A stretch of DNA of 64,000 bases. Source: a virus (taxonomy: Duplodnaviria; Caudoviricetes). The stretch lies in the IMG/VR virus record IMGVR_UViG_3300027029_000001, positions 2,966-66,965 of that record; one strand, given 5' to 3'. This document shows positions 1 to 64,000 of the stretch, one piece after another. The notes below the pieces were generated by a model, which had not been told where the DNA came from, did not search any database, and saw only the letters and a program-made list of their open reading frames with translations. The number at the start of each line of letters is the position of its first letter. The stretch's first letter is position 1. Made by a program: the position numbers and the translations under genes.

Positions 1-2
1 CG

Positions 3-3000
3 CCGTTCTATCAGTCGTTCAACATTACCGGCTCTAACGTCCCGACCGCGACGGATACCCGCTCGGTCTACAACTCTGCCGGAAGCTCGACGCCGGTCGG
101 GACCGATCAGACCTGCATGACGAGCGGCGATACCTGCTTCGCCTGGTCGAACTTCAAAGGCTTTGCGGACGGCCAGATACCTTCCGGCGACATCGCCGTC
201 CCGTCGATCGGCGCTACGGCGATCCGCTATCAGGCTGATAGTTGCGTGTTCTGGAACGACGGCTCGCTGATGGGCTGCCGGTTCAAATATTTCTTGCCGC
301 AGCTCGCCGCCGGAGCCACCGAGCAAATCACCTACACGGCGACCTCGGGGAGCTACGACCACACGTCGAGCTGCACGATTTCGACGATCACCTGTGTTAC
401 GGGATCGAGCGACTACAAGGTCCACATCACCAACGACAATCAGATGGCGCGGACCCTGTCGTCGGCGTGGGGCAATACCGGGCAGTGGGTCGATTTCGGT
501 TTCTATGTCTCGGGAGGCTCTGTCACTTCCGGGTATCTTCGCCATCCAGAGCCGGCGCTCGATCAGAGCTGCAATCCCTGCGGGACGATGGGGCCGTTCA
601 CGATGTCGGGGTGCAGCACTACGAACGCGCAGTACACGATCACATCGAATTCCTCGGCGCCATACGACGCGACGGCAATCACGATCACCAATCCCGGCGC
701 CGGGTGTCCAGGTAACACGACCGGCCTCAGCAGCGGCAACGGCACCTGCGACTTCAATACGATCGCCGCTGGCGGTTCCGGGACGACCCTGCAACAGACC
801 GAAGAGGGGCAGTTAGAGGACACGTTTGTCGGATGGGGCGCATTCCTCGACGATTCCGCGAGCACGCCGGACACGTGGTTGCACTGTAAGATCATCGTCG
901 AGCGCTGGAAGTATGCTGATGGCACGACTTATGCCTTCCGAGCTGTGGCGATGGTGACGAACGGGGTCTACATCAACCACGGCTCGATCCCGATGAACGA
1001 CTACGACGCCGACTGGATGAACGGATCTACCGAAATCCGGGGCGCAAGTGACGGCTCGACAACGACATGGACCCGCATCTATCAATACGGTCAGACCGGG
1101 TGGGCGACATTGCGCCCCGATGGCCGGCCCGATTGGTCAGCCAACAGCGACGCGCTCAATGCCGTAATCTCGACGTTCACGACTGCCGATAAGCTTGACC
1201 TCAAAGGGTCGGAGTTGGCGACTCCGTGCTGCGACGAGACAATCCCGATCTCGACAAAGACACTTTCGGCCACCGGCAACCAGTCGATGTCGGGAGACGA
1301 AGGAAGCTATTACCCGCTTTGCTACTGCAATACCGACAGCGTGCCATCTTGGGAAGAGGGCGGCTCGCATCTTTTCCTCGCCCCGATGCCGTACAATTAT
1401 GCGAATTACTACCTTGCGGTGGACTCGGCATCGGATAAGGGGCTGTCCTTTCTGCAGAACATCCGACTGTCGGCGATCGGCACATGGGGCGCCATAGGCG
1501 GATCGGCTGAGCCGGCGACGGGCTACCCGGTCAACATGATCAGCTCGACGACATATCCGCTGCTGACGCCGACGCGGACTAGCGCCAACTCGCTGCCGCT
1601 GTCCGGCATCTACGACATGCAGTTTGTGGCCAACGGCGCGGGCTCCGTCCAGGTGGCTGCCGACCAGGGCGGAACCCCTGTCGAGCCGCCCTTTACTCAT
1701 TTCCCGTCGACCACGCTGCTTGCTGACTATCTGATTGAGGGCGATCCCTTAACCTTGGAGATGATGACCGCCGTCGCTGGGATTGCCCAGACGACCCCGC
1801 TGAGCTGGGCGGTCACTCTCAATGGCACATCGACCACCTATAATCCCGTCCCGTGGATGATGGGCCAGGGTACACGCGGCATGGCGTGGACTCTGGCCCC
1901 GATCATGAATGCCGCACGGTTCCTGCCGTCGTCACGGCCGGAGCAACCATACCTGGAAGCGGTCATGAAGGAGAGCTTCACGTTCCTTGATGCTTACTGG
2001 CCCTATGTCGGGTCCATGAACGTGCCGGAAGGGACAAACGGCACCAAAAGTTACGACATGACGGGCTTGGGAATTTTGCTAAATCCCAACAACTTGACCA
2101 CGGTTAACCCTGGCGTTGTCACGATGTCCACAATCCAGTGGCAGGACAGCTATCTGGCTTGGGAGATGATGCAGGCCGGCGTCTTTTGGGGCGGAAAGTA
2201 CAGCGACATCCTCACCGATGCCGGGTACTTCATGAACAACTACCAAGTGCCAAACACAGATGCGCCCTGCGCTTACGACTATAATTCCTACGTCGAACCA
2301 TGGGCTCAGAATGAGGCCGGCCTGCCGAATACAAACTGGTGCTCCAACATAGCTTGCTCGACTGTTGGCCGATATAACGTGAATGTTTTCTTCGGGTCCA
2401 ATTTCGACTCCGTGGCCGGGACGACAGATGTTTATGCGACGACCTGGAATTGGGCGAACGGGGAATACGCCGGCAATAGCGCTGGGGGCTCGACCTCGCG
2501 CACGACGGCGGCGGCCGGAATCGGCACCACGACGATGAGCATGGATGGTGCGATCTCTGCTGTTACCGGCCCTACGATGGTCATGGATTGCGGGTCAAGC
2601 GGATGCGGTCCAGGAGACAACAACGGGGCGATCCCGCCGAACACTGTCGCGACGATCAGCGGCAGCACGGTCGCGCTCTCAAATGCGATCGTGAGCCCCG
2701 GTGTCGCGAGCAACGACACGATCATGTTCTCGGGTTGGTACGACTACCCAACCGGATCAAGGGTCGCGATGCCGGCGCTGTCGTTGATCAAGCCAGTGAA
2801 CGTCTACGCTCAGAACGAAGGAACCCCCAACCCGTATAATCGCGGCACTTGGCCGCCGCCACCGCTCAGCGAGACAGGAACTTACTACTGGTGCCCGGAC
2901 GCGACCTACCCGCTGCTCAAGGGCACCCTCTCAACGACGGCGGCGTGTCCCGGAACTCCCGTGACGTTCACGGAGAGCGACACATGGTCGGCAGGCTTCG

Positions 3001-3242
3001 TGGTCAATGCGTCGTGCCCGGCGATCAGCAACGGGACCTGGGAAGGCAGCGGATCATATCTGTCCTACGATGGCCGGTTTGCCACGTCGGCGGCGACTAT
3101 GAACATGGCCCATGCCCTCGGGTACAGTCCGACGCAGGCCGCAGCCGCGCATACGCTGATGATGACCGGCGTCGGAGGAAACTCGACATATGCGAATTAC
3201 CCCATGGAGGGGATCAGCTCCACTTACGGATATGGGCCATGA
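3..3242 (+). CDS. Large Cys/Thr/Ser-rich late protein, 5'-truncated; N-terminal RIFT-barrel-like region and a region resembling PcRGLX/YetA-type polysaccharide lyases; possible receptor-binding protein or depolymerase
   Basis: Frame is open from base 3 to the ATG at 117; motifs YQADSCVFWNDGSL, RGMAWTLAPIMNAARFLP and WQDSYLAW; 24 Cys; paralogue of 63056..64000. Lyase-like assignment is by memory of motifs only. Confidence 0.75.
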   Translation, partial: PFYQSFNITGSNVPTATDTRSVYNSAGSSTPVGTDQTCMTSGDTCFAWSNFKGFADGQIPSGDIAVPSIGATAIRYQADSCVFWNDGSLMGCRFKYFLPQLAAGATEQITYTATSGSYDHTSSCTISTITCVTGSSDYKVHITNDNQMARTLSSAWGNTGQWVDFGFYVSGGSVTSGYLRHPEPALDQSCNPCGTMGPFTMSGCSTTNAQYTITSNSSAPYDATAITITNPGAGCPGNTTGLSSGNGTCDFNTIAAGGSGTTLQQTEEGQLEDTFVGWGAFLDDSASTPDTWLHCKIIVERWKYADGTTYAFRAVAMVTNGVYINHGSIPMNDYDADWMNGSTEIRGASDGSTTTWTRIYQYGQTGWATLRPDGRPDWSANSDALNAVISTFTTADKLDLKGSELATPCCDETIPISTKTLSATGNQSMSGDEGSYYPLCYCNTDSVPSWEEGGSHLFLAPMPYNYANYYLAVDSASDKGLSFLQNIRLSAIGTWGAIGGSAEPATGYPVNMISSTTYPLLTPTRTSANSLPLSGIYDMQFVANGAGSVQVAADQGGTPVEPPFTHFPSTTLLADYLIEGDPLTLEMMTAVAGIAQTTPLSWAVTLNGTSTTYNPVPWMMGQGTRGMAWTLAPIMNAARFLPSSRPEQPYLEAVMKESFTFLDAYWPYVGSMNVPEGTNGTKSYDMTGLGILLNPNNLTTVNPGVVTMSTIQWQDSYLAWEMMQAGVFWGGKYSDILTDAGYFMNNYQVPNTDAPCAYDYNSYVEPWAQNEAGLPNTNWCSNIACSTVGRYNVNVFFGSNFDSVAGTTDVYATTWNWANGEYAGNSAGGSTSRTTAAAGIGTTTMSMDGAISAVTGPTMVMDCGSSGCGPGDNNGAIPPNTVATISGSTVALSNAIVSPGVASNDTIMFSGWYDYPTGSRVAMPALSLIKPVNVYAQNEGTPNPYNRGTWPPPPLSETGTYYWCPDATYPLLKGTLSTTAACPGTPVTFTESDTWSAGFVVNASCPAISNGTWEGSGSYLSYDGRFATSAATMNMAHALGYSPTQAAAAHTLMMTGVGGNSTYANYPMEGISSTYGYGP

Positions 3243-3496
3243 GCAGAAAGCCGGTCACTGAGCACGAGGGCAACGGTGCCGTGGTTGACGAGAAGTGCCG
3301 GCACTGCGGCGTCGCGAAGACGAGCTGGGATGCGCAGTCCTGCCATACGCGCTATATTGAGCCAATGCCGCGCGCGGTGCCGCAGTCGGTATTCGCCGAC
3401 TTGGGCGCGATCGGCGACCGGCTGGCGGAGATCAGGCGCGAGGAAACTGCGCAGCCGCTGACACTGGAAGAGCAAGCGAGGCACAAGCCGTCATGA
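3239..3496 (+). CDS. Hypothetical protein with CxxC
   Basis: ATGA overlap with upstream stop; MSRKPVTEHEG...KCRHCG. Confidence 0.6.
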   Translation: MSRKPVTEHEGNGAVVDEKCRHCGVAKTSWDAQSCHTRYIEPMPRAVPQSVFADLGAIGDRLAEIRREETAQPLTLEEQARHKPS

Positions 3497-3720
3497 ACCC
3501 AGGCGTGTTCGATGCTGAGGCGGTCGGCAAGCGCAGGCGCGAGCTGTTCCCGGTAGACGACCGCGCGCCCTACGACGCCGCCGGGCAGCCGAAATGGCGC
3601 GGCGGCACGCAGAAGGCGCATTGCGAGTATTGCCCGGTGCCGGAGGGCCAGGATTGCGTGAAGGTGTGCGTCGTCGAGCGCGAGGCGCAAGCGGCCAAGG
3701 ACGGGGTGAAAATATCATGA
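3493..3720 (+). CDS. Hypothetical Cys-containing protein
   Basis: ATGA-coupled on both sides; HCEYCP..DCVKVC. Confidence 0.6.
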   Translation: MNPGVFDAEAVGKRRRELFPVDDRAPYDAAGQPKWRGGTQKAHCEYCPVPEGQDCVKVCVVEREAQAAKDGVKIS

Positions 3721-4040
3721 CTGGCAAAGCGGTTTGCGCCGCCGTGCTGGCGCTGGGGCTTTCGGGCTGCACGGCCGCTGGCAGCCTCGGCGGAGCGGTC
3801 ACGGATGTTTCGAGCCAGATCGACCAGCTCCTGCCGCAGCTGATCATGGAAAAGGCGGTGGCGCTCCACAACCTGCAGGTCGGGCTGCAGCAGGTCAACG
3901 CGACGCCGGGCATGGTGACGACGGTGCCGATGGTCGGGACGACGGCTCCGGTGACGACCCCGATCGTCCCGGCAAACCCCGTCTCGCCGCCGACCGTGCC
4001 GTCGCCGACGTTGCCGACCGGCCCCACGCCCAACGGGTAG
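3717..4040 (+). CDS. Lipoprotein in lysis region
   Basis: MTGKAVCAAVLALGLSG-C lipobox; Pro/Thr-rich tail. Confidence 0.75.
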   Translation: MTGKAVCAAVLALGLSGCTAAGSLGGAVTDVSSQIDQLLPQLIMEKAVALHNLQVGLQQVNATPGMVTTVPMVGTTAPVTTPIVPANPVSPPTVPSPTLPTGPTPNG

Positions 4041-4046
4041 CGGCTG

Positions 4047-4391
4047 ATGTACGCCTACAACCCAAGCCCGGCCGAGACGGCGCTGCTCTGGCTCATTGGC
4101 GAGCGGGAGAGCAGTTGGAACCCGACCGCAGCCAACCCCGGAAGCTCGGCACGCGGCATTTTCCAATTCATTCTCAGCACATGGCAGTCCTTTGGCATGC
4201 TGGCTGGGGTTGACCTGACTGCGTATCCCTCCGCCGACAAGGCGCCGCAAGCGGTGCAGCAAGCGGTGGCGCTTCTGTTGCTCCGCGAGGTCGGGCCGAA
4301 CAGCTCGGAAAGCTGGCAGGCGAGCGGCCCTTACCCGACGTTCCAGGAAGCTCAGGGAATGCTTGCGGCGGTTGGGATAGCGAATCCATGA
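4047..4391 (+). CDS. Endolysin, lytic transglycosylase / lysozyme-like fold
   Basis: ERESSWNP...SARGIFQFILSTW matches SLT motifs with catalytic Glu. Confidence 0.85.
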   Translation: MYAYNPSPAETALLWLIGERESSWNPTAANPGSSARGIFQFILSTWQSFGMLAGVDLTAYPSADKAPQAVQQAVALLLLREVGPNSSESWQASGPYPTFQEAQGMLAAVGIANP

Positions 4392-4410
4392 CCGGGCAGG
4401 GGCCCTTCGC

Positions 4411-4740
4411 GTGAGCTGGTCTGATGTCTACATGGCCTCGATGTCGGGCGGTATCATTGTTTCCGCTATCATCTCGGTAGGCACCTTCATTCGCACCGGG
4501 CGGGCGGCACAGCGCGCGGAGCACGCAGCCCTGATGGCGGCGACGCACGCTCAGTCGGCAACCGAAAAGATCGATGGAGTCGCGAACGACATTCACAAGG
4601 TCGAGCTGGCGACCAACAGCATGAAAGACGCACTGGTATCGGCTACGGCAATGGCTTCCGACCTCGCTGGCGAGAAGCGCGGCCGGGAAGATGAGGTTGC
4701 GCGACAGGCGGCAGCGAGCGAGGCGAAGAGGGAAACCTGA
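4411..4740 (+). CDS. Membrane-anchored coiled-coil protein, holin/antiholin candidate
   Basis: GTG start; N-terminal hydrophobic helix GGIIVSAIISVGTFI; follows endolysin. Confidence 0.6.
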   Translation: MSWSDVYMASMSGGIIVSAIISVGTFIRTGRAAQRAEHAALMAATHAQSATEKIDGVANDIHKVELATNSMKDALVSATAMASDLAGEKRGREDEVARQAAASEAKRET

Positions 4741-4892
4741 TGGACCTGATCCTGATTATCCTGGTCGTCGTATTGCTCTGCGGCGGCGGTTTTGGCTACA
4801 GCCGCTGGGGCTATGGGGGCGGGTTCGGCATTGGCGGCCTTTTGCTGGTGATCCTGGTTATCTGGCTCCTTGTCGGGCACGGCCGGTTCTGA
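4740..4892 (+). CDS. Small membrane protein, DUF3309-like (50 aa, not in ORF track)
   Basis: MDLILIILVVVLLCGGGFGYSRWGYGGGFGIGGLLLVILVIWLLVGHGRF; TGATG overlap. Confidence 0.75.
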   Translation: MDLILIILVVVLLCGGGFGYSRWGYGGGFGIGGLLLVILVIWLLVGHGRF

Positions 4893-4935
4893 AAATTGTT
4901 AGCCATGAGCAATTTGGCAGATTTTCGGTATCGCC

Positions 4936-5361
4936 ATGACCGTTCGTAATGGTACATATGTCTCACGTAGTTTTCCTCTGTGGGCGTGGGGCGAGAACGC
5001 ATTGACCGCGTTGAAGGATGTCTCGCCTGGGGCCTCCATGATTGTGACGCTGGTCACTGGCACGGTGATGATCGTCGGCGCTGCGGTAGGGACGACCTGG
5101 CACCTGTCGGACGCGATCAACGCATCACAGCGCGCCAGTCAGTACGCCATCGACTCTGCCCTCAACCGGATCGCCGCCGACGAAGCCAAGGCGGCCTCGG
5201 TCGAAGAGCGGCTGACCTACGTCGAGAAGGAAGAGGCGGAGCACTACGCGAGCGACGTGAGCCGATGGGACAAGATCGACAGTCAGAACGCGATCATGCT
5301 CCAGGCCCTCGCCGACTTGAAGGTGCAGCTCGCGACGAAGGAAAACATTCGCGTGCGATGA
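4936..5361 (+). CDS. Single-TM coiled-coil protein, inner-membrane spanin candidate
   Basis: TM IVTLVTGTVMIVGAAVG followed by heptad-rich helix; directly upstream of a lipoprotein. Confidence 0.6.
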   Translation: MTVRNGTYVSRSFPLWAWGENALTALKDVSPGASMIVTLVTGTVMIVGAAVGTTWHLSDAINASQRASQYAIDSALNRIAADEAKAASVEERLTYVEKEEAEHYASDVSRWDKIDSQNAIMLQALADLKVQLATKENIRVR

Positions 5362-5609
5362 GGCTTCTGCCGGCCCTGCTGTTGCTCGGCGGCTGCACTG
5401 CGGCGACCCCGCCTGTAGCGTCGCCTCCACCAGAGCCCGCGCCAATCGTCCTGTTGCCCCCGCCGGCGCATCACTACCACGCCAGCCGCAGGGTGGTGCG
5501 CGACCACCATATCACGAGGGCGCTGCACGCTCTGGACGACGCCGTGAGGGCAAAGCGGAAAACGATCGAGCAGAAGGGCGACCGCGATCCGGGTAAAAAC
5601 CTCCAATAG
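5358..5609 (+). CDS. Pro-rich lipoprotein, outer-membrane spanin candidate
   Basis: MRLLPALLLLGG-C lipobox; PPVASPPPEPAP; ATGA overlap. Confidence 0.7.
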   Translation: MRLLPALLLLGGCTAATPPVASPPPEPAPIVLLPPPAHHYHASRRVVRDHHITRALHALDDAVRAKRKTIEQKGDRDPGKNLQ

Positions 5610-5626
5610 CCCAATGGCTCGGCTCG

Positions 5627-5635
5627 TGCTACAAT
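5627..5635 (+). promoter_or_regulatory. Extended -10 element (TGcTACAAT), 6 nt before the ATG at 5642
   Basis: Sequence match; no Shine-Dalgarno before 5642. Confidence 0.45.
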
Positions 5636-5641
5636 AGCCCC

Positions 5642-6361
5642 ATGCACACTCCGTTCCACCACCACGCTGATGCGGCAGTCGCCCAAACGGCTACCAATTC
5701 CGACATCGTGCAGATCGTTGAGAACATCAACGTGGTCATCAACAACCAGAAGAGCCAGGGCAGCGTAATCGCCGACCTGCAAAGCGACACTGCCGCCATC
5801 AAGGCGGCGATAGCCGCCCTGAGCCAGCTCGTCACCGCCACTGCCGCGACCCTGACAGCACTTTTGAACAGCCAGTTCGCCACCGTCAATTCGGAGCTGG
5901 ACGCAATCAGCGCCGAGCTGACGTTGATCGAATCGGAGGTCAACCCGACAATCCCCTACGCCCCGCCTGGGCAATATTGGAGTTCAGCAGACATGAGCAT
6001 CGTCACGAGCATCAATCTCACCGGCGGCGGATCGTCGGATGGGGTCCAGTGCGTCGATTCGTCTCCGACGCCGCAGGTCTTTCCCGGCTCGCAAATCACT
6101 TGGTCGATGCCGCTCAGCGAAGCGAGCCCGTCCGACCTCTCCGTGGCGCTCGCTTCCGATGGCGTCACCTTCACCTTCACGGCCGGCGCATCGGCTCCGA
6201 CCGAGTCGCCTACGCTGTTTGCGACATGGACAGACCCGGCCGGCGTTCAGCCGACGATCGTCTTCCCGGCGTTGACGGTCAACATCACGGCCGCCGTCGT
6301 CACGCCGCCCCCGACGACCTTTGTCGCGCCTGGGCAGTACGACGAAACGAGCGGCATGTGA
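5642..6361 (+). CDS. Coiled-coil plus beta-rich (Ig-like) protein
   Basis: Heptad-rich N-terminal half; YAPPGQY and FVAPGQY bracket a beta-rich domain. Confidence 0.75.
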   Translation: MHTPFHHHADAAVAQTATNSDIVQIVENINVVINNQKSQGSVIADLQSDTAAIKAAIAALSQLVTATAATLTALLNSQFATVNSELDAISAELTLIESEVNPTIPYAPPGQYWSSADMSIVTSINLTGGGSSDGVQCVDSSPTPQVFPGSQITWSMPLSEASPSDLSVALASDGVTFTFTAGASAPTESPTLFATWTDPAGVQPTIVFPALTVNITAAVVTPPPTTFVAPGQYDETSGM

Positions 6362-6417
6362 TCCGGCGAGGCGCGGCCAGGGCGGGTCGCGCCTTTCCGA
6401 TTCGCGGATCGGACTGA

Positions 6418-6648
6418 ATGACGACATCCAATTGGATGCGCTCCCTGGCGATGGCCTTCCTGGCTCTCGCGCTGATCGCCAGCGGCTTTGCGCCGGTCGT
6501 GCCGGGATACTATGCCGGCTACCTGACGGCGGCCGGGGCGGTGTTCACCGGCCTTGCGGGGCTGTTCACGCACCCGCCGGGGCAGGTTGACCCGCAGCAG
6601 CGCACCGGAGCCGTCGTGCCGATCAACCAACGTCAGGCCGGGCAGTGA
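6418..6648 (+). CDS. Two-TM holin-like protein
   Basis: 76 aa with two hydrophobic helices and a polar tail, at end of lysis cassette. Confidence 0.65.
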   Translation: MTTSNWMRSLAMAFLALALIASGFAPVVPGYYAGYLTAAGAVFTGLAGLFTHPPGQVDPQQRTGAVVPINQRQAGQ

Positions 6649-6649
6649 C
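6594..6649 (+). repeat. 56-bp direct repeat, copy 1 (3' end of holin-like gene)
   Basis: 53/56 identical to 8018-8073. Confidence 0.95.
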
Positions 6650-6878
6650 GAAAGACAAGATGGCTGACGACGCCAAGACGATCGATCCCAATGAGTTCGT
6701 CCGCCAGTGCGGTGAGCTTGGAAACAAGCTAACCGAAGCGCTTTTCGCTTATCCTAAGCCCGTTTCGGTCTGTGTGCTTCCTGGGGTGCTCGCGGCCGTA
6801 ATGCGAACCTTCAACTTGCCACGCGATATGGTGATCCGCATGCTTGACTCTGCGCTGGAGGACATCGATGCGATCTAG
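6645..6878 (+). CDS. Hypothetical protein
   Basis: GTGA overlap; followed by inverted repeat gaagggtcg/cgacccttc. Confidence 0.6.
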   Translation: MTKDKMADDAKTIDPNEFVRQCGELGNKLTEALFAYPKPVSVCVLPGVLAAVMRTFNLPRDMVIRMLDSALEDIDAI

Positions 6879-6957
6879 TATGGGAGAAGGGTCGAGACGT
6901 TCTCGGTCCCGACCCTTCGAACACATTCGATGATGATGCTGGCCAGTATCTATCTCA

Positions 6958-7040
6958 TGAGGCGTGGCTGATAGCAGCGGTCTTAAAAACCGTACCGGGA
7001 TCATCCCCCGGCGAGGGTTCGAATCCCTCCGCCTCCGCCA
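6958..7040 (+). tRNA. Atypical class II tRNA: Ser-type body, anticodon TAA (Leu), shrunken D-arm; possibly a pseudo-tRNA
   Basis: Acceptor TGAGGCG/CGCCTCC+G+CCA; anticodon stem GCGGT/ACCGT with loop CTTAAAA; variable stem CCGGG/CCCGG; T-arm GAGGG-TTCGAAT-CCCTC; D-arm only GCT-GAT-AGC. Confidence 0.8.
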
Positions 7041-7507
7041 GAGACTGACAGAATCGAAGGGGCGACCGTCATCCACGCTCCTATACCCCCTTACCCGCAA
7101 AGGCAGAGGTTGTGTCCTTTCTCGCACGACATATGGTCCTTGTCAAGGATCAACTGGAATTCCATCGCCGCATGGCAGACCGTTACGCGGCCCATTCCGC
7201 GCAAATCTCCACAAGACGACCCAAGCTTGGATTTGAGGAGTTGGTGGCAGAGCTTTCAGGCGAGGTGCACGTGGATGGTATGTACACGGGCGGCAACATC
7301 AACCAGCGAACAAGCGGGCCGATCGAGGTCGGTGGCCGCTCATCAGAGTCATATGCATGCAATATGATATAACAAAGAGTGTTTTGCCGACAACACTCGG
7401 CGGCGTTTGTGTGTCGTGATGCGCGGACACCTTGAACTAGGACGGGCGGGCATGAGATCGATTCGCGGGGGCCAGCGTTTGATCTGCATGCGCGCGTCTG
7501 TTAGGGA

Positions 7508-7810
7508 ATGGGTTATTTCATGACGCTGAGCACCACAACCCGACGCTCGGGAAAGTCGGAGCGGTACCGGCTGCCATCTGCGATCGCGCGTGAATTGGAG
7601 GAATATCTACGCGCCGTCGAAATGGGCCACTTCCCCATTTATGACGGGGATCGCATCATCGGCGTATTTGTTAGCGTTGACCAGTTTAACGTTCTTGTAC
7701 ACCTCGCGGAGCTTCTGGATGATCCGCGGATGGCAGCCGCCATTGCCCGGGAACCATCAAAAGAGGAAAACGATCGCTATCTCTCCCTAGACGAAGTTTT
7801 TGGAGGGTGA
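7508..7810 (+). CDS. Phd/YefM-like antitoxin
   Basis: PIYDGDRIIGVFVSVDQFNVLVHLAELLDDP pattern and LSLDEVF tail; start may be 7520. Confidence 0.6.
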   Translation: MGYFMTLSTTTRRSGKSERYRLPSAIARELEEYLRAVEMGHFPIYDGDRIIGVFVSVDQFNVLVHLAELLDDPRMAAAIAREPSKEENDRYLSLDEVFGG

Positions 7811-7846
7811 AGCAACAAATAATACTGGTCTTTTTGGGGCGGAGAC

Positions 7847-8017
7847 GTGTCTGCGATCACTTTAATTGGACCATACAACCCACAATTTCATCCAGACGTT
7901 GGCGCATATTTGGCTGGCCAGCAATCCGACGCGCCAACACCTACCGAAAAAGCTGACCTTAGGAATTTCTTCGTGGCCTTGCGGTCTGCGCCGCAGAGCG
8001 TCTCCGGATGGCGATCG
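7847..8017 (+). pseudogene. Truncated RelE/ParE-like toxin candidate, cut by repeat copy 2
   Basis: Downstream of antitoxin; YNPQFHPDV...KADLRNFFVALRSAP, after which the sequence switches to the holin-tail repeat at 8018. Confidence 0.45.
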
Positions 8018-8073
8018 GCAGCAGCGTACCGGAGCCGTCGTGCCGATCAACCAGCGTCAGGCCGGTCAGTGAC
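8018..8073 (+). repeat. 56-bp direct repeat, copy 2 (orphan holin 3' end)
   Basis: Encodes the same QQRTGAVVPINQRQAGQ* as copy 1. Confidence 0.95.
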
Positions 8074-8268
8074 CCAGCCGCTGACCTCGCGGCACGCGGC
8101 GGCGAGGCAAGCGCGCGTCGAATGTCGATAGCCCTCCCGCACGCTCTCGTGGACACGATCCCACTCTAGCTGCTCGACATTGAGGTCGAACATCGCCTTG
8201 GCGGCAACATCGACGACCTTCGGCGTTTGCAGGCCGGTAAGCAATCTTTGAAGAGAGGAGGACGGCAT
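8047..8268 (-). CDS. Hypothetical protein
   Basis: AGGAG RBS upstream of the ATG. Confidence 0.6.
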   Translation of the reverse strand: MPSSSLQRLLTGLQTPKVVDVAAKAMFDLNVEQLEWDRVHESVREGYRHSTRACLAAACREVSGWVTDRPDAG

Positions 8269-8295
8269 CGTGACTCCTATGGCGAGGGGGTGTGG

Positions 8296-8400
8296 CTAGT
8301 GCAGCGTAGGCGCTCGCCAGATCGACCGGCCGCAGATAAGGCAGCGCTCGCCCCGCCACTTGTGCCAGCCGAACAGCCGGCACTTCATCCAGGCGACCAC
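8296..8400 (-). CDS. 34-aa Cys/His peptide, DUF1660-like
   Basis: MVAWMKCRLFGWHKWRGERCLICGRSIW; C..FG.HKW..C..C pattern. Confidence 0.55.
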   Translation of the reverse strand: MVAWMKCRLFGWHKWRGERCLICGRSIWRAPTLH

Positions 8401-8405
8401 GGGGC

Positions 8406-8555
8406 CTAATTGGGAACGGCGCCGCTGGCGATCACCAGCAGCATGTGGGCTGCGGTGTAGAGCCATAGCGCGGCGAACGCTGCGACGGCGGCGAGCGAGG
8501 CCCGTCGGACGAGTGTGTCGCGATCTTCCATTAGCCCCGAGGGGTCGTTTTCCAT
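8406..8555 (-). CDS. Small membrane protein (49 aa)
   Basis: MENDPSGLMEDRDTLVRRASLAAVAAFAALWLYTAAHMLLVIASGAVPN. Confidence 0.55.
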   Translation of the reverse strand: MENDPSGLMEDRDTLVRRASLAAVAAFAALWLYTAAHMLLVIASGAVPN

Positions 8556-8594
8556 ATCAGGGTGAAGCCCATGAGAACGGGGCGGCGGGATTCG

Positions 8595-8760
8595 TGGAAA
8601 ACCGCTCGGCGACAGCGCGGAAACCGGAAATGCCGCTCGGATTTGAAGACCGCGCGCCCCACCGGGGACGATACTCTTCCGTGTTGATTTGCAAGGTGGC
8701 ATTTCTGCAACTTTGGAAAACTCCGCCGCTATACCGGAATTTTTGGAAAACCGTTTTCCA
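8595..8760. other. attP: tRNA-Sec-derived core flanked by arm-type repeats
   Basis: TGGAAAAC at 8595, 8714 and 8744, inverted copy at 8753-8760; core between them; about 700 bp from the int 3' end. Confidence 0.8.
8642..8680 (-). tRNA. selC: 5' half of tRNA-Sec up to the TCA anticodon loop (att core, not a complete gene)
   Basis: GGAAGAGT-AT-CGTCCC-CGGT-GGGGCG-CGCGGT-CTTCAAA: 8-nt acceptor strand, 6-bp D-stem with 4-nt loop, TCA anticodon; no 3' half follows. Confidence 0.8.
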
Positions 8761-8763
8761 CCC

Positions 8764-9006
8764 TCACTTGCGAAGAATGCGCCAACCGGCGTCGTCGAGC
8801 GCATCTAAAACGGCCTTCGCTTTCTTTCGGGTTTGCCGTCCTACTCTTGGCACTCCGGCCGCATCAGCTCCTCGCCCGTCAGCGATAACGGAAGCAATTA
8901 CGTCAATCGGATCGGGGCCCTTGGGTGCTGCGTTAAGGTGCCGCTGATTGCCTTGCTGATGGACCGCTGCGACAAACGTCCGAATCGTATCGGTCTTGGG
9001 GTTCAC
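8764..9006 (-). CDS. Hypothetical protein
   Basis: GTG at 9006 preceded by GGAGG. Confidence 0.65.
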   Translation of the reverse strand: MNPKTDTIRTFVAAVHQQGNQRHLNAAPKGPDPIDVIASVIADGRGADAAGVPRVGRQTRKKAKAVLDALDDAGWRILRK

Positions 9007-9026
9007 TTCTTCCTCCGTTCCAGCAC
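9003..9026 (-). repeat. 24-bp RBS/start-codon linker, repeated at 9440-9463
   Basis: tcacttcttcctccgttccagcac vs tcacctcttcctccgctccagcac, 22/24 identical. Confidence 0.8.
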
Positions 9027-9056
9027 TGTGCCGCTCGAATGGCACCAATTTGGGGG

Positions 9057-9443
9057 TTAGCTTTTCGTTTTGGGCAATTCGTCAGAGATTCCGGAAGGAT
9101 TTTCCATCGCCCAATCTGAGTAAGCAGCGAATAGCCCTTTCTCGCAGAGGAAGTCTTGCATGCGTTTTATCTGGGACACGACTTCTTCTCCCGTCCTCCC
9201 ATCGGCCGGCTCCAAGCCCAGCGCCCATGCGGCTGAGCGGACGATGTCGGAAGCCTTGGTCCGGTCCACAATGAAGCTGACTCGCCGTTCGCCGCGCTCA
9301 CCTTCACAGCACGAGATTCGCATAGTTCCTTCCCTGATATCGATGTATAAATAGGAATTCTCCAGCCCCCCTTCACAAGCCCACCAACCGACATAATGAT
9401 CGTCGGAGACCCGTTCTATGCGATCCATGATGCGGCTACTCAC
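9057..9443 (-). CDS. Hypothetical protein
   Basis: GTGA overlap with int stop; GGAGG RBS. Confidence 0.7.
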   Translation of the reverse strand: MSSRIMDRIERVSDDHYVGWWACEGGLENSYLYIDIREGTMRISCCEGERGERRVSFIVDRTKASDIVRSAAWALGLEPADGRTGEEVVSQIKRMQDFLCEKGLFAAYSDWAMENPSGISDELPKTKS

Positions 9444-10504
9444 CTCTTCCTCCGCTCCAGCACATGCACCGCCCTCTTGGCGGCCTCTTTCCGATCGGAC
9501 CCACGGCTATAATGCAGCGCCATGTTCGGCGAGCTGTGCCCAAGCCGCGCCTGGATCGCCCGAATGTCGCCGCCGAGGTCGCCGAGGTTCTTCCCCGCCG
9601 TCGTGCGCATCCCATGGAACGTGATGCCGGGCCGCACGAGGCCATCCGCCAGCAGCCGCAAGATCAGCGCCCGAAACTCTTTCCGCAGCGTGGCGGGCTT
9701 CCACGGCCGTCCCGACGCGCCCGTGACGATGGTCGTCGCCACCCTCGGGGTCGCATCGAGGATTTCCCGCAGCCGATAGTCCGCCGGCAGCCATACGGCG
9801 TTGCCGGTCTTGCCCTGGCGCCATTCGACATGCTGCCCGTCATATGCCGACCACGACATCCGCACGACATCCTCGCCTCGCGGCCCGGCCCACATGGCGA
9901 GCGCGACCGCGACCTTAAGCCCGCCGGTCGCGGCGTCGAGCACAGCGGCGCATTCGTCGTCCGACCAGGCGCGGTTCGCTTCGGGTGCGTCGCGCGGCTT
10001 GGCGATCTTCGGAAGACCGAGCGCGGCGTTCTCGATGACATAGCCGCGCGGCCTGCCCCACCCGAGCACAACCGAGAGCATGTGGACGACGTAGTTGCCG
10101 AACCGGCGTTTGTGCTGCGCGAAGGCCCTGTCTCGGATTTTGAGGCAGGTTGCCGACGTGAGTTGAACAAGCGGCATGTCGTCGAGCGCCGCAAGGTAGT
10201 CGAGCACCTTGCCGTAATCGCTCTTGGTGCGAGGAGCGAGGCGGGAGAACTCCGGACTAGTGCGGTAGGCGGCGACGAGGGCGCCCCATGTGCCGGTGCG
10301 GTACGGTGCGCCCGGCCCCTCTTTTTTGCGCGCCGCCAGGGTTTTCTGCACGCCGGTCGCGGCGGTTTCGTCGAGCCGGTGGACCTCGGCGACAAACGCG
10401 GCGGAGTGCGGCGGCGCGGTGATCCGCGTGCCGGTGGCGCGGTGGTAGTAGTAGGTGCGCCCTTTCGAGCGAACGCGCTTAACGCCGCGAATGCGCACGA
10501 TCAT
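9440..10504 (-). CDS. int: Tyrosine integrase
   Basis: GPRGED (R), QGKTG (K), HGMR, LGH, HYSR (Y); likely start MIVRIRGVK at 10504. Confidence 0.95.
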   Translation of the reverse strand: MIVRIRGVKRVRSKGRTYYYHRATGTRITAPPHSAAFVAEVHRLDETAATGVQKTLAARKKEGPGAPYRTGTWGALVAAYRTSPEFSRLAPRTKSDYGKVLDYLAALDDMPLVQLTSATCLKIRDRAFAQHKRRFGNYVVHMLSVVLGWGRPRGYVIENAALGLPKIAKPRDAPEANRAWSDDECAAVLDAATGGLKVAVALAMWAGPRGEDVVRMSWSAYDGQHVEWRQGKTGNAVWLPADYRLREILDATPRVATTIVTGASGRPWKPATLRKEFRALILRLLADGLVRPGITFHGMRTTAGKNLGDLGGDIRAIQARLGHSSPNMALHYSRGSDRKEAAKRAVHVLERRKR

Positions 10505-10748
10505 CGGCCCCCAAGCCCCCCAGCCATTCGTCAACCGGCCGGAGAACGTCGCCGAGCCCGGAGCGTTGGTCAAGCCAGCGGTCCAAGGCCTTCACGTCCC
10601 AAAGGTTTCGCCGCCCCATGACGAGCGGCGGGACGGATGGCGCGACGTGCTCGTCAAAATGGGTCGGCGACATGCCGCAATAGGCAGAGGCGCCGTCTCG
10701 CGACAGGAGCCGGGGCGTCAGCCCGCACGGCAGCGAGCGCTCAGCCAT
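10479..10748 (-). CDS. Excisionase-like winged-helix protein
   Basis: LLSRDGASAYCGMS...RRNLWDVKALDRWL; overlaps int start. Confidence 0.75.
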   Translation of the reverse strand: MAERSLPCGLTPRLLSRDGASAYCGMSPTHFDEHVAPSVPPLVMGRRNLWDVKALDRWLDQRSGLGDVLRPVDEWLGGLGADDRAHSRR

Positions 10749-11055
10749 TGCGCTCGCGGGCGATCTCGGCGTCGATCTCTTCCGGCGGCACGCAGGTTAT
10801 GAACAATCGCCCATTGTCTCTCACCTGCTCGCCCTCATGTCTGCATAGCCATTGATACCGCTTCGCGTCACGCAGCACGTCGGCAAGCGACGACCCGACC
10901 GTCCACCCCGCCGGCAATTCGGGAAGCTCGTTCCCGCCGTCCCACCAGCCGTCGTGTAGCCAGCACAACGACAGGAACGCCCCGGCCGCGTCGTAAATCA
11001 CGTACCAGCCCGGCTCGCGGGTTGCGCCGTCAGTCGTCTGTTCAGCGTCAGGCAT
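10741..11055 (-). CDS. Hypothetical protein
   Basis: Overlap-coupled ORF in leftward operon. Confidence 0.65.
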   Translation of the reverse strand: MPDAEQTTDGATREPGWYVIYDAAGAFLSLCWLHDGWWDGGNELPELPAGWTVGSSLADVLRDAKRYQWLCRHEGEQVRDNGRLFITCVPPEEIDAEIARERNG

Positions 11056-11224
11056 TGCTCGATTTCCTAGCCGGTTTATTCAGTGCCGCAAGATCGGGCC
11101 GTAGGTGCTCAATGCGGCGACAGATATAACCGCAACCACCAAGGCACGGGGTCTGGCCCGTTGGATCGCAGCGACAGTGAAGCGGGATTGCCGTCTGCGA
11201 GTCATGCGGAGGCTTGGCGCTCAT
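11048..11224 (-). CDS. 58-aa Cys-rich peptide (not in ORF track)
   Basis: MSAKPPHDSQTAIPLHCRCDPTGQTPCLGGCGYICRRIEH; fills the gap between coupled genes. Confidence 0.5.
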   Translation of the reverse strand: MSAKPPHDSQTAIPLHCRCDPTGQTPCLGGCGYICRRIEHLRPDLAALNKPARKSSNA

Positions 11225-11225
11225 C

Positions 11226-11447
11226 TCACGCCAGCCACGGCGTCATCACCCCGAGCAGGTATGCGACCGCTATCAGCGCGATCGACCAGCGGAAATAATG
11301 TCGGTAGTCCTCGGCGACCCGCTTGGCGATTTCGTCGTCGCGGGACGAGCATGGCGCGACGGGCACGCTGCTGTCCGGGAAACGCTCGGCCCACTTCGCA
11401 TGCGCCTCGCCGATCAGCCAATGGACGCGGCTTTCAAAGTCAGTCAT
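11226..11447 (-). CDS. Small protein with C-terminal TM helix
   Basis: YFRWSIALIAVAYLLGVMTPWLA. Confidence 0.6.
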   Translation of the reverse strand: MTDFESRVHWLIGEAHAKWAERFPDSSVPVAPCSSRDDEIAKRVAEDYRHYFRWSIALIAVAYLLGVMTPWLA

Positions 11448-11667
11448 GTGCTTTCTCCCCGCAAGGTTCAGGATTGCCGGCCTGGGTTATTGCGTCGCCG
11501 CAGCAGTTTGCCGTCCCTCCGATACATTCCTGGCACGGCCGGTACGTGACGGTGCGCCGGCCGTTCTCGTCCGCGCCGAGCTCCATGATCCATCCCGGAC
11601 CCATTGGGCCGCCACGGTCGCGGCAGGTTTCACAGAGCATCGCGCCATACAATCGGCTGGGCATCAT
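11440..11667 (-). CDS. Zinc-finger-like small protein
   Basis: CETC...CQEC...CC. Confidence 0.55.
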   Translation of the reverse strand: MMPSRLYGAMLCETCRDRGGPMGPGWIMELGADENGRRTVTYRPCQECIGGTANCCGDAITQAGNPEPCGEKAHD

Positions 11668-12196
11668 TCCTTAGATAAAGCGGATGCCTTGGCGAACCGT
11701 CCTTAGTTACCCCCACGCACATCAGTCTGAATGGCCCCAGGATTGCGAGCACATCATCAGCATATTGGCGGAGTGGCCTGGGTAGCGCTCCCCACGCAAC
11801 GACTACGACGGATGCGCGCTGGGCAAAACTCGCGATGCACCCCAAGTTCTTACTGCTGCTGGGAACCGCCTCTATTGGGTGCCGGTTCGGTTCACCAATA
11901 AGCGATAATAAAACACTGGGGTTGGTCGCCCGATAGTCCATGATGTTGCACTTGATGTAACAGTCCAGCCCCATCTTTTTGGTAAAGTGCATTTCCTTGC
12001 GAATCGTCGGGTCGTCGATGTTAGCTTCGGCCGTGCTGGGATTCATGCCTATCCACAGCGCGTATGGTTCTCGCCCGTCCGTACCCCATTCTCTACTTAG
12101 CCAGTGCCGAAATCTACCACAAGGGCTGAAGACTGCATTTCCCTTGACGCCTGGTAACAATTTCAAGCGCACCTTCCCGCCGGGATCATGGGTCAT
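11630..12196 (-). CDS. DUF1643 family protein
   Basis: RHWLSREW, WIGMNPSTA, DDPTIRK, VVAWG, PRHPLY. Confidence 0.85.
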   Translation of the reverse strand: MTHDPGGKVRLKLLPGVKGNAVFSPCGRFRHWLSREWGTDGREPYALWIGMNPSTAEANIDDPTIRKEMHFTKKMGLDCYIKCNIMDYRATNPSVLLSLIGEPNRHPIEAVPSSSKNLGCIASFAQRASVVVVAWGALPRPLRQYADDVLAILGPFRLMCVGVTKDGSPRHPLYLRNDAQPIVWRDAL

Positions 12197-12690
12197 AGCG
12201 CCTCATACCCCTCTCGATAATCCTGGTACGCCGCCTCCAGCGCCTCGAAGCGCCGTAGACAGTCGGGATTGGTTGCGATCTCCCGACGCGACTCACGGCA
12301 GCCACATACGCGCCGGATGTAGACCGCAGCTATCAGCTCGCTCGCCTGATCCTGCTCGCGTCTCTCGACGAGCCACGCCTGGAACCGCTCGTCCTTCGCC
12401 AGCGCCCCAGCACGCACCACGGCCCTCTCGCCGGGCGTCTGTGCGGCATAGCGCGCCTTGCCGGCCATCGACCGGGCCGGGTCTTTGTGGGGCTCTGCGG
12501 GCTCCGCGCGGGCTTCTGGCGGCGTCAGGCGGGCAATACCTACCCAGCGGTCGGTGCCGGGCTGCGGGATGCCGCCGAGGGCCCGCAGAGCCTCGTCCGC
12601 CCTTTCCAACGGTAGCTCAAGAATGATTTGGAGCACGGCCCTGGTTTTCACCGTGCGCAGGTCCACGAATGTCGCTTCGATGGCGGTCAT
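12193..12690 (-). CDS. Hypothetical protein
   Basis: ATGA-coupled on both sides. Confidence 0.7.
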   Translation of the reverse strand: MTAIEATFVDLRTVKTRAVLQIILELPLERADEALRALGGIPQPGTDRWVGIARLTPPEARAEPAEPHKDPARSMAGKARYAAQTPGERAVVRAGALAKDERFQAWLVERREQDQASELIAAVYIRRVCGCRESRREIATNPDCLRRFEALEAAYQDYREGYEAL

Positions 12691-13406
12691 GCCGATGCCA
12701 AAATCTCGTTCTTGCGCGCGATGGAGAATTGGATCAGCCCATCGTAGGCGTCCGGGTTTGCCGCCTTGATCTTGGCAAGGTCGTCGGCGCCGATTTCCAC
12801 AATCTCGTCAATCAGCTTCGGTAGCTTCGCCTTCTCCATCGCATCGTGCAGCCGCTTCCACGCGCCGCGCGCGTACGCCAGTTCCTCCTCGGAAGGCCCG
12901 TCAACCGGAGCGCGCCTTGCGGGGCCACTTGGGCGTGCCGGCGCGGCCTGCCGGACAGCGGGCTGCGCTTGTGTCGTCGGCGCATTGATGGACGCGGCAT
13001 TGCCGTCGTCGTCCTCCGGCGCCAGCCCGACCATCGCCATTGCCGCATATCGGCGCAGGTAGGTGATCACGCTGCCCGCCCCCTGCGCGGTGAATTGCTG
13101 CGGCGCGACATAGAGGGTCGACTCGATCCACTGGCCGCTCTTGTGTCCAAGCAGCGTCGTGACGCCGATGTTGTTGCCGTCGCCGTTGACCGGCATCTGA
13201 CAGATGGACAGCCCGGCAGCGGCGAGCTTCGGTCGGGCGAGGTCCAGGACCGCCCCCAGCGAGGCATAGGTGCTGGTCCTGTTGCCGCGTTTGAAAGCGG
13301 GGTTCTCGGCGTCGCGCTCGACGTTCTCGAGCGTCTGCTGCACGCTCGCCAGAGCGGTGAACAACTCGCCACACTCTTCACTGCGGCGGCAGGCGTCGGT
13401 ATCCAT
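12687..13406 (-). CDS. erf: ERF-family single-strand annealing protein
   Basis: YASLGAVLD, TTLLGHKSGQWIES, GSVITYLRRYA, EDDDGNAA; start 13406 or 13418. Confidence 0.9.
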   Translation of the reverse strand: MDTDACRRSEECGELFTALASVQQTLENVERDAENPAFKRGNRTSTYASLGAVLDLARPKLAAAGLSICQMPVNGDGNNIGVTTLLGHKSGQWIESTLYVAPQQFTAQGAGSVITYLRRYAAMAMVGLAPEDDDGNAASINAPTTQAQPAVRQAAPARPSGPARRAPVDGPSEEELAYARGAWKRLHDAMEKAKLPKLIDEIVEIGADDLAKIKAANPDAYDGLIQFSIARKNEILASA

Positions 13407-13408
13407 GT

Positions 13409-14146
13409 TCAACCCCATATCTGCATCGCGACGGCCTTGGTCGCATCGGTCCAGTAGAACGACGACAGGTTCGGCGAGAACATCGCGGCGGCCTGCTCCT
13501 TGTCGTCGATGCGCGACAGCAGCCCGCGAATGGCCCTGGCGCCCCTCAGCATCGACCATCGCGCAGCCGTCGCGTCGAGCATCAGGCTCGGGTAGATGAT
13601 CCCCTTGGCCGGCGTCACGTAGGCAATCCCTGCCGGCCGCTCCATTGCGTCGGCATAGGACACGACCTGCGCCGCATGGTCGTCGCGCGGGGCGGACGGC
13701 ATCCGCATCGTCGTCTTGAATTCCAACAGGTGATCGGGCCACACATAGTCGACATACCCGACAATCGGCACGTCGATCCCGTCCAGCCATTGCTCGACCC
13801 GGTACTGGCGCGCGATGGGCTCGCCGAGCGGGCGTAGCAGCTTTGCGGCCTGGCGCACGAAAGCCGGCAACGCCTCGCGCTCCTTGACCACCTTCTCGTC
13901 CAGGTCGCCTTGAGCCCTGGACTCGAAGGATTGGATCGCGGCTTCGACCGCTTCGTCGTCCGGGCAGTTCTTGTAAAGCACCAAGTCGACTGCGGCCTCG
14001 ACCGCCTGCCCACGCCATGCACCGGGGCCGGCGTCGTCGCTGACGCCCCAGAGATATTTCATGACCCACAGCGCCGGCTCGGCCCGGTAGAGGTTGATGC
14101 TCGACGCCGACAGATGCCCGATGCCGTGGCGCTCGAAGGCGTTCAT
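13409..14146 (-). CDS. PD-(D/E)XK exonuclease
   Basis: HLSASSINLY...GYVD...LLEFKT; adjacent to ERF. Confidence 0.85.
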   Translation of the reverse strand: MNAFERHGIGHLSASSINLYRAEPALWVMKYLWGVSDDAGPGAWRGQAVEAAVDLVLYKNCPDDEAVEAAIQSFESRAQGDLDEKVVKEREALPAFVRQAAKLLRPLGEPIARQYRVEQWLDGIDVPIVGYVDYVWPDHLLEFKTTMRMPSAPRDDHAAQVVSYADAMERPAGIAYVTPAKGIIYPSLMLDATAARWSMLRGARAIRGLLSRIDDKEQAAAMFSPNLSSFYWTDATKAVAMQIWG

Positions 14147-14343
14147 GGCAGCTCTACCCACGTCAGCCAGAAGATCGCCCATGCGGCGACGGCGCCGACC
14201 ACCGCCGCGACCCAGAACCGGAACGGCGGCGACCATTCGGGCTTCTGCACCGCGACCGGCTCGCCCACGCTGTATTCGCAATGCTCGTCGAGATAGACGC
14301 GCTCGCGCTGGCAATCGTTCAGAATTAGCCGGCGATCAGACAT
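14143..14343 (-). CDS. Small membrane protein
   Basis: C-terminal TM FWVAAVVGAVAAWAIFWLTW. Confidence 0.55.
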   Translation of the reverse strand: MSDRRLILNDCQRERVYLDEHCEYSVGEPVAVQKPEWSPPFRFWVAAVVGAVAAWAIFWLTWVELP

Positions 14344-14602
14344 TGTGAATTTCCTTAAGTTCGGCAGCATACTGTTTGCAGAATGCCTCAACCGCCTCCT
14401 GCCCATCCTGATGGACAATCGCAATCACCTTGCCGGGCGGCGGCCCAATATAATTCATGCCGGTGACAACGCTCACGATTTCGCCTGCGTCATCCAGCTC
14501 GACCGGGCAATAAACGAAAGGCCACCCCATCGTTGCGTCGAGCACATACTTAGTCGTATGTGTCTGATTTTGTTCCGTTACGGGTTTGCCCATATCGCTC
14601 AT
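14336..14602 (-). CDS. Hypothetical protein
   Basis: Coupled ORF; AGGA upstream. Confidence 0.55.
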   Translation of the reverse strand: MSDMGKPVTEQNQTHTTKYVLDATMGWPFVYCPVELDDAGEIVSVVTGMNYIGPPPGKVIAIVHQDGQEAVEAFCKQYAAELKEIHNV

Positions 14603-14603
14603 C

Positions 14604-14894
14604 CTATCCTCGCAATCTCGGCCAGCGGCCGGCCGGATCACTGCGCTCACCCCGAGCCTTGGTAAGGGCCGCATGTGCTTTAGGCCATGCGGTTGCCGCA
14701 TCGTCTGTCGCCCATGCGACAATTTCGGCCAGCGCCTCGTAGAGATCAGGCGCAGCGGCGATCAGCAGCATATTTGCGGGGTTATTAAGGTTGAGCGAGC
14801 ATACCAATTGTCCGCCCGGCTCACGCACCGCATCCCAACCGCCGGGCGCCGCACTTGGTGCCCAAGGCCCCGGCGTCCATTTCGCCTCGCTCAT
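14604..14894 (-). CDS. Phage protein of the TPGPW...LIAAAPDL family
   Basis: MSEAKWTPGPW...NMLLIAAAPDLYEAL. Confidence 0.75.
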   Translation of the reverse strand: MSEAKWTPGPWAPSAAPGGWDAVREPGGQLVCSLNLNNPANMLLIAAAPDLYEALAEIVAWATDDAATAWPKAHAALTKARGERSDPAGRWPRLRG

Positions 14895-15082
14895 TGCCTC
14901 GCCTCCATCATTTCCGCCAGCGGCACGGTCAGCGACCGCAGCACCACCAGCCGCAATTCCTCGGCCAGCGCGAACTCCGCCGCGATCTCGGTGCGCGCCT
15001 CCACCTGGGGCAGCGGGCGCAGCCGCGAGCAGTCGCGCCGCCGGGCCTCGTGCGCGTAGTTGCGGATTGTCGGGTCGATCAT
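14891..15082 (-). CDS. Hypothetical protein
   Basis: GGAGG RBS; ATGA overlap. Confidence 0.6.
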   Translation of the reverse strand: MIDPTIRNYAHEARRRDCSRLRPLPQVEARTEIAAEFALAEELRLVVLRSLTVPLAEMMEARQ

Positions 15083-15096
15083 GATGCGCCTCCCGG

Positions 15097-15330
15097 TCAT
15101 TCGATGCGCCAGATGCGGATACCAGCAACGCCATTCTCCGTACAAATGCGGCACGTAAATTTACGGCCGTTATCGATTGCCCACGAACTCACAGCAGCCC
15201 GCGCTATCCTGACGGCACGCTGATCGCCGGGAACAAAAACGCTCTGACCCATGCCAAGTTCGGGCCATGGATACCGCGTTCTGCCTTTTGGCGGTATTGG
15301 TACGCCGTCATCAATCACAAATTTGGTCAT
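15097..15330 (-). CDS. Small putative DNA-binding phage protein
   Basis: IDDGVPIP...YPWPELGMGQSVFV...GIRIWRI pattern, common in phages. Confidence 0.7.
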   Translation of the reverse strand: MTKFVIDDGVPIPPKGRTRYPWPELGMGQSVFVPGDQRAVRIARAAVSSWAIDNGRKFTCRICTENGVAGIRIWRIE

Positions 15331-15638
15331 TTCACTCCCCACCCTGACGATGAAGAACACCCGCCGGCCAGTGTCGCCGGCAACCCGATACTGCCGCGCG
15401 CCGTGGTTCGCACGTCGTCGGCGAACGGCCGCGTCAGCGCCATTTCCGCCGGCCAGCGATCGGTCGGCACCGGGCCTTCCGGCGGCTGATCCCGTTCCGT
15501 GGCGGCTCTCTTGCACGACGCGATGCGCAATGCGCTGACGCACTTGCGTTCGCCGCAGGTGATGCGGAGGGCAAAGTGCTTCGCGCCCTCTTCCTCCGTC
15601 GGCACCAGGATCGCGCCGCAGACCGGGCAATGCCGCAT
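15327..15638 (-). CDS. Zinc-ribbon protein
   Basis: HCPVCG...TCGERKC; TGATG overlap. Confidence 0.6.
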   Translation of the reverse strand: MRHCPVCGAILVPTEEEGAKHFALRITCGERKCVSALRIASCKRAATERDQPPEGPVPTDRWPAEMALTRPFADDVRTTARGSIGLPATLAGGCSSSSGWGVK

Positions 15639-15907
15639 CACTTTTCCCCCGCCAATATCTCGGCCTGTCTGACGATCGCCGTCAGCCGGTCCCGCAGCTC
15701 GCGCAGCTCCGGCAGCCGCGCCCGCATGATGTCGGGCTCGCGCAGCCGGCCGTCGTCCAAGTCGCCGTTGACGACGCGCAGGAACGCGTCGAGCCGGGTC
15801 GCGACCAGCGCCGTGTCGCAGCAAATGTCGATAATGTCGGGAGGCGGCTCCAACCCGGCGCCGGCCCGTGCGATCGTCAGCAGCGTGTCGTTGAGGGAGT
15901 CGGTCAT
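15638..15907 (-). CDS. Hypothetical protein
   Basis: Coupled ORF. Confidence 0.6.
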   Translation of the reverse strand: MTDSLNDTLLTIARAGAGLEPPPDIIDICCDTALVATRLDAFLRVVNGDLDDGRLREPDIMRARLPELRELRDRLTAIVRQAEILAGEK

Positions 15908-16167
15908 CTGGGCCTGCCCGCGCGACGACAGCCAGCAATGGCGTCGATCAAATCGACGGATATGACCCTCTCGCCGGCGTTGTCGAAAGTCTCAATAGTG
16001 ACATTCTCGAAATCAATGGCTACGCAATCCCCCGAGGGACCAACATACCCTTCGCCCGGCTCGAAATCGTAAAGCTGAATCACGAAGGTATCCGCCTGAT
16101 CCCAGCCAGATGCCGAGCCTATTTGCCGTCCGCAAACAATCCACGAAAGCCTTTCGGTTTTTGCCAT
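15904..16167 (-). CDS. Hypothetical protein
   Basis: AGGAG RBS; coupled ORF. Confidence 0.65.
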   Translation of the reverse strand: MAKTERLSWIVCGRQIGSASGWDQADTFVIQLYDFEPGEGYVGPSGDCVAIDFENVTIETFDNAGERVISVDLIDAIAGCRRAGRPR

Positions 16168-16237
16168 TATCGTAGCGCTCCTTTTTCAAGAGATTCCCGT
16201 GGACGGAGAAGGTGCGGGACAACACAAAGCGCCACAA

Positions 16238-16861
16238 CTAAAGGACTCGCCGTCTGGCAATGCCAAGCCCGACGAGCGCCAGCCCCAGAAGCGCCAGCGT
16301 GCCCGCTTCCGGCACGGCCGCCGTGTCCTCGATCTGCCCCGCCGAGCCGGTCAGGAACTCGTCGCCCGGCGACAGCGCGAATTGGTCGAGCAGGGTCCTC
16401 ACGGTCGCGAAGATGTATTCGCCATCCGTCGTCCCGCCGGGGAAGCTGGCGAGGAACGCCGGGTCGCCCGACGACACATACGTCCAGTCGAATGCGATGT
16501 GCGGGTTCGGGCTGCCGTCGTCGATTTGAGTGATTTGCGCCGTCCCGCTGGCCGTATCGCCGTCCGGGAAGGCGACCGAAAGCGCCTCCTCCCCGCCCGA
16601 GACGACCATAAAGACGCCGTCGACCTCGGGGCCGGTCGCGAACGTCGTCGGGCCGAAATGCGCGCCGTCTGGAACCGTCCCGACCTCCGAGTCGAACAGC
16701 GCCGACGCCCAATACCCCGGTGAGTTCGCCGCGATCGTACCGTTTCCGGTGGACACGAGGTCGTAGGACATGCCGAGGCTGCCGCCGATCGTGATTTGGC
16801 CGGCCCACGCCGGCGCCGCGAGCGCGCCGAGGATCGTGCCGGCGAGAAGTAGCTGTTTCAT
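16238..16861 (-). CDS. Exported PEP-CTERM-type protein
   Basis: Signal MKQLLLAGTILGALAAPAWA; C-terminus VPEAGTLALLGLALVGLGIARRR. Confidence 0.85.
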   Translation of the reverse strand: MKQLLLAGTILGALAAPAWAGQITIGGSLGMSYDLVSTGNGTIAANSPGYWASALFDSEVGTVPDGAHFGPTTFATGPEVDGVFMVVSGGEEALSVAFPDGDTASGTAQITQIDDGSPNPHIAFDWTYVSSGDPAFLASFPGGTTDGEYIFATVRTLLDQFALSPGDEFLTGSAGQIEDTAAVPEAGTLALLGLALVGLGIARRRVL

Positions 16862-17089
16862 CTGTGCGCGGACCCCATCAGGTTGACGGGGAGTCAATGC
16901 GCACAAACGCGCATCCATGTCCATCATAAAATGCGCATTACCGCGAAATTAAATCGCGTCCTTGATAAGGTTGATGTTTTTTTGGACGGCTCGCGGACGC
17001 TAGAATGACGCTCCGAATCGATTCGGAATTGCGTTTGGGCGCGCTCGGCGCGACAATGCAGGAAGCGATATATTTTCGGGGACTAGGCG

Positions 17090-17278
17090 GTGAGCGAAGA
17101 GGAAGCACGCATCTTCAATAAGATACGCGACACCATCAACAAGATAGAGGCGATAGAGCCTCCCTTGGGTGGCGACAGCGACAATTCAAATCAAGGTGTT
17201 CTGCGACCCGCTGCCCTGCGAATGATGGAATGGGCGGCGACGATGTCAGCAATCGCTTACGGGCTTTCCCTCAACTAG
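17090..17278 (+). CDS. Hypothetical protein convergent with repressor
   Basis: GTG start, 62 aa. Confidence 0.4.
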   Translation: MSEEEARIFNKIRDTINKIEAIEPPLGGDSDNSNQGVLRPAALRMMEWAATMSAIAYGLSLN

Positions 17279-17698
17279 CATCTCAAAAACGCCCCTTGCA
17301 TAGGCGATTGTTTCTGCGTCGCTAAGCGGCCTTCCTTCTGCCTCGGCCGCTTCGATATGGCGGGATACTCGCCGGGCCAACTCCACCATCTGCTCGGGGG
17401 TGTACTCCTGCATACCCGTCGCGCGGAGGGATACCAACAGGGCAGCTTCGCGGATGTTGGCGGCTGGCCTAAGTGCCAAGGTAACGTCCTTTCGCGACGC
17501 TATCTCCTCGTCATAATAGGCCTTTAGCTTGGCGATCGTCCCTTTGTGAGGAAGCCAGGGGCGCTCGGGGTGGTTCTCGATCGGCTCGGTCAGCGTCTTG
17601 TGGTGCAGGCCGGCGCGGGTGGCGAACGCGCTGAGAGAGAGGGCGAGGTCGTCGCTCCACCTTGAGACAAGCGCCCGGATGTCGTCCCCTGCCACCAT
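17246..17698 (-). CDS. Repressor (cI-position HTH protein); start uncertain (17698 or 17785)
   Basis: LSLSAFATRAGLHHKTL HTH; divergent from Cro-like gene; no S24 peptidase domain seen. Confidence 0.7.
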   Translation of the reverse strand: MVAGDDIRALVSRWSDDLALSLSAFATRAGLHHKTLTEPIENHPERPWLPHKGTIAKLKAYYDEEIASRKDVTLALRPAANIREAALLVSLRATGMQEYTPEQMVELARRVSRHIEAAEAEGRPLSDAETIAYARGVFEMLVEGKPVSDC

Positions 17699-17761
17699 AG
17701 GGTTAACGGCATGCCCGTCCGCTCCACCGGGGTCAACCGGAATGGCGGCGCGTATTTCCGC

Positions 17762-17790
17762 TTGATGCGGCGCTTTTATGCGCATATCAT
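17762..17790 (+). promoter_or_regulatory. Rightward promoter TTGATG-N17-TATCAT; near-leaderless cro transcript
   Basis: Exact 17-bp spacer; ATG at 17800; palindrome ATGCGCAT overlaps the -10. Confidence 0.6.
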
Positions 17791-17799
17791 CGGCGGTTA

Positions 17800-18030
17800 A
17801 TGAGCGATTTGCAAACAAGCCCCGCCGAGATCGAGCGCCGCGTCCGGGCGGTCGGGTCGAATCTGCGAGAATTCTGCCGGTTGGTTCCAATGCGCGAATC
17901 CACCTTCCAGCGCTGGAAGAACGAGACCTTTGTCCCTGGGCTTAGGTTGTTCCGTCGCGCGATTGCGCAGCTCGAGGACATGGAGCGCGATCACGCCGAG
18001 TCGGTTCCGACTGAGGACGCCGCGTCGTGA
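17800..18030 (+). CDS. Cro-like HTH protein
   Basis: NLREFCRLVPMRESTFQRWKN. Confidence 0.75.
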   Translation: MSDLQTSPAEIERRVRAVGSNLREFCRLVPMRESTFQRWKNETFVPGLRLFRRAIAQLEDMERDHAESVPTEDAAS

Positions 18031-18419
18031 TTTGCGGATGGCTTTGGAGGCCAGCGAGTGAATGGGCTGCTCATCCTACTTCTCCTCTTGTTCTGGGGTC
18101 TCTGCATAGGCGTCGGTTTCTATCAAAACGGGTACGACGACGGCATAAGGGCGGCGCGTGGGTCTGGGTGTGCGTCGCCGGCCAGCTCGCCGGAGCCGGA
18201 GGAGTAGCCTGGGCCTGGTGGCCTGCCATTGGGCTCGGGGGAGGCGGCGGCGGTTCTGCCGGCACTGGCGCGAGCGCTGCGGCCGTCGCCGTCCCTGAGC
18301 CGTCGAGCTTCGCGCTGCTGCTGGCGGCGCTGGTGTTCCTCGCGGGCGCTGCCGCTCTGTGCCCCTCAGAGAGCAGCGGGCAACGTCTCTCCCCTGCAGA
18401 CCCCGCGAGGAAATCGTGA
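18027..18419 (+). CDS. Miniature PEP-CTERM protein with twin-arginine-like leader
   Basis: HRRRFLSK...hydrophobic segment...Gly linker...VPEPSSFALLLAALVFLAG. Confidence 0.65.
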   Translation: MICGWLWRPASEWAAHPTSPLVLGSLHRRRFLSKRVRRRHKGGAWVWVCVAGQLAGAGGVAWAWWPAIGLGGGGGGSAGTGASAAAVAVPEPSSFALLLAALVFLAGAAALCPSESSGQRLSPADPARKS

Positions 18420-18646
18420 CCGAGGACATGCGCGCCGAGCTTGCGGCCGTCCTTAAGGAATTGGCGGCTGCCACCGCGTCGCTCGCCCGTGTCGAGCATG
18501 CGCTGTTGACCAAGCCGCGCGCCTGCGGGCAGCCCGGCCATCGCATGCATTACCAAATGACGGCCGAGCACGTCGGTTACGCTCGTCATACCGCAGCGGA
18601 AGCCGAACGGCTCGTCACGTTGTTAATAAACAGGGAACCGCAATGA
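18416..18646 (+). CDS. Hypothetical protein
   Basis: GTGA overlap; GAGG RBS. Confidence 0.6.
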   Translation: MTEDMRAELAAVLKELAAATASLARVEHALLTKPRACGQPGHRMHYQMTAEHVGYARHTAAEAERLVTLLINREPQ

Positions 18647-18751
18647 CCGAATCGGCCGCGCAAAGATGCGTGCATGCCCCGCACTTTCTTTCGGTTGTGC
18701 TGTGGGACGAGCTAATCACGCAAAAAGTCGTCCTGTCAACGTCAAAATTTC

Positions 18752-18767
18752 GTTAACGCATTGTTAA
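18752..18767 (-). promoter_or_regulatory. CtrA binding site (TTAA-N7-TTAAC)
   Basis: Minus strand TTAA-caatgcg-TTAAC; extra TTAA at 18774; intergenic. Confidence 0.75.
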
Positions 18768-18810
18768 TAAAGGTTAATTCCGAAACAGGTGTATTGAAAC
18801 AACCGTAGCG

Positions 18811-19173
18811 ATGCGCGCCCATCAAGAACAAACGCTTCATCGGTCCGTCGCTGTGTTGCTTAACGCCGCGCTGCCGCCCGAAGTGTTTTTCACTTCCGTA
18901 CCGGCCGGTGGCGGCGGGAAGGTGCGCGGCGCGATCCTTAAAGGGCTTGGATACCGAAGCGGCACGCCGGATATTTTGCTGATTTCCAACGGGCTGGCCT
19001 ACTTCATCGAGCTAAAGGTGCCGCGCACGGGCATCCTGAGCGCGGCGCAAAAGGAGACGATCCCGGCGCTGCAAAATGCCGGCGCTCGGGTGCGGGTGTG
19101 CCGGTCGCTCGAGGATGTGGAGAACGCGCTGCGCGACTGGCGCATCCCGACGCGGATTGCGAGGTCGGCGTGA
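18811..19173 (+). CDS. VRR-NUC-like nuclease
   Basis: GTPDILL...YFIELKV...SAAQK. Confidence 0.85.
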   Translation: MRAHQEQTLHRSVAVLLNAALPPEVFFTSVPAGGGGKVRGAILKGLGYRSGTPDILLISNGLAYFIELKVPRTGILSAAQKETIPALQNAGARVRVCRSLEDVENALRDWRIPTRIARSA

Positions 19174-19337
19174 CTGATCACCTCACAACCGCCCGCCGTC
19201 TGTTAGTAGGCGCGCAACGTGCGTCGAAGGCCGGAGACGCGGCTGCTGCGCTTGAACTTACATTGGCCGCCGCATCCTATCTGAGACTTGCGAAACTTTT
19301 TGAATCGATGAACGTCAGCGTGGCAGGGCACGCATGA
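19170..19337 (+). CDS. Hypothetical protein
   Basis: GTGA overlap. Confidence 0.5.
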   Translation: MTDHLTTARRLLVGAQRASKAGDAAAALELTLAAASYLRLAKLFESMNVSVAGHA

Positions 19338-19364
19338 CACCCCGCGCACGAAAGGTGATGCGCC

Positions 19365-19592
19365 GTGAGTGACGGCATCGCTGTGTGGCGCGCGCTCGAC
19401 ATCGAGAAGCGGTTCAACCGCTACATGGAACGCGAGCGGACGGTGCGGCTCGGTCGCTCGGTCACGGTGGCGCGGTGCGGGATGATGACGTGCGCTGCCG
19501 CGATCACGGCATTGCAGGACGGGCCTCGGCTAGTGTCGGCGCCCGGCGAATGGGGTTGGCCGAACGCGGTGGATAGCGACCGTGCGATATGA
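19365..19592 (+). CDS. Hypothetical protein
   Basis: ATGA overlap with methylase. Confidence 0.5.
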   Translation: MSDGIAVWRALDIEKRFNRYMERERTVRLGRSVTVARCGMMTCAAAITALQDGPRLVSAPGEWGWPNAVDSDRAI

Positions 19593-20434
19593 ACTTTTAC
19601 AACGACAGCGACCGATTCGCCGCGCAATGGCTCCGCAATTTGATCGGCGGAAACATGGTTCCTGCAGGCGTGGTCGATGAGCGCAGCATCGCCGATATTC
19701 AGCCGGCCGACTGCGCAGGGTTTGAACACTGTCACTTTTTCGCGGGTATTGGAGGCTGGCCGCTCGCGCTGGAAATGGCGGGATGGCCGGCAGCTCGACC
19801 TGTTTGGACCGGAAGCTGTCCCTGTCAGCCTTACTCAACCGCCGGCAAGCGTCTCGGCAACGCAGACAGCCGCAACCTCTGGCGTGAGTTTCGACGCCTC
19901 ATCGCCGAGTGCCGCCCTCCAGCGATCCTTGGCGAACAGGTTGCGGGCCGCGATGGACGTGAATGGCTCGCCGGAGTACGCGCTGACCTGGAAGCATTGG
20001 GATATGCCGTCGGGGCCGCCGATTTGTGCGCTGCGGGCGCGGGCGCGCCCCACATCCGACAACGCCTGTTCTGGGTGGCCGACGCCAGCGCATCAGGACG
20101 GCGAGCATTGTTCCGGCCAGAGCGAGCGGACGGGTGGCCGCAAGTCGAACTTGACCGACACAGCAACGCTGGCGGGCTGGCCGACGCCAATGGCCGGCAG
20201 CCTAGGGACCGACACATACAACCCGGCGGGCAACACAGACAGCAGCCGTCGGACGGTGTCGTTGGTGGCGGGTTGGGGTACGCCGTCGGCACGGGACTGG
20301 AAGAATGGGCAGGCGAGCGACGAGACGATGAACCACAACGCACGCCCACTGAACGAGCAGGCGGTTGCAACTGGCGGGTTTTGGTCCGATTCCGAATGGC
20401 TCCCCTGCCTCGACGCAAAAGCGCGGCGCATTGA
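19589..20434 (+). CDS. C5 cytosine methyltransferase, motifs I-VIII; C-terminus lost by frameshift
   Basis: FFAGIGG, SCPCQPYS, GEQV, HIRQRLFWV. Confidence 0.9.
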   Translation: MNFYNDSDRFAAQWLRNLIGGNMVPAGVVDERSIADIQPADCAGFEHCHFFAGIGGWPLALEMAGWPAARPVWTGSCPCQPYSTAGKRLGNADSRNLWREFRRLIAECRPPAILGEQVAGRDGREWLAGVRADLEALGYAVGAADLCAAGAGAPHIRQRLFWVADASASGRRALFRPERADGWPQVELDRHSNAGGLADANGRQPRDRHIQPGGQHRQQPSDGVVGGGLGYAVGTGLEEWAGERRDDEPQRTPTERAGGCNWRVLVRFRMAPLPRRKSAAH

Positions 20435-20597
20435 ACCCGGCATTTTCCCTCTGGTTGATGGGCTTCCCGGCGCAGTGGATGGCCTTGGTCCCGTCAGCCG
20501 CGTCGGTGCGCTCCGTGGCGCAGGGAACGCCATCGTCCCGCAGGTTGCCGCGCAATTCATAAGCGCGTTCATGGCGCTGGAAAGGGAGACGGGATGA
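19677..20597 (+). CDS. Overlapping +1-frame methylase partner, now ending in motif X
   Basis: QLDLFG, repeated GWPTP, C-terminal GNAIVPQVA. Confidence 0.7.
   Translation: MSAASPIFSRPTAQGLNTVTFSRVLEAGRSRWKWRDGRQLDLFGPEAVPVSLTQPPASVSATQTAATSGVSFDASSPSAALQRSLANRLRAAMDVNGSPEYALTWKHWDMPSGPPICALRARARPTSDNACSGWPTPAHQDGEHCSGQSERTGGRKSNLTDTATLAGWPTPMAGSLGTDTYNPAGNTDSSRRTVSLVAGWGTPSARDWKNGQASDETMNHNARPLNEQAVATGGFWSDSEWLPCLDAKARRIEPGIFPLVDGLPGAVDGLGPVSRVGALRGAGNAIVPQVAAQFISAFMALERETG
20365..20562 (+). pseudogene. Third-frame methylase fragment carrying a motif IX-like segment
   Basis: LNPAFSLWLMGFPAQW; begins at TTG 20365. Confidence 0.55.
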
Positions 20598-21028
20598 CCT
20601 ACCCGCACATTGCCGACCCAATCAAGCACGAGCTGCCGGACTGGGACGTGCCGCGCACGGTATGGGAGTTGACGGAGCACGAGGCCGCCGTAATCCGTGC
20701 GATGCGTGCCGACCCGATAGGCCGTGTCGCCACGATCCAGCGCCATGTCGCCGCGCATTTCGGCATTGCACTAGCTGACATGCGGTCGAGCCGGCGGGCG
20801 CGAGCGGTTGCGCGCCCTCGGCAGGTGGCGATGTACCTGGCGCGCCATCTGACGGAGCACTCGCTGCCGGAGCTCGGCCGGTATTTCGGCAATCGCGACC
20901 ACACGACGGTCATGCTTGCGATTCGCAGAGTCGAGCAGCTGTGCCGCGAGGACGCGGTATTGGCGCGTCAGGTCGCCATGCTGCGCCAGCGGATAGAGCA
21001 TCCCGAACAGTTCGCGATGGCGGTGTGA
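20594..21028 (+). CDS. DnaA C-terminal (domain IV) DNA-binding domain protein
   Basis: RQVAMYLARHLTEHSLPELGRYFGNRDHTTVMLAIRRVE. Confidence 0.9.
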   Translation: MTYPHIADPIKHELPDWDVPRTVWELTEHEAAVIRAMRADPIGRVATIQRHVAAHFGIALADMRSSRRARAVARPRQVAMYLARHLTEHSLPELGRYFGNRDHTTVMLAIRRVEQLCREDAVLARQVAMLRQRIEHPEQFAMAV

Positions 21029-21030
21029 CG

Positions 21031-21459
21031 ATGAAAATCGAAGCGTGGTTCGACGGGGCGTGCGGTCCCGAAAACCCCGGAGGCACCGCGAGCTATGGGG
21101 CCTTCGCGCTGGTTGACGGCAAACGCGTTTGGGAGTGTTCCGAGGTAATGCCGGCCTCGGCATGCCCGCGCGGGACGAGCAACAACCTAGCGGAATACGC
21201 CGGCTTGCTGGCGGTGCTCAGTTGGCTGCTCGATGCGGGCTATCGCTACGAGCCGGCTGTTATCCGAGGCGACAGCAAGTTGGTGATTCAGCAGTGTAGC
21301 GGCAGGTGGCGCGTCAAGAAAGGCATCTACAAGGACTTGGCGCTGCGCTGTGTCGCCATCTTGTCTCAGTTCCCGAATGTGAGACTGGAATGGGTTCCGC
21401 GCGAGTGCAACGTGCAGGCCGATGCGCTGTCGAAGCGCTGCCTTTTGGCGACAGCGTAG
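21031..21459 (+). CDS. Ribonuclease HI family protein
   Basis: WFDGAC, SNNLAEY, GDSKLV, WVPRECNVQADAL. Confidence 0.9.
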   Translation: MKIEAWFDGACGPENPGGTASYGAFALVDGKRVWECSEVMPASACPRGTSNNLAEYAGLLAVLSWLLDAGYRYEPAVIRGDSKLVIQQCSGRWRVKKGIYKDLALRCVAILSQFPNVRLEWVPRECNVQADALSKRCLLATA

Positions 21460-21481
21460 GATTTCGCTTGACTGGAGAAGG

Positions 21482-22040
21482 CATGATTGGAAAATGGAAA
21501 GGCCGGGCGAACATGACCCCCGCCCGGCCTTGTTCCGATTGGTCTGTGACCGCAGCCCCAATCGAATTCCGAGGCCTACATAATACCCTCGGAGCCGAAA
21601 GGCAAGCATCTGCGGTCAGCATAGGGCCGCAGTCTCCCGATAGACTGGCTCAGATAGGACCGAGCGACAGCCGGCCCTTGGATGGAGCGAGCGCGGCCAA
21701 AGCCCACCAGAGAAACCGCGGCAGCCGTTTTGGCTGTGCCCTGCGGGACCGGCCGGGGCCGTCGCCATTCAGCGCCCGCCGGGGAGACCGGCTCAAACAG
21801 CTTTTAATCCGGGTGATCGAAGCCCTACCGGACCAGGAAACTGGCAAGCGAGAATGGACCTTTGCGGAGGGCTGTCTTCGCTGGCTACTTTTTTTTAAGC
21901 CTAAGATTGCATACGAGAATAGTGTTAGAAGAAGGAAGCTTAAGAACAAACAAGAGGAAAAGCAGAAGTTTAGGAGTCTAAGGGTAGGTGTAGGAAAAAA
22001 TCCGCGCGGGGCGAAAAAAACCGCAGGGAGGCGGTCATGA
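21482..22040 (+). CDS. Uncertain ORF; C-terminal K/E/R-rich part resembles a replication-protein linker
   Basis: GGAG before ATG 21482 and ATGA overlap at the end, but the N-half coincides with hairpins. Confidence 0.3.
21496..21755 (+). ncRNA. Candidate structured RNA or origin hairpin array
   Basis: 11-bp perfect stem, 9-bp closing stem of a three-way junction, GCC-GAAA-GGC tetraloop. Confidence 0.4.
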
Positions 22041-22375
22041 GCGGGATTCCGGCATGGTCGCCAAGCGACTTCGACGAATTTTGGGAGCTGACGCCGCCTG
22101 AGCGGAAGGTTGACAAGAAGCGAGCCCGCCAGGAATACGAAAGAGCGCGGCTCATCGCTTCAAAGCAGACAATACATGATAATTACGAACGATATTGGCG
22201 TGAAACCGCCGGTAGGCCGACGCACTACAAAAAGCACCCCTCTACATGGTTGCATGGCGAGAACTGGGATGACGCCCCTCAACAAATTGTTGCCGAAGTT
22301 AGCGCTCGCGACCGGCGAATCGCCGACGCCCGCGCAGCGCTCGTCAACGCCGCCCTCAGTCGCGCTGTCCATTGA
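22037..22375 (+). CDS. Replication initiator C-terminal-type domain protein
   Basis: FDEFWEL...KVDKKRARQEY...KHPSTWLHGENWDD. Confidence 0.75.
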   Translation: MSGIPAWSPSDFDEFWELTPPERKVDKKRARQEYERARLIASKQTIHDNYERYWRETAGRPTHYKKHPSTWLHGENWDDAPQQIVAEVSARDRRIADARAALVNAALSRAVH

Positions 22376-22841
22376 CCGCGCACGGGCCGCGCTAGAGCCC
22401 GCCAGCGCCCCGGAGATCGCCGCATGCCTGGACAAGGCGGGGCGCGTCTTCGGGTATCCGGCGGGCTTCGCAGATGACGAGGTTACGGCGGGCATTTGGC
22501 TCGATGCGCTGTCGGACATTCCGGCGGACCTGCTGAAGGATGCGGTCGACCGCTACATCAACATGCCGTCGCTCGAGGCGCGGTGGTTTCCGCGACCGGG
22601 ACAGCTGCGCGCATTGGCGCTGGAGGAGATGGAAGAGCGGCGCGCTGACCTGCGGCGGCTCGATAGACAATCTGTCGACCAAGGCGCTCGATCGACACCA
22701 AGCGACGACGACATTGCGCATGTCGCGGAGCGGGTCGCGGAGTTCCGCGCGACGGTCGGCGAATCGGTCAAGCCGCGCGTGCAGCCGCTATATGTGAGCA
22801 ACGAAGTGCCCGACACGATCGCGGGGGAGCCGTGGCGATGA
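22269..22841 (+). CDS. Helicase loader-like replication protein
   Basis: WLDALSDIPADLLKDAV...WFPRPGQLR; likely start MTPLNKLL at 22269. Confidence 0.65.
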   Translation: MTPLNKLLPKLALATGESPTPAQRSSTPPSVALSIDRARAALEPASAPEIAACLDKAGRVFGYPAGFADDEVTAGIWLDALSDIPADLLKDAVDRYINMPSLEARWFPRPGQLRALALEEMEERRADLRRLDRQSVDQGARSTPSDDDIAHVAERVAEFRATVGESVKPRVQPLYVSNEVPDTIAGEPWR

Positions 22842-23092
22842 CCTTCGAACGCATTGCGCTAAGGATCGCGATTTTCGTTGCGGGAGCGATATTCGGAATG
22901 GCCGTCGTCGATTTTGAGAGTTTTTTTGAAGGGCCTTGTCCCGACAAGGTTGCCGAGTCGGCTGCGCGATTTCCGATTCCTGAGCCGTGGTGCTTCGGGG
23001 TGATGATCGTGGCCTCGATAGCTATGGGAGTGTGGGGAATGGTGATTTTGGGACGGATGGACAAGACGGAGGAAAAATCCGATGCCGTTTGA
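22838..23092 (+). CDS. Two-TM membrane protein
   Basis: Two hydrophobic segments. Confidence 0.55.
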   Translation: MTFERIALRIAIFVAGAIFGMAVVDFESFFEGPCPDKVAESAARFPIPEPWCFGVMIVASIAMGVWGMVILGRMDKTEEKSDAV

Positions 23093-23387
23093 CGGAGCAC
23101 AACTGAACCAAACCGCCGCTGATTTGCTGGCGGCAAAACGATACCTCGAAACGCATGGATGGATACAAGGGGCAGCAGGCGTGGATGGTGGCCCACGGTG
23201 CATTGTGGGTGCCTCGAACAGTGTGACAAATGATCTAGGGCGTTTGTTTGATCTTAGAGACACCTTCGCTGCGGTGGTTGGATGTCCTAGCAAGTGGAAT
23301 GACCGGCCAGGACGCACCGTCGACGAAGTGTACGCCTTGTTTGACAAGGCTATCGCAATGGCAATGGAGCAAAATGTAAATGCGTAA
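23082..23387 (+). CDS. DUF6197-like phage protein
   Basis: YLETHGWIQG...CIVGA...WNDRPGRTVDEVYALFD. Confidence 0.7.
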   Translation: MPFDGAQLNQTAADLLAAKRYLETHGWIQGAAGVDGGPRCIVGASNSVTNDLGRLFDLRDTFAAVVGCPSKWNDRPGRTVDEVYALFDKAIAMAMEQNVNA

Positions 23388-23703
23388 CCTGTCGCTAGCC
23401 GCTGCCGCGCTGATCCTGTTGGGCGGCGCGGCCTATGCCGAGGACAGGGCCGACGTCATGATCGGCATACAGTTGCAAGCAGTCAGCAAAGACGGTCGCC
23501 CTGTCGGATTCCCACTCATCGCGCCGCCGCCTGATGCCTCTGTGCCTCCGGGCCGCCCGGATTTGTCGATCAAGATCGACAGGCCCAAGCGTCCGCAACC
23601 CGCATCCAGCACTGCGATCTATCTGGGCGGACGAGGGGGCTGCCTGATAATGTACAACAATGTTTGTGTAATAAATGGGACCAAGATGGAGGTGTGGAAA
23701 TGA
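23380..23703 (+). CDS. Exported protein
   Basis: Signal MRNLSLAAAALILLGGAAYA. Confidence 0.7.
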   Translation: MRNLSLAAAALILLGGAAYAEDRADVMIGIQLQAVSKDGRPVGFPLIAPPPDASVPPGRPDLSIKIDRPKRPQPASSTAIYLGGRGGCLIMYNNVCVINGTKMEVWK

Positions 23704-24119
23704 GCTGGCCGTCTAAGCGAGTGTGGGCTGCGGTCGCGTGCCTTGTCGTCTCGACAGCGGCCTATGCCCAGTCGCCGACCCCGCAGCCGCCGCCGGCGCA
23801 GCAGCAGTCGCCGGACCAGCGGCTGATCGCCTACCTGTTCGGCCAGCGCGACAACTACGAGGAGGCGATCATCCGGCTGCAGGCGCGGATCGCGAGCCTC
23901 GAAGCGCAGAAGGACGCGCCGAAGCCGCAGGCTAGCGTGACGCCGCCCGACGCGGTGGCGCGGCAACTAAGCGACCTGCGGCAGCAGCTGGCGAACAGCC
24001 AGGCGCGGGCGACAAGCCTCAACCAGCAGCTGGCGGCGGCGAACCAGCGCATCGCGGCGCTGAGCCCGCACGGGCCGCAGTCGGTTGCGCCGCAGCCATC
24101 GAGGGCTTTGCCGAAATGA
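23700..24119 (+). CDS. Exported coiled-coil protein
   Basis: Signal MSWPSKRVWAAVACLVVSTAAYA; Gln-rich heptads. Confidence 0.75.
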   Translation: MSWPSKRVWAAVACLVVSTAAYAQSPTPQPPPAQQQSPDQRLIAYLFGQRDNYEEAIIRLQARIASLEAQKDAPKPQASVTPPDAVARQLSDLRQQLANSQARATSLNQQLAAANQRIAALSPHGPQSVAPQPSRALPK

Positions 24120-24147
24120 TGCGGCCTCAGTCATTCGGGAGCGCCAT

Positions 24148-24351
24148 ATGACTTTTGTGCGCCCAATTGTTTTTCCATTGCCCGATCATCAGCCGTATCG
24201 GCGGAGAAGATGCAATGACAAGGTCCGGTACGCCGATTGTGAGAGCGCTGATGCCGCGGTCGAAACGATGAACCAGCTTTTCTGCAACACTCCGTCTCGT
24301 GCCTATCAATGCGGCATTTGCGGCGGATGGCATCTCACCACCACTCGGTAA
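24148..24351 (+). CDS. Zn-binding phage protein
   Basis: CNDKVRY...RAYQCGICGGWHLT. Confidence 0.65.
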   Translation: MTFVRPIVFPLPDHQPYRRRRCNDKVRYADCESADAAVETMNQLFCNTPSRAYQCGICGGWHLTTTR

Positions 24352-24599
24352 CGGGCAGTCGATTCGTGCAACTCGGCTTGGAGCAATGCGCCTACCCGCC
24401 CCACGGAAGCCGTCCAGAATCGAATACGGGCCGCGCTGAGGGCGGCAGAGCGCGCGGAAGGGCGCGGGGTGGTGGTTAGGGGCGGGAATTGCCTTCCGGT
24501 GCGCTACGCGCTGTGCGGCAAGCAGGACCCTACGGTGTCGTACTGGAAGAGCAACAGCAAGCCGACGTGCGCGGGATGCCGCGAGCCGAAGGGTGTGGC

Positions 24600-24956
24600 G
24601 TGAACGGCGAATACGGCCGCGATCCTCGTGCATCACGCTGGCGGCTGGCCGAAAGCCAAGGCTGGCGATGCTGCTATTGCGGTATCCGCATGGAGCCGAC
24701 GGTTCGCAACCGGCCGTCGATCTACGCTGTCACGCGCGATCATGTAGTGCCGCGCAGCGAAGGCGGTATGCGACGCTGGGACAATCTCGTCGCGGCCTGC
24801 GCGCTGTGCAATTGCCATCGGCGCTCGATGGACGCAGAGAAGTTCTGGGCATTCGCTGCGGGCAAATGGCGCCCCAACCTTGCCAGGAAATCGCTGTCCG
24901 GGCTGTTGGCATATGCCCGAGCGCGACGACAGCGCGGCGATCCGATCGCCGGTTGA
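24600..24956 (+). CDS. HNH endonuclease
   Basis: CCYCG...TRDHVVPRSEGG...NLVAACALCN. Confidence 0.9.
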   Translation: MNGEYGRDPRASRWRLAESQGWRCCYCGIRMEPTVRNRPSIYAVTRDHVVPRSEGGMRRWDNLVAACALCNCHRRSMDAEKFWAFAAGKWRPNLARKSLSGLLAYARARRQRGDPIAG

Positions 24957-25074
24957 CCGCGCACGCCGAGCTGGCTATCAGCGCCTCATGACGACGGAGG
25001 AGCCAAGTGCGGCGGCGAAACGTGCGCGCTAGGGCAAGCCAAGCTCTTTAGCGCGTCTGAAACGTGAACGGTGG

Positions 25075-25899
25075 TTAGGCGGCGGCTAGGCGTCTGATCT
25101 CGGGTTCGGCATGGGAAAACGGAACGGTGCGCGCGCCGAGTTCGAGAAGCTTCAAGTCGGAGCCGGACCACCTCAGGCGGTCGTCATAGACAATCAATTG
25201 CTCAATGCGGCTATCGTGAGCGTTGCGAACGTCGAGGTTCGCCACCACTCGCGAACTTATTGAAGAGTGATCATTGATGACGGGATCGACTAGAAGTCGG
25301 CGCTCACCTTGCAGATAAATAACATAGTTGAATTTATGAGCCTTGGTACTAGCGCCTACAACTGGCGTATCACGCTTCAAATTATCATGGAAATGACTGC
25401 CGAGAAGACTGTCTAACTCTTCCCGAAAATCATGCTGAATATTGAACCTGAGATGATCCAATGACCACCTCGCAACATCGCCAGACGCGTTTGCCACTAG
25501 GACAATTGCGGCCTCAACCGCAACCTCCGGAACCTGGGGGGAGAGAATAACCCCACGGCTGACGTGGAGCCCCTGCGATTTGACGCGCGCGGCAATTTGC
25601 CGATCGGAAATCGGCGTCTTTAACCCCGTGCTGATAATCTCCGACAAAGCACCACCGTCATCAGACACGACATAAGAGGCGATACCGCCGCGGACGGTTA
25701 CCGTTACAGCCCCGTTTGACGGGTAGAGGACGTGAGTCGATACCCGCACGCCATCGTCGATCACGGTTGTCGCGACCATTCGGCAAAGCCTTTCAGCGAT
25801 CGTTGCCGGTTCAATCAAATGAGGCGTCTCCGAGGTGGTAGGTAAATCATCCCTGATGGCGGCTGGCGGCTGTACCGCTAAGGAATAGGCCGTTAACAA
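25075..25899 (-). CDS. Accessory (moron) protein, DUF1828/DUF1829-like
   Basis: THVLYPSNGAVTV...VSDDGGA; lower GC; opposite strand to neighbours. Confidence 0.6.
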   Translation of the reverse strand: MLTAYSLAVQPPAAIRDDLPTTSETPHLIEPATIAERLCRMVATTVIDDGVRVSTHVLYPSNGAVTVTVRGGIASYVVSDDGGALSEIISTGLKTPISDRQIAARVKSQGLHVSRGVILSPQVPEVAVEAAIVLVANASGDVARWSLDHLRFNIQHDFREELDSLLGSHFHDNLKRDTPVVGASTKAHKFNYVIYLQGERRLLVDPVINDHSSISSRVVANLDVRNAHDSRIEQLIVYDDRLRWSGSDLKLLELGARTVPFSHAEPEIRRLAAA

Positions 25900-26011
25900 T
25901 TCAATGCCATTAGGTGCGTCATAATGTCGCGATGCGGGTGATCCCCCTCCGATTCCAAACCTTCATGCATATCCTTGTAATAAGAAGGGAGCCCGCCGCG
26001 CACAATGAGGG

Positions 26012-26269
26012 ATGGAAACGATGCGGTTCACTCGACGGGACGCTGTTTGGGTGATGGCCGTAGCCATCGTTGGAATTACTGTGTCATCGTCCAGCGCGAA
26101 GCTAAATAGCGCACGAATCTCCGCTCAAACGATAACTTTCAGAAGCAATATGAGTCCGTCATATCCTTTTGTCCGCTATCCTACCCCCCGGCAAACTTCA
26201 ATTCTACAAGCTTGTCTGTCGGGGAAACGCGAATGTCAAATGGCCTCAGAAAATCCATACCTAAAATGA
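26012..26269 (+). CDS. Possible exported protein
   Basis: GAGGG RBS; MRFTRRDAVWVMAVAIVG. Confidence 0.35.
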   Translation: METMRFTRRDAVWVMAVAIVGITVSSSSAKLNSARISAQTITFRSNMSPSYPFVRYPTPRQTSILQACLSGKRECQMASENPYLK

Positions 26270-26297
26270 GAGATGGCTATCAGCGCCCTCACGCGAC

Positions 26298-26465
26298 CTA
26301 AGCCCGGCGCAGCAGCTCCAGGTACGCCACGGCATATTGCGGGACTGGAGCGAGCCCGCGCGCCCATCGGTTGACGGTCGTGACGGCGACCCCGAGCGTG
26401 GACGCGAGAGAGCGCTGAGTGAGCCCCAGCGCTTTCAATGTCTCGCGGAATTCGATAGGTGTCAT
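26298..26465 (-). CDS. XRE-family HTH protein
   Basis: LGLTQRSLASTLGVAVTTVNRWARG. Confidence 0.85.
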   Translation of the reverse strand: MTPIEFRETLKALGLTQRSLASTLGVAVTTVNRWARGLAPVPQYAVAYLELLRRA

Positions 26466-26541
26466 CTGTGTGCTGCGGCTCATTCATCCTTCTATTATGC
26501 GTGCGGAAGCTTTCACGGTAAACTTCTACGATGCCGGTCAT

Positions 26542-26808
26542 TTAAATCACCACGCGATTTTTAATCTTTTCGTGAATTGTCGCGATGATCTCGATCTGTT
26601 TTGCGCTCAAGCGTGTGCGTTCCTGGAATTTATTCCAGCGGTCGATGACCGGCACGATGAAATCTCGCTCCCATTTAGTAAGATGGCTACGTTTCCGATC
26701 AATCAGCAGCGAATTGGCGATCAAATCGATTTGATCGCCAGCGTCCCGAATGCCGGTTACGGCTTGAGCGGCCCGCCGTTGCGCTGTCCTTTCCGCGTCA
26801 TCGATCAT
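26542..26808 (-). CDS. Hypothetical phage protein
   Basis: AGGAGG RBS; LTKWERDFI...LSAKQ. Confidence 0.65.
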   Translation of the reverse strand: MIDDAERTAQRRAAQAVTGIRDAGDQIDLIANSLLIDRKRSHLTKWERDFIVPVIDRWNKFQERTRLSAKQIEIIATIHEKIKNRVVI

Positions 26809-26818
26809 CGCCGGCCTC

Positions 26819-27046
26819 CTATGCGATCGCCTGAGCCTCGATCTCATCAATCGAGCGCGTGTCGAGCGGAATGTTGGACGGGGTAATTACGACCTTGGCG
26901 ACCTTGCCCCAAGAGGGGAGGCGGAAGAGCGTAGAGGCCATCTGGCCGGCTTGGTCGCGTGTGAAATTTGCGCGCATCTCAAAATGCCCGTGTTCGTTGT
27001 CGTACTCGACGGTGTAGCCGGTTTCTGGAAGGGTTTGCTCGGTCAT
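26819..27046 (-). CDS. Hypothetical protein
   Basis: GGAGG RBS. Confidence 0.65.
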   Translation of the reverse strand: MTEQTLPETGYTVEYDNEHGHFEMRANFTRDQAGQMASTLFRLPSWGKVAKVVITPSNIPLDTRSIDEIEAQAIA

Positions 27047-27387
27047 GTTTACCTCCGGTCTGATGGGGATAACATAGGCGTGACACGTATCCCTGTCAAT
27101 CACAAAATGAGCGTGACGCGTATTTTATTGGATGCTTGACCGGGCGTGGCGAATTGGCTACCAGCGTCGGACTGGGCAGCGGACGCGCTCGGCGTCGATG
27201 ACGCGACGCGGGCGGCGCTCGCTGTCAAGGGTATCGCCGGCAAGCGGCTGACATATACGCAATCTCGTGTCACATAATCCGAGACAACGGAGATCGCCAG
27301 AGCGTCGTAAGCTTGTGCAACTTGCCTTCGACTTCGGCGACGGACAGACAAGAAGATGCGCCCAATCGGCTCATCGGCCCGTAAAAC

Positions 27388-27534
27388 ACCGGTCTTCTGG
27401 ACGGAAACCGGTGTAACTCGCCTTTTTTTTCGGATTTTGCCGTTTGTGAAACCGGTTCGTGGGCGTATAACCGGTGTCCATGGCTACCAACGGTATAGAG
27501 GCAATCGAGATCGCCGGCGCAGAGCGCGACCGGT
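27388..27534. repeat. Five ACCGGT palindromes upstream of terS
   Basis: Starts at 27388, 27407, 27451, 27470, 27529. Confidence 0.7.
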
Positions 27535-27859
27535 GGATTAATGCGGGGAAAGGGAATCGGGATGACGATTATCGTTCCTGATTAAGCAACGGATAATTAC
27601 GGCAACGGTCAAAGTCGCCACGAAGCCCACGGCGCGCCTAGTGCTAATTTTAGGGCTTGACGAATTGCGATTGCACTCGCGTCAATAGCTCGCGCGTCTT
27701 ATCCGCATGAGCGAGAGCGTAAGCGAAGCGAACTGTCTGCGACCAGCAGACCGCGCGCGCCAGCGCAGTTAACGCCACGCCCCTCGCGTGGTATGCCCGT
27801 GTCAGCGTATCCGTCAGACGCACAACGCTTGAAACGCCACGCGCTTTCCGCTACATGCG

Positions 27860-28342
27860 ATGGCCATGCCAATCCTCCGAAACGCTCGACACGAACGCTT
27901 CTGCCAAGCCATCGTCACCGGGCAAGTCCCCGAGAAAGCCTACGAGACCGCAGGTTTTAAGAGAAACCGCGGAAACGCGCACACGCTAAAGCAGAGACAA
28001 ATCGTTTCAAACCGCATCGCTGAGCTGCTCGCTGAAATGGAAGCCCAGCGTAAGCGGGAAGTTAATAGAGCATCAGAGAAAGCCGCAGTAACCAAGGCAG
28101 ATGTGCTTCGGATGCTTGTCGAGGACCGCGAGATGGCGCGTCAGAAGAACCAGCTCGGCCCGGCAGTGCGAGCCGCTGAGCTGCTCGGCAAGGAACTCGG
28201 GATGTTCATCGATCGCCAGTTGCGCAAGGATACCGACGACATCTTTGAGACGATGGACGACGCAGAGTTGCGGCGGTTGGCGTTGGAGAGGGCGCGTCAG
28301 TTGTCGAGCGACGACAGCGAATCGGATGCGACGCGGCACTGA
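27860..28342 (+). CDS. terS: Terminase small subunit
   Basis: LRNARHERFCQAIVTG...AYETAG...RIAEL. Confidence 0.85.
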   Translation: MAMPILRNARHERFCQAIVTGQVPEKAYETAGFKRNRGNAHTLKQRQIVSNRIAELLAEMEAQRKREVNRASEKAAVTKADVLRMLVEDREMARQKNQLGPAVRAAELLGKELGMFIDRQLRKDTDDIFETMDDAELRRLALERARQLSSDDSESDATRH

Positions 28343-28687
28343 CGCCGACACACTATATATAGTGTCGAACGCTCTGCAACCGGCCGAAACGGCGATACAA
28401 CCGAGCGCTCGACAAGAATTGCCAATGATATCAATGCTCGGCGATGGCGCGTAAGGTCCATTATGGAAAATCGCACTGCACAACGAGCGGATGCGGTACG
28501 CCAGCGTGGGTTGTGCGGGGTCTCGATTCGGCCGGGGACCCGGATGCCAGAGAGACGGTGCGGGCCGGCCAGAGCGACGGGACTCCTTGAGGCTGGCGTG
28601 CACTCCCTCCGCATTCGCGCTGATTTCGTATAAAATTTTTTGCGATAAATCCCGAAGAAACCGACAGTCTCGTGATCTTCGCGCAAC

Positions 28688-30334
28688 TTGGTGGCGATGA
28701 GCGCTGACCTTTCGACATTGGGACGCGCTGGCTTGCTGGCGTTTCTGCGGGCTGACGCGGCATTGCGGCGGCGGCAGGAGAAGCGGGCGGCCGAGGAGAG
28801 CCTGTACGAGTTCGTGGCGCTGATGTGGCATGCGGTCGAGCCGGAGACGCCGTTTGTGGGCGGGTGGGTCTTGGAGGCGGAATGCCGGCATTTGGAGGCG
28901 GTGACTGACGGCGAGGTGACGCGGCTGCTGATGAATGTGCCGCCGGGGAGCACCAAGAGCCTGCTGACGAGCGTGTTTTGGCCGGCGTGGGAATGGGGGC
29001 CGCGCCGACGGCCGCATCTGCGGTATCTGTGCTGTGCGTATGCCGGGCACTTGACCTTGCGGGACAACCGGCGGTTCAAGTCGGTAATCGAGGACGAGGT
29101 TTACCAGCGGTATTGGGGCGACGTATTCCGGCCGCGCGCCGACATGTACTCGACGGTTCAGGTCGGGAACGACAAGACGGGATGGAAGCTGGCCTCGTCG
29201 GTTGGGGGTGTGGGGACCGGGGAGCGGGCTGACCGGGTGATCATCGACGACCCGAACAACCCGCTGGAGGTCGAGTCGGAATTGATCATGAAGTCGACGA
29301 CGACGTGGTTTCGCGAGGTCATGCCGGACCGGCTGAACGATCTCCAGCGGTCGGCGATCGTGGTCATTCAGCAGCGCACGCACGACATGGATGTGTCGGG
29401 GACGATCCTCGAGCTGGGGTTGCCGTACTGCCATCTGTCGATCCCGATGCGGTTCGACGTGCAGCGCCGGATATTGGCGACGGATATCGGATGGGTCGAC
29501 CCGCGAGCACTGGACGGGGATGGAGAAATCCTGCCGGGGCTGGCGGACGACGGCACGGTTATGCAGGGCTCGCCGCTGGCCGAGCGGGATGGGCTGCTGG
29601 CGTGGCCCGAGAGGTTCAGCGAGGAGGCTATCCAAGAACTAGAAAACGCAAAAGGTTCCTACGCTTTTTCAGCGCAATACCAGATGCTTCCGGTGCCGCG
29701 CGGCCAGGGGATCATCCCGGAGCATTATTGGCAATTGTGGGCGCGTGAGGAATTTCCCGAGTACGGGACGTGCGTGGCGTCGCTCGACACGGCTTATGAG
29801 GAGCATGCCGAAGCGGATTACAATGCGCTGACGGTGTGGGCGGCGTTTGAAGACCCGGAGAGCGGGCGGCCGAAGCTGATGCTGCGGGATGCGTGGCAGG
29901 TGCGGTGCAAGCTCGCCGAGCTGGTCAAGCGCGTGATTGCGAGTTGCCGGGAGCACAAGGTCGACCGGCTTATCATCGAGAAGAAGGCGCGCGGCCGGGA
30001 TGTTCATGACGAAGTCGAGCGCCTGACCCGCGGTCGGGAGTTTGGCCTTGAATTGATGATGCCGCCGGGCGATAAGGTTGCCCGGCTGAATGCTTGCCAG
30101 GCGATTTTCGAGAACAAGGTCATCTATGCCCCTGACAAGGAATGGGCAGACATGGTGATCCGGCAAGTGGCGGCATTCCCCTACGGGCGTCACAATGACC
30201 TGGTGGACAGCTGCTCGATGGCCCTGATCTACCTGCGGGCGCACGGCGTTGCAGTGCGACGCGAGGAGCACGACATGATGGTGACGGAGCGGCGCCGGTA
30301 TCAGAAGCCATTGGCGGCGATTTACGATGTCTGA
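28688..30334 (+). CDS. terL: Terminase large subunit
   Basis: MNVPPGSTKS, IIDDP, SLDTA, HNDLVDS. Confidence 0.95.
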   Translation: MVAMSADLSTLGRAGLLAFLRADAALRRRQEKRAAEESLYEFVALMWHAVEPETPFVGGWVLEAECRHLEAVTDGEVTRLLMNVPPGSTKSLLTSVFWPAWEWGPRRRPHLRYLCCAYAGHLTLRDNRRFKSVIEDEVYQRYWGDVFRPRADMYSTVQVGNDKTGWKLASSVGGVGTGERADRVIIDDPNNPLEVESELIMKSTTTWFREVMPDRLNDLQRSAIVVIQQRTHDMDVSGTILELGLPYCHLSIPMRFDVQRRILATDIGWVDPRALDGDGEILPGLADDGTVMQGSPLAERDGLLAWPERFSEEAIQELENAKGSYAFSAQYQMLPVPRGQGIIPEHYWQLWAREEFPEYGTCVASLDTAYEEHAEADYNALTVWAAFEDPESGRPKLMLRDAWQVRCKLAELVKRVIASCREHKVDRLIIEKKARGRDVHDEVERLTRGREFGLELMMPPGDKVARLNACQAIFENKVIYAPDKEWADMVIRQVAAFPYGRHNDLVDSCSMALIYLRAHGVAVRREEHDMMVTERRRYQKPLAAIYDV

Positions 30335-30521
30335 GCGCCGCTACATCACGATTGGGACACAATTGGTCGACGACCCTTACAGTGCAACGACGGCGACCGA
30401 AGTCCTGATGCCCGAGGATGACCGTCCGCAGCCGACGGGGCTGTTCGATGCGCTGGGACGGCAACTCTACCGGGTGCGCGACACAGTGCCGATCGGGTTT
30501 CATGGAAGGGCTAAGGCATGA
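30327..30521 (+). CDS. Hypothetical protein
   Basis: Overlap-coupled. Confidence 0.6.
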   Translation: MSERRYITIGTQLVDDPYSATTATEVLMPEDDRPQPTGLFDALGRQLYRVRDTVPIGFHGRAKA

Positions 30522-30883
30522 GCCGCAACGGCACGCCGCCGGATTTCCCGGAACTGGAGATTGCGGGGCATATCGCCGAAGGTCTCCGGCCGGGAACGCC
30601 CGGTGGCGCACAACCGTCGTGCGAAACCTGCGATTTCATGCGCCGCGAGGGCAATGCGATGCGGTGCTACTATGAGCCCCCGACGCCGATGTTGATCGCG
30701 ACTGTCCCGAGCAAGATCGCCGGCGGCCCTCCGCAGCTCGTCATCGCCGGCCTGTCGCCGGAAGTCCATGCGGCGCGGTTCTGCCGGCATCATCCGATGT
30801 TGGAGGGACGCGCCGGATTTCGGCCGGGGCGCGGGACAGGGACGCAGGCGTCGCCCGGCTACGGTGCGGAATCGCCAAATTGA
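30518..30883 (+). CDS. Cys-containing hypothetical protein
   Basis: CETCDF...RCYY...FCRHH. Confidence 0.6.
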   Translation: MSRNGTPPDFPELEIAGHIAEGLRPGTPGGAQPSCETCDFMRREGNAMRCYYEPPTPMLIATVPSKIAGGPPQLVIAGLSPEVHAARFCRHHPMLEGRAGFRPGRGTGTQASPGYGAESPN

Positions 30884-31602
30884 ACTACGCCGACAACCTG
30901 ACGTTTTTGATGCAGTACACGGGCGACAGCGGGTACGCAACGAATACCGACTGGCTTGCCCAGATACCGGCCTTCATCTTCTCGGCCGAAAACCGCATCC
31001 TGCGCGACCTCGACCTGTTGGCAGCGCGCGTGACCGATTCGTCGGCACAGATGACGCCGAACAGCCGCATCTTCTTCCTGCCGACGATGATCGGGACGTT
31101 CCAGGTCGTCGAGACGATCGCGCTGATCGACCAGAACGGCTACCATCACGCGCCGTTGTTGCCGGTGTCGAAAGAGTTGCTGGACGCGATGTACCCGAAT
31201 GAGGGCGCGGTCGGCGACCCGAGCATCCCGCGCTACTGGGCGCCTTATACCGACACGGCGGTCCTCGTCGGGCCGGCTCCGGGCTTCGACTTTTTCGTCC
31301 AGGTCTACGGCGTGCAGCGTCCGGCGCCGCTGAGCGCGTCTAATCCCGACACCTTCATCTCGATCAATCTGCCGGACCTGATGCTGGCTGCCGAGATGAT
31401 CGATTCGTCGGCATGGTGCAAGAATTTCGGCGCGATGTCCGACAACCCCGCTCAGGCGCGCGACTGGAACCAGGAATACGAACGCCTGAAAGGCATAGCC
31501 AATGTTTGGGAGCTTCGGCGCAAGGTTCAGTCGAGCGGGTGGTCTACCCGGATGCCGAACCCGGTAGCGAGGCCAGTTCCGGCTCGACCGGCTGCGGCTT
31601 GA
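30880..31602 (+). CDS. Head-tail connector/adaptor-like protein
   Basis: MNYADNL...FIFSAENRILRDL pattern; TTGA overlap. Confidence 0.65.
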   Translation: MNYADNLTFLMQYTGDSGYATNTDWLAQIPAFIFSAENRILRDLDLLAARVTDSSAQMTPNSRIFFLPTMIGTFQVVETIALIDQNGYHHAPLLPVSKELLDAMYPNEGAVGDPSIPRYWAPYTDTAVLVGPAPGFDFFVQVYGVQRPAPLSASNPDTFISINLPDLMLAAEMIDSSAWCKNFGAMSDNPAQARDWNQEYERLKGIANVWELRRKVQSSGWSTRMPNPVARPVPARPAAA

Positions 31603-31715
31603 CAAATCTGCAGTTTCGTTTGAGGGCATAACTCCCCGCCGTTGGTACCCGAGGGAGAAGCGCGCGTGAGCCGCAAGGGGACAGGAACACCGATCGGCTC
31701 CGCGCGCTGTTCGCC

Positions 31716-33140
31716 GTGCCGTTAGTCTCGATCAAGCTGAAACCCGGCATAAATTCCGTTCAGACGCCCACGCTCAATGAATCGGGCTGGGTCAGCGGCT
31801 CGAATATCCGGTTCTTTCAGGGCTTGATGCAGAAGGATGCGGGGTTCGTCGACCTGTTCACCAGCACGGCCGGCATCATCAAGGCCCTAAAGGCATGGAC
31901 GGCGCTGTCGGGGCAGTCATACCTTGGTGTCGGCGCGCAGAACGCCCTTCAACTTTGGAACGGTTCCACTTTAACCGACATCACGCCGTCGTCGGGATGG
32001 GCGATGCCGGCGGCAATCGTCACGCTCGACAACTGGGGCGAGTTCCTGATGGCTTGCGCGCAAGCCGGTCAGATTTTTGTCTGGCAACCCGAGCTTGGGG
32101 GTCCGGCGCTCCCGATCGGCGGCGAGGCGCCCGCGCAGGTCGGTTTCATCTTTGTTGCGACACAGGAACAGCAGCTGGTTGCCTGCGGCAGCACGAACGA
32201 GACGACCTTCACTTACGACCCGATGCTCAACAGCTGGTCGGATGTCGGAGACTACACGACTTGGACGGCGGCGGCGGACAACGAGGCCGGGACTTTCCGG
32301 CTGGCGATTGGATCGGCCCAGCGTGCCGGCCTCGCGATGGTCGGGCAGAACCTGCTCTGGACCGATACGGCCCTCTATTCGATGTCCTACATCCAGCCTC
32401 CGCTGGTTTACGGCTTTGTGCCGCTGGGAGTGAACTGCGGAGCCGACGGCCCCCATGCGGTCGGCATTCTGGCCGGTCAGATTGCCTGGAAAGGGCCAAA
32501 CCAGTTCTTCACCCTTGGCCCCGCCGGCCCCCAACAGATCGAATGCCCGGTATGGGATCAGGTGTTCCCGAACCAAGACCCGGAGAACCTGATCAATACG
32601 ACCTGCCAGACCGATAGCTACTACGGTGAAATCGGCTGGATGGTATTGCAGCTTTCGGGTGAGTACGTTTATGCTCGGGTCAATCTCGCGACCGGCGCCT
32701 GGACGGTGGATGTCTATCACCCGCACACGGCCTGGATCGACCAGAGTGTGTTCGGGGCGCCGATCGGCGGTCATTCGACGGGATTAGTCGATCAACACGA
32801 TATCGGTTATGACGCCAATGGTGCGCCAGCCGCGTGGAACGCTATGACTGGCGTTATGATGCTCTCGGAAGGCACGCAGGTCATATTCGTGCAGGATTTT
32901 CTTCCCGATATTGCTGCCCAAGGAACCGCTCCGACGATCCAATGGACATTCTTTTTTTATGATTACCCGAATTCGCCGCCGCGCTCTCACGGGCCGTTCG
33001 TAACCACACAATCGACGCCCGTCATCCATCCACGCGGACGCGGGAGAGGATTTCAAATCCAGATAGCCGGCAATGACGTGGGCACATTTGCGCGCCTTGG
33101 AAATTGCCGCTATCGCGGCAGCCCGGATGGGGGCCGATGA
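31716..33140 (+). CDS. Tail stabilisation / nozzle protein (P22 gp10-like)
   Basis: MPLVSIKLKPGIN...WVSGSNIRF; beta-propeller-like composition; 474 aa. Confidence 0.7.
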   Translation: MPLVSIKLKPGINSVQTPTLNESGWVSGSNIRFFQGLMQKDAGFVDLFTSTAGIIKALKAWTALSGQSYLGVGAQNALQLWNGSTLTDITPSSGWAMPAAIVTLDNWGEFLMACAQAGQIFVWQPELGGPALPIGGEAPAQVGFIFVATQEQQLVACGSTNETTFTYDPMLNSWSDVGDYTTWTAAADNEAGTFRLAIGSAQRAGLAMVGQNLLWTDTALYSMSYIQPPLVYGFVPLGVNCGADGPHAVGILAGQIAWKGPNQFFTLGPAGPQQIECPVWDQVFPNQDPENLINTTCQTDSYYGEIGWMVLQLSGEYVYARVNLATGAWTVDVYHPHTAWIDQSVFGAPIGGHSTGLVDQHDIGYDANGAPAAWNAMTGVMMLSEGTQVIFVQDFLPDIAAQGTAPTIQWTFFFYDYPNSPPRSHGPFVTTQSTPVIHPRGRGRGFQIQIAGNDVGTFARLGNCRYRGSPDGGR

Positions 33141-33439
33141 TGGCTTACGCACTACTGAAAATTTTCGGGGATGAGAAAGGCATCAGGGCAGCCTATGACG
33201 CCAATCCATCGGTAATCAAGAGATGCATAGAAGAAGAAATAGCTGCCCATGCACCACTGCTGCTGCGCAACTATGTCTCGCGCGAATATATGATGATGTT
33301 GCGGCGCGTGCTTGGTATTCACGGAGAAAACCTTCATCAGCAGCATGAGAAACAGATGCGGGACGCATTGGCGAGGGCGGGCATTACGAAAGAAACGGTC
33401 CTGGCCAATATCCAGACCGAGCTGGCGAAGAAGCCTTGA
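33137..33439 (+). CDS. Hypothetical protein (lower GC insert)
   Basis: ATGA overlaps on both sides. Confidence 0.55.
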   Translation: MMAYALLKIFGDEKGIRAAYDANPSVIKRCIEEEIAAHAPLLLRNYVSREYMMMLRRVLGIHGENLHQQHEKQMRDALARAGITKETVLANIQTELAKKP

Positions 33440-34080
33440 TGTCTGGGGCTCCTGGAGGCAGCGGGCTCGGGGGAGGGGGGCTATTCTCCGGGCTGGTTAC
33501 ACAACTCAATCTGATTGCCCAGAATCTCGGGCGCCTCGTCACGCAGACGGCGCTTGCGGTCGTAATCCCGGTCACGCAGGGCGGCACGGGCGCCACCACG
33601 GCAAGCCAGGCGCGCACCAACCTCGGCATTACGACGCTGGGCACGCCCAATCACCTGGCGGCCTTCGCGACCGCGAACTCGTTTCAGGACGGCGGTCTTG
33701 GCGGTTCCTACCAGCTCGGCGCGCTGCTTGGGGCAAATTTCAATGTGACGATCGATCAGGCAATCCTAGTCGCGTTGCCTCCGGGAGCCTCCGCTTATGT
33801 CATCGAGGCCATCGTGGCGACGCATGCCAGCGTGTCGCTGACGACTGCGGTTGGGGGCATCTACCTTGGCCCGAGCAAGACCGGGCTCCAGGTGGTGTCG
33901 GCAAGCCAGGCCTATTCGGGGTTGACCGGGACAGCGATTAATACGGCAGGGAGCGCACTGCCCCTGACGGTTTACCAAGGGGCTTTTTTGAGTGTCGGCG
34001 TAGTGTATTTTTCATTGACAACGCCGCAGGGTGTTGCCGCCACGGCTGACCTGCGCGTATATGGCAGGGCATTGTTCTAG
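33436..34080 (+). CDS. Short tail-fibre-like structural protein, no signal peptide
   Basis: VIPVTQGGTGATTASQARTNLG fibre motif. Confidence 0.7.
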   Translation: MMSGAPGGSGLGGGGLFSGLVTQLNLIAQNLGRLVTQTALAVVIPVTQGGTGATTASQARTNLGITTLGTPNHLAAFATANSFQDGGLGGSYQLGALLGANFNVTIDQAILVALPPGASAYVIEAIVATHASVSLTTAVGGIYLGPSKTGLQVVSASQAYSGLTGTAINTAGSALPLTVYQGAFLSVGVVYFSLTTPQGVAATADLRVYGRALF

Positions 34081-34090
34081 GAGACAGTCG

Positions 34091-35017
34091 ATTCCGCTCG
34101 CGCCAGGACACAGCCGGGGTATCGTGAGCCGGAATATTTCCGAGATGGTTCACAGTGGTCATCCGCAGGCCCAGGCGGTCGCCGCAGCATTGTCCAATGC
34201 GCGCCGCCATCCTCATGCGACAGGCGGCATCGTCGGTTATCAGGGCGGCGGCGGTATGCCGATCGAGCCCAGCAACACAAACCAGAACCCGATTTCGCAG
34301 GGCATCATCCAGCAGATATCCCAGTTGCCGACCGAGAAATTGCAGGAGTTGGCGTCGTCCGGCATCGCCGGCCCGCAGACCGCGATCATCCAGCGCATCC
34401 TTCAGGCGCGCCACATGCAGCCGCCAGTGCCCGCGATGCCGACCGCTCAGTCGCAGCAGCCTCAGCCCGCAGCCCCCCCTGCAATGCAGGAGGGTGGCGA
34501 CGTCGACTGGATGGAGGACGCGAAGCTAGCGCGCAATGTTCCACGTGGAACATCCGGTTTCATCCACTCGCCAGTCCCCGGCCGCACCGACCTGATCAAT
34601 GCGCAGCCGCTGGTGGGGAGCTATGTCGTCCCGGCCGATGTCGTCTCGGGTATCGGCGAGGGCAATTCGCTGGCCGGCGCCGCTTTGTTGCAGCGCGCAA
34701 TGTCTGTCGGGCCTTACGGAGTGCCGCTGCCGCCGCATCGCGGGGGCGGGGTCGGCATCCCTCGGCCTCCCGCGCGCTTTACCGGGCCTCTGATGGGTCC
34801 GGCAGCGGCGCGCGGAGGACGCACCAAGGAACGCGAGGGCGACCCGACACCGATCCTCGCGGCCGGCGGCGAGTACATCGTGGCTCCGCATGTCGTGCGT
34901 GCGTGGGGCGGGGGCAATTTGAAAAAGGGCCACGATGTCCTTGACCATTGGGTCGTGAAGAAGCGCAAGGAAATCGCCAAAAAGATGCTGTCATTGCCGC
35001 CGCCGAAAAAGAAATGA
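34091..35017 (+). CDS. Virion-associated Pro/Gly-rich protein; probable ATT start
   Basis: AGGAG upstream of ATT; (M)PLAPGHSRGIVSRNISEM...QAVAAAL; fallback ATG at 34145. Confidence 0.7.
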   Translation: MPLAPGHSRGIVSRNISEMVHSGHPQAQAVAAALSNARRHPHATGGIVGYQGGGGMPIEPSNTNQNPISQGIIQQISQLPTEKLQELASSGIAGPQTAIIQRILQARHMQPPVPAMPTAQSQQPQPAAPPAMQEGGDVDWMEDAKLARNVPRGTSGFIHSPVPGRTDLINAQPLVGSYVVPADVVSGIGEGNSLAGAALLQRAMSVGPYGVPLPPHRGGGVGIPRPPARFTGPLMGPAAARGGRTKEREGDPTPILAAGGEYIVAPHVVRAWGGGNLKKGHDVLDHWVVKKRKEIAKKMLSLPPPKKK

Positions 35018-35205
35018 CAGTTCCGTCGTCCGATCCTTTGTGGGAAGAAATGCGCGCTGGCATTCGGTCGATCTGGGCGCACAGCCCAACCCGCACGCGT
35101 GCAGAATTAGGATATTTGGAGAATGCTCGTCAGCTTAGTCTAATAGACGAGGAAACGGCAGCGGGGTCGCTCTGGAAACAATTTCTGCGTAATTGTCTGC
35201 CATGA
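35014..35205 (+). CDS. Hypothetical protein
   Basis: ATGA overlaps on both sides. Confidence 0.5.
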   Translation: MTVPSSDPLWEEMRAGIRSIWAHSPTRTRAELGYLENARQLSLIDEETAAGSLWKQFLRNCLP

Positions 35206-35732
35206 GCGCCGTTCGCAGTGTCTTCGAGCGCGCCGCCGAGGCGAAGCCTGTTGCTGGGCCGACCTCGCGTCCCGATGGCGTGCGGATCGCTGTTAAAGCT
35301 GACGAAAGGGCGCTCTTCGATTTGCTGATGACCCGTGCGGCCGAGGAAAATTCGATGGCTCCGGTCAACGAATTCAAGGTGCTCAATGGCATTCAGGTTG
35401 CCACGGAGCGCAAGGGCGGCGTGATCGGCATTATCGACACGGCCGATGGCGAGGTTGCCGCATCGGTGTGCCTGGTCATGGCGCAGTTGTGGTACACCGA
35501 ATCCTGGCACTACGAAGACCTCTGGTGCTACGTGCATCCCGATCACCGCAAGGGAGCCAACAATTACGCACAGCGGCTTATCCAATTCGCAAAGTGGTTC
35601 GGCGAGCAAGCCGGTTGCCCCGTGCTTCTGGGGGTCGCGTCCACTACGCGGACATTGGGGAAGATCAGGCTATACTCTCGCAACATCCCGCTGATCGGGG
35701 CCGCGTTCTTGTGGCGAGGGGCAAATGGGTAA
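35202..35732 (+). CDS. GNAT-fold-like protein preceding ejection genes
   Basis: VRIAVKADE...YEDLWCYVHPDHRKG...LIQFAK. Confidence 0.65.
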   Translation: MSAVRSVFERAAEAKPVAGPTSRPDGVRIAVKADERALFDLLMTRAAEENSMAPVNEFKVLNGIQVATERKGGVIGIIDTADGEVAASVCLVMAQLWYTESWHYEDLWCYVHPDHRKGANNYAQRLIQFAKWFGEQAGCPVLLGVASTTRTLGKIRLYSRNIPLIGAAFLWRGANG

Positions 35733-38700
35733 AGGGAGCGGCGGGGGCAGCACCAATACGGTTGTACAGAATTCCCAGCCGCCGCAGCAATTCCTCAACG
35801 CATACCAAAATGCCGTCACGCAGGCGCAGGGCGTCGCATCGACCCCGTACCAGCCGTATGGCGGCCAAATCGTAGCGCCGCTGACGGGCTCCCAGCAGGC
35901 CGCAATCGCGAACGCCCCGTCCAGCTCGGGCAACTGGTCGCCTTTCGCGGGGAGTGCCCAGGCTTATTTGGGGCAAGCAAACGGCACGAATTTTGCCAAT
36001 ACTTATGCGACATACGACAATGCCGCACAGTCCGACCTAGGGCAGGCAACCGGCACGAATTTTGCCAATACTTATGCGCCGTATGGGAGCGACGTACAGT
36101 CCTACCTGGAGCAGGCAACCGGCACGAATTTTGCCAATACTTATGCGCCGTATGCAGGCGACGCGATGAACAGTATCGGCGCGGCATCGACGCCGTTTAA
36201 TCAGAATGTAAACAGTTACTTAAGCCCTTATATCGGGGATGTCGTCAATTCCACGGAGCAACAGTTCAACAACCAGAATGCGATTCAGCAGTCGCAGGTA
36301 CAGGGGAATGCCGTCTCTCAAGGCGCTTGGGGCGGCGACCGATCGGCCGTAGCGCAGGGCATTGTCGCGGGTCAGCAACAGGCGAACGAGGCTCCCGTTA
36401 TTGCGGGGCTCTATAATTCCGGTTACGGGCAGGCAATGAGCGCCGCCGAGGCGCAGGGGCAACTCAACCTGGGAGTGGCTCAGACGGCGGGGCAGATCGG
36501 CTCGCAGGCGGTAAATGCCCAGGAGGCCAATGCATCCCTGGCAAGCACGGCGGCATCTCAAGAGGCCCAACTAGGCTCGCAGGCGGTAAATGCCCAGGAG
36601 GCCAATGCATCCCTGGCAAGCACGGCGGCATCTCAAGAGGCCCAGCTCGGCTCGCAAATGACGAATGCGCAGGAGGCCAATGCCTGGTTGGCAAGCAATG
36701 CCGCTTCGCAGGAAGGCCAGCTCGGGCTGGAAAACTTCAACGTCGACCAGGGTACCCTCAGTCAGGAGATGCAGTTCGGCAGTCTGGCCCAGGCGCAAAA
36801 TCAAGCAGAGCTCAATGTTCCTTACGAGCAATATCAAGCCAGTCAGGCGTACCCGTTCCAGACGGCGGGGTGGCTCGCCAACATCGAGGAGGGGATAGGG
36901 TCGGGGGCTGGCGGAACGTCGCAGACGACGAGTCCGGGCGCTTCGCCGGTCAGCCAGGCGCTCGGCTTGGGCGTTGGCGGCCTCGGCATCCTCGGCGCCA
37001 CGGGTGCGTTCGGGTCGTCGGGCTATCTGACCGGCGCGGGGGGACTTCTCAGCGGCCTCGGCGGTGCTGCGGATGCCGGGGCTTTCGACCCGGCGTTGGC
37101 TGCCGGCATTGGCGGCGCTGCCGATGCCGATTTCTCCGGCGGCCTCCTCGGGCTCGGCGCTGCCGCACTGCGAAGGGGTGGCCGCATTCCCCGTCGCGAC
37201 GACGGCGGCTCGATAGCCGATTCCGGGACGGCAGCACTCCTGAATGCGATCAGCGCCACCGGGAAGGCCGATGTCGATGCGCTGCGTCGGGGCGGGATCG
37301 TGCGTCGGCAGGGCGGCGGCGATGTGCCGACCCAGATTGGCGCGATGCCGTATCAGCAGATGCCGCAGTCGTCCGACGTGCCGAATGTCGGCATCTCGAT
37401 CGTGCCGCAATTGCCGCAGATGCGCGGCGGGACCGGGCCTCCGCGACCGCCGCAAGCGGCCCCGAACACATCGAACCTGACGCCGCAGGGCATCATGGGG
37501 ATGCTTCAACAGTCGGGCGGCTTTGGGCAGAACGGGTGGCTTGGGCAATTATCGTCCGGCATCCAGGGGTCGCGCCGTGGCGGAGGGGTCGCGCCGCCGC
37601 GCTACCAGGATGGCGGCGACCTTGTGTCCGGGCTGCCGGCGCCCGATCAGCCGACCTATCTCGGAATCTCACCGGACATGCGTTCCGGCAGCGGCCCTCC
37701 GGCCCCGGCAGCGGCACCCGCGCCTTCGGTTCCCGCGTCGGGTCAAAGCGGTGCGGCACCGGCGATACCGGCAGCAGCCCCGCTTGCCGACGTCATCAGC
37801 GGCGGCGGTTTGGGACCGTTGGTCAACCAGGTCATCCGCAACGAGGGTGGCTCGCCCAAAGGCGTCGCCAACAACCCCGGCAACATCAAGTTCGCCGGCC
37901 TTCCCGGTCAGGCGGACAGCGGCGTGCGCGCGACGGATGGCGGCACGTTCGCGTCTTATGCGTCTCCCGAGGACGGCCGCAACGCGGTCGCGCAACTGGC
38001 GATCAATGCCGCGCAAGGCGCCTCGCCGTCCTACGGAAAGAGCCCGACCGTCGCCTCTTTCATGGACACTTACGAGGGCCACCCGGAAGGCGCCCGCGCA
38101 TCGCAGACGGCCGTTAGAGAGCCGCCGAGCAATGGCCCGTTGGGAACGGCGCCCCCAGGAGCGCCCCCGCTTGAAGCGCCAGTTACCAGCGAGCCGGGCG
38201 CAGGCATCGTTCCGTCTTCGATGCCGTCCGGAGGCATTTCCGGCCAGCCAGCCGGCATGTACTCGCCAGGCGTCAACCCGTGGCTGGCGCTCGCGGCGGC
38301 GGGGTTCGCGACGGCTGCCGGCCGCTCCCCGCAGGCGTTGCAGAATATCGGCGCTGGCATGCTGACCGGGGTGCAGACGCTCGAAAGCGAGCGGGCGGCC
38401 CTCCCCGAGCAGCAGCTGAGGCTGGCGCAAGGCCAGATGGCGAATCTCCAGGTCCAGAACGCGCAGGCAATGCGGGCCCATTTCAACGGTCAGCATGCCG
38501 ACCCGTCGCCGGTCGCCGACCAGCTTGACCGGAACATCGACGCGGCCCGCACAGGTATCGCGAAGTCCGGCGAGACGCAGGCCGTCTCGACGCCGACAGG
38601 TGCGATGGCACCTCTCGCCGGCACGATGCAAGGGACGCCGTTGTCGGCTGACGAACAGGCAATGTCCGGTCAAGTGCAAAGCCAGATCGCCAATATCGAC

Positions 38701-39825
38701 CGGATCATCGCCCAGCAGTCCGATTTGGCACGGTTTGCGACGACGCCTGAGCAGATGAGCTCGATGCAGGCGAATTTGGCAAATCTGGCAATCCGGCGCT
38801 CGGAACTGTTGAAGGAAGACCCGGCCTATCTAAGGGCTGCCTCTCAAGCCGAGGGCGAAGGAAAGGTCGGGCCGGCGATCCAGCAGGCTGCCGGCGAGGC
38901 TGCCGCCAAGCTGCCGTACACGGTCACGACCGCGCGGCCGGGCAGCTATATTCTTCAGGGCGGTCAGCCGGTGGCTGCTACGCCGCTTCAGCGGCCGGCG
39001 ATCGACCCGGCGACCGGCAATGAGTATCCGCGTTTTGTGACGCCGCCGTTGCCAGGGCAGGTCGCTCCGACAGCTACAGGTGCGTCTCCTTCTCCGGCTG
39101 GCGCGCAGGGCGCCCCTCCCAATGGCTCGGCGGCGGCCGGCATTGCGCCGGGTGAGGTTCCGAGCAAGCTGGGTGTCGGACCCGAGACGGCGCTTCGTGA
39201 GCGCGCCGAGGCAGAACAGAAAGACCGCCAGGAGACGATCGAAGGCGGCGAGTCTGCGCAGACGCAACAGGCCATCCTGTCCAGACTGAAGGACGACGCG
39301 CCGCAGTTCACTCAGGGGCCGTTCGCCGGCTACACGCAGACCGCCAACACCTATCTGCGTGCGCTGTTCGGCACGCAGGCCCCGCAGGTCGCTTCGTATG
39401 AGGATTTTGTCAAGAACGCGGGCTCGTTGACCCGCGCGGCCGTGCGGGAAACGTCATCGCGCGCGGCGGTTCAGGAATTTCGGCTGATCGACGCGACCTT
39501 GCCGAGCCCCGAGATGTCGCCGCAAGGGCTGCAACAGGTCATCAACGAGTATCAGGGCCTGAACGACTTTAAGCTCGCCAAGGTGCAGGCTCAGCAGCAA
39601 TGGGAGCAGCAGCACGGCGGCATCGGAAATGTTCAGGGTTTCGAGACAGACTGGCAGGCGAAAGTCTCGCCCTATGCCTTCGTGTTCAATCGGATGGACC
39701 CTGCCGAGCAAACCGGTCTTGTCAGCCGGTTAAGCGCGACGCCTGACGGTCGCACAGAACTGAGCCATCTTGCTCAGCAGCTTCAATACGCCAAAAGCGC
39801 CGGGTTGGAGCCCTATATTCAGTGA
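35725..39825 (+). CDS. DNA ejection/pilot protein with internal muralytic domain
   Basis: MGKGSGGGSTNTVVQ pilot-type start; IRNEGG...NNPGNIK...FASYASPEDG lysozyme-like segment. Confidence 0.8.
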   Translation: MGKGSGGGSTNTVVQNSQPPQQFLNAYQNAVTQAQGVASTPYQPYGGQIVAPLTGSQQAAIANAPSSSGNWSPFAGSAQAYLGQANGTNFANTYATYDNAAQSDLGQATGTNFANTYAPYGSDVQSYLEQATGTNFANTYAPYAGDAMNSIGAASTPFNQNVNSYLSPYIGDVVNSTEQQFNNQNAIQQSQVQGNAVSQGAWGGDRSAVAQGIVAGQQQANEAPVIAGLYNSGYGQAMSAAEAQGQLNLGVAQTAGQIGSQAVNAQEANASLASTAASQEAQLGSQAVNAQEANASLASTAASQEAQLGSQMTNAQEANAWLASNAASQEGQLGLENFNVDQGTLSQEMQFGSLAQAQNQAELNVPYEQYQASQAYPFQTAGWLANIEEGIGSGAGGTSQTTSPGASPVSQALGLGVGGLGILGATGAFGSSGYLTGAGGLLSGLGGAADAGAFDPALAAGIGGAADADFSGGLLGLGAAALRRGGRIPRRDDGGSIADSGTAALLNAISATGKADVDALRRGGIVRRQGGGDVPTQIGAMPYQQMPQSSDVPNVGISIVPQLPQMRGGTGPPRPPQAAPNTSNLTPQGIMGMLQQSGGFGQNGWLGQLSSGIQGSRRGGGVAPPRYQDGGDLVSGLPAPDQPTYLGISPDMRSGSGPPAPAAAPAPSVPASGQSGAAPAIPAAAPLADVISGGGLGPLVNQVIRNEGGSPKGVANNPGNIKFAGLPGQADSGVRATDGGTFASYASPEDGRNAVAQLAINAAQGASPSYGKSPTVASFMDTYEGHPEGARASQTAVREPPSNGPLGTAPPGAPPLEAPVTSEPGAGIVPSSMPSGGISGQPAGMYSPGVNPWLALAAAGFATAAGRSPQALQNIGAGMLTGVQTLESERAALPEQQLRLAQGQMANLQVQNAQAMRAHFNGQHADPSPVADQLDRNIDAARTGIAKSGETQAVSTPTGAMAPLAGTMQGTPLSADEQAMSGQVQSQIANIDRIIAQQSDLARFATTPEQMSSMQANLANLAIRRSELLKEDPAYLRAASQAEGEGKVGPAIQQAAGEAAAKLPYTVTTARPGSYILQGGQPVAATPLQRPAIDPATGNEYPRFVTPPLPGQVAPTATGASPSPAGAQGAPPNGSAAAGIAPGEVPSKLGVGPETALRERAEAEQKDRQETIEGGESAQTQQAILSRLKDDAPQFTQGPFAGYTQTANTYLRALFGTQAPQVASYEDFVKNAGSLTRAAVRETSSRAAVQEFRLIDATLPSPEMSPQGLQQVINEYQGLNDFKLAKVQAQQQWEQQHGGIGNVQGFETDWQAKVSPYAFVFNRMDPAEQTGLVSRLSATPDGRTELSHLAQQLQYAKSAGLEPYIQ
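35983..36147 (+). repeat. Coding tandem repeat, 3 x 69 bp
   Basis: ggcacgaattttgccaatacttatgcg at 35983, 36052, 36121. Confidence 0.9.
36499..36723 (+). repeat. Coding tandem repeat, 3 x 75 bp
   Basis: GSQAVNAQEANASLASTAASQEAQL units at 36499, 36574, 36649. Confidence 0.9.
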
Positions 39826-41870
39826 GCTTTGACGACGCGCTCGCCGCGATCAACGCGGGGCTTGTTCAGCCGCCCCCTAATGGTGGCGCCGCTCCTGCGC
39901 CCGCACCGCCGCAAAGCAGCATCGACCGCTCGCTGAGCATCTTGCAGGGCGCTCTCTCGCAGCCAGCCCAGAATCCCGCGCCCGCCGCCTCCAATGCACC
40001 CTCTTCGCCGCCGCAACGGCCGATTGGTGCTGCCGCGAGCATGGGCGAGGGAGTGATGGACACGCTCGCCGCCGGCGTGCAGGGAACCTCGCCCGTCGTC
40101 GGGACGGCGACTGGGCAGGCAAACTACCAGCCGGCTTCCGATCAGGATCAGTGGACCTTTCGCGAAACCGGACAGGTGCCGAACCAGCAGACGCAGGTGG
40201 CGCTCCGCAATCCCGCGACCGGCCAGTATCAGGTCTACCAGCGTAATCCCGCGATGGCGGAAGGTGCGGCACCGGCAGTCGGGCGCATGCTCGCTCTTGG
40301 TGTTCCCGAGGGCGGCATTCCGAACGTCGCGGATCAAACGCTGTCACGCACTCAGGCGCTGCTGCAGGATTTCCAACGCTCGGGGGTGGCGCCGAACATC
40401 CCGACGATCGCGCAGGGTCCGGCCTCCGGCTATGCGGCGTCGATCATGAGCAAGCTGCCGGGCTTTGCCGGGCCAATCGTGCGCGGCACGCAAAATATGG
40501 CGGCGCAGACCGGCAATGCCGCCGAGCGCATCGCCTCCGGCATGGGGCAGGCCGTCAACCCGGAAGAGGCCGGCGAGGCGGCACAGCAAGGCATCGCGAG
40601 TTTCGCGAAAGCTCCGGCCCCCGCAGGGATGACGGCAGGCGACATTATCGCATCGCCGACCCGCGCCTCCAGTTTCGCCGCTAAGTCGGGCGCGCTCTAC
40701 GACCGCTTCTGGTCGCAGATGGACCCGAATGCCCAAATCCCGCTGACGAATACGATGGCGGCATTACAAGGGCCGTCAAATCGGTTTCCAACGATTCCCC
40801 AACTTGGAGGCCAGATCACAAACCCAAAGCTGGCATCGCTTTATCAAACAGTATCGCCGAAAATGACAACAATCCCTCCCATGATTTCATCGATCGTTGA
40901 TCAAAGCGGCAACCCCATTGTTATGCAGGCAGCGCAAAAAATTCAATCGGGCGGCACATTGACGGTGCCCGAGCTTCAGGAATTCCGCTCGTTCATTGGC
41001 CGTTCGCTCAGCGATCCGATGCTGGTCAACGATATCCCGCGAGCGGACCTGTCGCGCGTCTATGCTGGGATGTCGCAGGACTTGGGAAATGCTGCGCAGG
41101 CGCAAGGGCCGTCTGCCGCCCGCGCCTTTCAGGCGGCAAACAACTACTACAAGGCAGGGCAGCAGCGCATCGACCAGATCGAGCCGTTGCTGTCGGGCTC
41201 GCCCGAGCAGACCTTTGCGAAGATCAACCGCGCTGCGGGCCAAGGGGCGTCGGCAAATGCCGGGCTTCTCACCTCGCTACAGCGGTCGATGCCGCCTGAC
41301 GACTGGGGAAATGTCGGAGCCGCCGTGATGCGCCGGATGGGCGAGCCCACGCCCGGCGCCAAGGATGTCGTTCACGGCAGCGACTTTTCGCCCGCGAGCT
41401 TCGTCACGAATTGGAACAAGCTGTCCGACAGCGCGAAGGACACGCTCTTCGGAGCGGAAGGAACGGCGCAGCGCGACAACATCGAGGCGCTGACGCGTGT
41501 GGCCGGGGCGCAGAAGAACGCGACCCGATTTGCCAACCTGTCCGGCACGGCTCACATGGGAGCGGTCGGAGCGGAAGCCGGGATAGGTTCCTCTCTCATG
41601 TTCGAGCACGGCGAGGAGCTTCTTCACCATCCGATCGCAACAGTGATGGCGCTCGCTGGGGGTTACGCCGCTCCCCGGATGCTGATGAGTCCAGCGGCTG
41701 CTCAGTGGCTTTATCGGCTTCCTTCGGTGATAAATTCTGGGAACACGCCCGCGCAAGGCGTACAGCGGGCACTTGGGGCGCTAGACACTATTGCGAGGAC
41801 AGACCCGGCATTGGTTCCTGTCGCTGGGAATTTACGAACCGCACTTTCGCCTAACGGCCAGAATCAATGA
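39822..41870 (+). CDS. Internal virion / ejection protein
   Basis: 682 aa, Ala/Gln-rich, GTGA overlap, follows pilot protein. Confidence 0.7.
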   Translation: MSFDDALAAINAGLVQPPPNGGAAPAPAPPQSSIDRSLSILQGALSQPAQNPAPAASNAPSSPPQRPIGAAASMGEGVMDTLAAGVQGTSPVVGTATGQANYQPASDQDQWTFRETGQVPNQQTQVALRNPATGQYQVYQRNPAMAEGAAPAVGRMLALGVPEGGIPNVADQTLSRTQALLQDFQRSGVAPNIPTIAQGPASGYAASIMSKLPGFAGPIVRGTQNMAAQTGNAAERIASGMGQAVNPEEAGEAAQQGIASFAKAPAPAGMTAGDIIASPTRASSFAAKSGALYDRFWSQMDPNAQIPLTNTMAALQGPSNRFPTIPQLGGQITNPKLASLYQTVSPKMTTIPPMISSIVDQSGNPIVMQAAQKIQSGGTLTVPELQEFRSFIGRSLSDPMLVNDIPRADLSRVYAGMSQDLGNAAQAQGPSAARAFQAANNYYKAGQQRIDQIEPLLSGSPEQTFAKINRAAGQGASANAGLLTSLQRSMPPDDWGNVGAAVMRRMGEPTPGAKDVVHGSDFSPASFVTNWNKLSDSAKDTLFGAEGTAQRDNIEALTRVAGAQKNATRFANLSGTAHMGAVGAEAGIGSSLMFEHGEELLHHPIATVMALAGGYAAPRMLMSPAAAQWLYRLPSVINSGNTPAQGVQRALGALDTIARTDPALVPVAGNLRTALSPNGQNQ

Positions 41871-42078
41871 GTCTGGCAACATGAGAAATGATGTTTACTG
41901 CCCATATTCCAAACAAAGCCATCAGTATTATGGGCCACGCCAGAATAAACGCAGCATATATCGTGTAGAGCGCCATGAATGCATGGAGAGCGATGTTTTG
42001 GAACGTTCCGAATATCAGGAGGTAGCCGAAGGCAGCGAGTCCGATGCCGATGCCCCAATTTGCGATTTTAACGCGCAC
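41851..42078 (-). CDS. Small membrane moron protein
   Basis: Two to three hydrophobic helices; AT-rich; antisense to the operon. Confidence 0.6.
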   Translation of the reverse strand: MRVKIANWGIGIGLAAFGYLLIFGTFQNIALHAFMALYTIYAAFILAWPIILMALFGIWAVNIISHVARLIDSGR

Positions 42079-42203
42079 GATGCCTCCACATGGAACGGAC
42101 CAGAGGTGGTGGCGACACGATTTGCGGTCAACGGGAACAAAACGCGGAAACTGTCTCGTTTGGCTTGCGTTCCCAGGAATCTGTTTTACTACCTAGGAAT
42201 AGC

Positions 42204-42555
42204 GAGCCGGCCCGAGGGGTCAAAACTCCACCCTCAAAGGCCGGCTCTGGAGATCAGTCGTGGTGGCGGCCTGATTTCCTGTCGGGGATATACGCGATGA
42301 TCCCGCGTCTCGCAAGCCTCGAATGCCCGATCGCTGCTCACGGTCGCCCATGCTCCCGTAAATTGAAGCGTGGTGGAGCAAGCGCTGGAGAGGGCGGGCA
42401 CTTCACCCCGAGAGGGGGCTTCCGACCGCTGTACATCCGACGCCAGCTAGGATTGCGGGCAACACTGCGACGATCCTCGCCTACGGCTTCCTGCGCCAAA
42501 CGGCCGAAAGGTCATAAAGCAGGGGTGAGCGGCTGGTCTCCGTTATCAGACAGCA
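42204..42555 (+). ncRNA. Candidate large structured RNA upstream of portal
   Basis: At least seven stems; GNRA tetraloops GAGA, GCAA, GAAA; G-U pairs consistent with + strand. Confidence 0.55.
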
Positions 42556-42612
42556 GTGCTATACCCTCTAAGCTGGCTCCTCGTCGTGAGGTGAGGATAC
42601 GGAAGGCGGATT

Positions 42613-44811
42613 GTGTCTGAAGCAAAGGGACTCTCGCGGTTTCAGCCTGTCGTCGCGGATGGCGGCGTTGGCACGCCTCGTATTCCGACACAGACAAGCG
42701 CCGACCTGCTGACTCTGCGCCGTGTCGCCGATGAGGTTCGGCGGGTTGCCGACGACATCGAGCCCGCCGAGCCGGAGGGCGGCGAGGACGACGATTTCGA
42801 CCAAAATCTTGCCGAGGACATGGATGCGACGGGGCTTGCCAAGCTGGCGAGCGAATTGCTGCTGGGCATCGACGCGGACCTGAAGTCGCGCGAGCAGTGG
42901 GAGAAGATCACCGAGAAGGCGATCGAGTACCTTGGGTTGATTTTCGAGGGTGCGACCGGGCAGGTTTCACCGCAAGGCAGCATCGCGACCGTCTGGCATA
43001 CCCTTATGCTGGAATCGTCGATCCAATTCTGGGCGAACGCGCAGGCCGAGTTCCTGCCCGCCGAGGGGCCGGTCAAAATCCGCGACGACAAGCTGCCGGC
43101 AACACGCGGCGGAATTGGAGACAACGGCGGCCCTTCGCTCGACGACAGCGAGGATCGGCCGTTTGCGTCGCGGGACGAGAAGTCCGAGGCGCTGGAAACG
43201 CTCTTTAACCATTACCTGACGGTCGGCGACAAGCAGTACTACCGCGACTTCTCGCGGATGCTGTTTGCGCTCGGCCCGATCGGGACGCAATTCCGCAAGG
43301 TCTACTACAACCCATTGCGCCGAATGCCGGTCAGCGAGTGGGTAAAAGCCGAAAACCTGATCGTCTCGAATGACGCGGTTCACCTCGCGACCGCCGGCCG
43401 CGTTACTGAGAGAATCCCGGTCAGGCATGCCGACCTGCGGCGCATGCAGTGGCTTGGGCTATGGCTCAAGCATCCGATCGGGATTCCTGTCGATCGGCCG
43501 ACCGGCATCGAGGAAATAATCGGGCAGGTCGAGGGCATTCAGCCCGGCCCGGAGCTGCCGGCAGACTTCCGGCACACCGTCTACGAATGCTACTGCGAAC
43601 TCAATCTCGCGAACGACGAGCATTTGGACGAGGATGGGGAGCCGACCGGCATTCCCCGACCCTATCGGGTGTCGATCGACAAGGACAGTCGGCGCATCCT
43701 CGAAATCCGCCGCAACTGGCGCAAGGAAGACGAGAATTTCGAAGCACGCCAGCGCTATGTGATGTTCGGGATGATCCCCGGATTCGGCTTCTATTACCTC
43801 GGCTACGTTCATGTGCTCGGCAACACCGAGCGCGCCCTGACGGCGATCGAGCGCGAGATGATCGACGCCGGGATGTTCGCGAGCTTTCCGGGGTTTCTGT
43901 GGAAAAAGGGGGCGCGCCCTGACACGACACAAACGCGTATTCCGCCGGGGGGTGCTCAGGAGGTCAACATCGGAATGGCGGACGACATTCGGAAGGTCGT
44001 CATGCCGGTTCCGTACAAGGACATCTCGCCGCAACTCATGGCGTTAGCCGAGAAGCTGGAAAGCAACGGCCGCAAGCTCGGGTCGATCCTCGAGATGCCG
44101 GTCGGCGAGGGCATGGCGAATGTCCCGGTCGGCACGATCCTGTCGATGATCGAAGAAGGCACCAAGATCGTCGCGGCGGTTCATAAGGGGCTGCATTTCA
44201 GCCGCACCGAGGAATTGCAGCTTCTGAAAGAGCTGATCGCCGAAGACCCGTCGGTTCTGACGCGGGGCAATCCGACGCAGCGCGACCGGGTTATCGACCA
44301 GCAGGAATTCGACGACGCCAATCTGGTGCCGTCGAGCGACCCCAATACGCCGTCGCATATCCACCGGGTCATGCGGGCCACCGCCTATGCGCAGCTCAAG
44401 CAGATTTTCCCTGAGATCAACTCGCCCCTGGCATTGGAGCGTATCCTGCGGATTATCCGCGATCCCGACCCGATGCCGATGATCCTGCCGCAGCAGCCCG
44501 GAGCCGGGCAGCCTGCCCCGCAGGCCATTACTGCGCAGGCCCGCATTCAGACGGCGCAGATTCAGGCGCAGTCCCGGCAACAGTCCGATCTTGTCGATGC
44601 GCAGACGAATGCGGCCGATCGCGCCAGCAAGGAGCGCATTGCCCAGATGGGCGAGATTACTGAGCGGATGAAGGACGCGACCGATGCGCAGACTGAAACA
44701 GCAAAGCTCAATGCCGATCGCCAAGATGCGCAACTTGACCGCGACCATGAAACGGGACTAGAGAGGCAGCGACAGGCACAACCCGGCATTGCGCCGCAGA
44801 GGGTATTTTGA
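42613..44811 (+). CDS. Portal protein
   Basis: DFDQNLAEDMD...LKSREQWE...QAEFLPAEGPVK; 732 aa; begins head operon. Confidence 0.9.
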   Translation: MSEAKGLSRFQPVVADGGVGTPRIPTQTSADLLTLRRVADEVRRVADDIEPAEPEGGEDDDFDQNLAEDMDATGLAKLASELLLGIDADLKSREQWEKITEKAIEYLGLIFEGATGQVSPQGSIATVWHTLMLESSIQFWANAQAEFLPAEGPVKIRDDKLPATRGGIGDNGGPSLDDSEDRPFASRDEKSEALETLFNHYLTVGDKQYYRDFSRMLFALGPIGTQFRKVYYNPLRRMPVSEWVKAENLIVSNDAVHLATAGRVTERIPVRHADLRRMQWLGLWLKHPIGIPVDRPTGIEEIIGQVEGIQPGPELPADFRHTVYECYCELNLANDEHLDEDGEPTGIPRPYRVSIDKDSRRILEIRRNWRKEDENFEARQRYVMFGMIPGFGFYYLGYVHVLGNTERALTAIEREMIDAGMFASFPGFLWKKGARPDTTQTRIPPGGAQEVNIGMADDIRKVVMPVPYKDISPQLMALAEKLESNGRKLGSILEMPVGEGMANVPVGTILSMIEEGTKIVAAVHKGLHFSRTEELQLLKELIAEDPSVLTRGNPTQRDRVIDQQEFDDANLVPSSDPNTPSHIHRVMRATAYAQLKQIFPEINSPLALERILRIIRDPDPMPMILPQQPGAGQPAPQAITAQARIQTAQIQAQSRQQSDLVDAQTNAADRASKERIAQMGEITERMKDATDAQTETAKLNADRQDAQLDRDHETGLERQRQAQPGIAPQRVF

Positions 44812-45026
44812 GTGCAGTTAGTCGCCTCTCGAATGAGGATTATGAGGAAATGAAACGGCTCCTCTGTCCTTATTGCGCCGCGCTTCTGCCGGATATTCTG
44901 GTATGCTGCGGCTCGCAGGAAGGTAGTTTTGAGCATTTTATCCCCAATGCCGGACCCGAGCGTTTCCGGTGCGAGGCGCAAAGATTTAGGCGCGCACGGC
45001 TTCCGCCTGAGGAGACTGAGAAATGA
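44808..45026 (+). CDS. Small CxxC protein
   Basis: LCPYCA; overlaps on both sides. Confidence 0.5.
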   Translation: MSAVSRLSNEDYEEMKRLLCPYCAALLPDILVCCGSQEGSFEHFIPNAGPERFRCEAQRFRRARLPPEETEK

Positions 45027-45688
45027 GTCATCCGCACGAGCATCTTCGCGCCGAAGAGCAAAAGCACGCCGAGCATCACGTTCGGAAGGCCGGCTACAAG
45101 GCGGGAGGTCGCATCTCAGACGAAAAACAGGACCGCAGGCTCGTCGCCGAGGGCGTTCACAAGCACGAGCGCCACGACCACAAAGGCGAGCCGTTGACGC
45201 CACTGCGCGGAGGCGGTTCGGTCAAGGGCCATGCGGGGCGCGCTCGCGCCGACAAGATGGCGCGCGGTGGCGAAGTGAAGAGCCGAGGGCCGGCCAAGAT
45301 CAACATCGTCATTGCGACTGGCGGAGGCGAGCCGGAGCGCCAGATGGCTTTCCGCCAAGGCACGCAGGTCGGGACGCGCCTTGGTGCTGCAGCAGCGCGG
45401 CCACCAATGCCGCCCGGTGCTGGTGTGCCTCCGATGCCGCCGCGCCCGCCAATGGGGGGAATGCCTCCGGGCGGTGCTCCGCCGATGGGGGCGCCCCCGC
45501 CGGGCGCCATGCCGCCGGGTGGCGGAATGATGCCGCCCCCGCGCCCTGGGATGATGAAGCGCGGCGGTGCAGTTCTGACGGCTGGTGCCGGAGGCGGCGA
45601 AGGGCGACTCGAAAAGGCCGGCATGGAAGACAGAGTCAAAGTGCGCGGCCATACGCGGCGAAAGGCAGGCGGCCGTATCTGCGAATGA
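45023..45688 (+). CDS. Basic His/Pro/Gly-rich protein with xGG-hydrophobic repeats
   Basis: KAGGRI, RGGGSV, ARGGEV, KRGGAV. Confidence 0.75.
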   Translation: MSHPHEHLRAEEQKHAEHHVRKAGYKAGGRISDEKQDRRLVAEGVHKHERHDHKGEPLTPLRGGGSVKGHAGRARADKMARGGEVKSRGPAKINIVIATGGGEPERQMAFRQGTQVGTRLGAAAARPPMPPGAGVPPMPPRPPMGGMPPGGAPPMGAPPPGAMPPGGGMMPPPRPGMMKRGGAVLTAGAGGGEGRLEKAGMEDRVKVRGHTRRKAGGRICE

Positions 45689-45885
45689 TTCCGCTGCCGG
45701 AATTCGTGCATCTGCTGCGCAAGGGCATCGACGAGCGCATGGCGGAATTGGCTGCGCCGCTGGTCGAGGGGCAGGCTATAGATTTCGCCAGCTATAAACA
45801 GCAAGCTGGCGTCATCGTTGGGCTGCGCGAGGCGCGCCAGCAAATCGACGATCTAATCAAACGAGTAAATGAGGGACCACTTTAA
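45685..45885 (+). CDS. Conserved small head-region protein
   Basis: MIPLPEF...DFASYKQQAGVIVGL; ATGA overlap. Confidence 0.7.
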   Translation: MIPLPEFVHLLRKGIDERMAELAAPLVEGQAIDFASYKQQAGVIVGLREARQQIDDLIKRVNEGPL

Positions 45886-46494
45886 ATGTCGAAGGAATTA
45901 TACGCAAATTCCGCATTGCATCGGTTCGTTCGCTACAGGGCGCGCGACGAAATCATGAAAGCTGTCGGCGACATTTCCGGCATCGAGCTGTTCGGCACGC
46001 AGCTGCTGGTGGCCCCGTATGTGCGGTCGGGTATTCTGCTGTCGCCGACCCTCGGCATCCCGGAAAGCGAAGTCCTCTCCTGCGATGCTCTCGCCGAGCT
46101 TTACGAGTCCGGGCGGGGCTTCATGGCGCAGAAGTTCGCGGTGGAGGATCTTTTCCAAGGCAAGGTCTGTCTCGTTTTGGCGCTCGGCACCGGGCTTCTC
46201 GAAACCGAAGCGCGGCGCAAAGAGATCGCCGAGCGCCTGGACGGTGGTCTACCGCCGGATGAATACGCTGATCTTCAGGACGAGGCGGCGTCATTAAAGC
46301 CGCTCGAATTTGGCGTCGGCGACTGGGTATTCACCCTCCAAGAAAACACCCGTGGCGTCTCGATCAGTGCGCCGGGAGCACAACAGAGCCGCGTCCTTAA
46401 GGCGCTTGGCATTGACTATGTTGGTTGGCCGTCCAAATTTCTGTACGCATCGGATGTTTACGGCAGGTTGAATGACCCGAATATTTTGGCGTGA
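45886..46494 (+). CDS. GroES-like co-chaperonin with insertions
   Basis: GTQLLVAP..SGILL...GKVCLVLALG...VGDWV. Confidence 0.55.
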   Translation: MSKELYANSALHRFVRYRARDEIMKAVGDISGIELFGTQLLVAPYVRSGILLSPTLGIPESEVLSCDALAELYESGRGFMAQKFAVEDLFQGKVCLVLALGTGLLETEARRKEIAERLDGGLPPDEYADLQDEAASLKPLEFGVGDWVFTLQENTRGVSISAPGAQQSRVLKALGIDYVGWPSKFLYASDVYGRLNDPNILA

Positions 46495-46500
46495 GGCCAG

Positions 46501-47529
46501 ATGAGCGAGCGACTTCCCAATCCCGACACGCTGACGCGACAGCCGTCACACCCTTCGGCCGGCGGCGATGCGACCGTTATCGACCGCGATGCGGTGTCGC
46601 CGGAAGATGCAGTCAAAGAGGCTCGCGAGGCCCGCGAGAATGCAGAGCGGGAGCGGGACGCAGCCAATGCCCGCGAGCAAGCGGCGCGCCGCGAGCGCGA
46701 CGAAGCGCAGCGGCGGGCGACCGATGCCGGATCGCAAGCCTGGACCGCGCAAGGACAGGCGATCGAGACTTCGATTTCGGCGCAGAATGAGATCATCAAG
46801 CAGGCCCGCACGGCAATCGCCACGGCACAGGCAGCCGGAGACGCCGAGGCGGTAGCGGATGCTTTTGTCAGGCTCTCCCAAGCGCAAGCGGCACTGCTGG
46901 ACTTCGGCAATCGAAAGGCATGGATCGAGCAGCAAAAGGCGCAGAAGCCTGCTGCCGAAGCACAGCCCCGCACAGACGGCACGACGGTAACGACGCCCGG
47001 CGGGACGATGCAGGTCGCGGCGCCCGCAAAGCAGTGGATGGACGCACATCCGCGCTTTTACAATGATGCCGGCTATTACAACCATGCCGTCGCGGCACAC
47101 TCGACGATCACGGCAGACGGCATTCAAGAGGGCACCCCGGCCTATTTTCGCGCCCTGGATGACCAGATGACTCGTTTCGAGCGGTTTGAGGCATTCGAGC
47201 GCGGCGACGGAGGAGATCAGGTGAGCAACAGCCAACAGCAGCGCCCCGCTCCCCAGCGCCGGGCATCCTCGATGGGCGCGCCGGTCTCGCGGTCATCCGC
47301 TTCCGTCACGAATTCCAATGGGCAAATCGACCCCCTGCGGATTGCGCAGCGCCTCGGAAACAACGTGACGATCGACGATTTGCGCGAGGCCGGGCGCATC
47401 GCCGGGTTTATGAAGAACCCCCAGGACGAGGCGGGCTTTCAAAAGTACCTCGCGGCACACCAGGAAATTTATGAGATCGACCGCGCGGGCGGCGACACCG
47501 GGCTTCGCAGCGACCAGGTTTACCGATGA
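46501..47529 (+). CDS. Scaffolding protein
   Basis: Long E/R/A-rich coiled coil; position between portal and capsid. Confidence 0.7.
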   Translation: MSERLPNPDTLTRQPSHPSAGGDATVIDRDAVSPEDAVKEAREARENAERERDAANAREQAARRERDEAQRRATDAGSQAWTAQGQAIETSISAQNEIIKQARTAIATAQAAGDAEAVADAFVRLSQAQAALLDFGNRKAWIEQQKAQKPAAEAQPRTDGTTVTTPGGTMQVAAPAKQWMDAHPRFYNDAGYYNHAVAAHSTITADGIQEGTPAYFRALDDQMTRFERFEAFERGDGGDQVSNSQQQRPAPQRRASSMGAPVSRSSASVTNSNGQIDPLRIAQRLGNNVTIDDLREAGRIAGFMKNPQDEAGFQKYLAAHQEIYEIDRAGGDTGLRSDQVYR

Positions 47530-48191
47530 CAGACGAAAGCCGCATCCTTTCGGAGCCGCCGCGCCCGAAACTGAGCGCAGAGCACAAGCGCAAGATGGCG
47601 ATGGGTCGCGAGAGGGCGCGATTGGCCCGTCAGGAAAAAGCCGATCGCACTCAGACCCGTGGCCGCCCAGCGGCTGTCGAAGGCGAGCGGCCGATGCCGC
47701 GCGAGATACCGGCGGACATGACGCCGGAAGAGCGTGCCATCCAGGACATCATCGACAGTGGCGGCACTGAGTTGACCCGGCAGTCGATGCAGGCCGGTGC
47801 CGATTTCGACATCCCGCTCAGAGGGCGCACGCCGGGCTGGGCTTATTGCTATTGGCCGGTCAAAGTCATGGGACAAGAGGTCGATCCCTCGACGATGGTC
47901 GAATACCGGCGAGGCGGCTGGATTCCCGTGCCCGCGTCGCATTTCCCGCAGCTCCGGGCGCCAGGGTCGCCCGCGACCACGATCGACCGGCACGGGCAGC
48001 GTATGTTTATGCGCCCCACGCGGCTGAACGAAGAAGCGCAGGCCGAGATGCACAAGCTGGCATATGAGCAGAAGTCCAGTCGTCTCGCGGCAGCGCAGGC
48101 CGGCGACGGCGGTCGTGAGTTTGCCCGCCGGGTCAATGCCGACGGCAGTCCGGCAGCGCGGATCGACGTGGATATAAAGCCGCTCATCTAA
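47526..48191 (+). CDS. Conserved head-region protein
   Basis: GWAYCYW...GGWIPV...QRMFMRP. Confidence 0.7.
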   Translation: MTDESRILSEPPRPKLSAEHKRKMAMGRERARLARQEKADRTQTRGRPAAVEGERPMPREIPADMTPEERAIQDIIDSGGTELTRQSMQAGADFDIPLRGRTPGWAYCYWPVKVMGQEVDPSTMVEYRRGGWIPVPASHFPQLRAPGSPATTIDRHGQRMFMRPTRLNEEAQAEMHKLAYEQKSSRLAAAQAGDGGREFARRVNADGSPAARIDVDIKPLI

Positions 48192-48265
48192 AGGTAATTC
48201 AGTTTGGTGCGGCCGATGTATAAGCCTCTTGATCCGGAGATCGAGTTATGTCCCGCAATCTCGGC

Positions 48266-49009
48266 TTAGAGACGATCGATTTCGTAGAGAACATCCGTGA
48301 CGCGGATTGCGAAATCCCGCAAAACTGCCGCTACCTCATGGTCCGCCAGCCCGGCCGCAGCTTCATTGAACGTTATAAAAACGGCGAGCAATGTGTTGCC
48401 TTGCGCCGCGCCGAGCCTTTCTCCGGCTCCGAGTCGAAACAGGACGGTCTTGTTTTCCAGGCGTTCAATAATTTTGGCACCGCCAATAACCATGTGGCGG
48501 GTCCCAACCATCAGATACCCGTCGACTTGAGGCTTGGCGATTACCAGCCTTTGATGCTTACGCAAAATGTCCAGACGGTGAAGGGGCCACAGCACCGCAT
48601 CCCCTCCTTGGTATGGCTTGAATGCTTTGATCGCAGCGCGCTCCCGAGGGGAAAGCCACTTTATGCTTTCGATGCCTGTCAGCGGATCGATGAAGTCGAG
48701 CAAGCATCTAAAGATTGGAAAATGCGTGTGGGCATCCGGATTTTTGCCGTTCCGGATGGCAAGCGCTGCCGCGATAAGATCGAGGCTGCTGCGCAGGGAA
48801 TTGATGATTGCGCCGACCCAAGCGTTGAAAGTGAGTGGGAACGGCTGGTCATACACTATCGCTGCGTCGCCAGCGCCGTCCGGGTGTGGCTCTTGGATGA
48901 CCGGATAGGGATTAGCGCGTTGCCATTCGATGAACCCTTGCTGGAGCAATGGGATTTGGGTTTCGGCCCATATAAGGGCAGCCTGAGCATCTAGGAGATC
49001 GTCGCGCAT
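48266..49009 (-). CDS. Accessory (moron) protein, possibly HEPN-like
   Basis: IINSLRSSLD...FPIF...PYQGG...LHRLDILRKH; lower GC; antisense. Confidence 0.65.
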   Translation of the reverse strand: MRDDLLDAQAALIWAETQIPLLQQGFIEWQRANPYPVIQEPHPDGAGDAAIVYDQPFPLTFNAWVGAIINSLRSSLDLIAAALAIRNGKNPDAHTHFPIFRCLLDFIDPLTGIESIKWLSPRERAAIKAFKPYQGGDAVLWPLHRLDILRKHQRLVIAKPQVDGYLMVGTRHMVIGGAKIIERLENKTVLFRLGAGERLGAAQGNTLLAVFITFNEAAAGLADHEVAAVLRDFAIRVTDVLYEIDRL

Positions 49010-49113
49010 GGCGAATGGGCCTCAGTTTCGAACGGAGAACGGGTGCCTATGGCACTCATGGGATGGGCATGAGTGGTGGAATGGCGATCCGGACGAAATC
49101 ACGAGAGATTTAG

Positions 49114-49350
49114 CTAATCGGAGAGCCGGTTTGCCAGTAGCTGAATCAGCCGCCGTCCTAAATCCCGCTGGTTTGGGCAGGGAATGTCTGCCATTTCGTA
49201 CTTTACCCGCAGCCGCATCGAAGAAGGGGTCTGCGTTGGGGTCGATAGCAAAAGCTCCGCGCGAATCGTCACCGGGCCGTCGCTCTGTTCTTGTTCGATT
49301 GAGTAGCTTTCCAGGGTTATCGACCTGGCGTCGGTTTTTACGAGTTCCAT
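49114..49350 (-). CDS. Small moron protein
   Basis: GGAG RBS; 78 aa. Confidence 0.55.
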   Translation of the reverse strand: MELVKTDARSITLESYSIEQEQSDGPVTIRAELLLSTPTQTPSSMRLRVKYEMADIPCPNQRDLGRRLIQLLANRLSD

Positions 49351-49491
49351 TAATCCGCTCCTAGCGGGTTGGCGCCCGTTAGGATAGCGAGGGGCGCGAC
49401 CGGGTGCGAATCCGGTCCCGCCGTGCTACCCGCGCCCCTCCGAAGCACCGGCCGTCAGTTGATCTGAGTCACTACCCATCTAAAATACTTA

Positions 49492-49520
49492 TTGACAAAA
49501 TGTCCGAGCGATTTTAGCGC
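49492..49520 (+). promoter_or_regulatory. Promoter candidate for capsid genes, TTGACA-N17-TAGCGC
   Basis: Consensus -35, weak -10. Confidence 0.45.
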
Positions 49521-49618
49521 GAGCCTATGTAGGCGCTCCTTGCGCTAAGGACGCGCCTTAACAGCGGTTCCGGCCTGACGGCGCTCTGAGGGTTACGGGT
49601 CCGGCATAGGACAATGCC

Positions 49619-50269
49619 GTGGCAACATTGACCCTAGCGCCCTTTGGGCTGCAGCCGACTCGGCTGCTCCAGGGAGCGGCGCCGACTTATCAGGCAAACC
49701 AGTATTTTATCAAGAAGGGCTACGGCTCGGCGATCGGCTTTGGCGATCTTGTGCTGACCCAGGGCTCGTCGACGAATTACGGCTATGTCGGCATCTACAC
49801 CGAGACCGGGACACACACTCTTGGTGTATTCGGCGGCTGCCTCCCGTATTTCGATACGGTGCTCCAACAGTACGTCAACAAACAGTGGTATTCCGGTTCG
49901 GAAAACCCCGCTGGCGACATCCAGTGCCTGGTCTACGACGACCCGGCAATGGTTTTTACTGCACAAATCGGCGGCACCAACGCGTCGAACCCCGGCAACA
50001 TCCTCGATCGCGGCGGCAATATCGATGTCGCGCAGAACGGATCGCCGAACACTTCAACCGGCATTTCAACGGCATATCTGGACGCCGCGTCGTACAACAA
50101 CGTCACCGCGACCTTGCCGCTGCGCATCGTCGGCCTGAGCCAGATGTTCCGGCTCGGGTACGACCCAGTGTCCACCTATTATTCCTGGGCGCAATCGGGA
50201 CAGCCTACGAACAACTACCTCGAAGTGGTGCTCAATACTTCCGAGTACCGCACGTCTACCGGCATCTGA
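49619..50269 (+). CDS. Capsid cement/decoration-type protein
   Basis: APFGLQP...YFIKKG...IGFGDLV; directly before major capsid gene. Confidence 0.7.
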   Translation: MATLTLAPFGLQPTRLLQGAAPTYQANQYFIKKGYGSAIGFGDLVLTQGSSTNYGYVGIYTETGTHTLGVFGGCLPYFDTVLQQYVNKQWYSGSENPAGDIQCLVYDDPAMVFTAQIGGTNASNPGNILDRGGNIDVAQNGSPNTSTGISTAYLDAASYNNVTATLPLRIVGLSQMFRLGYDPVSTYYSWAQSGQPTNNYLEVVLNTSEYRTSTGI

Positions 50270-50281
50270 GGGAGTTGACCG

Positions 50282-51190
50282 ATGGCAATCACGACTGCCC
50301 AGATCCCGGCTCTCTTGCTTCCGGGTGTGCGCAAGATCAAAGGCGACTACGCCGAAATCCCGATGCAGCAAAGCCAGGTGTTCGCCTGGACGCACTCCGA
50401 CCTTCAGGTCGAGCGCACTGTGTCGGCGCGCTATCTGCCGCTTGCCGGTTTGAAAAATCAGGGAATGCCGACGAATTTCGACAATGGCGCCGGTCAGCGC
50501 TACGTCTACTCGCACATCCATGTCGCGATCGGGCTCGGTTACTCGTTCTCGCGGGAGTCGATCGACGACAATCTCTACAAGCAGCAATTCGATCCGACCA
50601 ACCTCGGGCTCATCAAGTCCTTCCGTCAGACCAAGGAAATCATCGCCGCCGACGTATTCAACACCGGGAATGTCTACAATGCAGCGATTGGCGGCGATGG
50701 GGTGGCGCTTTTCTCGACGGCCCATCCGATCGACGGCGGCACAGTCGCCAACACGCCCGCGAATCCGATCGGCCTCAATGAGGCGTCGCTGCTCTATCTG
50801 AACAACCTCGTCCGCCGGTTCCGCGACAATGCGGCACTCCTCATTGGCGCGCAGGCGAAGAAGCTGCTCGTTCCGGTCGAACTGCGCCACGTCGCCAAGC
50901 GGCTGCTCGAGACGCCACTCCGCACCGGCACGGCCAACAACGACATCAATGCCGTCAAGGAGTACAACGACCTGACCGACGGCTATCTGGTCATGGACTT
51001 CCTGACCAGCCCCTATGCGTGGTTCCTGTGCTCCGACCAGGGCGGCTTCATCGGCCTCGATCGCGTGCCGTTCGAGACCAGCATGCAGGTTGATTTTACG
51101 ACTGACAACTTGCTGGTTAAGGCATACGAAAGATACTACATTGGGTTCGACGATTGGCGAGCTGGGGCCGGCTCGTTCCCGCTGAATTGA
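50282..51190 (+). CDS. Major capsid protein
   Basis: MAITTAQIPALLLPGV...ALFSTAHP...KLLVPVEL...FLTSPYAWF. Confidence 0.92.
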   Translation: MAITTAQIPALLLPGVRKIKGDYAEIPMQQSQVFAWTHSDLQVERTVSARYLPLAGLKNQGMPTNFDNGAGQRYVYSHIHVAIGLGYSFSRESIDDNLYKQQFDPTNLGLIKSFRQTKEIIAADVFNTGNVYNAAIGGDGVALFSTAHPIDGGTVANTPANPIGLNEASLLYLNNLVRRFRDNAALLIGAQAKKLLVPVELRHVAKRLLETPLRTGTANNDINAVKEYNDLTDGYLVMDFLTSPYAWFLCSDQGGFIGLDRVPFETSMQVDFTTDNLLVKAYERYYIGFDDWRAGAGSFPLN

Positions 51191-51208
51191 CGCGGGGATT
51201 GTAGCCAG

Positions 51209-52501
51209 ATGGGTGCCACCAACTTCACCGGCCCGCTCTTCGTCAGCGGCGACCTAGAGCAGCTAGAGGCGTCGCCGGGCGGCACGATTCTACTGCCGGA
51301 CCCAAACCCCGATCGCGGGCCGTCAATGCTGTTCGGCGGCTACGGCCTGCCGGACACGCGCTACACCTTTCTGAAAGACACCGTGCAGGGTTACGCGGGG
51401 CGGGTTCCCGAATTGCTGGTTTCGCCCAGCGTCGTCAGCATCAACGCTATTCCGGCCGCCCACGGCGCCGCAGTTATCGCAGCGGCAGCCAATGTGACTT
51501 CGGGCACCGCGATGACGCTCGTCACCACGGCATCATTCGGGATTGCCCCCGGCATCCCGATCGTCCCTTTCACCGGGACATTGAATGGTGCTGCTCCGGT
51601 CACGCCGGCAATGGTGCTGGACTTCGGTTTTGCCTATGGGACGACGACGACCGGAGCGACTGCCCAAACCGTCACGGTGCTGGATTCGACGCTGTTCCCG
51701 GTCGGCATGCCGCTTGTTATCGCCAATGCCGGTGCGGCCTCTGGAACGACCCCGCTGCTGACCTGGGTAACGGGGCGGCCGACCGCGACGACAATCACGA
51801 TCAACAACCCGGCACTTCAGGCGGGCAGCTTCCCGATCGGTTCCGGCAATCTCTGGTCGCCGAGCGAGTTTGGTCAATTGACCCCGACCGCGCACCTACC
51901 GATGGTCAATGCCGGGCCTGGGCTCTTCATGGACCCTCGCCAGTCGATCGCGCGCGGCATCGTCGTGACCGCCAACAATGCGGCCGGCGTGGGGGGTGCC
52001 GTCGTCGTGCGCGGGTACGATGTCTACTGGCAGCCAATGGCCGAGTCGATCACGATCACGCCCGGCACCGCACTGGCCGCTTACGGCAAGAAAGCCTTCA
52101 AGGCCATCGCGTCGGTTACGCCGGCCTTTACCGACGGCACCTATACCTATTCGATCGGGACATCCGACGTGTTCGGCTTTGTCGAGCGCACGGATTACCT
52201 CGAAGAGACAATGGTGTGGTGGGGTGGTGCACTGAGCGCCGGCGCCAATTACGGGTTTGTCGCCGCCGACACCACCAATCCGGCGACGGCGACGACCGGC
52301 GACGTGCGCGGCACCATCCAAACCTCGGCGATCGGCGGGGGCACCGGCCTCGGCTCGACCGCATCCAACGGCTCTGTCTCGACCATCACGGTTTCAGGCA
52401 ACCGTCTGCGCATGGCATCGTCGATGACGGTCTGGCAGCAGACGCAGAACCGCCTGGCTGCGCCGCAGTACGGCTTCGGCCAGGTCAATTTCACGGAATG
52501 A
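51209..52501 (+). CDS. Structural protein (beta-rich)
   Basis: MGATNFTGP start; follows capsid gene; Cys-free. Confidence 0.7.
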   Translation: MGATNFTGPLFVSGDLEQLEASPGGTILLPDPNPDRGPSMLFGGYGLPDTRYTFLKDTVQGYAGRVPELLVSPSVVSINAIPAAHGAAVIAAAANVTSGTAMTLVTTASFGIAPGIPIVPFTGTLNGAAPVTPAMVLDFGFAYGTTTTGATAQTVTVLDSTLFPVGMPLVIANAGAASGTTPLLTWVTGRPTATTITINNPALQAGSFPIGSGNLWSPSEFGQLTPTAHLPMVNAGPGLFMDPRQSIARGIVVTANNAAGVGGAVVVRGYDVYWQPMAESITITPGTALAAYGKKAFKAIASVTPAFTDGTYTYSIGTSDVFGFVERTDYLEETMVWWGGALSAGANYGFVAADTTNPATATTGDVRGTIQTSAIGGGTGLGSTASNGSVSTITVSGNRLRMASSMTVWQQTQNRLAAPQYGFGQVNFTE

Positions 52502-52502
52502 C

Positions 52503-53255
52503 GTGAACCCGGTCAAATGCTCTTTGTCGCTGGCCGCTGCCTCCGCGAACAATATCGCGCTCAGTCAGACGCCGGTATCCGGGACTGCGCTGACGATCAA
52601 CGGTTCGGCAGCCAGCGGAGGCGTCGCGACTCTCGACGTGGCACGTCGCGTCCTGCTGACTTACGGCAATGAGGCCGCGGCCCGCACGCTGATCGTCACC
52701 GGGACGAACCGCAGCGGCAATGCTATCTCCGAGACATTGGCGGTTCCGAGCGGCGCCGGCGGCACGGTTTACACGCTGCAGGATTTTCTGACCGTCACCA
52801 GCTTACTGCCAGAGGGCGGAGGCTGGACGGCCGCCGTGACGGTCGGGACAAACGCGGTCGGCTCGACGCCGTGGTTCTACCGCGAGTGGGGTCAGATTGG
52901 AAAGATGGGCGTGTTGGTTTCGATACCGGCCAGCGGGCCGACCGTGCAGCTTGAAGTCACTTGGGACGACCCGAATGCCAGCCTTCAGGTTTACCCCTAC
53001 GGGGCATCCCCCGAGCCGCTGAGCGCAGTGCCGCCATTGGCTGTCCTGGCGCCGGCCTCCGAGGCGATCTTTGCGCCCACGACCGGGCTCGCATTGGCGA
53101 CGCAGAGTTGGGCCGGCATCACGTCCACTGGCGGAGGTGCTGCTGGTGCATTCGACGTGCCGGTGTTCGCCATGCGGATGACCAATACCGCCGGAACCGG
53201 CACGGCCACCTTCTACATGGTCGAATCCACGGCCGATCGCAAAGAGGCTTACTAG
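52503..53255 (+). CDS. Structural protein
   Basis: 250 aa, Thr/Gly/Ala-rich. Confidence 0.65.
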   Translation: MNPVKCSLSLAAASANNIALSQTPVSGTALTINGSAASGGVATLDVARRVLLTYGNEAAARTLIVTGTNRSGNAISETLAVPSGAGGTVYTLQDFLTVTSLLPEGGGWTAAVTVGTNAVGSTPWFYREWGQIGKMGVLVSIPASGPTVQLEVTWDDPNASLQVYPYGASPEPLSAVPPLAVLAPASEAIFAPTTGLALATQSWAGITSTGGGAAGAFDVPVFAMRMTNTAGTGTATFYMVESTADRKEAY

Positions 53256-53265
53256 GAGTGCCGCA

Positions 53266-53508
53266 ATGAACGACGAGATGCGCACGAAGCTCAAGAAATT
53301 ACGGGATCGCATTGCCGGCCACGATCCTCAACCGGTCCCGGCAATGCTGCTCGCCGAGCTGATCGACCACATGCTGGCTGCCGCAACGCCGGCCGAGCAA
53401 AAGAAAGCTCCCGAACCAACCGGGGCACCACACGCACAATCCCCGGCTGGCACCCCAGTCGTTTTCGGGCCGGCTACTGGAATGGAGAGCGGCAATGAAA
53501 AGCGGTAG
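53266..53508 (+). CDS. Hypothetical protein
   Basis: AGGAG RBS. Confidence 0.6.
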   Translation: MNDEMRTKLKKLRDRIAGHDPQPVPAMLLAELIDHMLAAATPAEQKKAPEPTGAPHAQSPAGTPVVFGPATGMESGNEKR

Positions 53509-53878
53509 TCACGGCCACGTCGGCAAGCACGAGGAAGAGCACAAGGCTCATAGCGAGCACCACCATCACGCCGGCCACAAGGGCGCTGTCGTGCATGTCC
53601 ATGCCAAGGCGGCGGGCGGCCGTATGGAGCCCCCGGAGCCGAAGGCCAAGGAGGACGAGCGCACGAAGGAAATGGTCGCCGAGGAAGATCGTGGCGAAAA
53701 GCGCGGCGGCTCCGTCAAGGGCAAGATGACCAAGCATCGCGCCGACCGGCGCGCTCGAGGGGGCCGGATGACACCGAAGGAGCCGTTCTCGGGTGCCGGC
53801 AGCACGCCAAAGATGTCCTACGAGTCGAAGCTCAGCCACGTCGACATGGGCGGCAAGGGCAGCGAGCCCCGTCCCTGA
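53495..53878 (+). CDS. His/Lys-rich protein with xGG-hydrophobic repeats
   Basis: HSEHHHHAGH, KRGGSVKG, ARGGRM. Confidence 0.7.
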   Translation: MKSGSHGHVGKHEEEHKAHSEHHHHAGHKGAVVHVHAKAAGGRMEPPEPKAKEDERTKEMVAEEDRGEKRGGSVKGKMTKHRADRRARGGRMTPKEPFSGAGSTPKMSYESKLSHVDMGGKGSEPRP

Positions 53879-53889
53879 GAGGTGTCGAT

Positions 53890-54180
53890 ATGGTGGCGAG
53901 AACGCCTAGCGGGTCGGTAAAAGCGTCGGCGCGCCATGCTGCGGAAAAGCGCGGGCACACCATGCCCGGCGGGTCTTTCCCGATCAACAATGCGGGAGAC
54001 CTCCAAAATGCCAAGCACGACATCGGCCGGGCGAAAAACCCGGCGGCGGCGCGTCGATGGGTCAACAAGCGCGCGCACGAGATGGGCGAGCCCGGCATCG
54101 GCGAAAAGCGCGGCGGCAAGGTCAATGGCCGTGAAACGATGCGGCGCCCTGACCGGCGCGCACGCAAAAATGGCGACTGA
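53890..54180 (+). CDS. Small basic conserved phage protein
   Basis: MPGGSFPINNAGDLQNA...KRAHEMG. Confidence 0.7.
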   Translation: MVARTPSGSVKASARHAAEKRGHTMPGGSFPINNAGDLQNAKHDIGRAKNPAAARRWVNKRAHEMGEPGIGEKRGGKVNGRETMRRPDRRARKNGD

Positions 54181-54182
54181 CG

Positions 54183-55001
54183 GTGCAGGGCGTTCCCGGC
54201 ACACCAAGTGGGACTTACGCATTCCAGTTGCCCTATGGCGGGGTCATGCTGGAAGCGTTCTCGCGCTGCCAGATGCGCCCGACCGAATTGGGCACCCAGC
54301 ACACGCATGATTTCACGGTTTCCATCAACCTGGCGCTCCAGTCCTGGATCAATAAGGGCGTCAACCTCTTTTCGGTCATCCAGGGCTTCATCCAGATTCA
54401 GCCGAATGTCGCGAGCTACACGCTGCCTCCCGAAATCGTGTCGCTGACGGATGTCTACTTCAACCAGATCGTCTCGACGGGCCCTGGCCCGGACTGGGAC
54501 TCGCCGCTCTACGATCCTTCGCAGCCGATCGTCACGAACGATCCGCAGATTGTCGTCACGCAGAGCCTGGACCGCTGGATACAGCCGCTTGGCCGCGCCG
54601 ACTATGCGCGCATTCCGAACAAGACGATCCCTGGCCTGCCGACAAGCTATTGGGCTGATCGCCTCGGCCCTCCCGAGCCGTTGACGGTCACGTTCTGGCA
54701 AGTACCGACCGAAGGCTACCCGAATTGGGGTGCGACCTATTTCGGGGTCCGGCAGCTACAGGATGCGCACCTGCAAAACGGCGAGACCCCGGACGTCCCG
54801 AACCGCTTCCTCGATGCGCTGTGCGCCGAGGGCGCGCTGCGAATGGCACGGAAGTATGCGCCGGCGCTGATCGGCGCCCGGGGACAAGGCGGCCTGTTGG
54901 ACGATCGCGATGAGGCGTGGGCTTTGGCGATTGCCGAGGACACGGAAAAGGGTGCGGCGATCAGGTTCAATATGGACATGGCCGGCTACTGGCAAATGTG
55001 A
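54183..55001 (+). CDS. Head-tail adaptor / tail tubular-type protein
   Basis: SINLALQSWINKGVNLF...DYARIPNK...PTSYW...DVPNRFLDALC. Confidence 0.75.
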   Translation: MQGVPGTPSGTYAFQLPYGGVMLEAFSRCQMRPTELGTQHTHDFTVSINLALQSWINKGVNLFSVIQGFIQIQPNVASYTLPPEIVSLTDVYFNQIVSTGPGPDWDSPLYDPSQPIVTNDPQIVVTQSLDRWIQPLGRADYARIPNKTIPGLPTSYWADRLGPPEPLTVTFWQVPTEGYPNWGATYFGVRQLQDAHLQNGETPDVPNRFLDALCAEGALRMARKYAPALIGARGQGGLLDDRDEAWALAIAEDTEKGAAIRFNMDMAGYWQM

Positions 55002-55984
55002 TGCCTTACGCCAATCAATCCGGCCATGCCCGCACCAACCCGCGAGCACCGCAGGCATTCGCAGTTTGCGATGACTGTGGCGCCTGGTACAATCGCGTCA
55101 ATCTGTACGTGCAGCGCGAATGGTACGGCGACAATCTCGCCGACACCGGCTACCGCGTCTGCCGGCGCTGCCTGTCGAAGCCGCAGCCGCAGCTAAAGCC
55201 GGTCATCCTCCCGCAAGACCCGATCCCGATCGTCGACCCGCGACCGGAGCGCTATCAGGCGCAACAGAGCATCAACGGCCCGACTCGGGCAATCGTCTGG
55301 CAGAACCAGAACGGCTTTACCCAAATCGTCGGGCCGCAAGGCGTCCGAATCCAGATGCCGGTGCTGGCGGAGTTCGATCCGACAAACCCGATCGAGGGCA
55401 AGAACCAGCTGTGGATCAGCCTGTTCAATGCCGGCTATCCGGTCCCGGTGCTGACCGACGACTTCGGCAACATTCTGACTGACGACTTCGGGAATGTGCT
55501 GCTGCAGGACGGCGTGACCGAAGGCAGCGGCACAATTGGGTTTCCGGGGGTCGGGCAGAAGATATTTGCTGGATACCCATTGCCGATCCTGATCAGCGAC
55601 GACGGCCTTTCGGTGCTGACCGCCGACGACGGGACGGTGCTGCTCCAGGATGGTGCCGACCCGACTGGCGTCCCGCTCTACGTCCCGACCGTGGCGGACG
55701 CCTACGCGCGCAACAACATCATGATCTATAACCCGACCGGGCTGATGCTGTGCGCCGCGCAGAACAGCGCTCCGACTATCGGGATCAGTGCGGCAAGCCT
55801 TATCGGCTCCCTGCGAACCGGCAATCCGACTGCATCGAATGCCGAGGCCGGGACGGTCTATGTCGGAACCGGCGAAGCGCTGATGCAGAACATCCTCGAA
55901 ACGACCGATGCGGTCCTTTGGCAGGGCAGTGTCTGGGTATTGGGATTGGTGCCTGGCGCACCGTACTGGGCTTGGGAATGGTGA
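55001..55984 (+). CDS. Zn-ribbon virion protein with extended acidic repeat region
   Basis: CDDCG...CRRC...DPIPIVDPRPE; LTDDFGNILTDDFGNVLLQDG. Confidence 0.75.
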   Translation: MPYANQSGHARTNPRAPQAFAVCDDCGAWYNRVNLYVQREWYGDNLADTGYRVCRRCLSKPQPQLKPVILPQDPIPIVDPRPERYQAQQSINGPTRAIVWQNQNGFTQIVGPQGVRIQMPVLAEFDPTNPIEGKNQLWISLFNAGYPVPVLTDDFGNILTDDFGNVLLQDGVTEGSGTIGFPGVGQKIFAGYPLPILISDDGLSVLTADDGTVLLQDGADPTGVPLYVPTVADAYARNNIMIYNPTGLMLCAAQNSAPTIGISAASLIGSLRTGNPTASNAEAGTVYVGTGEALMQNILETTDAVLWQGSVWVLGLVPGAPYWAWEW

Positions 55985-57432
55985 TGATGATTTTCAGATT
56001 TGTTATTTTTGCTGCACTGGGATTATTGGCGCTGGTTAATTCGGCGTGGGCGGCGACATCGACGATCAACCCCACGCTGCCGGCTCCGGGGTTGCCCTAT
56101 ACGTCGTCGGTGATCCGCAACAATTTCCAGGCAGCCGCGAATGATATCAATGCGCTGCTAAGCACGAATGGCGTGGGCGGCCCGACGACCTCGATCGTCA
56201 ATGACCTTCCACTGTGGAACAGCACCACCGGAAACAAGCTCAGCGACCCCGGAAATACCTTTTCGGTGGCCGGCAACGTCCTTCAGGTGCCGCAGATTGC
56301 GACGACGCCCCTGATCACCTGGAGCGGCAGCAGTTCGGGCGCGGCAGCTCTCGCCGGCATCTGGCAGCAGGAAAACCTCAGCGGAACGTCGTCGGCAGGG
56401 AACGGGGCGCAGCTCTCGGCCAATCTCCTCGCGGCGACCGACAACCTCATCGCACCCCCTCCGATCTATGCGATGTCCCTATGGGACGTGGAGGACACGA
56501 TCGGAACCGGGGCGCAGGGCGCTCGCAATGCGATCAAGGCATGGAACACAGTGCAGGCGACGCCCACCGTCAAGGGCACGCCGGGCGACAATTATCCGGC
56601 TTATGTCGGCGTGTTCCCCGGCGGGTATCTCGACGTCAACCTCGGCGGCATTGCGACATCGCCGCTGTCATCGACGGCCGGCTCCCTGTACGGCATGAAC
56701 CCGAACGTCACTCTCGGCCCGAATGCCACGAATATTTACGGCGTCATCGGACAAGAGAACGACATCACCGTCGAATCCGGGGCGTCGGTCGGGCAGAAGA
56801 TCGGCATCGACATTATTCAGGCGTCGACAGACGCTGAGCGCGGCTCGGTTGTCGATGCGGCAATCATGCTGTTCAACCAGCCGGGTGCGGTCGGCTGGAA
56901 TTGCGGCCTATGTTTCGGCGGGAATGGCTCAGGCGGCGCATTTCCGATAAATCCGACCGGCGGCACAATGATCGGCACAGTCGGCAGCTCCGGCATGTCG
57001 GCGCTTAATGGCGCGGATTTCTCGGCAGTCTCAATTAGCGGCTGCGCCTTCAAGTCGAATTTTTTCTGCGTCAGTGGCTCCGGCTCGATCACCGGCGACA
57101 ACATCCAATGGAACGGCCATCTGCTGCCGAGCACTGGCGTTGCACCCACGGCCCCCACCTATACATGCGGCAGCCCCTGCACGGCGACCGGCAGCGACAG
57201 CGACGGGACTGTAACCCCAGGCTCCTCAGTGTCCTCGGTTGGCATCACGTTTGCCTTTGCATGGCCCAGCGCGCCGGCTTGTACCGTCACCGGGTTTAGC
57301 ACGTCCGGCAGCATCCTTGCCATTAGCGGCGCCCCCACAGCGACCGCAATCACGGTGACGCAATACAATTCTTCCAATACCCCGATAAATTTCACCGGCA
57401 CGGACGGTTTCACTTATCATTGCATGGATTGA
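55984..57432 (+). CDS. Signal-peptide-bearing fibre-like protein
   Basis: MMIFRFVIFAALGLLALVNSAWA then ATSTINP...IRNNFQAA; 8 Cys; TGATG overlap. Confidence 0.8.
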   Translation: MMIFRFVIFAALGLLALVNSAWAATSTINPTLPAPGLPYTSSVIRNNFQAAANDINALLSTNGVGGPTTSIVNDLPLWNSTTGNKLSDPGNTFSVAGNVLQVPQIATTPLITWSGSSSGAAALAGIWQQENLSGTSSAGNGAQLSANLLAATDNLIAPPPIYAMSLWDVEDTIGTGAQGARNAIKAWNTVQATPTVKGTPGDNYPAYVGVFPGGYLDVNLGGIATSPLSSTAGSLYGMNPNVTLGPNATNIYGVIGQENDITVESGASVGQKIGIDIIQASTDAERGSVVDAAIMLFNQPGAVGWNCGLCFGGNGSGGAFPINPTGGTMIGTVGSSGMSALNGADFSAVSISGCAFKSNFFCVSGSGSITGDNIQWNGHLLPSTGVAPTAPTYTCGSPCTATGSDSDGTVTPGSSVSSVGITFAFAWPSAPACTVTGFSTSGSILAISGAPTATAITVTQYNSSNTPINFTGTDGFTYHCMD

Positions 57433-57436
57433 GGCG

Positions 57437-57730
57437 ATGACTGTCCGCGTCGGCCTTGGAACACTGGCGGCACTGATCGTTTTTGGTGTTCATGCGCAGG
57501 CACAGACCGGCCCTAGCACTTGGGCGCAAAGCGTCATGAGGGCCCCGCAGGCGACGCCGCAGACTGGCGATGTTGTCGGCTTTGTCCATAACGGCCTGAC
57601 CTTCAAGTGCATTGTCGGGACGGCCGGATGCTTCAACGGCAGTGGAAGTAGCGGCGTCGTGCTGGTCGGTGGCGACACCACGAGCTGCACGTTGGCCGGC
57701 GGCGACACGACGACATGCGTAGGAGATTAG
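57437..57730 (+). CDS. Small exported protein with two Cys pairs
   Basis: MTVRVGLGTLAALIVFGVHAQA; KCIVGTAGC, SCTLAGGDTTTC. Confidence 0.75.
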   Translation: MTVRVGLGTLAALIVFGVHAQAQTGPSTWAQSVMRAPQATPQTGDVVGFVHNGLTFKCIVGTAGCFNGSGSSGVVLVGGDTTSCTLAGGDTTTCVGD

Positions 57731-57732
57731 GG

Positions 57733-60700
57733 ATGCGCCTTTTTTGGTCGCTGGTCGCCATTGCGGCGCTGCTGTCGTCGCCGGCATGGGCGCAGAACAA
57801 GTACATCTCGCAAATGACCCCTGTCGGGTCGGTATCGGGAACCGACACGTTTCAGGATTGCGCGACAAACGGGTGCGGTTCGTCGGTTCCCTCGGGGCAA
57901 GCCTCGGCCGCGCAGCTTTCGACGTACATGAACGCGCATTTGCCGGCAATTAACCTGGCAACCGGGGGCGCCGGCGGGGTGACAGGCATCCTCCCGGTCG
58001 CCAATGGCGGCACGAACGCATCATCGGCCTCTGGAGCGTCGCTCGACAACATCACGGGGTTTTCTTCAACCGGGCTGCTCGACCGTACTGGCGCTGGCGC
58101 ATATTCGTTTCTGGGGTTGCCGCTCAGCGTGGCGAATGGCGGCACCGGCCTAACGTCATGGACCGCGACGGCGCTCCCTCTCGGCAATGGCACGTCCAGT
58201 CCGACGTTCCTCTCTCCGGTTAACGGCGATTGCGTAATCGGGTCGGGAGGAGCGTGGATTGCCGGCTCATGTAGTGGGTCCGCTGGCAACATGACGGGCT
58301 CTGGAGCAGCTACGACCGGCGATCTCATCCAAGCCAACAACACCGGCACGCCACTCAACAGCGCGACCGATACGGGGATCGTGGCGACGAACGTCGTTAC
58401 GGCAACCAGCACGCTCACGAGTGGCGGATTGGCGATTGGCGGCGGCACAAAGACGATCGGTAGCGTTCTGGCTCCCGTGAACGGCGATTGCGTGATCGGG
58501 TCAGGCGGAGCGTGGATTGCCGGAGCATGTAGCGGCGGATCGTCGGCGTTTAGCGCCCTGACCAGCGGCACGAACACGACCGCAGCAATGGTGGTCGGCT
58601 CGGGAGGGTCGCTTGCAGTTTCGGGCTCCGGCACGATCGCCGCCACGTCGGCGCCCGCCAGCGGCCTTACCGGCCTCGGCACGGGGGTCGCGACGGCCCT
58701 GGGGCTTGCGGTAAATGGCTCCGGCGCCATCTCGCTGACGACCTCCCCGACCTTCGTGACGCCCGCGCTCGGAACACCTTCGGCGGCCGTGCTCACGAAT
58801 GCGACGGGCCTGCCGCTTTCGACGGGCGTGACAGGCAATCTGCCGGTTGGAAACCTGAACTCCGGCACGGGGGCATCATCGTCAACATATTGGCGCGGCG
58901 ACGGTACGTGGGCTACGCCGTCAGGCGCGGGCACCGTTACCAGCGTGGGACTGACAACGCCCGCATGGCTGACCGTCGGCGGCTCACCCGTGACTGGGGC
59001 TGGCACGCTGGCAGTTACCGGGACGAGCGAGAGCGGCAACCTTGTTGTGGCATCGCCGAATGGCTCGTCTGGCGCCGTGACACCGCGAGCCCTGGTCAAT
59101 GCAGACCTCCCGGCGACCGCCGTGACGCCCGGCAGCTACACCAATACGAACATCACGGTCAACCAGCAGGGCGTGATCACCGCCGCCTCAAACGGCTCCG
59201 GCGGCGGCACTGCGGTCATCTTTGTAGGCGGCCCGACAGCCGGCTCAGCAAATGCGCAGACTCTTGCGACCACGGCGCCGACCGGCTTTGCCTTCACCAA
59301 CGGCTATGTTGTCCGTTCGACGATCGGTACGGCGAACACCGGGGCGACCACGCTGAGCGTCAACGGCACCTCGGCCGCAGCGGTGGCGAAGATGACCCCG
59401 ACCGGCCTCCAGGCGCTCGGCGGCGGCGAATTGCTGAACAACGGCCAGGTCTACGATTTCCAGGCCGAGACCTCGTGCCCGGCGCCGATCTCGGCGAACT
59501 GCTACGTCGAGTCGACCATCGTCGGGGCCGGGGTCACGCAGGCGACGACATCGACCTCCGGGACCGGCGCATCGCCGACCGTGGCACAGTTCGCGTGGGG
59601 ACAGACGATCAACCTCAATTCCGCGAGCCTGACATCGACGGTGCCGGTATCGACGACCTTGCCGTCAAACGGCGGGGTGGTCATCAACGCGATCAACGCC
59701 GGCACGATCGCCGCGACCTCGCCGGACGTGATCACGTCGGCGGCGGGCACGACAGGTGCCGGCGGCTCGGTCGCGGTCAATGCCGGATGTGTGGCGACCG
59801 TCACGACCAACGGCTCCGGGACGATCAACGTCGCCGGCAACCTCTGTGGTGGGGGCGGCTCGGGAACGGTCAACAACTCGACCGTGGCCGGCGCGGCGAC
59901 CTACTATGCGACGACCGGAACCGCCGTGTCGTTTGAGCCGAAGTGGCTTTATGACAGCGGGAACAACCTTAACGGAAACTTCAATACAGCTTCTGTTCCG
60001 TCCGGCCTGACGCCGACAGGTGGCGGGGTGCTCGATGTTGCCGTAGACGGCAGCAACAGTGGATACAATGCGCTGGCGAGCAACGGCGGTAACGTTGTCT
60101 TTACGGGGTATGCAACGAGCGGCACCGTAGCGTCTCCGACTGCTCTCGCGGGAAGCTCGACGATCCTCGCTGTCGCCGGCCGCGGCTACAATGGCTCGGC
60201 CTACACGACCGGCTCGCAAGCGAATATGTCTTTCGTGACGACGGGAACCTGGTCTACCGGCTCGACGCCGACAGCGATCACCTGGGGCACGACGCTCAGT
60301 GGTTCGACGAGCCCGGTCAACAACATGACCCTCGGCTCCAACGGCTGTCTGGACCTTCCGTCTTCAAACACTTGCCCCGGCGCAAACGGCATTGGCATTA
60401 CCGGGCCGCTCGACATTGCGACCAGCTACTTCACGACTGACGTGACGAATGCCGGGACGACCGGGACGACGGTCAACAAGCTCGCCAAGATTGTCGGGGC
60501 CACGGCGGTCATCGCCGCGACGACGGACACGAACGGAATCTCGGGCGTCGTCATGGCCGGCGCCGGAACGAGCGGTAATGCCCAGATTGCCAAGGAAGGG
60601 CAGGCCAGCCTCGCCTTCGACGGAGCGACGACCGCCGGCGATTACGTCCAGATCAGCTCGACGACAGCGGGCGACGGGCACGACACCGGGGCGGCTACTT

Positions 60701-61386
60701 GCCCGTCGAGCGGCCAGGTCATCGGCAAGGTGCTTTCGACCAACGGCGGGGCCGGGACATACACGATCGCGGTCGGGTCGCAGGGCTGCACCGGAAGCGG
60801 CAGCGGCGGCGCTACCTGCGACTCCGGCTTCACACTCTCGACCTACTCGGGGCAGTGCGTTGATACGCAGACGCCGGCTACGAGCGCGAATTGCCCCGGC
60901 TCGACGGCCTGCATTGTGTTTTTCCCGTCTGGTGGGCTAACCCGGAACAACTACACGCTCGAATGCCGAAACCTGATCGCCGGATCGGGTAACAGCATCG
61001 GCGTCCAATATGGAGAGAGCACGGGGCCAACTTGGGAAATCGCGACCTACACAAACGAAATCCAGTATTGGAATAGCGCCACCGCCCCATCTGAAGTTAC
61101 CAGCCCAGGCACCACATCTTTGTTCCCCAATGCCACCGCCACGTCTGGAACGGTTGGATTGACTTTCACTACCGCTTTCCAAGGCTTAGCGACATCTGGT
61201 ATCAACAAGGCGGCATCCTATAATGCCTTGGACTTTACCGGAACGGCCACTTATGGCAACGTCATAGCGGCAGTTTACACTGGCGACACCAATGCCGTTA
61301 CGGGGCTGCGGGTGGTCGACACGCAGGGTACGCCGACCAGCTTAGTCAGCCCATCGAGCTGCACGCTTACCCAGCAAGGCACCTGA
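57733..61386 (+). CDS. Signal-peptide-bearing long tail-fibre-like protein
   Basis: MRLFWSLVAIAALLSSPAWA; fibre motifs LPVANGGT and YWRGDGTW; 20 Cys mostly in close pairs; repeat PVNGDCVIGSGGAWIAG x2. Confidence 0.85.
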   Translation: MRLFWSLVAIAALLSSPAWAQNKYISQMTPVGSVSGTDTFQDCATNGCGSSVPSGQASAAQLSTYMNAHLPAINLATGGAGGVTGILPVANGGTNASSASGASLDNITGFSSTGLLDRTGAGAYSFLGLPLSVANGGTGLTSWTATALPLGNGTSSPTFLSPVNGDCVIGSGGAWIAGSCSGSAGNMTGSGAATTGDLIQANNTGTPLNSATDTGIVATNVVTATSTLTSGGLAIGGGTKTIGSVLAPVNGDCVIGSGGAWIAGACSGGSSAFSALTSGTNTTAAMVVGSGGSLAVSGSGTIAATSAPASGLTGLGTGVATALGLAVNGSGAISLTTSPTFVTPALGTPSAAVLTNATGLPLSTGVTGNLPVGNLNSGTGASSSTYWRGDGTWATPSGAGTVTSVGLTTPAWLTVGGSPVTGAGTLAVTGTSESGNLVVASPNGSSGAVTPRALVNADLPATAVTPGSYTNTNITVNQQGVITAASNGSGGGTAVIFVGGPTAGSANAQTLATTAPTGFAFTNGYVVRSTIGTANTGATTLSVNGTSAAAVAKMTPTGLQALGGGELLNNGQVYDFQAETSCPAPISANCYVESTIVGAGVTQATTSTSGTGASPTVAQFAWGQTINLNSASLTSTVPVSTTLPSNGGVVINAINAGTIAATSPDVITSAAGTTGAGGSVAVNAGCVATVTTNGSGTINVAGNLCGGGGSGTVNNSTVAGAATYYATTGTAVSFEPKWLYDSGNNLNGNFNTASVPSGLTPTGGGVLDVAVDGSNSGYNALASNGGNVVFTGYATSGTVASPTALAGSSTILAVAGRGYNGSAYTTGSQANMSFVTTGTWSTGSTPTAITWGTTLSGSTSPVNNMTLGSNGCLDLPSSNTCPGANGIGITGPLDIATSYFTTDVTNAGTTGTTVNKLAKIVGATAVIAATTDTNGISGVVMAGAGTSGNAQIAKEGQASLAFDGATTAGDYVQISSTTAGDGHDTGAATCPSSGQVIGKVLSTNGGAGTYTIAVGSQGCTGSGSGGATCDSGFTLSTYSGQCVDTQTPATSANCPGSTACIVFFPSGGLTRNNYTLECRNLIAGSGNSIGVQYGESTGPTWEIATYTNEIQYWNSATAPSEVTSPGTTSLFPNATATSGTVGLTFTTAFQGLATSGINKAASYNALDFTGTATYGNVIAAVYTGDTNAVTGLRVVDTQGTPTSLVSPSSCTLTQQGT

Positions 61387-63056
61387 TGCGCCTGCTGGCC
61401 TTCCTGCTGGCGCTTTTTGCAGCCAGCCATGCCGACGCGAGTCTGTTGAAGCCGCGCGGTAGCGGCGGCCCTACCGCGCCGGCCGTCATCACGAACTTCG
61501 ACGGCCTCGGCACCGCGATCCCTAACCAGGTGATGACGCTCGACACGACGGGGAATCAAATCCAGGACGGGCAAGATTCCTACCTTCAGTGTCAGGCGGG
61601 GATGCCAAGCTGCCCTGTGGGGACATGGTTTCGATACACGGTGGATTGGTCGTGCGGATTTGTTGCCGAGGTGGCCGGGTCGCAGTGGTGCGGATTTCTG
61701 GTCTTTTCCTCGACGGATCGAGTTCACTGGACCAATCTCGGCCACCTTTTCTCTCCGACCAGTTGGAACTCTCTGTGCAACGGTCTATCGACGGCAATTC
61801 AGACCTGCAATGGGCAGCGGATAATCTATAACGCATCGACCTCCACATACCTTCTGTGGTTCCTGACCTACAGCCCGAGCACGGTCGGGGTTGGGATAGT
61901 CGCATGCACAACCCCATCGAGTGGTTGCACCAATCAGGCCGCCCCGACGCTGGAAGGCGGAGCTAACTATCCGATGGACGACATGGTGCCGTTCGTCTGG
62001 ACGGACGGCAACCCGTACATTCTTTATTCCGATCATACGCTTGTGATGCACATTGAGGAGCTTAACTCCACTTACACAAGCGGAAACGGCACTTTCTCTG
62101 GGGTGATCTCGCCAACCGACAAGGAGGGCCTTGGTTTCTTTACTAGGCTCGGCGTCTCATACATTACCTACGGAACCCCCTGCTTCTGGTGCAATGGCAC
62201 CGATACGGACTATGCCACAACGACAGCAACAAGTAATCTGACCGCCGCCACGTGGACTGGGGGTGGGGCGATCAGCACGATCACCTGCGGCGGCCAGCCG
62301 TTTACGACAAGCCAAGAGACCGTCGGCGGCAGCACGGTATATTTCTTTAATGCCGCAGAGAATCGAACGGCAAGCCAGACACAGGGCGACCACTCGACGG
62401 GGTTCTTCAATCAGGGGCTCGCCAACTCCTTCACTCAGGAACTTACTTTTACGGGCTCGGCAATCAATACGCTGACGTGTCCGACAACTGTGACCTTGAC
62501 GGGAGTCACGGCACTCCCTCCACCTAGCCCGCCGAGCGGCACCGATCAATCAAATTGGAACGCCAACTTTGGGGACATCTGCGATATCGTCAGTGGCGTC
62601 TCGCGGTTGCAGGTATTCAAGGCCGGGGTAAGCGGACACTTGAATGCGGTCCATACGTCGCTGGCTCAAAATTGTACCGCCGCGAGTTGCACTGGGGCTG
62701 GGTATCCAGGAACCAACGCAGTTACGGTCACGATCGCTGCATGGACCGGGAGCGCGCCAGGAACAATCTTGGCGACCGCCTCGATTACCGCGTCCGGCCT
62801 CCCGTGGTCGTTGCAAGACCAGGACGTGACTTTTGGCTCGCCGCCATCGCTGACCTCCGGCACGCAGTACGCGATGGAAATCTCGGCCAACAACAGCTCA
62901 AGCTACGGCTGTGTCGCTACGGCCTATGACAACGCGAACACCTATGGTGCAGCGAACGGCAGCGAGTGGGTTAATACCGGGGGCGGGTGGACGCAGGACA
63001 GCAACGGCGCGTCGGGAACCCGGTCGATGCGGTTCGCGACTATCATGGGGCCGTGA
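61386..63056 (+). CDS. Exported GH43-like beta-propeller glycoside hydrolase with C-terminal beta domain
   Basis: Signal MRLLAFLLALFAASHADA; GNQIQDG, FSSTDRVHW, YLLWF, DMVPFVWTDG, EGLGFFTR..YITY..PCFWC; 16 Cys. Confidence 0.7.
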   Translation: MRLLAFLLALFAASHADASLLKPRGSGGPTAPAVITNFDGLGTAIPNQVMTLDTTGNQIQDGQDSYLQCQAGMPSCPVGTWFRYTVDWSCGFVAEVAGSQWCGFLVFSSTDRVHWTNLGHLFSPTSWNSLCNGLSTAIQTCNGQRIIYNASTSTYLLWFLTYSPSTVGVGIVACTTPSSGCTNQAAPTLEGGANYPMDDMVPFVWTDGNPYILYSDHTLVMHIEELNSTYTSGNGTFSGVISPTDKEGLGFFTRLGVSYITYGTPCFWCNGTDTDYATTTATSNLTAATWTGGGAISTITCGGQPFTTSQETVGGSTVYFFNAAENRTASQTQGDHSTGFFNQGLANSFTQELTFTGSAINTLTCPTTVTLTGVTALPPPSPPSGTDQSNWNANFGDICDIVSGVSRLQVFKAGVSGHLNAVHTSLAQNCTAASCTGAGYPGTNAVTVTIAAWTGSAPGTILATASITASGLPWSLQDQDVTFGSPPSLTSGTQYAMEISANNSSSYGCVATAYDNANTYGAANGSEWVNTGGGWTQDSNGASGTRSMRFATIMGP

Positions 63057-64000
63057 TGCAGGGAATCCTCACGACCCTGGCGGCAGCGGTAGCTGGTGTC
63101 GCCGCAGCGTGCGGTAAGACCGCATCATCCACCAGAATCCGCGCAAAATCTGCCACAGCCCGGCGTCGTTCGAGCGAAGATGCTTCACGTTTTGCCTCCG
63201 GGATCGCGACCCTGAGCCGCGCCAGCTGCTATCGTACATACATTCAGCGCCTTTGGCTCGCCCTTTTGTTGATCCTGGCCGCCGCCGGGCCGCTCGACGC
63301 GGCACTGCTGATCAGGGTTCATGGCGGATCGCCGCCGAGCAGCGGAAGCTCTGTCGTCTATACGATGATGGTCACAAATACGTCCGGCTCGACGACGCCG
63401 ACGGCTGCGAAACAGACCTGCATCACCAGCGGCAACACTTGCTTCCCCAAGCAGCAGCCGGCTTGGTTCGCCCTTGGAGCTGTGCCCACGGGCTATATCG
63501 CGGTTCCGACCGTCGGCGGATCGCCTGTTCTCTACCAGGCCGATGAACTTGTGTATTGGCCTGACGGGTCGCTGCGCGGCGGGGTGTTCACGTTCTTTCT
63601 GCCTCAGCTAACGGCGGGAGGCTCGGAACAAATCACCTGGACTTCCCAGCTCGGAAGCTACAACAACACGTCCTCCGGCACGGTCGCCGACGTGACTGGT
63701 GCCACGGATTACAAGGTCGAGCTAACCAACGAGTCGCAGGTCACGTCCAATCTGCCGGGCGTCCCGCCTTACAATGCGATAGGCTGGCACGTCAGCGGCG
63801 GCGCTGTCACAAGCGCGTTTGTGCGCTACGCGGGCGGCCTGAGCGGCACCGTCGCCACCTTGGGCTACGACTGTACTAATTCCGGGGCCGGGTGCGGCAC
63901 TCAGGCGGTCGGGACGATTTACGGATGCTCGGTAGCGCCCGTGGTCGACGTGACCTACAGCGGGTCGACTAACCTGGCCGCGTCGGCAAGCGTCGTCAGC
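63056..64000 (+). CDS. Exported-type paralogue of the 3..3242 protein, 3'-truncated (absent from ORF track)
   Basis: Open from ATG 63056 (TGATG overlap) to window end; QRLWLALLLILAAAGPLDA signal-like segment; QTCITSGNTCF, YQADELVYWPDGSL, FLPQLTAGGSEQIT. Confidence 0.85.
   Translation, partial: MQGILTTLAAAVAGVAAACGKTASSTRIRAKSATARRRSSEDASRFASGIATLSRASCYRTYIQRLWLALLLILAAAGPLDAALLIRVHGGSPPSSGSSVVYTMMVTNTSGSTTPTAAKQTCITSGNTCFPKQQPAWFALGAVPTGYIAVPTVGGSPVLYQADELVYWPDGSLRGGVFTFFLPQLTAGGSEQITWTSQLGSYNNTSSGTVADVTGATDYKVELTNESQVTSNLPGVPPYNAIGWHVSGGAVTSAFVRYAGGLSGTVATLGYDCTNSGAGCGTQAVGTIYGCSVAPVVDVTYSGSTNLAASASVVS

Follow-up and report, generated by a model that had tools for sequence, protein, structure and literature searches.

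The window, as we call the whole 64,000-nucleotide stretch of DNA that was analyzed, belongs to a contig that represents the circular 67-kb genome of an uncultured, temperate podophage from soil, with contig ends that overlap by 7 nt. Virion genes of the phage include those for a terminase, a portal and an HK97-type capsid. Here we focus on a cassette of six genes, ∼14 kb or 21% of the genome; all features located below are on the + strand. The earlier note had described five consecutive late genes with signal sequences, the last of them incomplete. The reading frames and starts that it gave are correct, but the genes number six and the leader of the fifth is atypical. Further, the 7-nt end overlap closes the circle, so that gene 5 is in fact a complete gene of 1065 aa that spans the contig junction and is followed by gene 6, a paralogue of 1313 aa, and then by the lysis genes.

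Upstream of the cassette are genes for a tail adaptor-like protein (54183-55001; 272 aa, 2 Cys, leaderless; phrog_12985), with an N-terminus whose homologue in MW202675, the closest relative in GenBank, bears the annotation 'tail adaptor', and for a cytoplasmic Zn-ribbon protein (55001-55984; 327 aa) that contains a CxxC...CxxC pattern and a 210-aa C-terminal extension and for which the Atlas model is poor. Gene 1 (55984-57432), whose ATG overlaps the upstream stop (TGATG), codes for a predicted exported, tailspike-like protein of 482 aa with a 23-aa Sec leader, 8 Cys and a mature N-terminus carrying the anchor motif STINP...IRNNF...NDINAL. An AlphaFold2 model based on 8 sequences has a mean pLDDT of 37 and is usable for residues 388-482; this C-terminal domain, a beta-sandwich, is best matched by Pam1 (Z 7.6), LKA1 gp49 (Z 7.5) and AP22 gp53 (Z 7.1), scores that are middling. 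Gene 2 (57437-57730) encodes a putative small exported partner of 97 aa (22-aa leader, 4 Cys), and a leader-bearing 102-aa counterpart is found directly after the gene 1 homologue in the related lineage L009. In classical phages this position is the usual place of a fibre assembly or accessory protein.

Gene 3 (57733-61386), with a GGAG ribosome-binding site, is predicted to produce an exported long fibre of 1217 aa (20-aa leader, 20 Cys) that includes fibre repeats, a 15-residue Cys-bracketed loop in two copies, and all of the cysteine motifs and repeats that had been quoted in the earlier note. A repeat region is 77.6% identical over 76 aa to a leaderless fibre of Bradyrhizobium phage ppBjS10J-1, the N-terminus of the L031 fibre is matched weakly (E 0.026), and residues 755-875 match the MAT (mosaic adhesive trimer) fibre structure 8oml (8oml_A, E 6.9e-6). 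This is the sole PDB match; there is none for the gene 3 N-terminus, and the solved MAT structures cover mainly C-terminal parts. In soil run X5 a gene 3 variant is seen that lacks 849 nt, in frame.

Gene 4 (61386-63056), which starts with a TGATG overlap with the preceding stop, encodes 556 aa with an 18-aa leader and 16 Cys, and modeling suggests an exported GH43-fold glycosidase. The Atlas model (pTM 0.83) fits a GH43 cluster over residues 30-555 with a TM of 0.78, in a comparison where both sides are predicted models, and the match has a feature score of 0.94, consistent with the five-bladed propeller and accessory beta-sandwich of the GH43 fold. The score against Pfam GH43 PF04616 is 23.9 bits (E 3.1e-5), below the cut-off of 32.2. 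Some 12-25 residues precede the catalytic fold, leaving little room for an anchor.

The first 315 codons of gene 5 lie in the window (63056-64000); the protein has 22 Cys after the leader and an orthologue of 1065-1066 aa in L008. Gene 6 (19-aa leader, 28 Cys) starts ∼700 nt before the window, with its 3' part at 1-3242 and its last 1041 codons at 117-3242. It is 34% identical over 760 aa to the gene 5 orthologue (E 4e-101), and we regard the two as paralogues. Neither has a sequence match in the PDB, and an AlphaFold2 model of the gene 6 core from 3 sequences (pLDDT 26) was unusable. The labels of fibre and glycanase that had been attached to the cassette are borne out in part, for gene 1 (tailspike-like C-terminus), gene 3 (fibre repeats, MAT segment) and gene 4 (GH43 fold), with genes 5 and 6 left without one. 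Pfam and PHROGs gave no match for genes 1, 2, 3, 5 and 6. Among GenBank phages none was returned for gene 6 or for gene 1, whether whole or as its N-terminus, and in 50,697 GenBank phage records the cassette proteins have no relative except for the short fibre repeat.

Leaders and cysteine content

Leaders were called by inspection and with a heuristic of our own, the criteria being a positive n-region, an uncharged h-region of ∼10-15 residues and small residues at -3/-1. Genes 1-4 and 6 have leaders of the Sec/signal peptidase I type. The n-region is positive in five of the six cassette leaders, the uncharged h-regions are 11-14 residues long, and small residues are present at -3/-1, with the leaders of genes 1, 2, 3 and 4 ending in AWA/A, AQA/Q, AWA/Q and ADA/S, respectively, where the slash denotes the predicted cleavage site. 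The earlier note had placed signal sequences at the starts of these four genes; the cleavage contexts agree, and a search for an alternative in-frame start just past the hydrophobic segments found none. The leader of gene 5 is 83 residues long with two hydrophobic segments, the second of which is just ahead of a GGSPP motif. Its ATG at 63056 is followed by a hydrophobic stretch that is free of charges and a linker rich in Arg, and the leader-like segment is found ∼65 codons later without a canonical start codon next to it. The start is ambiguous; among substitutions in the first 189 nt there is no bias toward third positions. Leader-type N-termini occur in 7 of the ∼30 proteins of >200 aa and 6 of these 7 are contiguous, an arrangement expected with a probability of ∼5e-5 for random placement according to our own calculation.

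Across dozens of diverged homologues the leader is kept as a property while its sequence drifts. The same mature N-terminus is found behind differing leaders in P0009 and P0019, and in P0006 the true start restores a leader immediately ahead of the same motif. Among ∼65 database representatives the N-terminal motif is directly behind a leader in ∼45 and at the protein start in ∼7; a motif scan of species genomes gave no confirmed match. Two variants of the gene 1 leader, I to V and V to A, were seen in soil populations.

The mature proteins of genes 1-6 contain 8, 4, 20, 16, 22 and 28 Cys, all even numbers, corresponding to 98 Cys in 4545 residues or 2.16 per 100 aa, versus 39 in 7427 residues (0.53 per 100 aa) for 21 other late proteins, where parity is random (6 even and 7 odd counts). 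Our recount reproduces the values reported previously for genes 1-4, along with the single Cys of the capsid protein and the lack of Cys in both ejection proteins. For leader-bearing homologues, counting Cys in the mature part gives an even number in 90 of 95 cases (binomial p 1.6e-21) and counting over the whole protein in 74; for leaderless homologues the number is even in 12 of 29. The median Cys content per 100 aa is 1.55-1.65 for leader-bearing versus 0.24-0.70 for leaderless proteins. Conservation in homologues, which the earlier note had singled out as a point on which its proposal might fail, is evident: 14 of the 16 Cys of gene 4 are kept at 44% identity, and Cys in the gene 1 family are gained or lost in pairs. 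At the level of sequence, then, the cysteines are enriched, even in number, conserved and pairwise co-varying, as in disulfide-bonded proteins. Without cleavage of the leader and pairing of the Cys that remain, it would be difficult to account for a parity that becomes even only when the leader is left out.

The hydrophobic N-termini might, of course, not function as signals at all but reflect mis-called starts or virion-internal anchors, in which case folding would take place in the cytoplasm, as it does for ordinary fibres. The leader calls are heuristic and the start of gene 5 is ambiguous; moreover, P0003, a leaderless gene 1 homologue at a prophage end, retains six of the Cys, so that the cysteines of gene 1 are not strictly dependent on export. 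This explanation is at odds with the lack of alternative in-frame starts in genes 1-4, with the conservation of the leader property over so many diverged homologues and with the change in parity from 74/95 with the leader to 90/95 without it, and we consider it extremely improbable. Conserved leaders, the parity of Cys and the division of proteins at one and the same slot, described below, into Cys-rich ones with a leader and Cys-poor ones without, together argue strongly for export and oxidative folding, much as had been proposed from the sequence initially, and it is very likely that the cassette proteins are exported, relieved of their leaders and disulfide bonded.

The fibre slot in related phages

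The order of tail adaptor, Zn-ribbon protein and fibre slot is conserved, with the adaptor in the same position in L009-L014. Sister phages and prophages, with capsids that are 44-92% identical, have leaderless fibres in this slot and those tallied contain 0-7 Cys. The L014 fibre, encoded next after the Zn-ribbon gene, is leaderless and has 950 aa and 2 Cys. Its residues 6-40 are 60% identical to residues 26-60 of gene 1 over 35 residues (E 2e-11), an offset of one leader, so that the N-terminal module of gene 1 has a homologue in a fibre whose gene occupies a virion slot. Slot fibres in MW202675, L025 and many MAG/genome contigs (binned or labelled Boseaceae, Opitutae, Terracidiphilus and others) are leaderless with 0-2 Cys per 335-1640 aa, and a few second genes in leaderless slots have 3-7 Cys. 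Four sister prophages (L024, L029, L033 and L059) have no fibre gene whatsoever in the slot, suggesting that it is accessory. In P2-like myophage contigs (L015, L016) the same leader-plus-motif fibres are located behind a leaderless baseplate stub.

The Zn-ribbon protein is a candidate for a virion-side partner or stub. All four lineages in which a leader-bearing STINP-type fibre comes next (the window, L009, L010/L011 and L012/L013) have its extension; the forms in L014, MW202675, L024, L025 and L023, of 111-128 aa, lack it. A general rule by which a long Zn-ribbon protein signifies a leader-bearing fibre fails, since L023 pairs the short form with such a fibre.

Genes 4-6 and three L012 genes have a short motif in common directly after the cleavage site, and a fusion of the gene 5 leader to the body of gene 6, with the junction in a 15-nt stretch that the two have in common, is seen in three soil runs. 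Shared handles and the joining of leader and body in this way is, as judged from the sequences, the pattern of exchangeable receptor-binding modules.

Operon context and a possible route to the virion

Starts and stops in the cassette overlap, and it is translationally coupled to the structural genes, continuing into those for lysis. The first clear lysis gene encodes an o-spanin-like outer-membrane lipoprotein (3717-4040; lipobox, Pro-rich tail), and is followed by that for a transglycosylase endolysin (4047-4391; Pfam Transglycosylas and SLT) that has neither leader nor membrane segment and should therefore need a hole-forming holin. The GC content of the cassette, 0.61-0.66, matches the rest of the genome with no shift in composition, and a consensus scan finds 6 promoter-like sites versus 3.4 expected and 16 terminator-like sites versus 12.5 expected, which we count as no enrichment. 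This is not the profile of a moron or lysogenic-conversion cassette, with its own promoter and terminator, deviant composition and separability from the late operons.

Such data bear directly on whether the proteins could be MAT-like surface fibres of lysogenic conversion, expressed from the prophage and displayed on the lysogen for adhesion or exclusion. That the phage is temperate (integrase, ERF, PD-(D/E)XK nuclease) keeps this explanation in contention. An integrase is found as well in the one complete record checked among five related leader-bearing phage records, the other four being incomplete, so that this search is uninformative as to lifestyle; the genome includes a PEP-CTERM moron, gene 3 matches 8oml over residues 755-875, and MAT fibres are surface-displayed with signal peptides (PMC10769870). 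The coupling to structural genes and continuation into lysis genes, the unenriched sites and unshifted composition, and a size (14 kb, 21% of the genome) far above that of a typical moron all point the other way, as does the fact that the MAT match is mid-fibre, outside the defining MAT N-terminal domain. In our view a role on the lysogen surface is unlikely.

We favor instead a role on the virion, in which the six genes would constitute an outer host-recognition set (tailspike-like protein, small partner, long fibre, GH43 glycosidase and two large paralogues) that is transcribed together with the head and lysis genes. Each protein would be synthesized with a Sec leader, cross the inner membrane unfolded and lose the leader to signal peptidase I, and would subsequently fold in the periplasm with all Cys paired by the host Dsb system; a check of 29 small phage proteins revealed no thioredoxin or Dsb family member. 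The DNA-filled particle would be built in the cytoplasm and would meet the exported proteins only upon holin opening of the inner membrane and lysis, with the conserved mature N-terminal modules then docking these proteins onto the tail. It is plausible that the proteins are added to the particles at lysis or later, and we would give roughly even chances to the complete chain from export through docking.

Several points speak against docking. Periplasmic proteins cannot reach cytoplasmic particles until the membrane is breached, dilution at lysis would make late attachment inefficient, and gene 4 may be essentially a secreted GH43 enzyme with scant room for an anchor. In addition, a leaderless short fibre-like protein (33439-34080; 213 aa, 0 Cys) that adjoins a nozzle-like gene and has weak PHROG tail-fibre matches (best E 3.5e-5) is the sole conventional fibre candidate of the genome. 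It could suffice for adsorption, so that the exported set need not be the only adsorption device. The proteins might thus stay off the virion altogether, as free periplasmic enzymes or adhesins that upon release at lysis cut or mask host surface polysaccharide, allowing progeny to escape, preventing re-adsorption to debris or blocking superinfection. The topology problem then vanishes, a gene 4 product modeled with an entire GH43 enzyme fold and hardly any anchor is readily accommodated, and so are the fibre-like protein elsewhere in the genome and the sister prophages that have no fibre gene in the slot. It is less clear why the mature N-terminus of gene 1 should then be the motif that heads the leaderless L014 fibre, for which a free enzyme has no evident need, or why the same proteins should be found behind a baseplate stub in myophage contigs. 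Shared N-terminal handles and cassette swapping there are typical of virion-docked receptor-binding modules, and it would be unusual for a soluble enzyme to be built as a long repeat fibre of 1217 aa. On these grounds we view free enzymes as possible but somewhat doubtful.

Returning to the virion-docked set, it could equally well be true or false, in our judgment, that many soil phages of diderm bacteria use a two-compartment assembly for host recognition, with cytoplasmic heads and tails onto which Sec-exported, disulfide-bonded fibres, spikes and depolymerases would dock by N-terminal handles at holin opening, and with repeated switches between cytoplasmic and exported forms that keep the same anchor. 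Textbook assembly of tailed phages takes place wholly in the reducing cytoplasm, and a full-text literature search over a limited set, which is no proof of absence, turned up no account of tailed-phage fibres that bear signal peptides. An exported, oxidized fibre set would add both a compartment and a timing step to the assembly pathway, tie phage infectivity to the host Sec, LepB and Dsb systems and account for the lack of such fibres among cultured model phages. Soil-phage receptor-binding proteins would, in addition, have to be expressed in the periplasm and not the cytoplasm for structural studies or host-range engineering. A leader together with an even Cys count provides an annotation rule for metagenomic phages. 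Were the proteins free exported enzymes instead, they would form an extensive and so far unexplored class of periplasmic glycanases encoded by phages.

Comparison with known systems

The sister podophages (L014, MW202675 and the MAG/genome contigs) are of the same lineage and have the same adaptor, Zn-ribbon and fibre order; their fibres, however, are leaderless, mostly with 0-2 Cys and usually encoded by 1-3 genes, whereas here there are six leader-bearing proteins with 98 Cys. The tip of gene 1 resembles the distal domains of the podophage tailspikes and tail fibres of the cyanophage Pam1 (7EEA), Pseudomonas phage LKA1 (gp49, 4RU4) and Acinetobacter phage AP22 (gp53, 4MTM), with which it shares a modular layout of anchor, body and tip. 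To our knowledge these three proteins have no signal peptide and tail assembly occurs in the cytoplasm.

The minor coat protein pIII of the filamentous Ff phages, which serves in adsorption, has a Sec signal peptide and forms periplasmic disulfides before joining the particle; a signal peptide and periplasmic disulfides are predicted from sequence for the cassette proteins as well. Virion assembly in Ff is at the membrane and proceeds through it, unlike the present case of a tailed phage with cytoplasmic packaging. Gene 4 has the fold (TM 0.78) of secreted bacterial GH43 enzymes and, as do many of these, a Sec leader; it differs from them in scoring below the Pfam cut-off, in its location in a phage late operon, in its 16 Cys and in a short N-terminal motif that is common to neighboring non-GH43 genes.

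Finally, the MAT fibres of Bdellovibrio bacteriovorus (PDB 8OML and others) are phage-fibre-like, have signal peptides and are extracytoplasmic (PMC10769870). Their genes are chromosomal, with an invariant ∼130-aa beta-rich domain right after the signal peptide, and the fibres were shown to be on the predator surface, in a paper that does not mention disulfides (PMC10769870). The likeness to the cassette is in the 120-residue segment of gene 3 that matches 8oml_A; unlike the MAT genes, the cassette is part of a phage late operon and its proteins appear to begin with other N-terminal modules.

Genome Organization and Extent of the Cassette

The window covers positions 2966 to 66965 of one 66,965-bp contig, the ends of which share a 7-nt overlap (CGTCAGC, at window 63990-64000 and in the first contig bases, outside the window). 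Because joining the ends keeps gene 5 in frame, giving a 1065-aa protein, and because its orthologue in L008, a related contig from a separate metagenome, matches end to end (1065-1066 aa), the record represents an entire phage genome of ~66,958 bp that is either circular or circularly permuted. Among its products are the large terminase, the portal, the HK97-type capsid protein, a virion structural protein and a pair of ejection proteins (1366 and 682 aa). A lysis block codes for an outer-membrane lipoprotein, small membrane proteins and a transglycosylase that lacks a leader. The phage is temperate, given its tyrosine integrase, ERF recombinase and PD-(D/E)XK nuclease. A diderm host is implied by the Sec leaders in combination with the spanin-like lipoprotein, and it is probably a soil bacterium of the Rhizobiales type. 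The closest GenBank record, MW202675, is from an uncultured spring-water phage (capsid 54% and terminase 40% identical), prophages with a related capsid occur in Rhizobium, Bosea-type, Bradyrhizobium and Acidisoma genomes, and DNA of this phage is present in soil metagenomes of several studies.

The early/lysogeny region encodes a 207-aa protein (16238-16861, minus strand) in which a signal peptide is combined with a PEP-CTERM sorting motif, implying a host with an exosortase system, and clean signal peptides are found on two adjacent small early-region proteins of 107 and 139 aa (23380-24119). Three small, very basic His/Lys/Arg-rich ORFs lie on the plus strand at 53266-54180, separating the adaptor gene from the head-associated genes, with counterparts in the related contigs L009, L010 and L014; the opposite-strand ORF favoured there by the gene caller was judged wrong and the plus-strand ORFs are preferred.

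The earlier note had described five consecutive, tightly coupled late genes, each with a Sec-type leader. The coupling is borne out, with starts that overlap or adjoin the stop of the preceding gene, and so is the run of leader-bearing genes, but its number is not, as a sixth follows across the circular junction. This gene 6 starts ~700 nt ahead of the window. It is paralogous to gene 5, with which it shares 34% identity over 760 aa and a GGSPP motif, and its leader is well formed. The cassette is therefore one of six genes, ~14.2 kb or 21% of the genome, flanked by a leaderless Zn-ribbon protein on one side and lysis genes on the other. Four leaders (genes at 55984, 57437, 57733 and 61386) are textbook-like, each with a short positive segment, an uncharged hydrophobic stretch of 11-14 residues and small amino acids at -3/-1. 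The fifth, that of gene 5, is atypical: from the ATG at 63056 there is an uncharged hydrophobic stretch and an Arg-rich linker, with the leader-like segment further inside and followed by GGSPP. The 63-codon extension ahead of this segment (63056-63245) is conserved in the L008 orthologue, and in soil variants it contains a compensated indel pair that preserves the frame, while third-position bias is absent among the substitutions within it. It could represent an extended signal region, or a non-canonical start codon could be used instead.

Cysteine Parity and Probable Leader Removal

The mature products of genes 1-6 contain 8, 4, 20, 16, 22 and 28 Cys (98 in 4545 residues), an even number in all six cases; recounting gave the values first reported for the four genes complete in the window, and likewise the single Cys of the capsid protein and none in either ejection protein. 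The 21 other late-region proteins hold 39 Cys in 7427 residues, with six even and seven odd counts. When residues 1-330 of gene 3, the long fibre, served as query, 64 proteins were retrieved, ~50 of which have leaders and 12-30 Cys; plainly leaderless members (e.g. P0010, P0055, P0059) have 0-3. Gene 1, which is tailspike-like, has seven database relatives, four with obvious leaders and a fifth whose leader is restored once a mis-called start is corrected. An exhaustive, profile-free search with its mature N-terminus (STINP...IRNNF...NDINAL) yielded 65 representatives, with this motif starting at residue 19-38, directly behind a leader, in ~45 and at residue 2-5 in ~7.

Pooling the gene 3 and gene 1 N-terminus sets and applying one simple leader heuristic, we obtain median values of 1.55-1.65 Cys per 100 aa for leader-bearing homologues vs 0.24-0.70 for leaderless ones. 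The count is even for the mature part of 90 of 95 leader-bearing proteins (p = 1.6e-21) and for 74 of the 95 when the whole protein is considered; leaderless homologues, as whole proteins, give 12 of 29. Because even parity is regained only on deletion of the leader, this shift is the strongest sequence evidence on hand that the leader would be removed and all other Cys paired. Within families the Cys vary pairwise; for gene 1, one pair is found in this phage alone and the homologue P0006 has lost two pairs jointly, and in gene 4 14 of the 16 Cys are kept at 44% overall identity. From the leader, Cys and homologue evidence, combined with what is established about Sec, LepB and Dsb, it is very likely that the cassette proteins are exported, cleaved and disulfide bonded. 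A check of 29 small phage proteins found no recognisable Dsb enzyme, so that host Dsb would be needed.

Protein Identities and a Shared Handle

The fibre and glycanase labels of the earlier note hold for the gene 1 tip, the gene 3 repeats and the gene 4 fold, with a reservation for gene 4, which has a GH43 fold yet scores below the Pfam cut-off. In the gene 1 model only the last 95 residues are folded with confidence, and they resemble the distal tailspike/fibre domains of Pam1, LKA1 gp49, AP22 gp53 and R-pyocin (Z 6-7.6, middling). Gene 3 has a fibre repeat in common with the leaderless fibres of Bradyrhizobium phage ppBjS10J-1, as well as a 120-residue segment that matches the Bdellovibrio MAT fibre 8OML. 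Genes 2, 5 and 6 had no match in Pfam or PHROGs and receive no label.

A short motif just past the cleavage site is common to genes 4-6 and to three genes of the related contig L012, the bodies of which differ. In soil sequencing runs X3-X5, from two studies, contigs run from the gene 5 leader straight into the gene 6 body in populations that are without the gene 5 body (~3.2 kb), and the crossover lies in a common 15-nt stretch (window 63322-63337 and contig ~2340-2355, ~700 nt before the window). As this stretch encodes the motif, the latter doubles as a conserved handle and a site of recombination. In the X5 population 849 nt of gene 3 (57999-58849), spanning the second Cys-bracketed loop repeat, are missing in frame, so that the fibre is polymorphic in length.

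Two Fibre Types in One Slot and a Possible Virion Role

The same lineage of phages turned up repeatedly in scans of viral and genome collections, and its gene order is conserved: capsid and two head-associated genes, then adaptor, Zn-ribbon protein and fibre slot. Leader-bearing, Cys-rich genes occupy the slot in contigs L009, L010/L011 and L012/L013, the first always with the gene 1 motif, and in L012 nine such leader-bearing genes follow the Zn-ribbon gene in a row (L012 7674-20185). Two short proteins of that series (148 and 157 aa) contain little beyond a leader and the anchor motif of gene 1. In L014, MW202675, L025 and most MAG/genome contigs with an occupied slot, the fibres are leaderless and mostly have 0-2 Cys per 335-1640 aa; the L014 fibre (950 aa, 2 Cys) has the gene 1 motif at its start, its residues 6-40 being 60% identical to residues 26-60 of gene 1. 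Both forms are likewise found for a second, widespread type of anchor (N-terminus 'LP.A..L.G.E'), which lies directly after Met in L030, L031, L039, L041, L046 and L057 and after a leader in P0036, P0052 and L023. The Zn-ribbon protein (55001-55984) occurs across the lineage in a short form of ~115 aa and a long one of 247-327 aa, which has a conserved C-terminal domain and is seen only upstream of fibres that have both a leader and the gene 1 motif. Two P2-like myophage contigs (L015, L016) have leader-bearing proteins with this motif behind a leaderless baseplate stub.

That each of two anchor families exists with and without a leader in one and the same gene slot argues for the anchor keeping its function after export, and this is our main reason for preferring a role in the virion. 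Against it, gene 4 resembles a plain secreted enzyme and six Cys are kept in one leaderless gene 1 relative, and there is a real if minor chance that the proteins are free exported glycanases or adhesins acting outside the virion. A leaderless short fibre-like protein encoded at 33439-34080 also speaks against placing the cassette on particles; that its products are MAT-like surface fibres of the lysogen we consider improbable.

If they do belong to the virion, we infer that the exported proteins dock to particles at lysis. A hole-forming holin is expected since the endolysin has no leader, and its lesions would let cytoplasm and periplasm mix ahead of outer-membrane failure. Fibreless particles of classical phages take up purified spikes in vitro. 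Full-text literature searches turned up no account of signal peptides on tailed-phage fibres, and the nearest described systems are the MAT fibres of Bdellovibrio (PMC10769870) and pIII of the filamentous phages.
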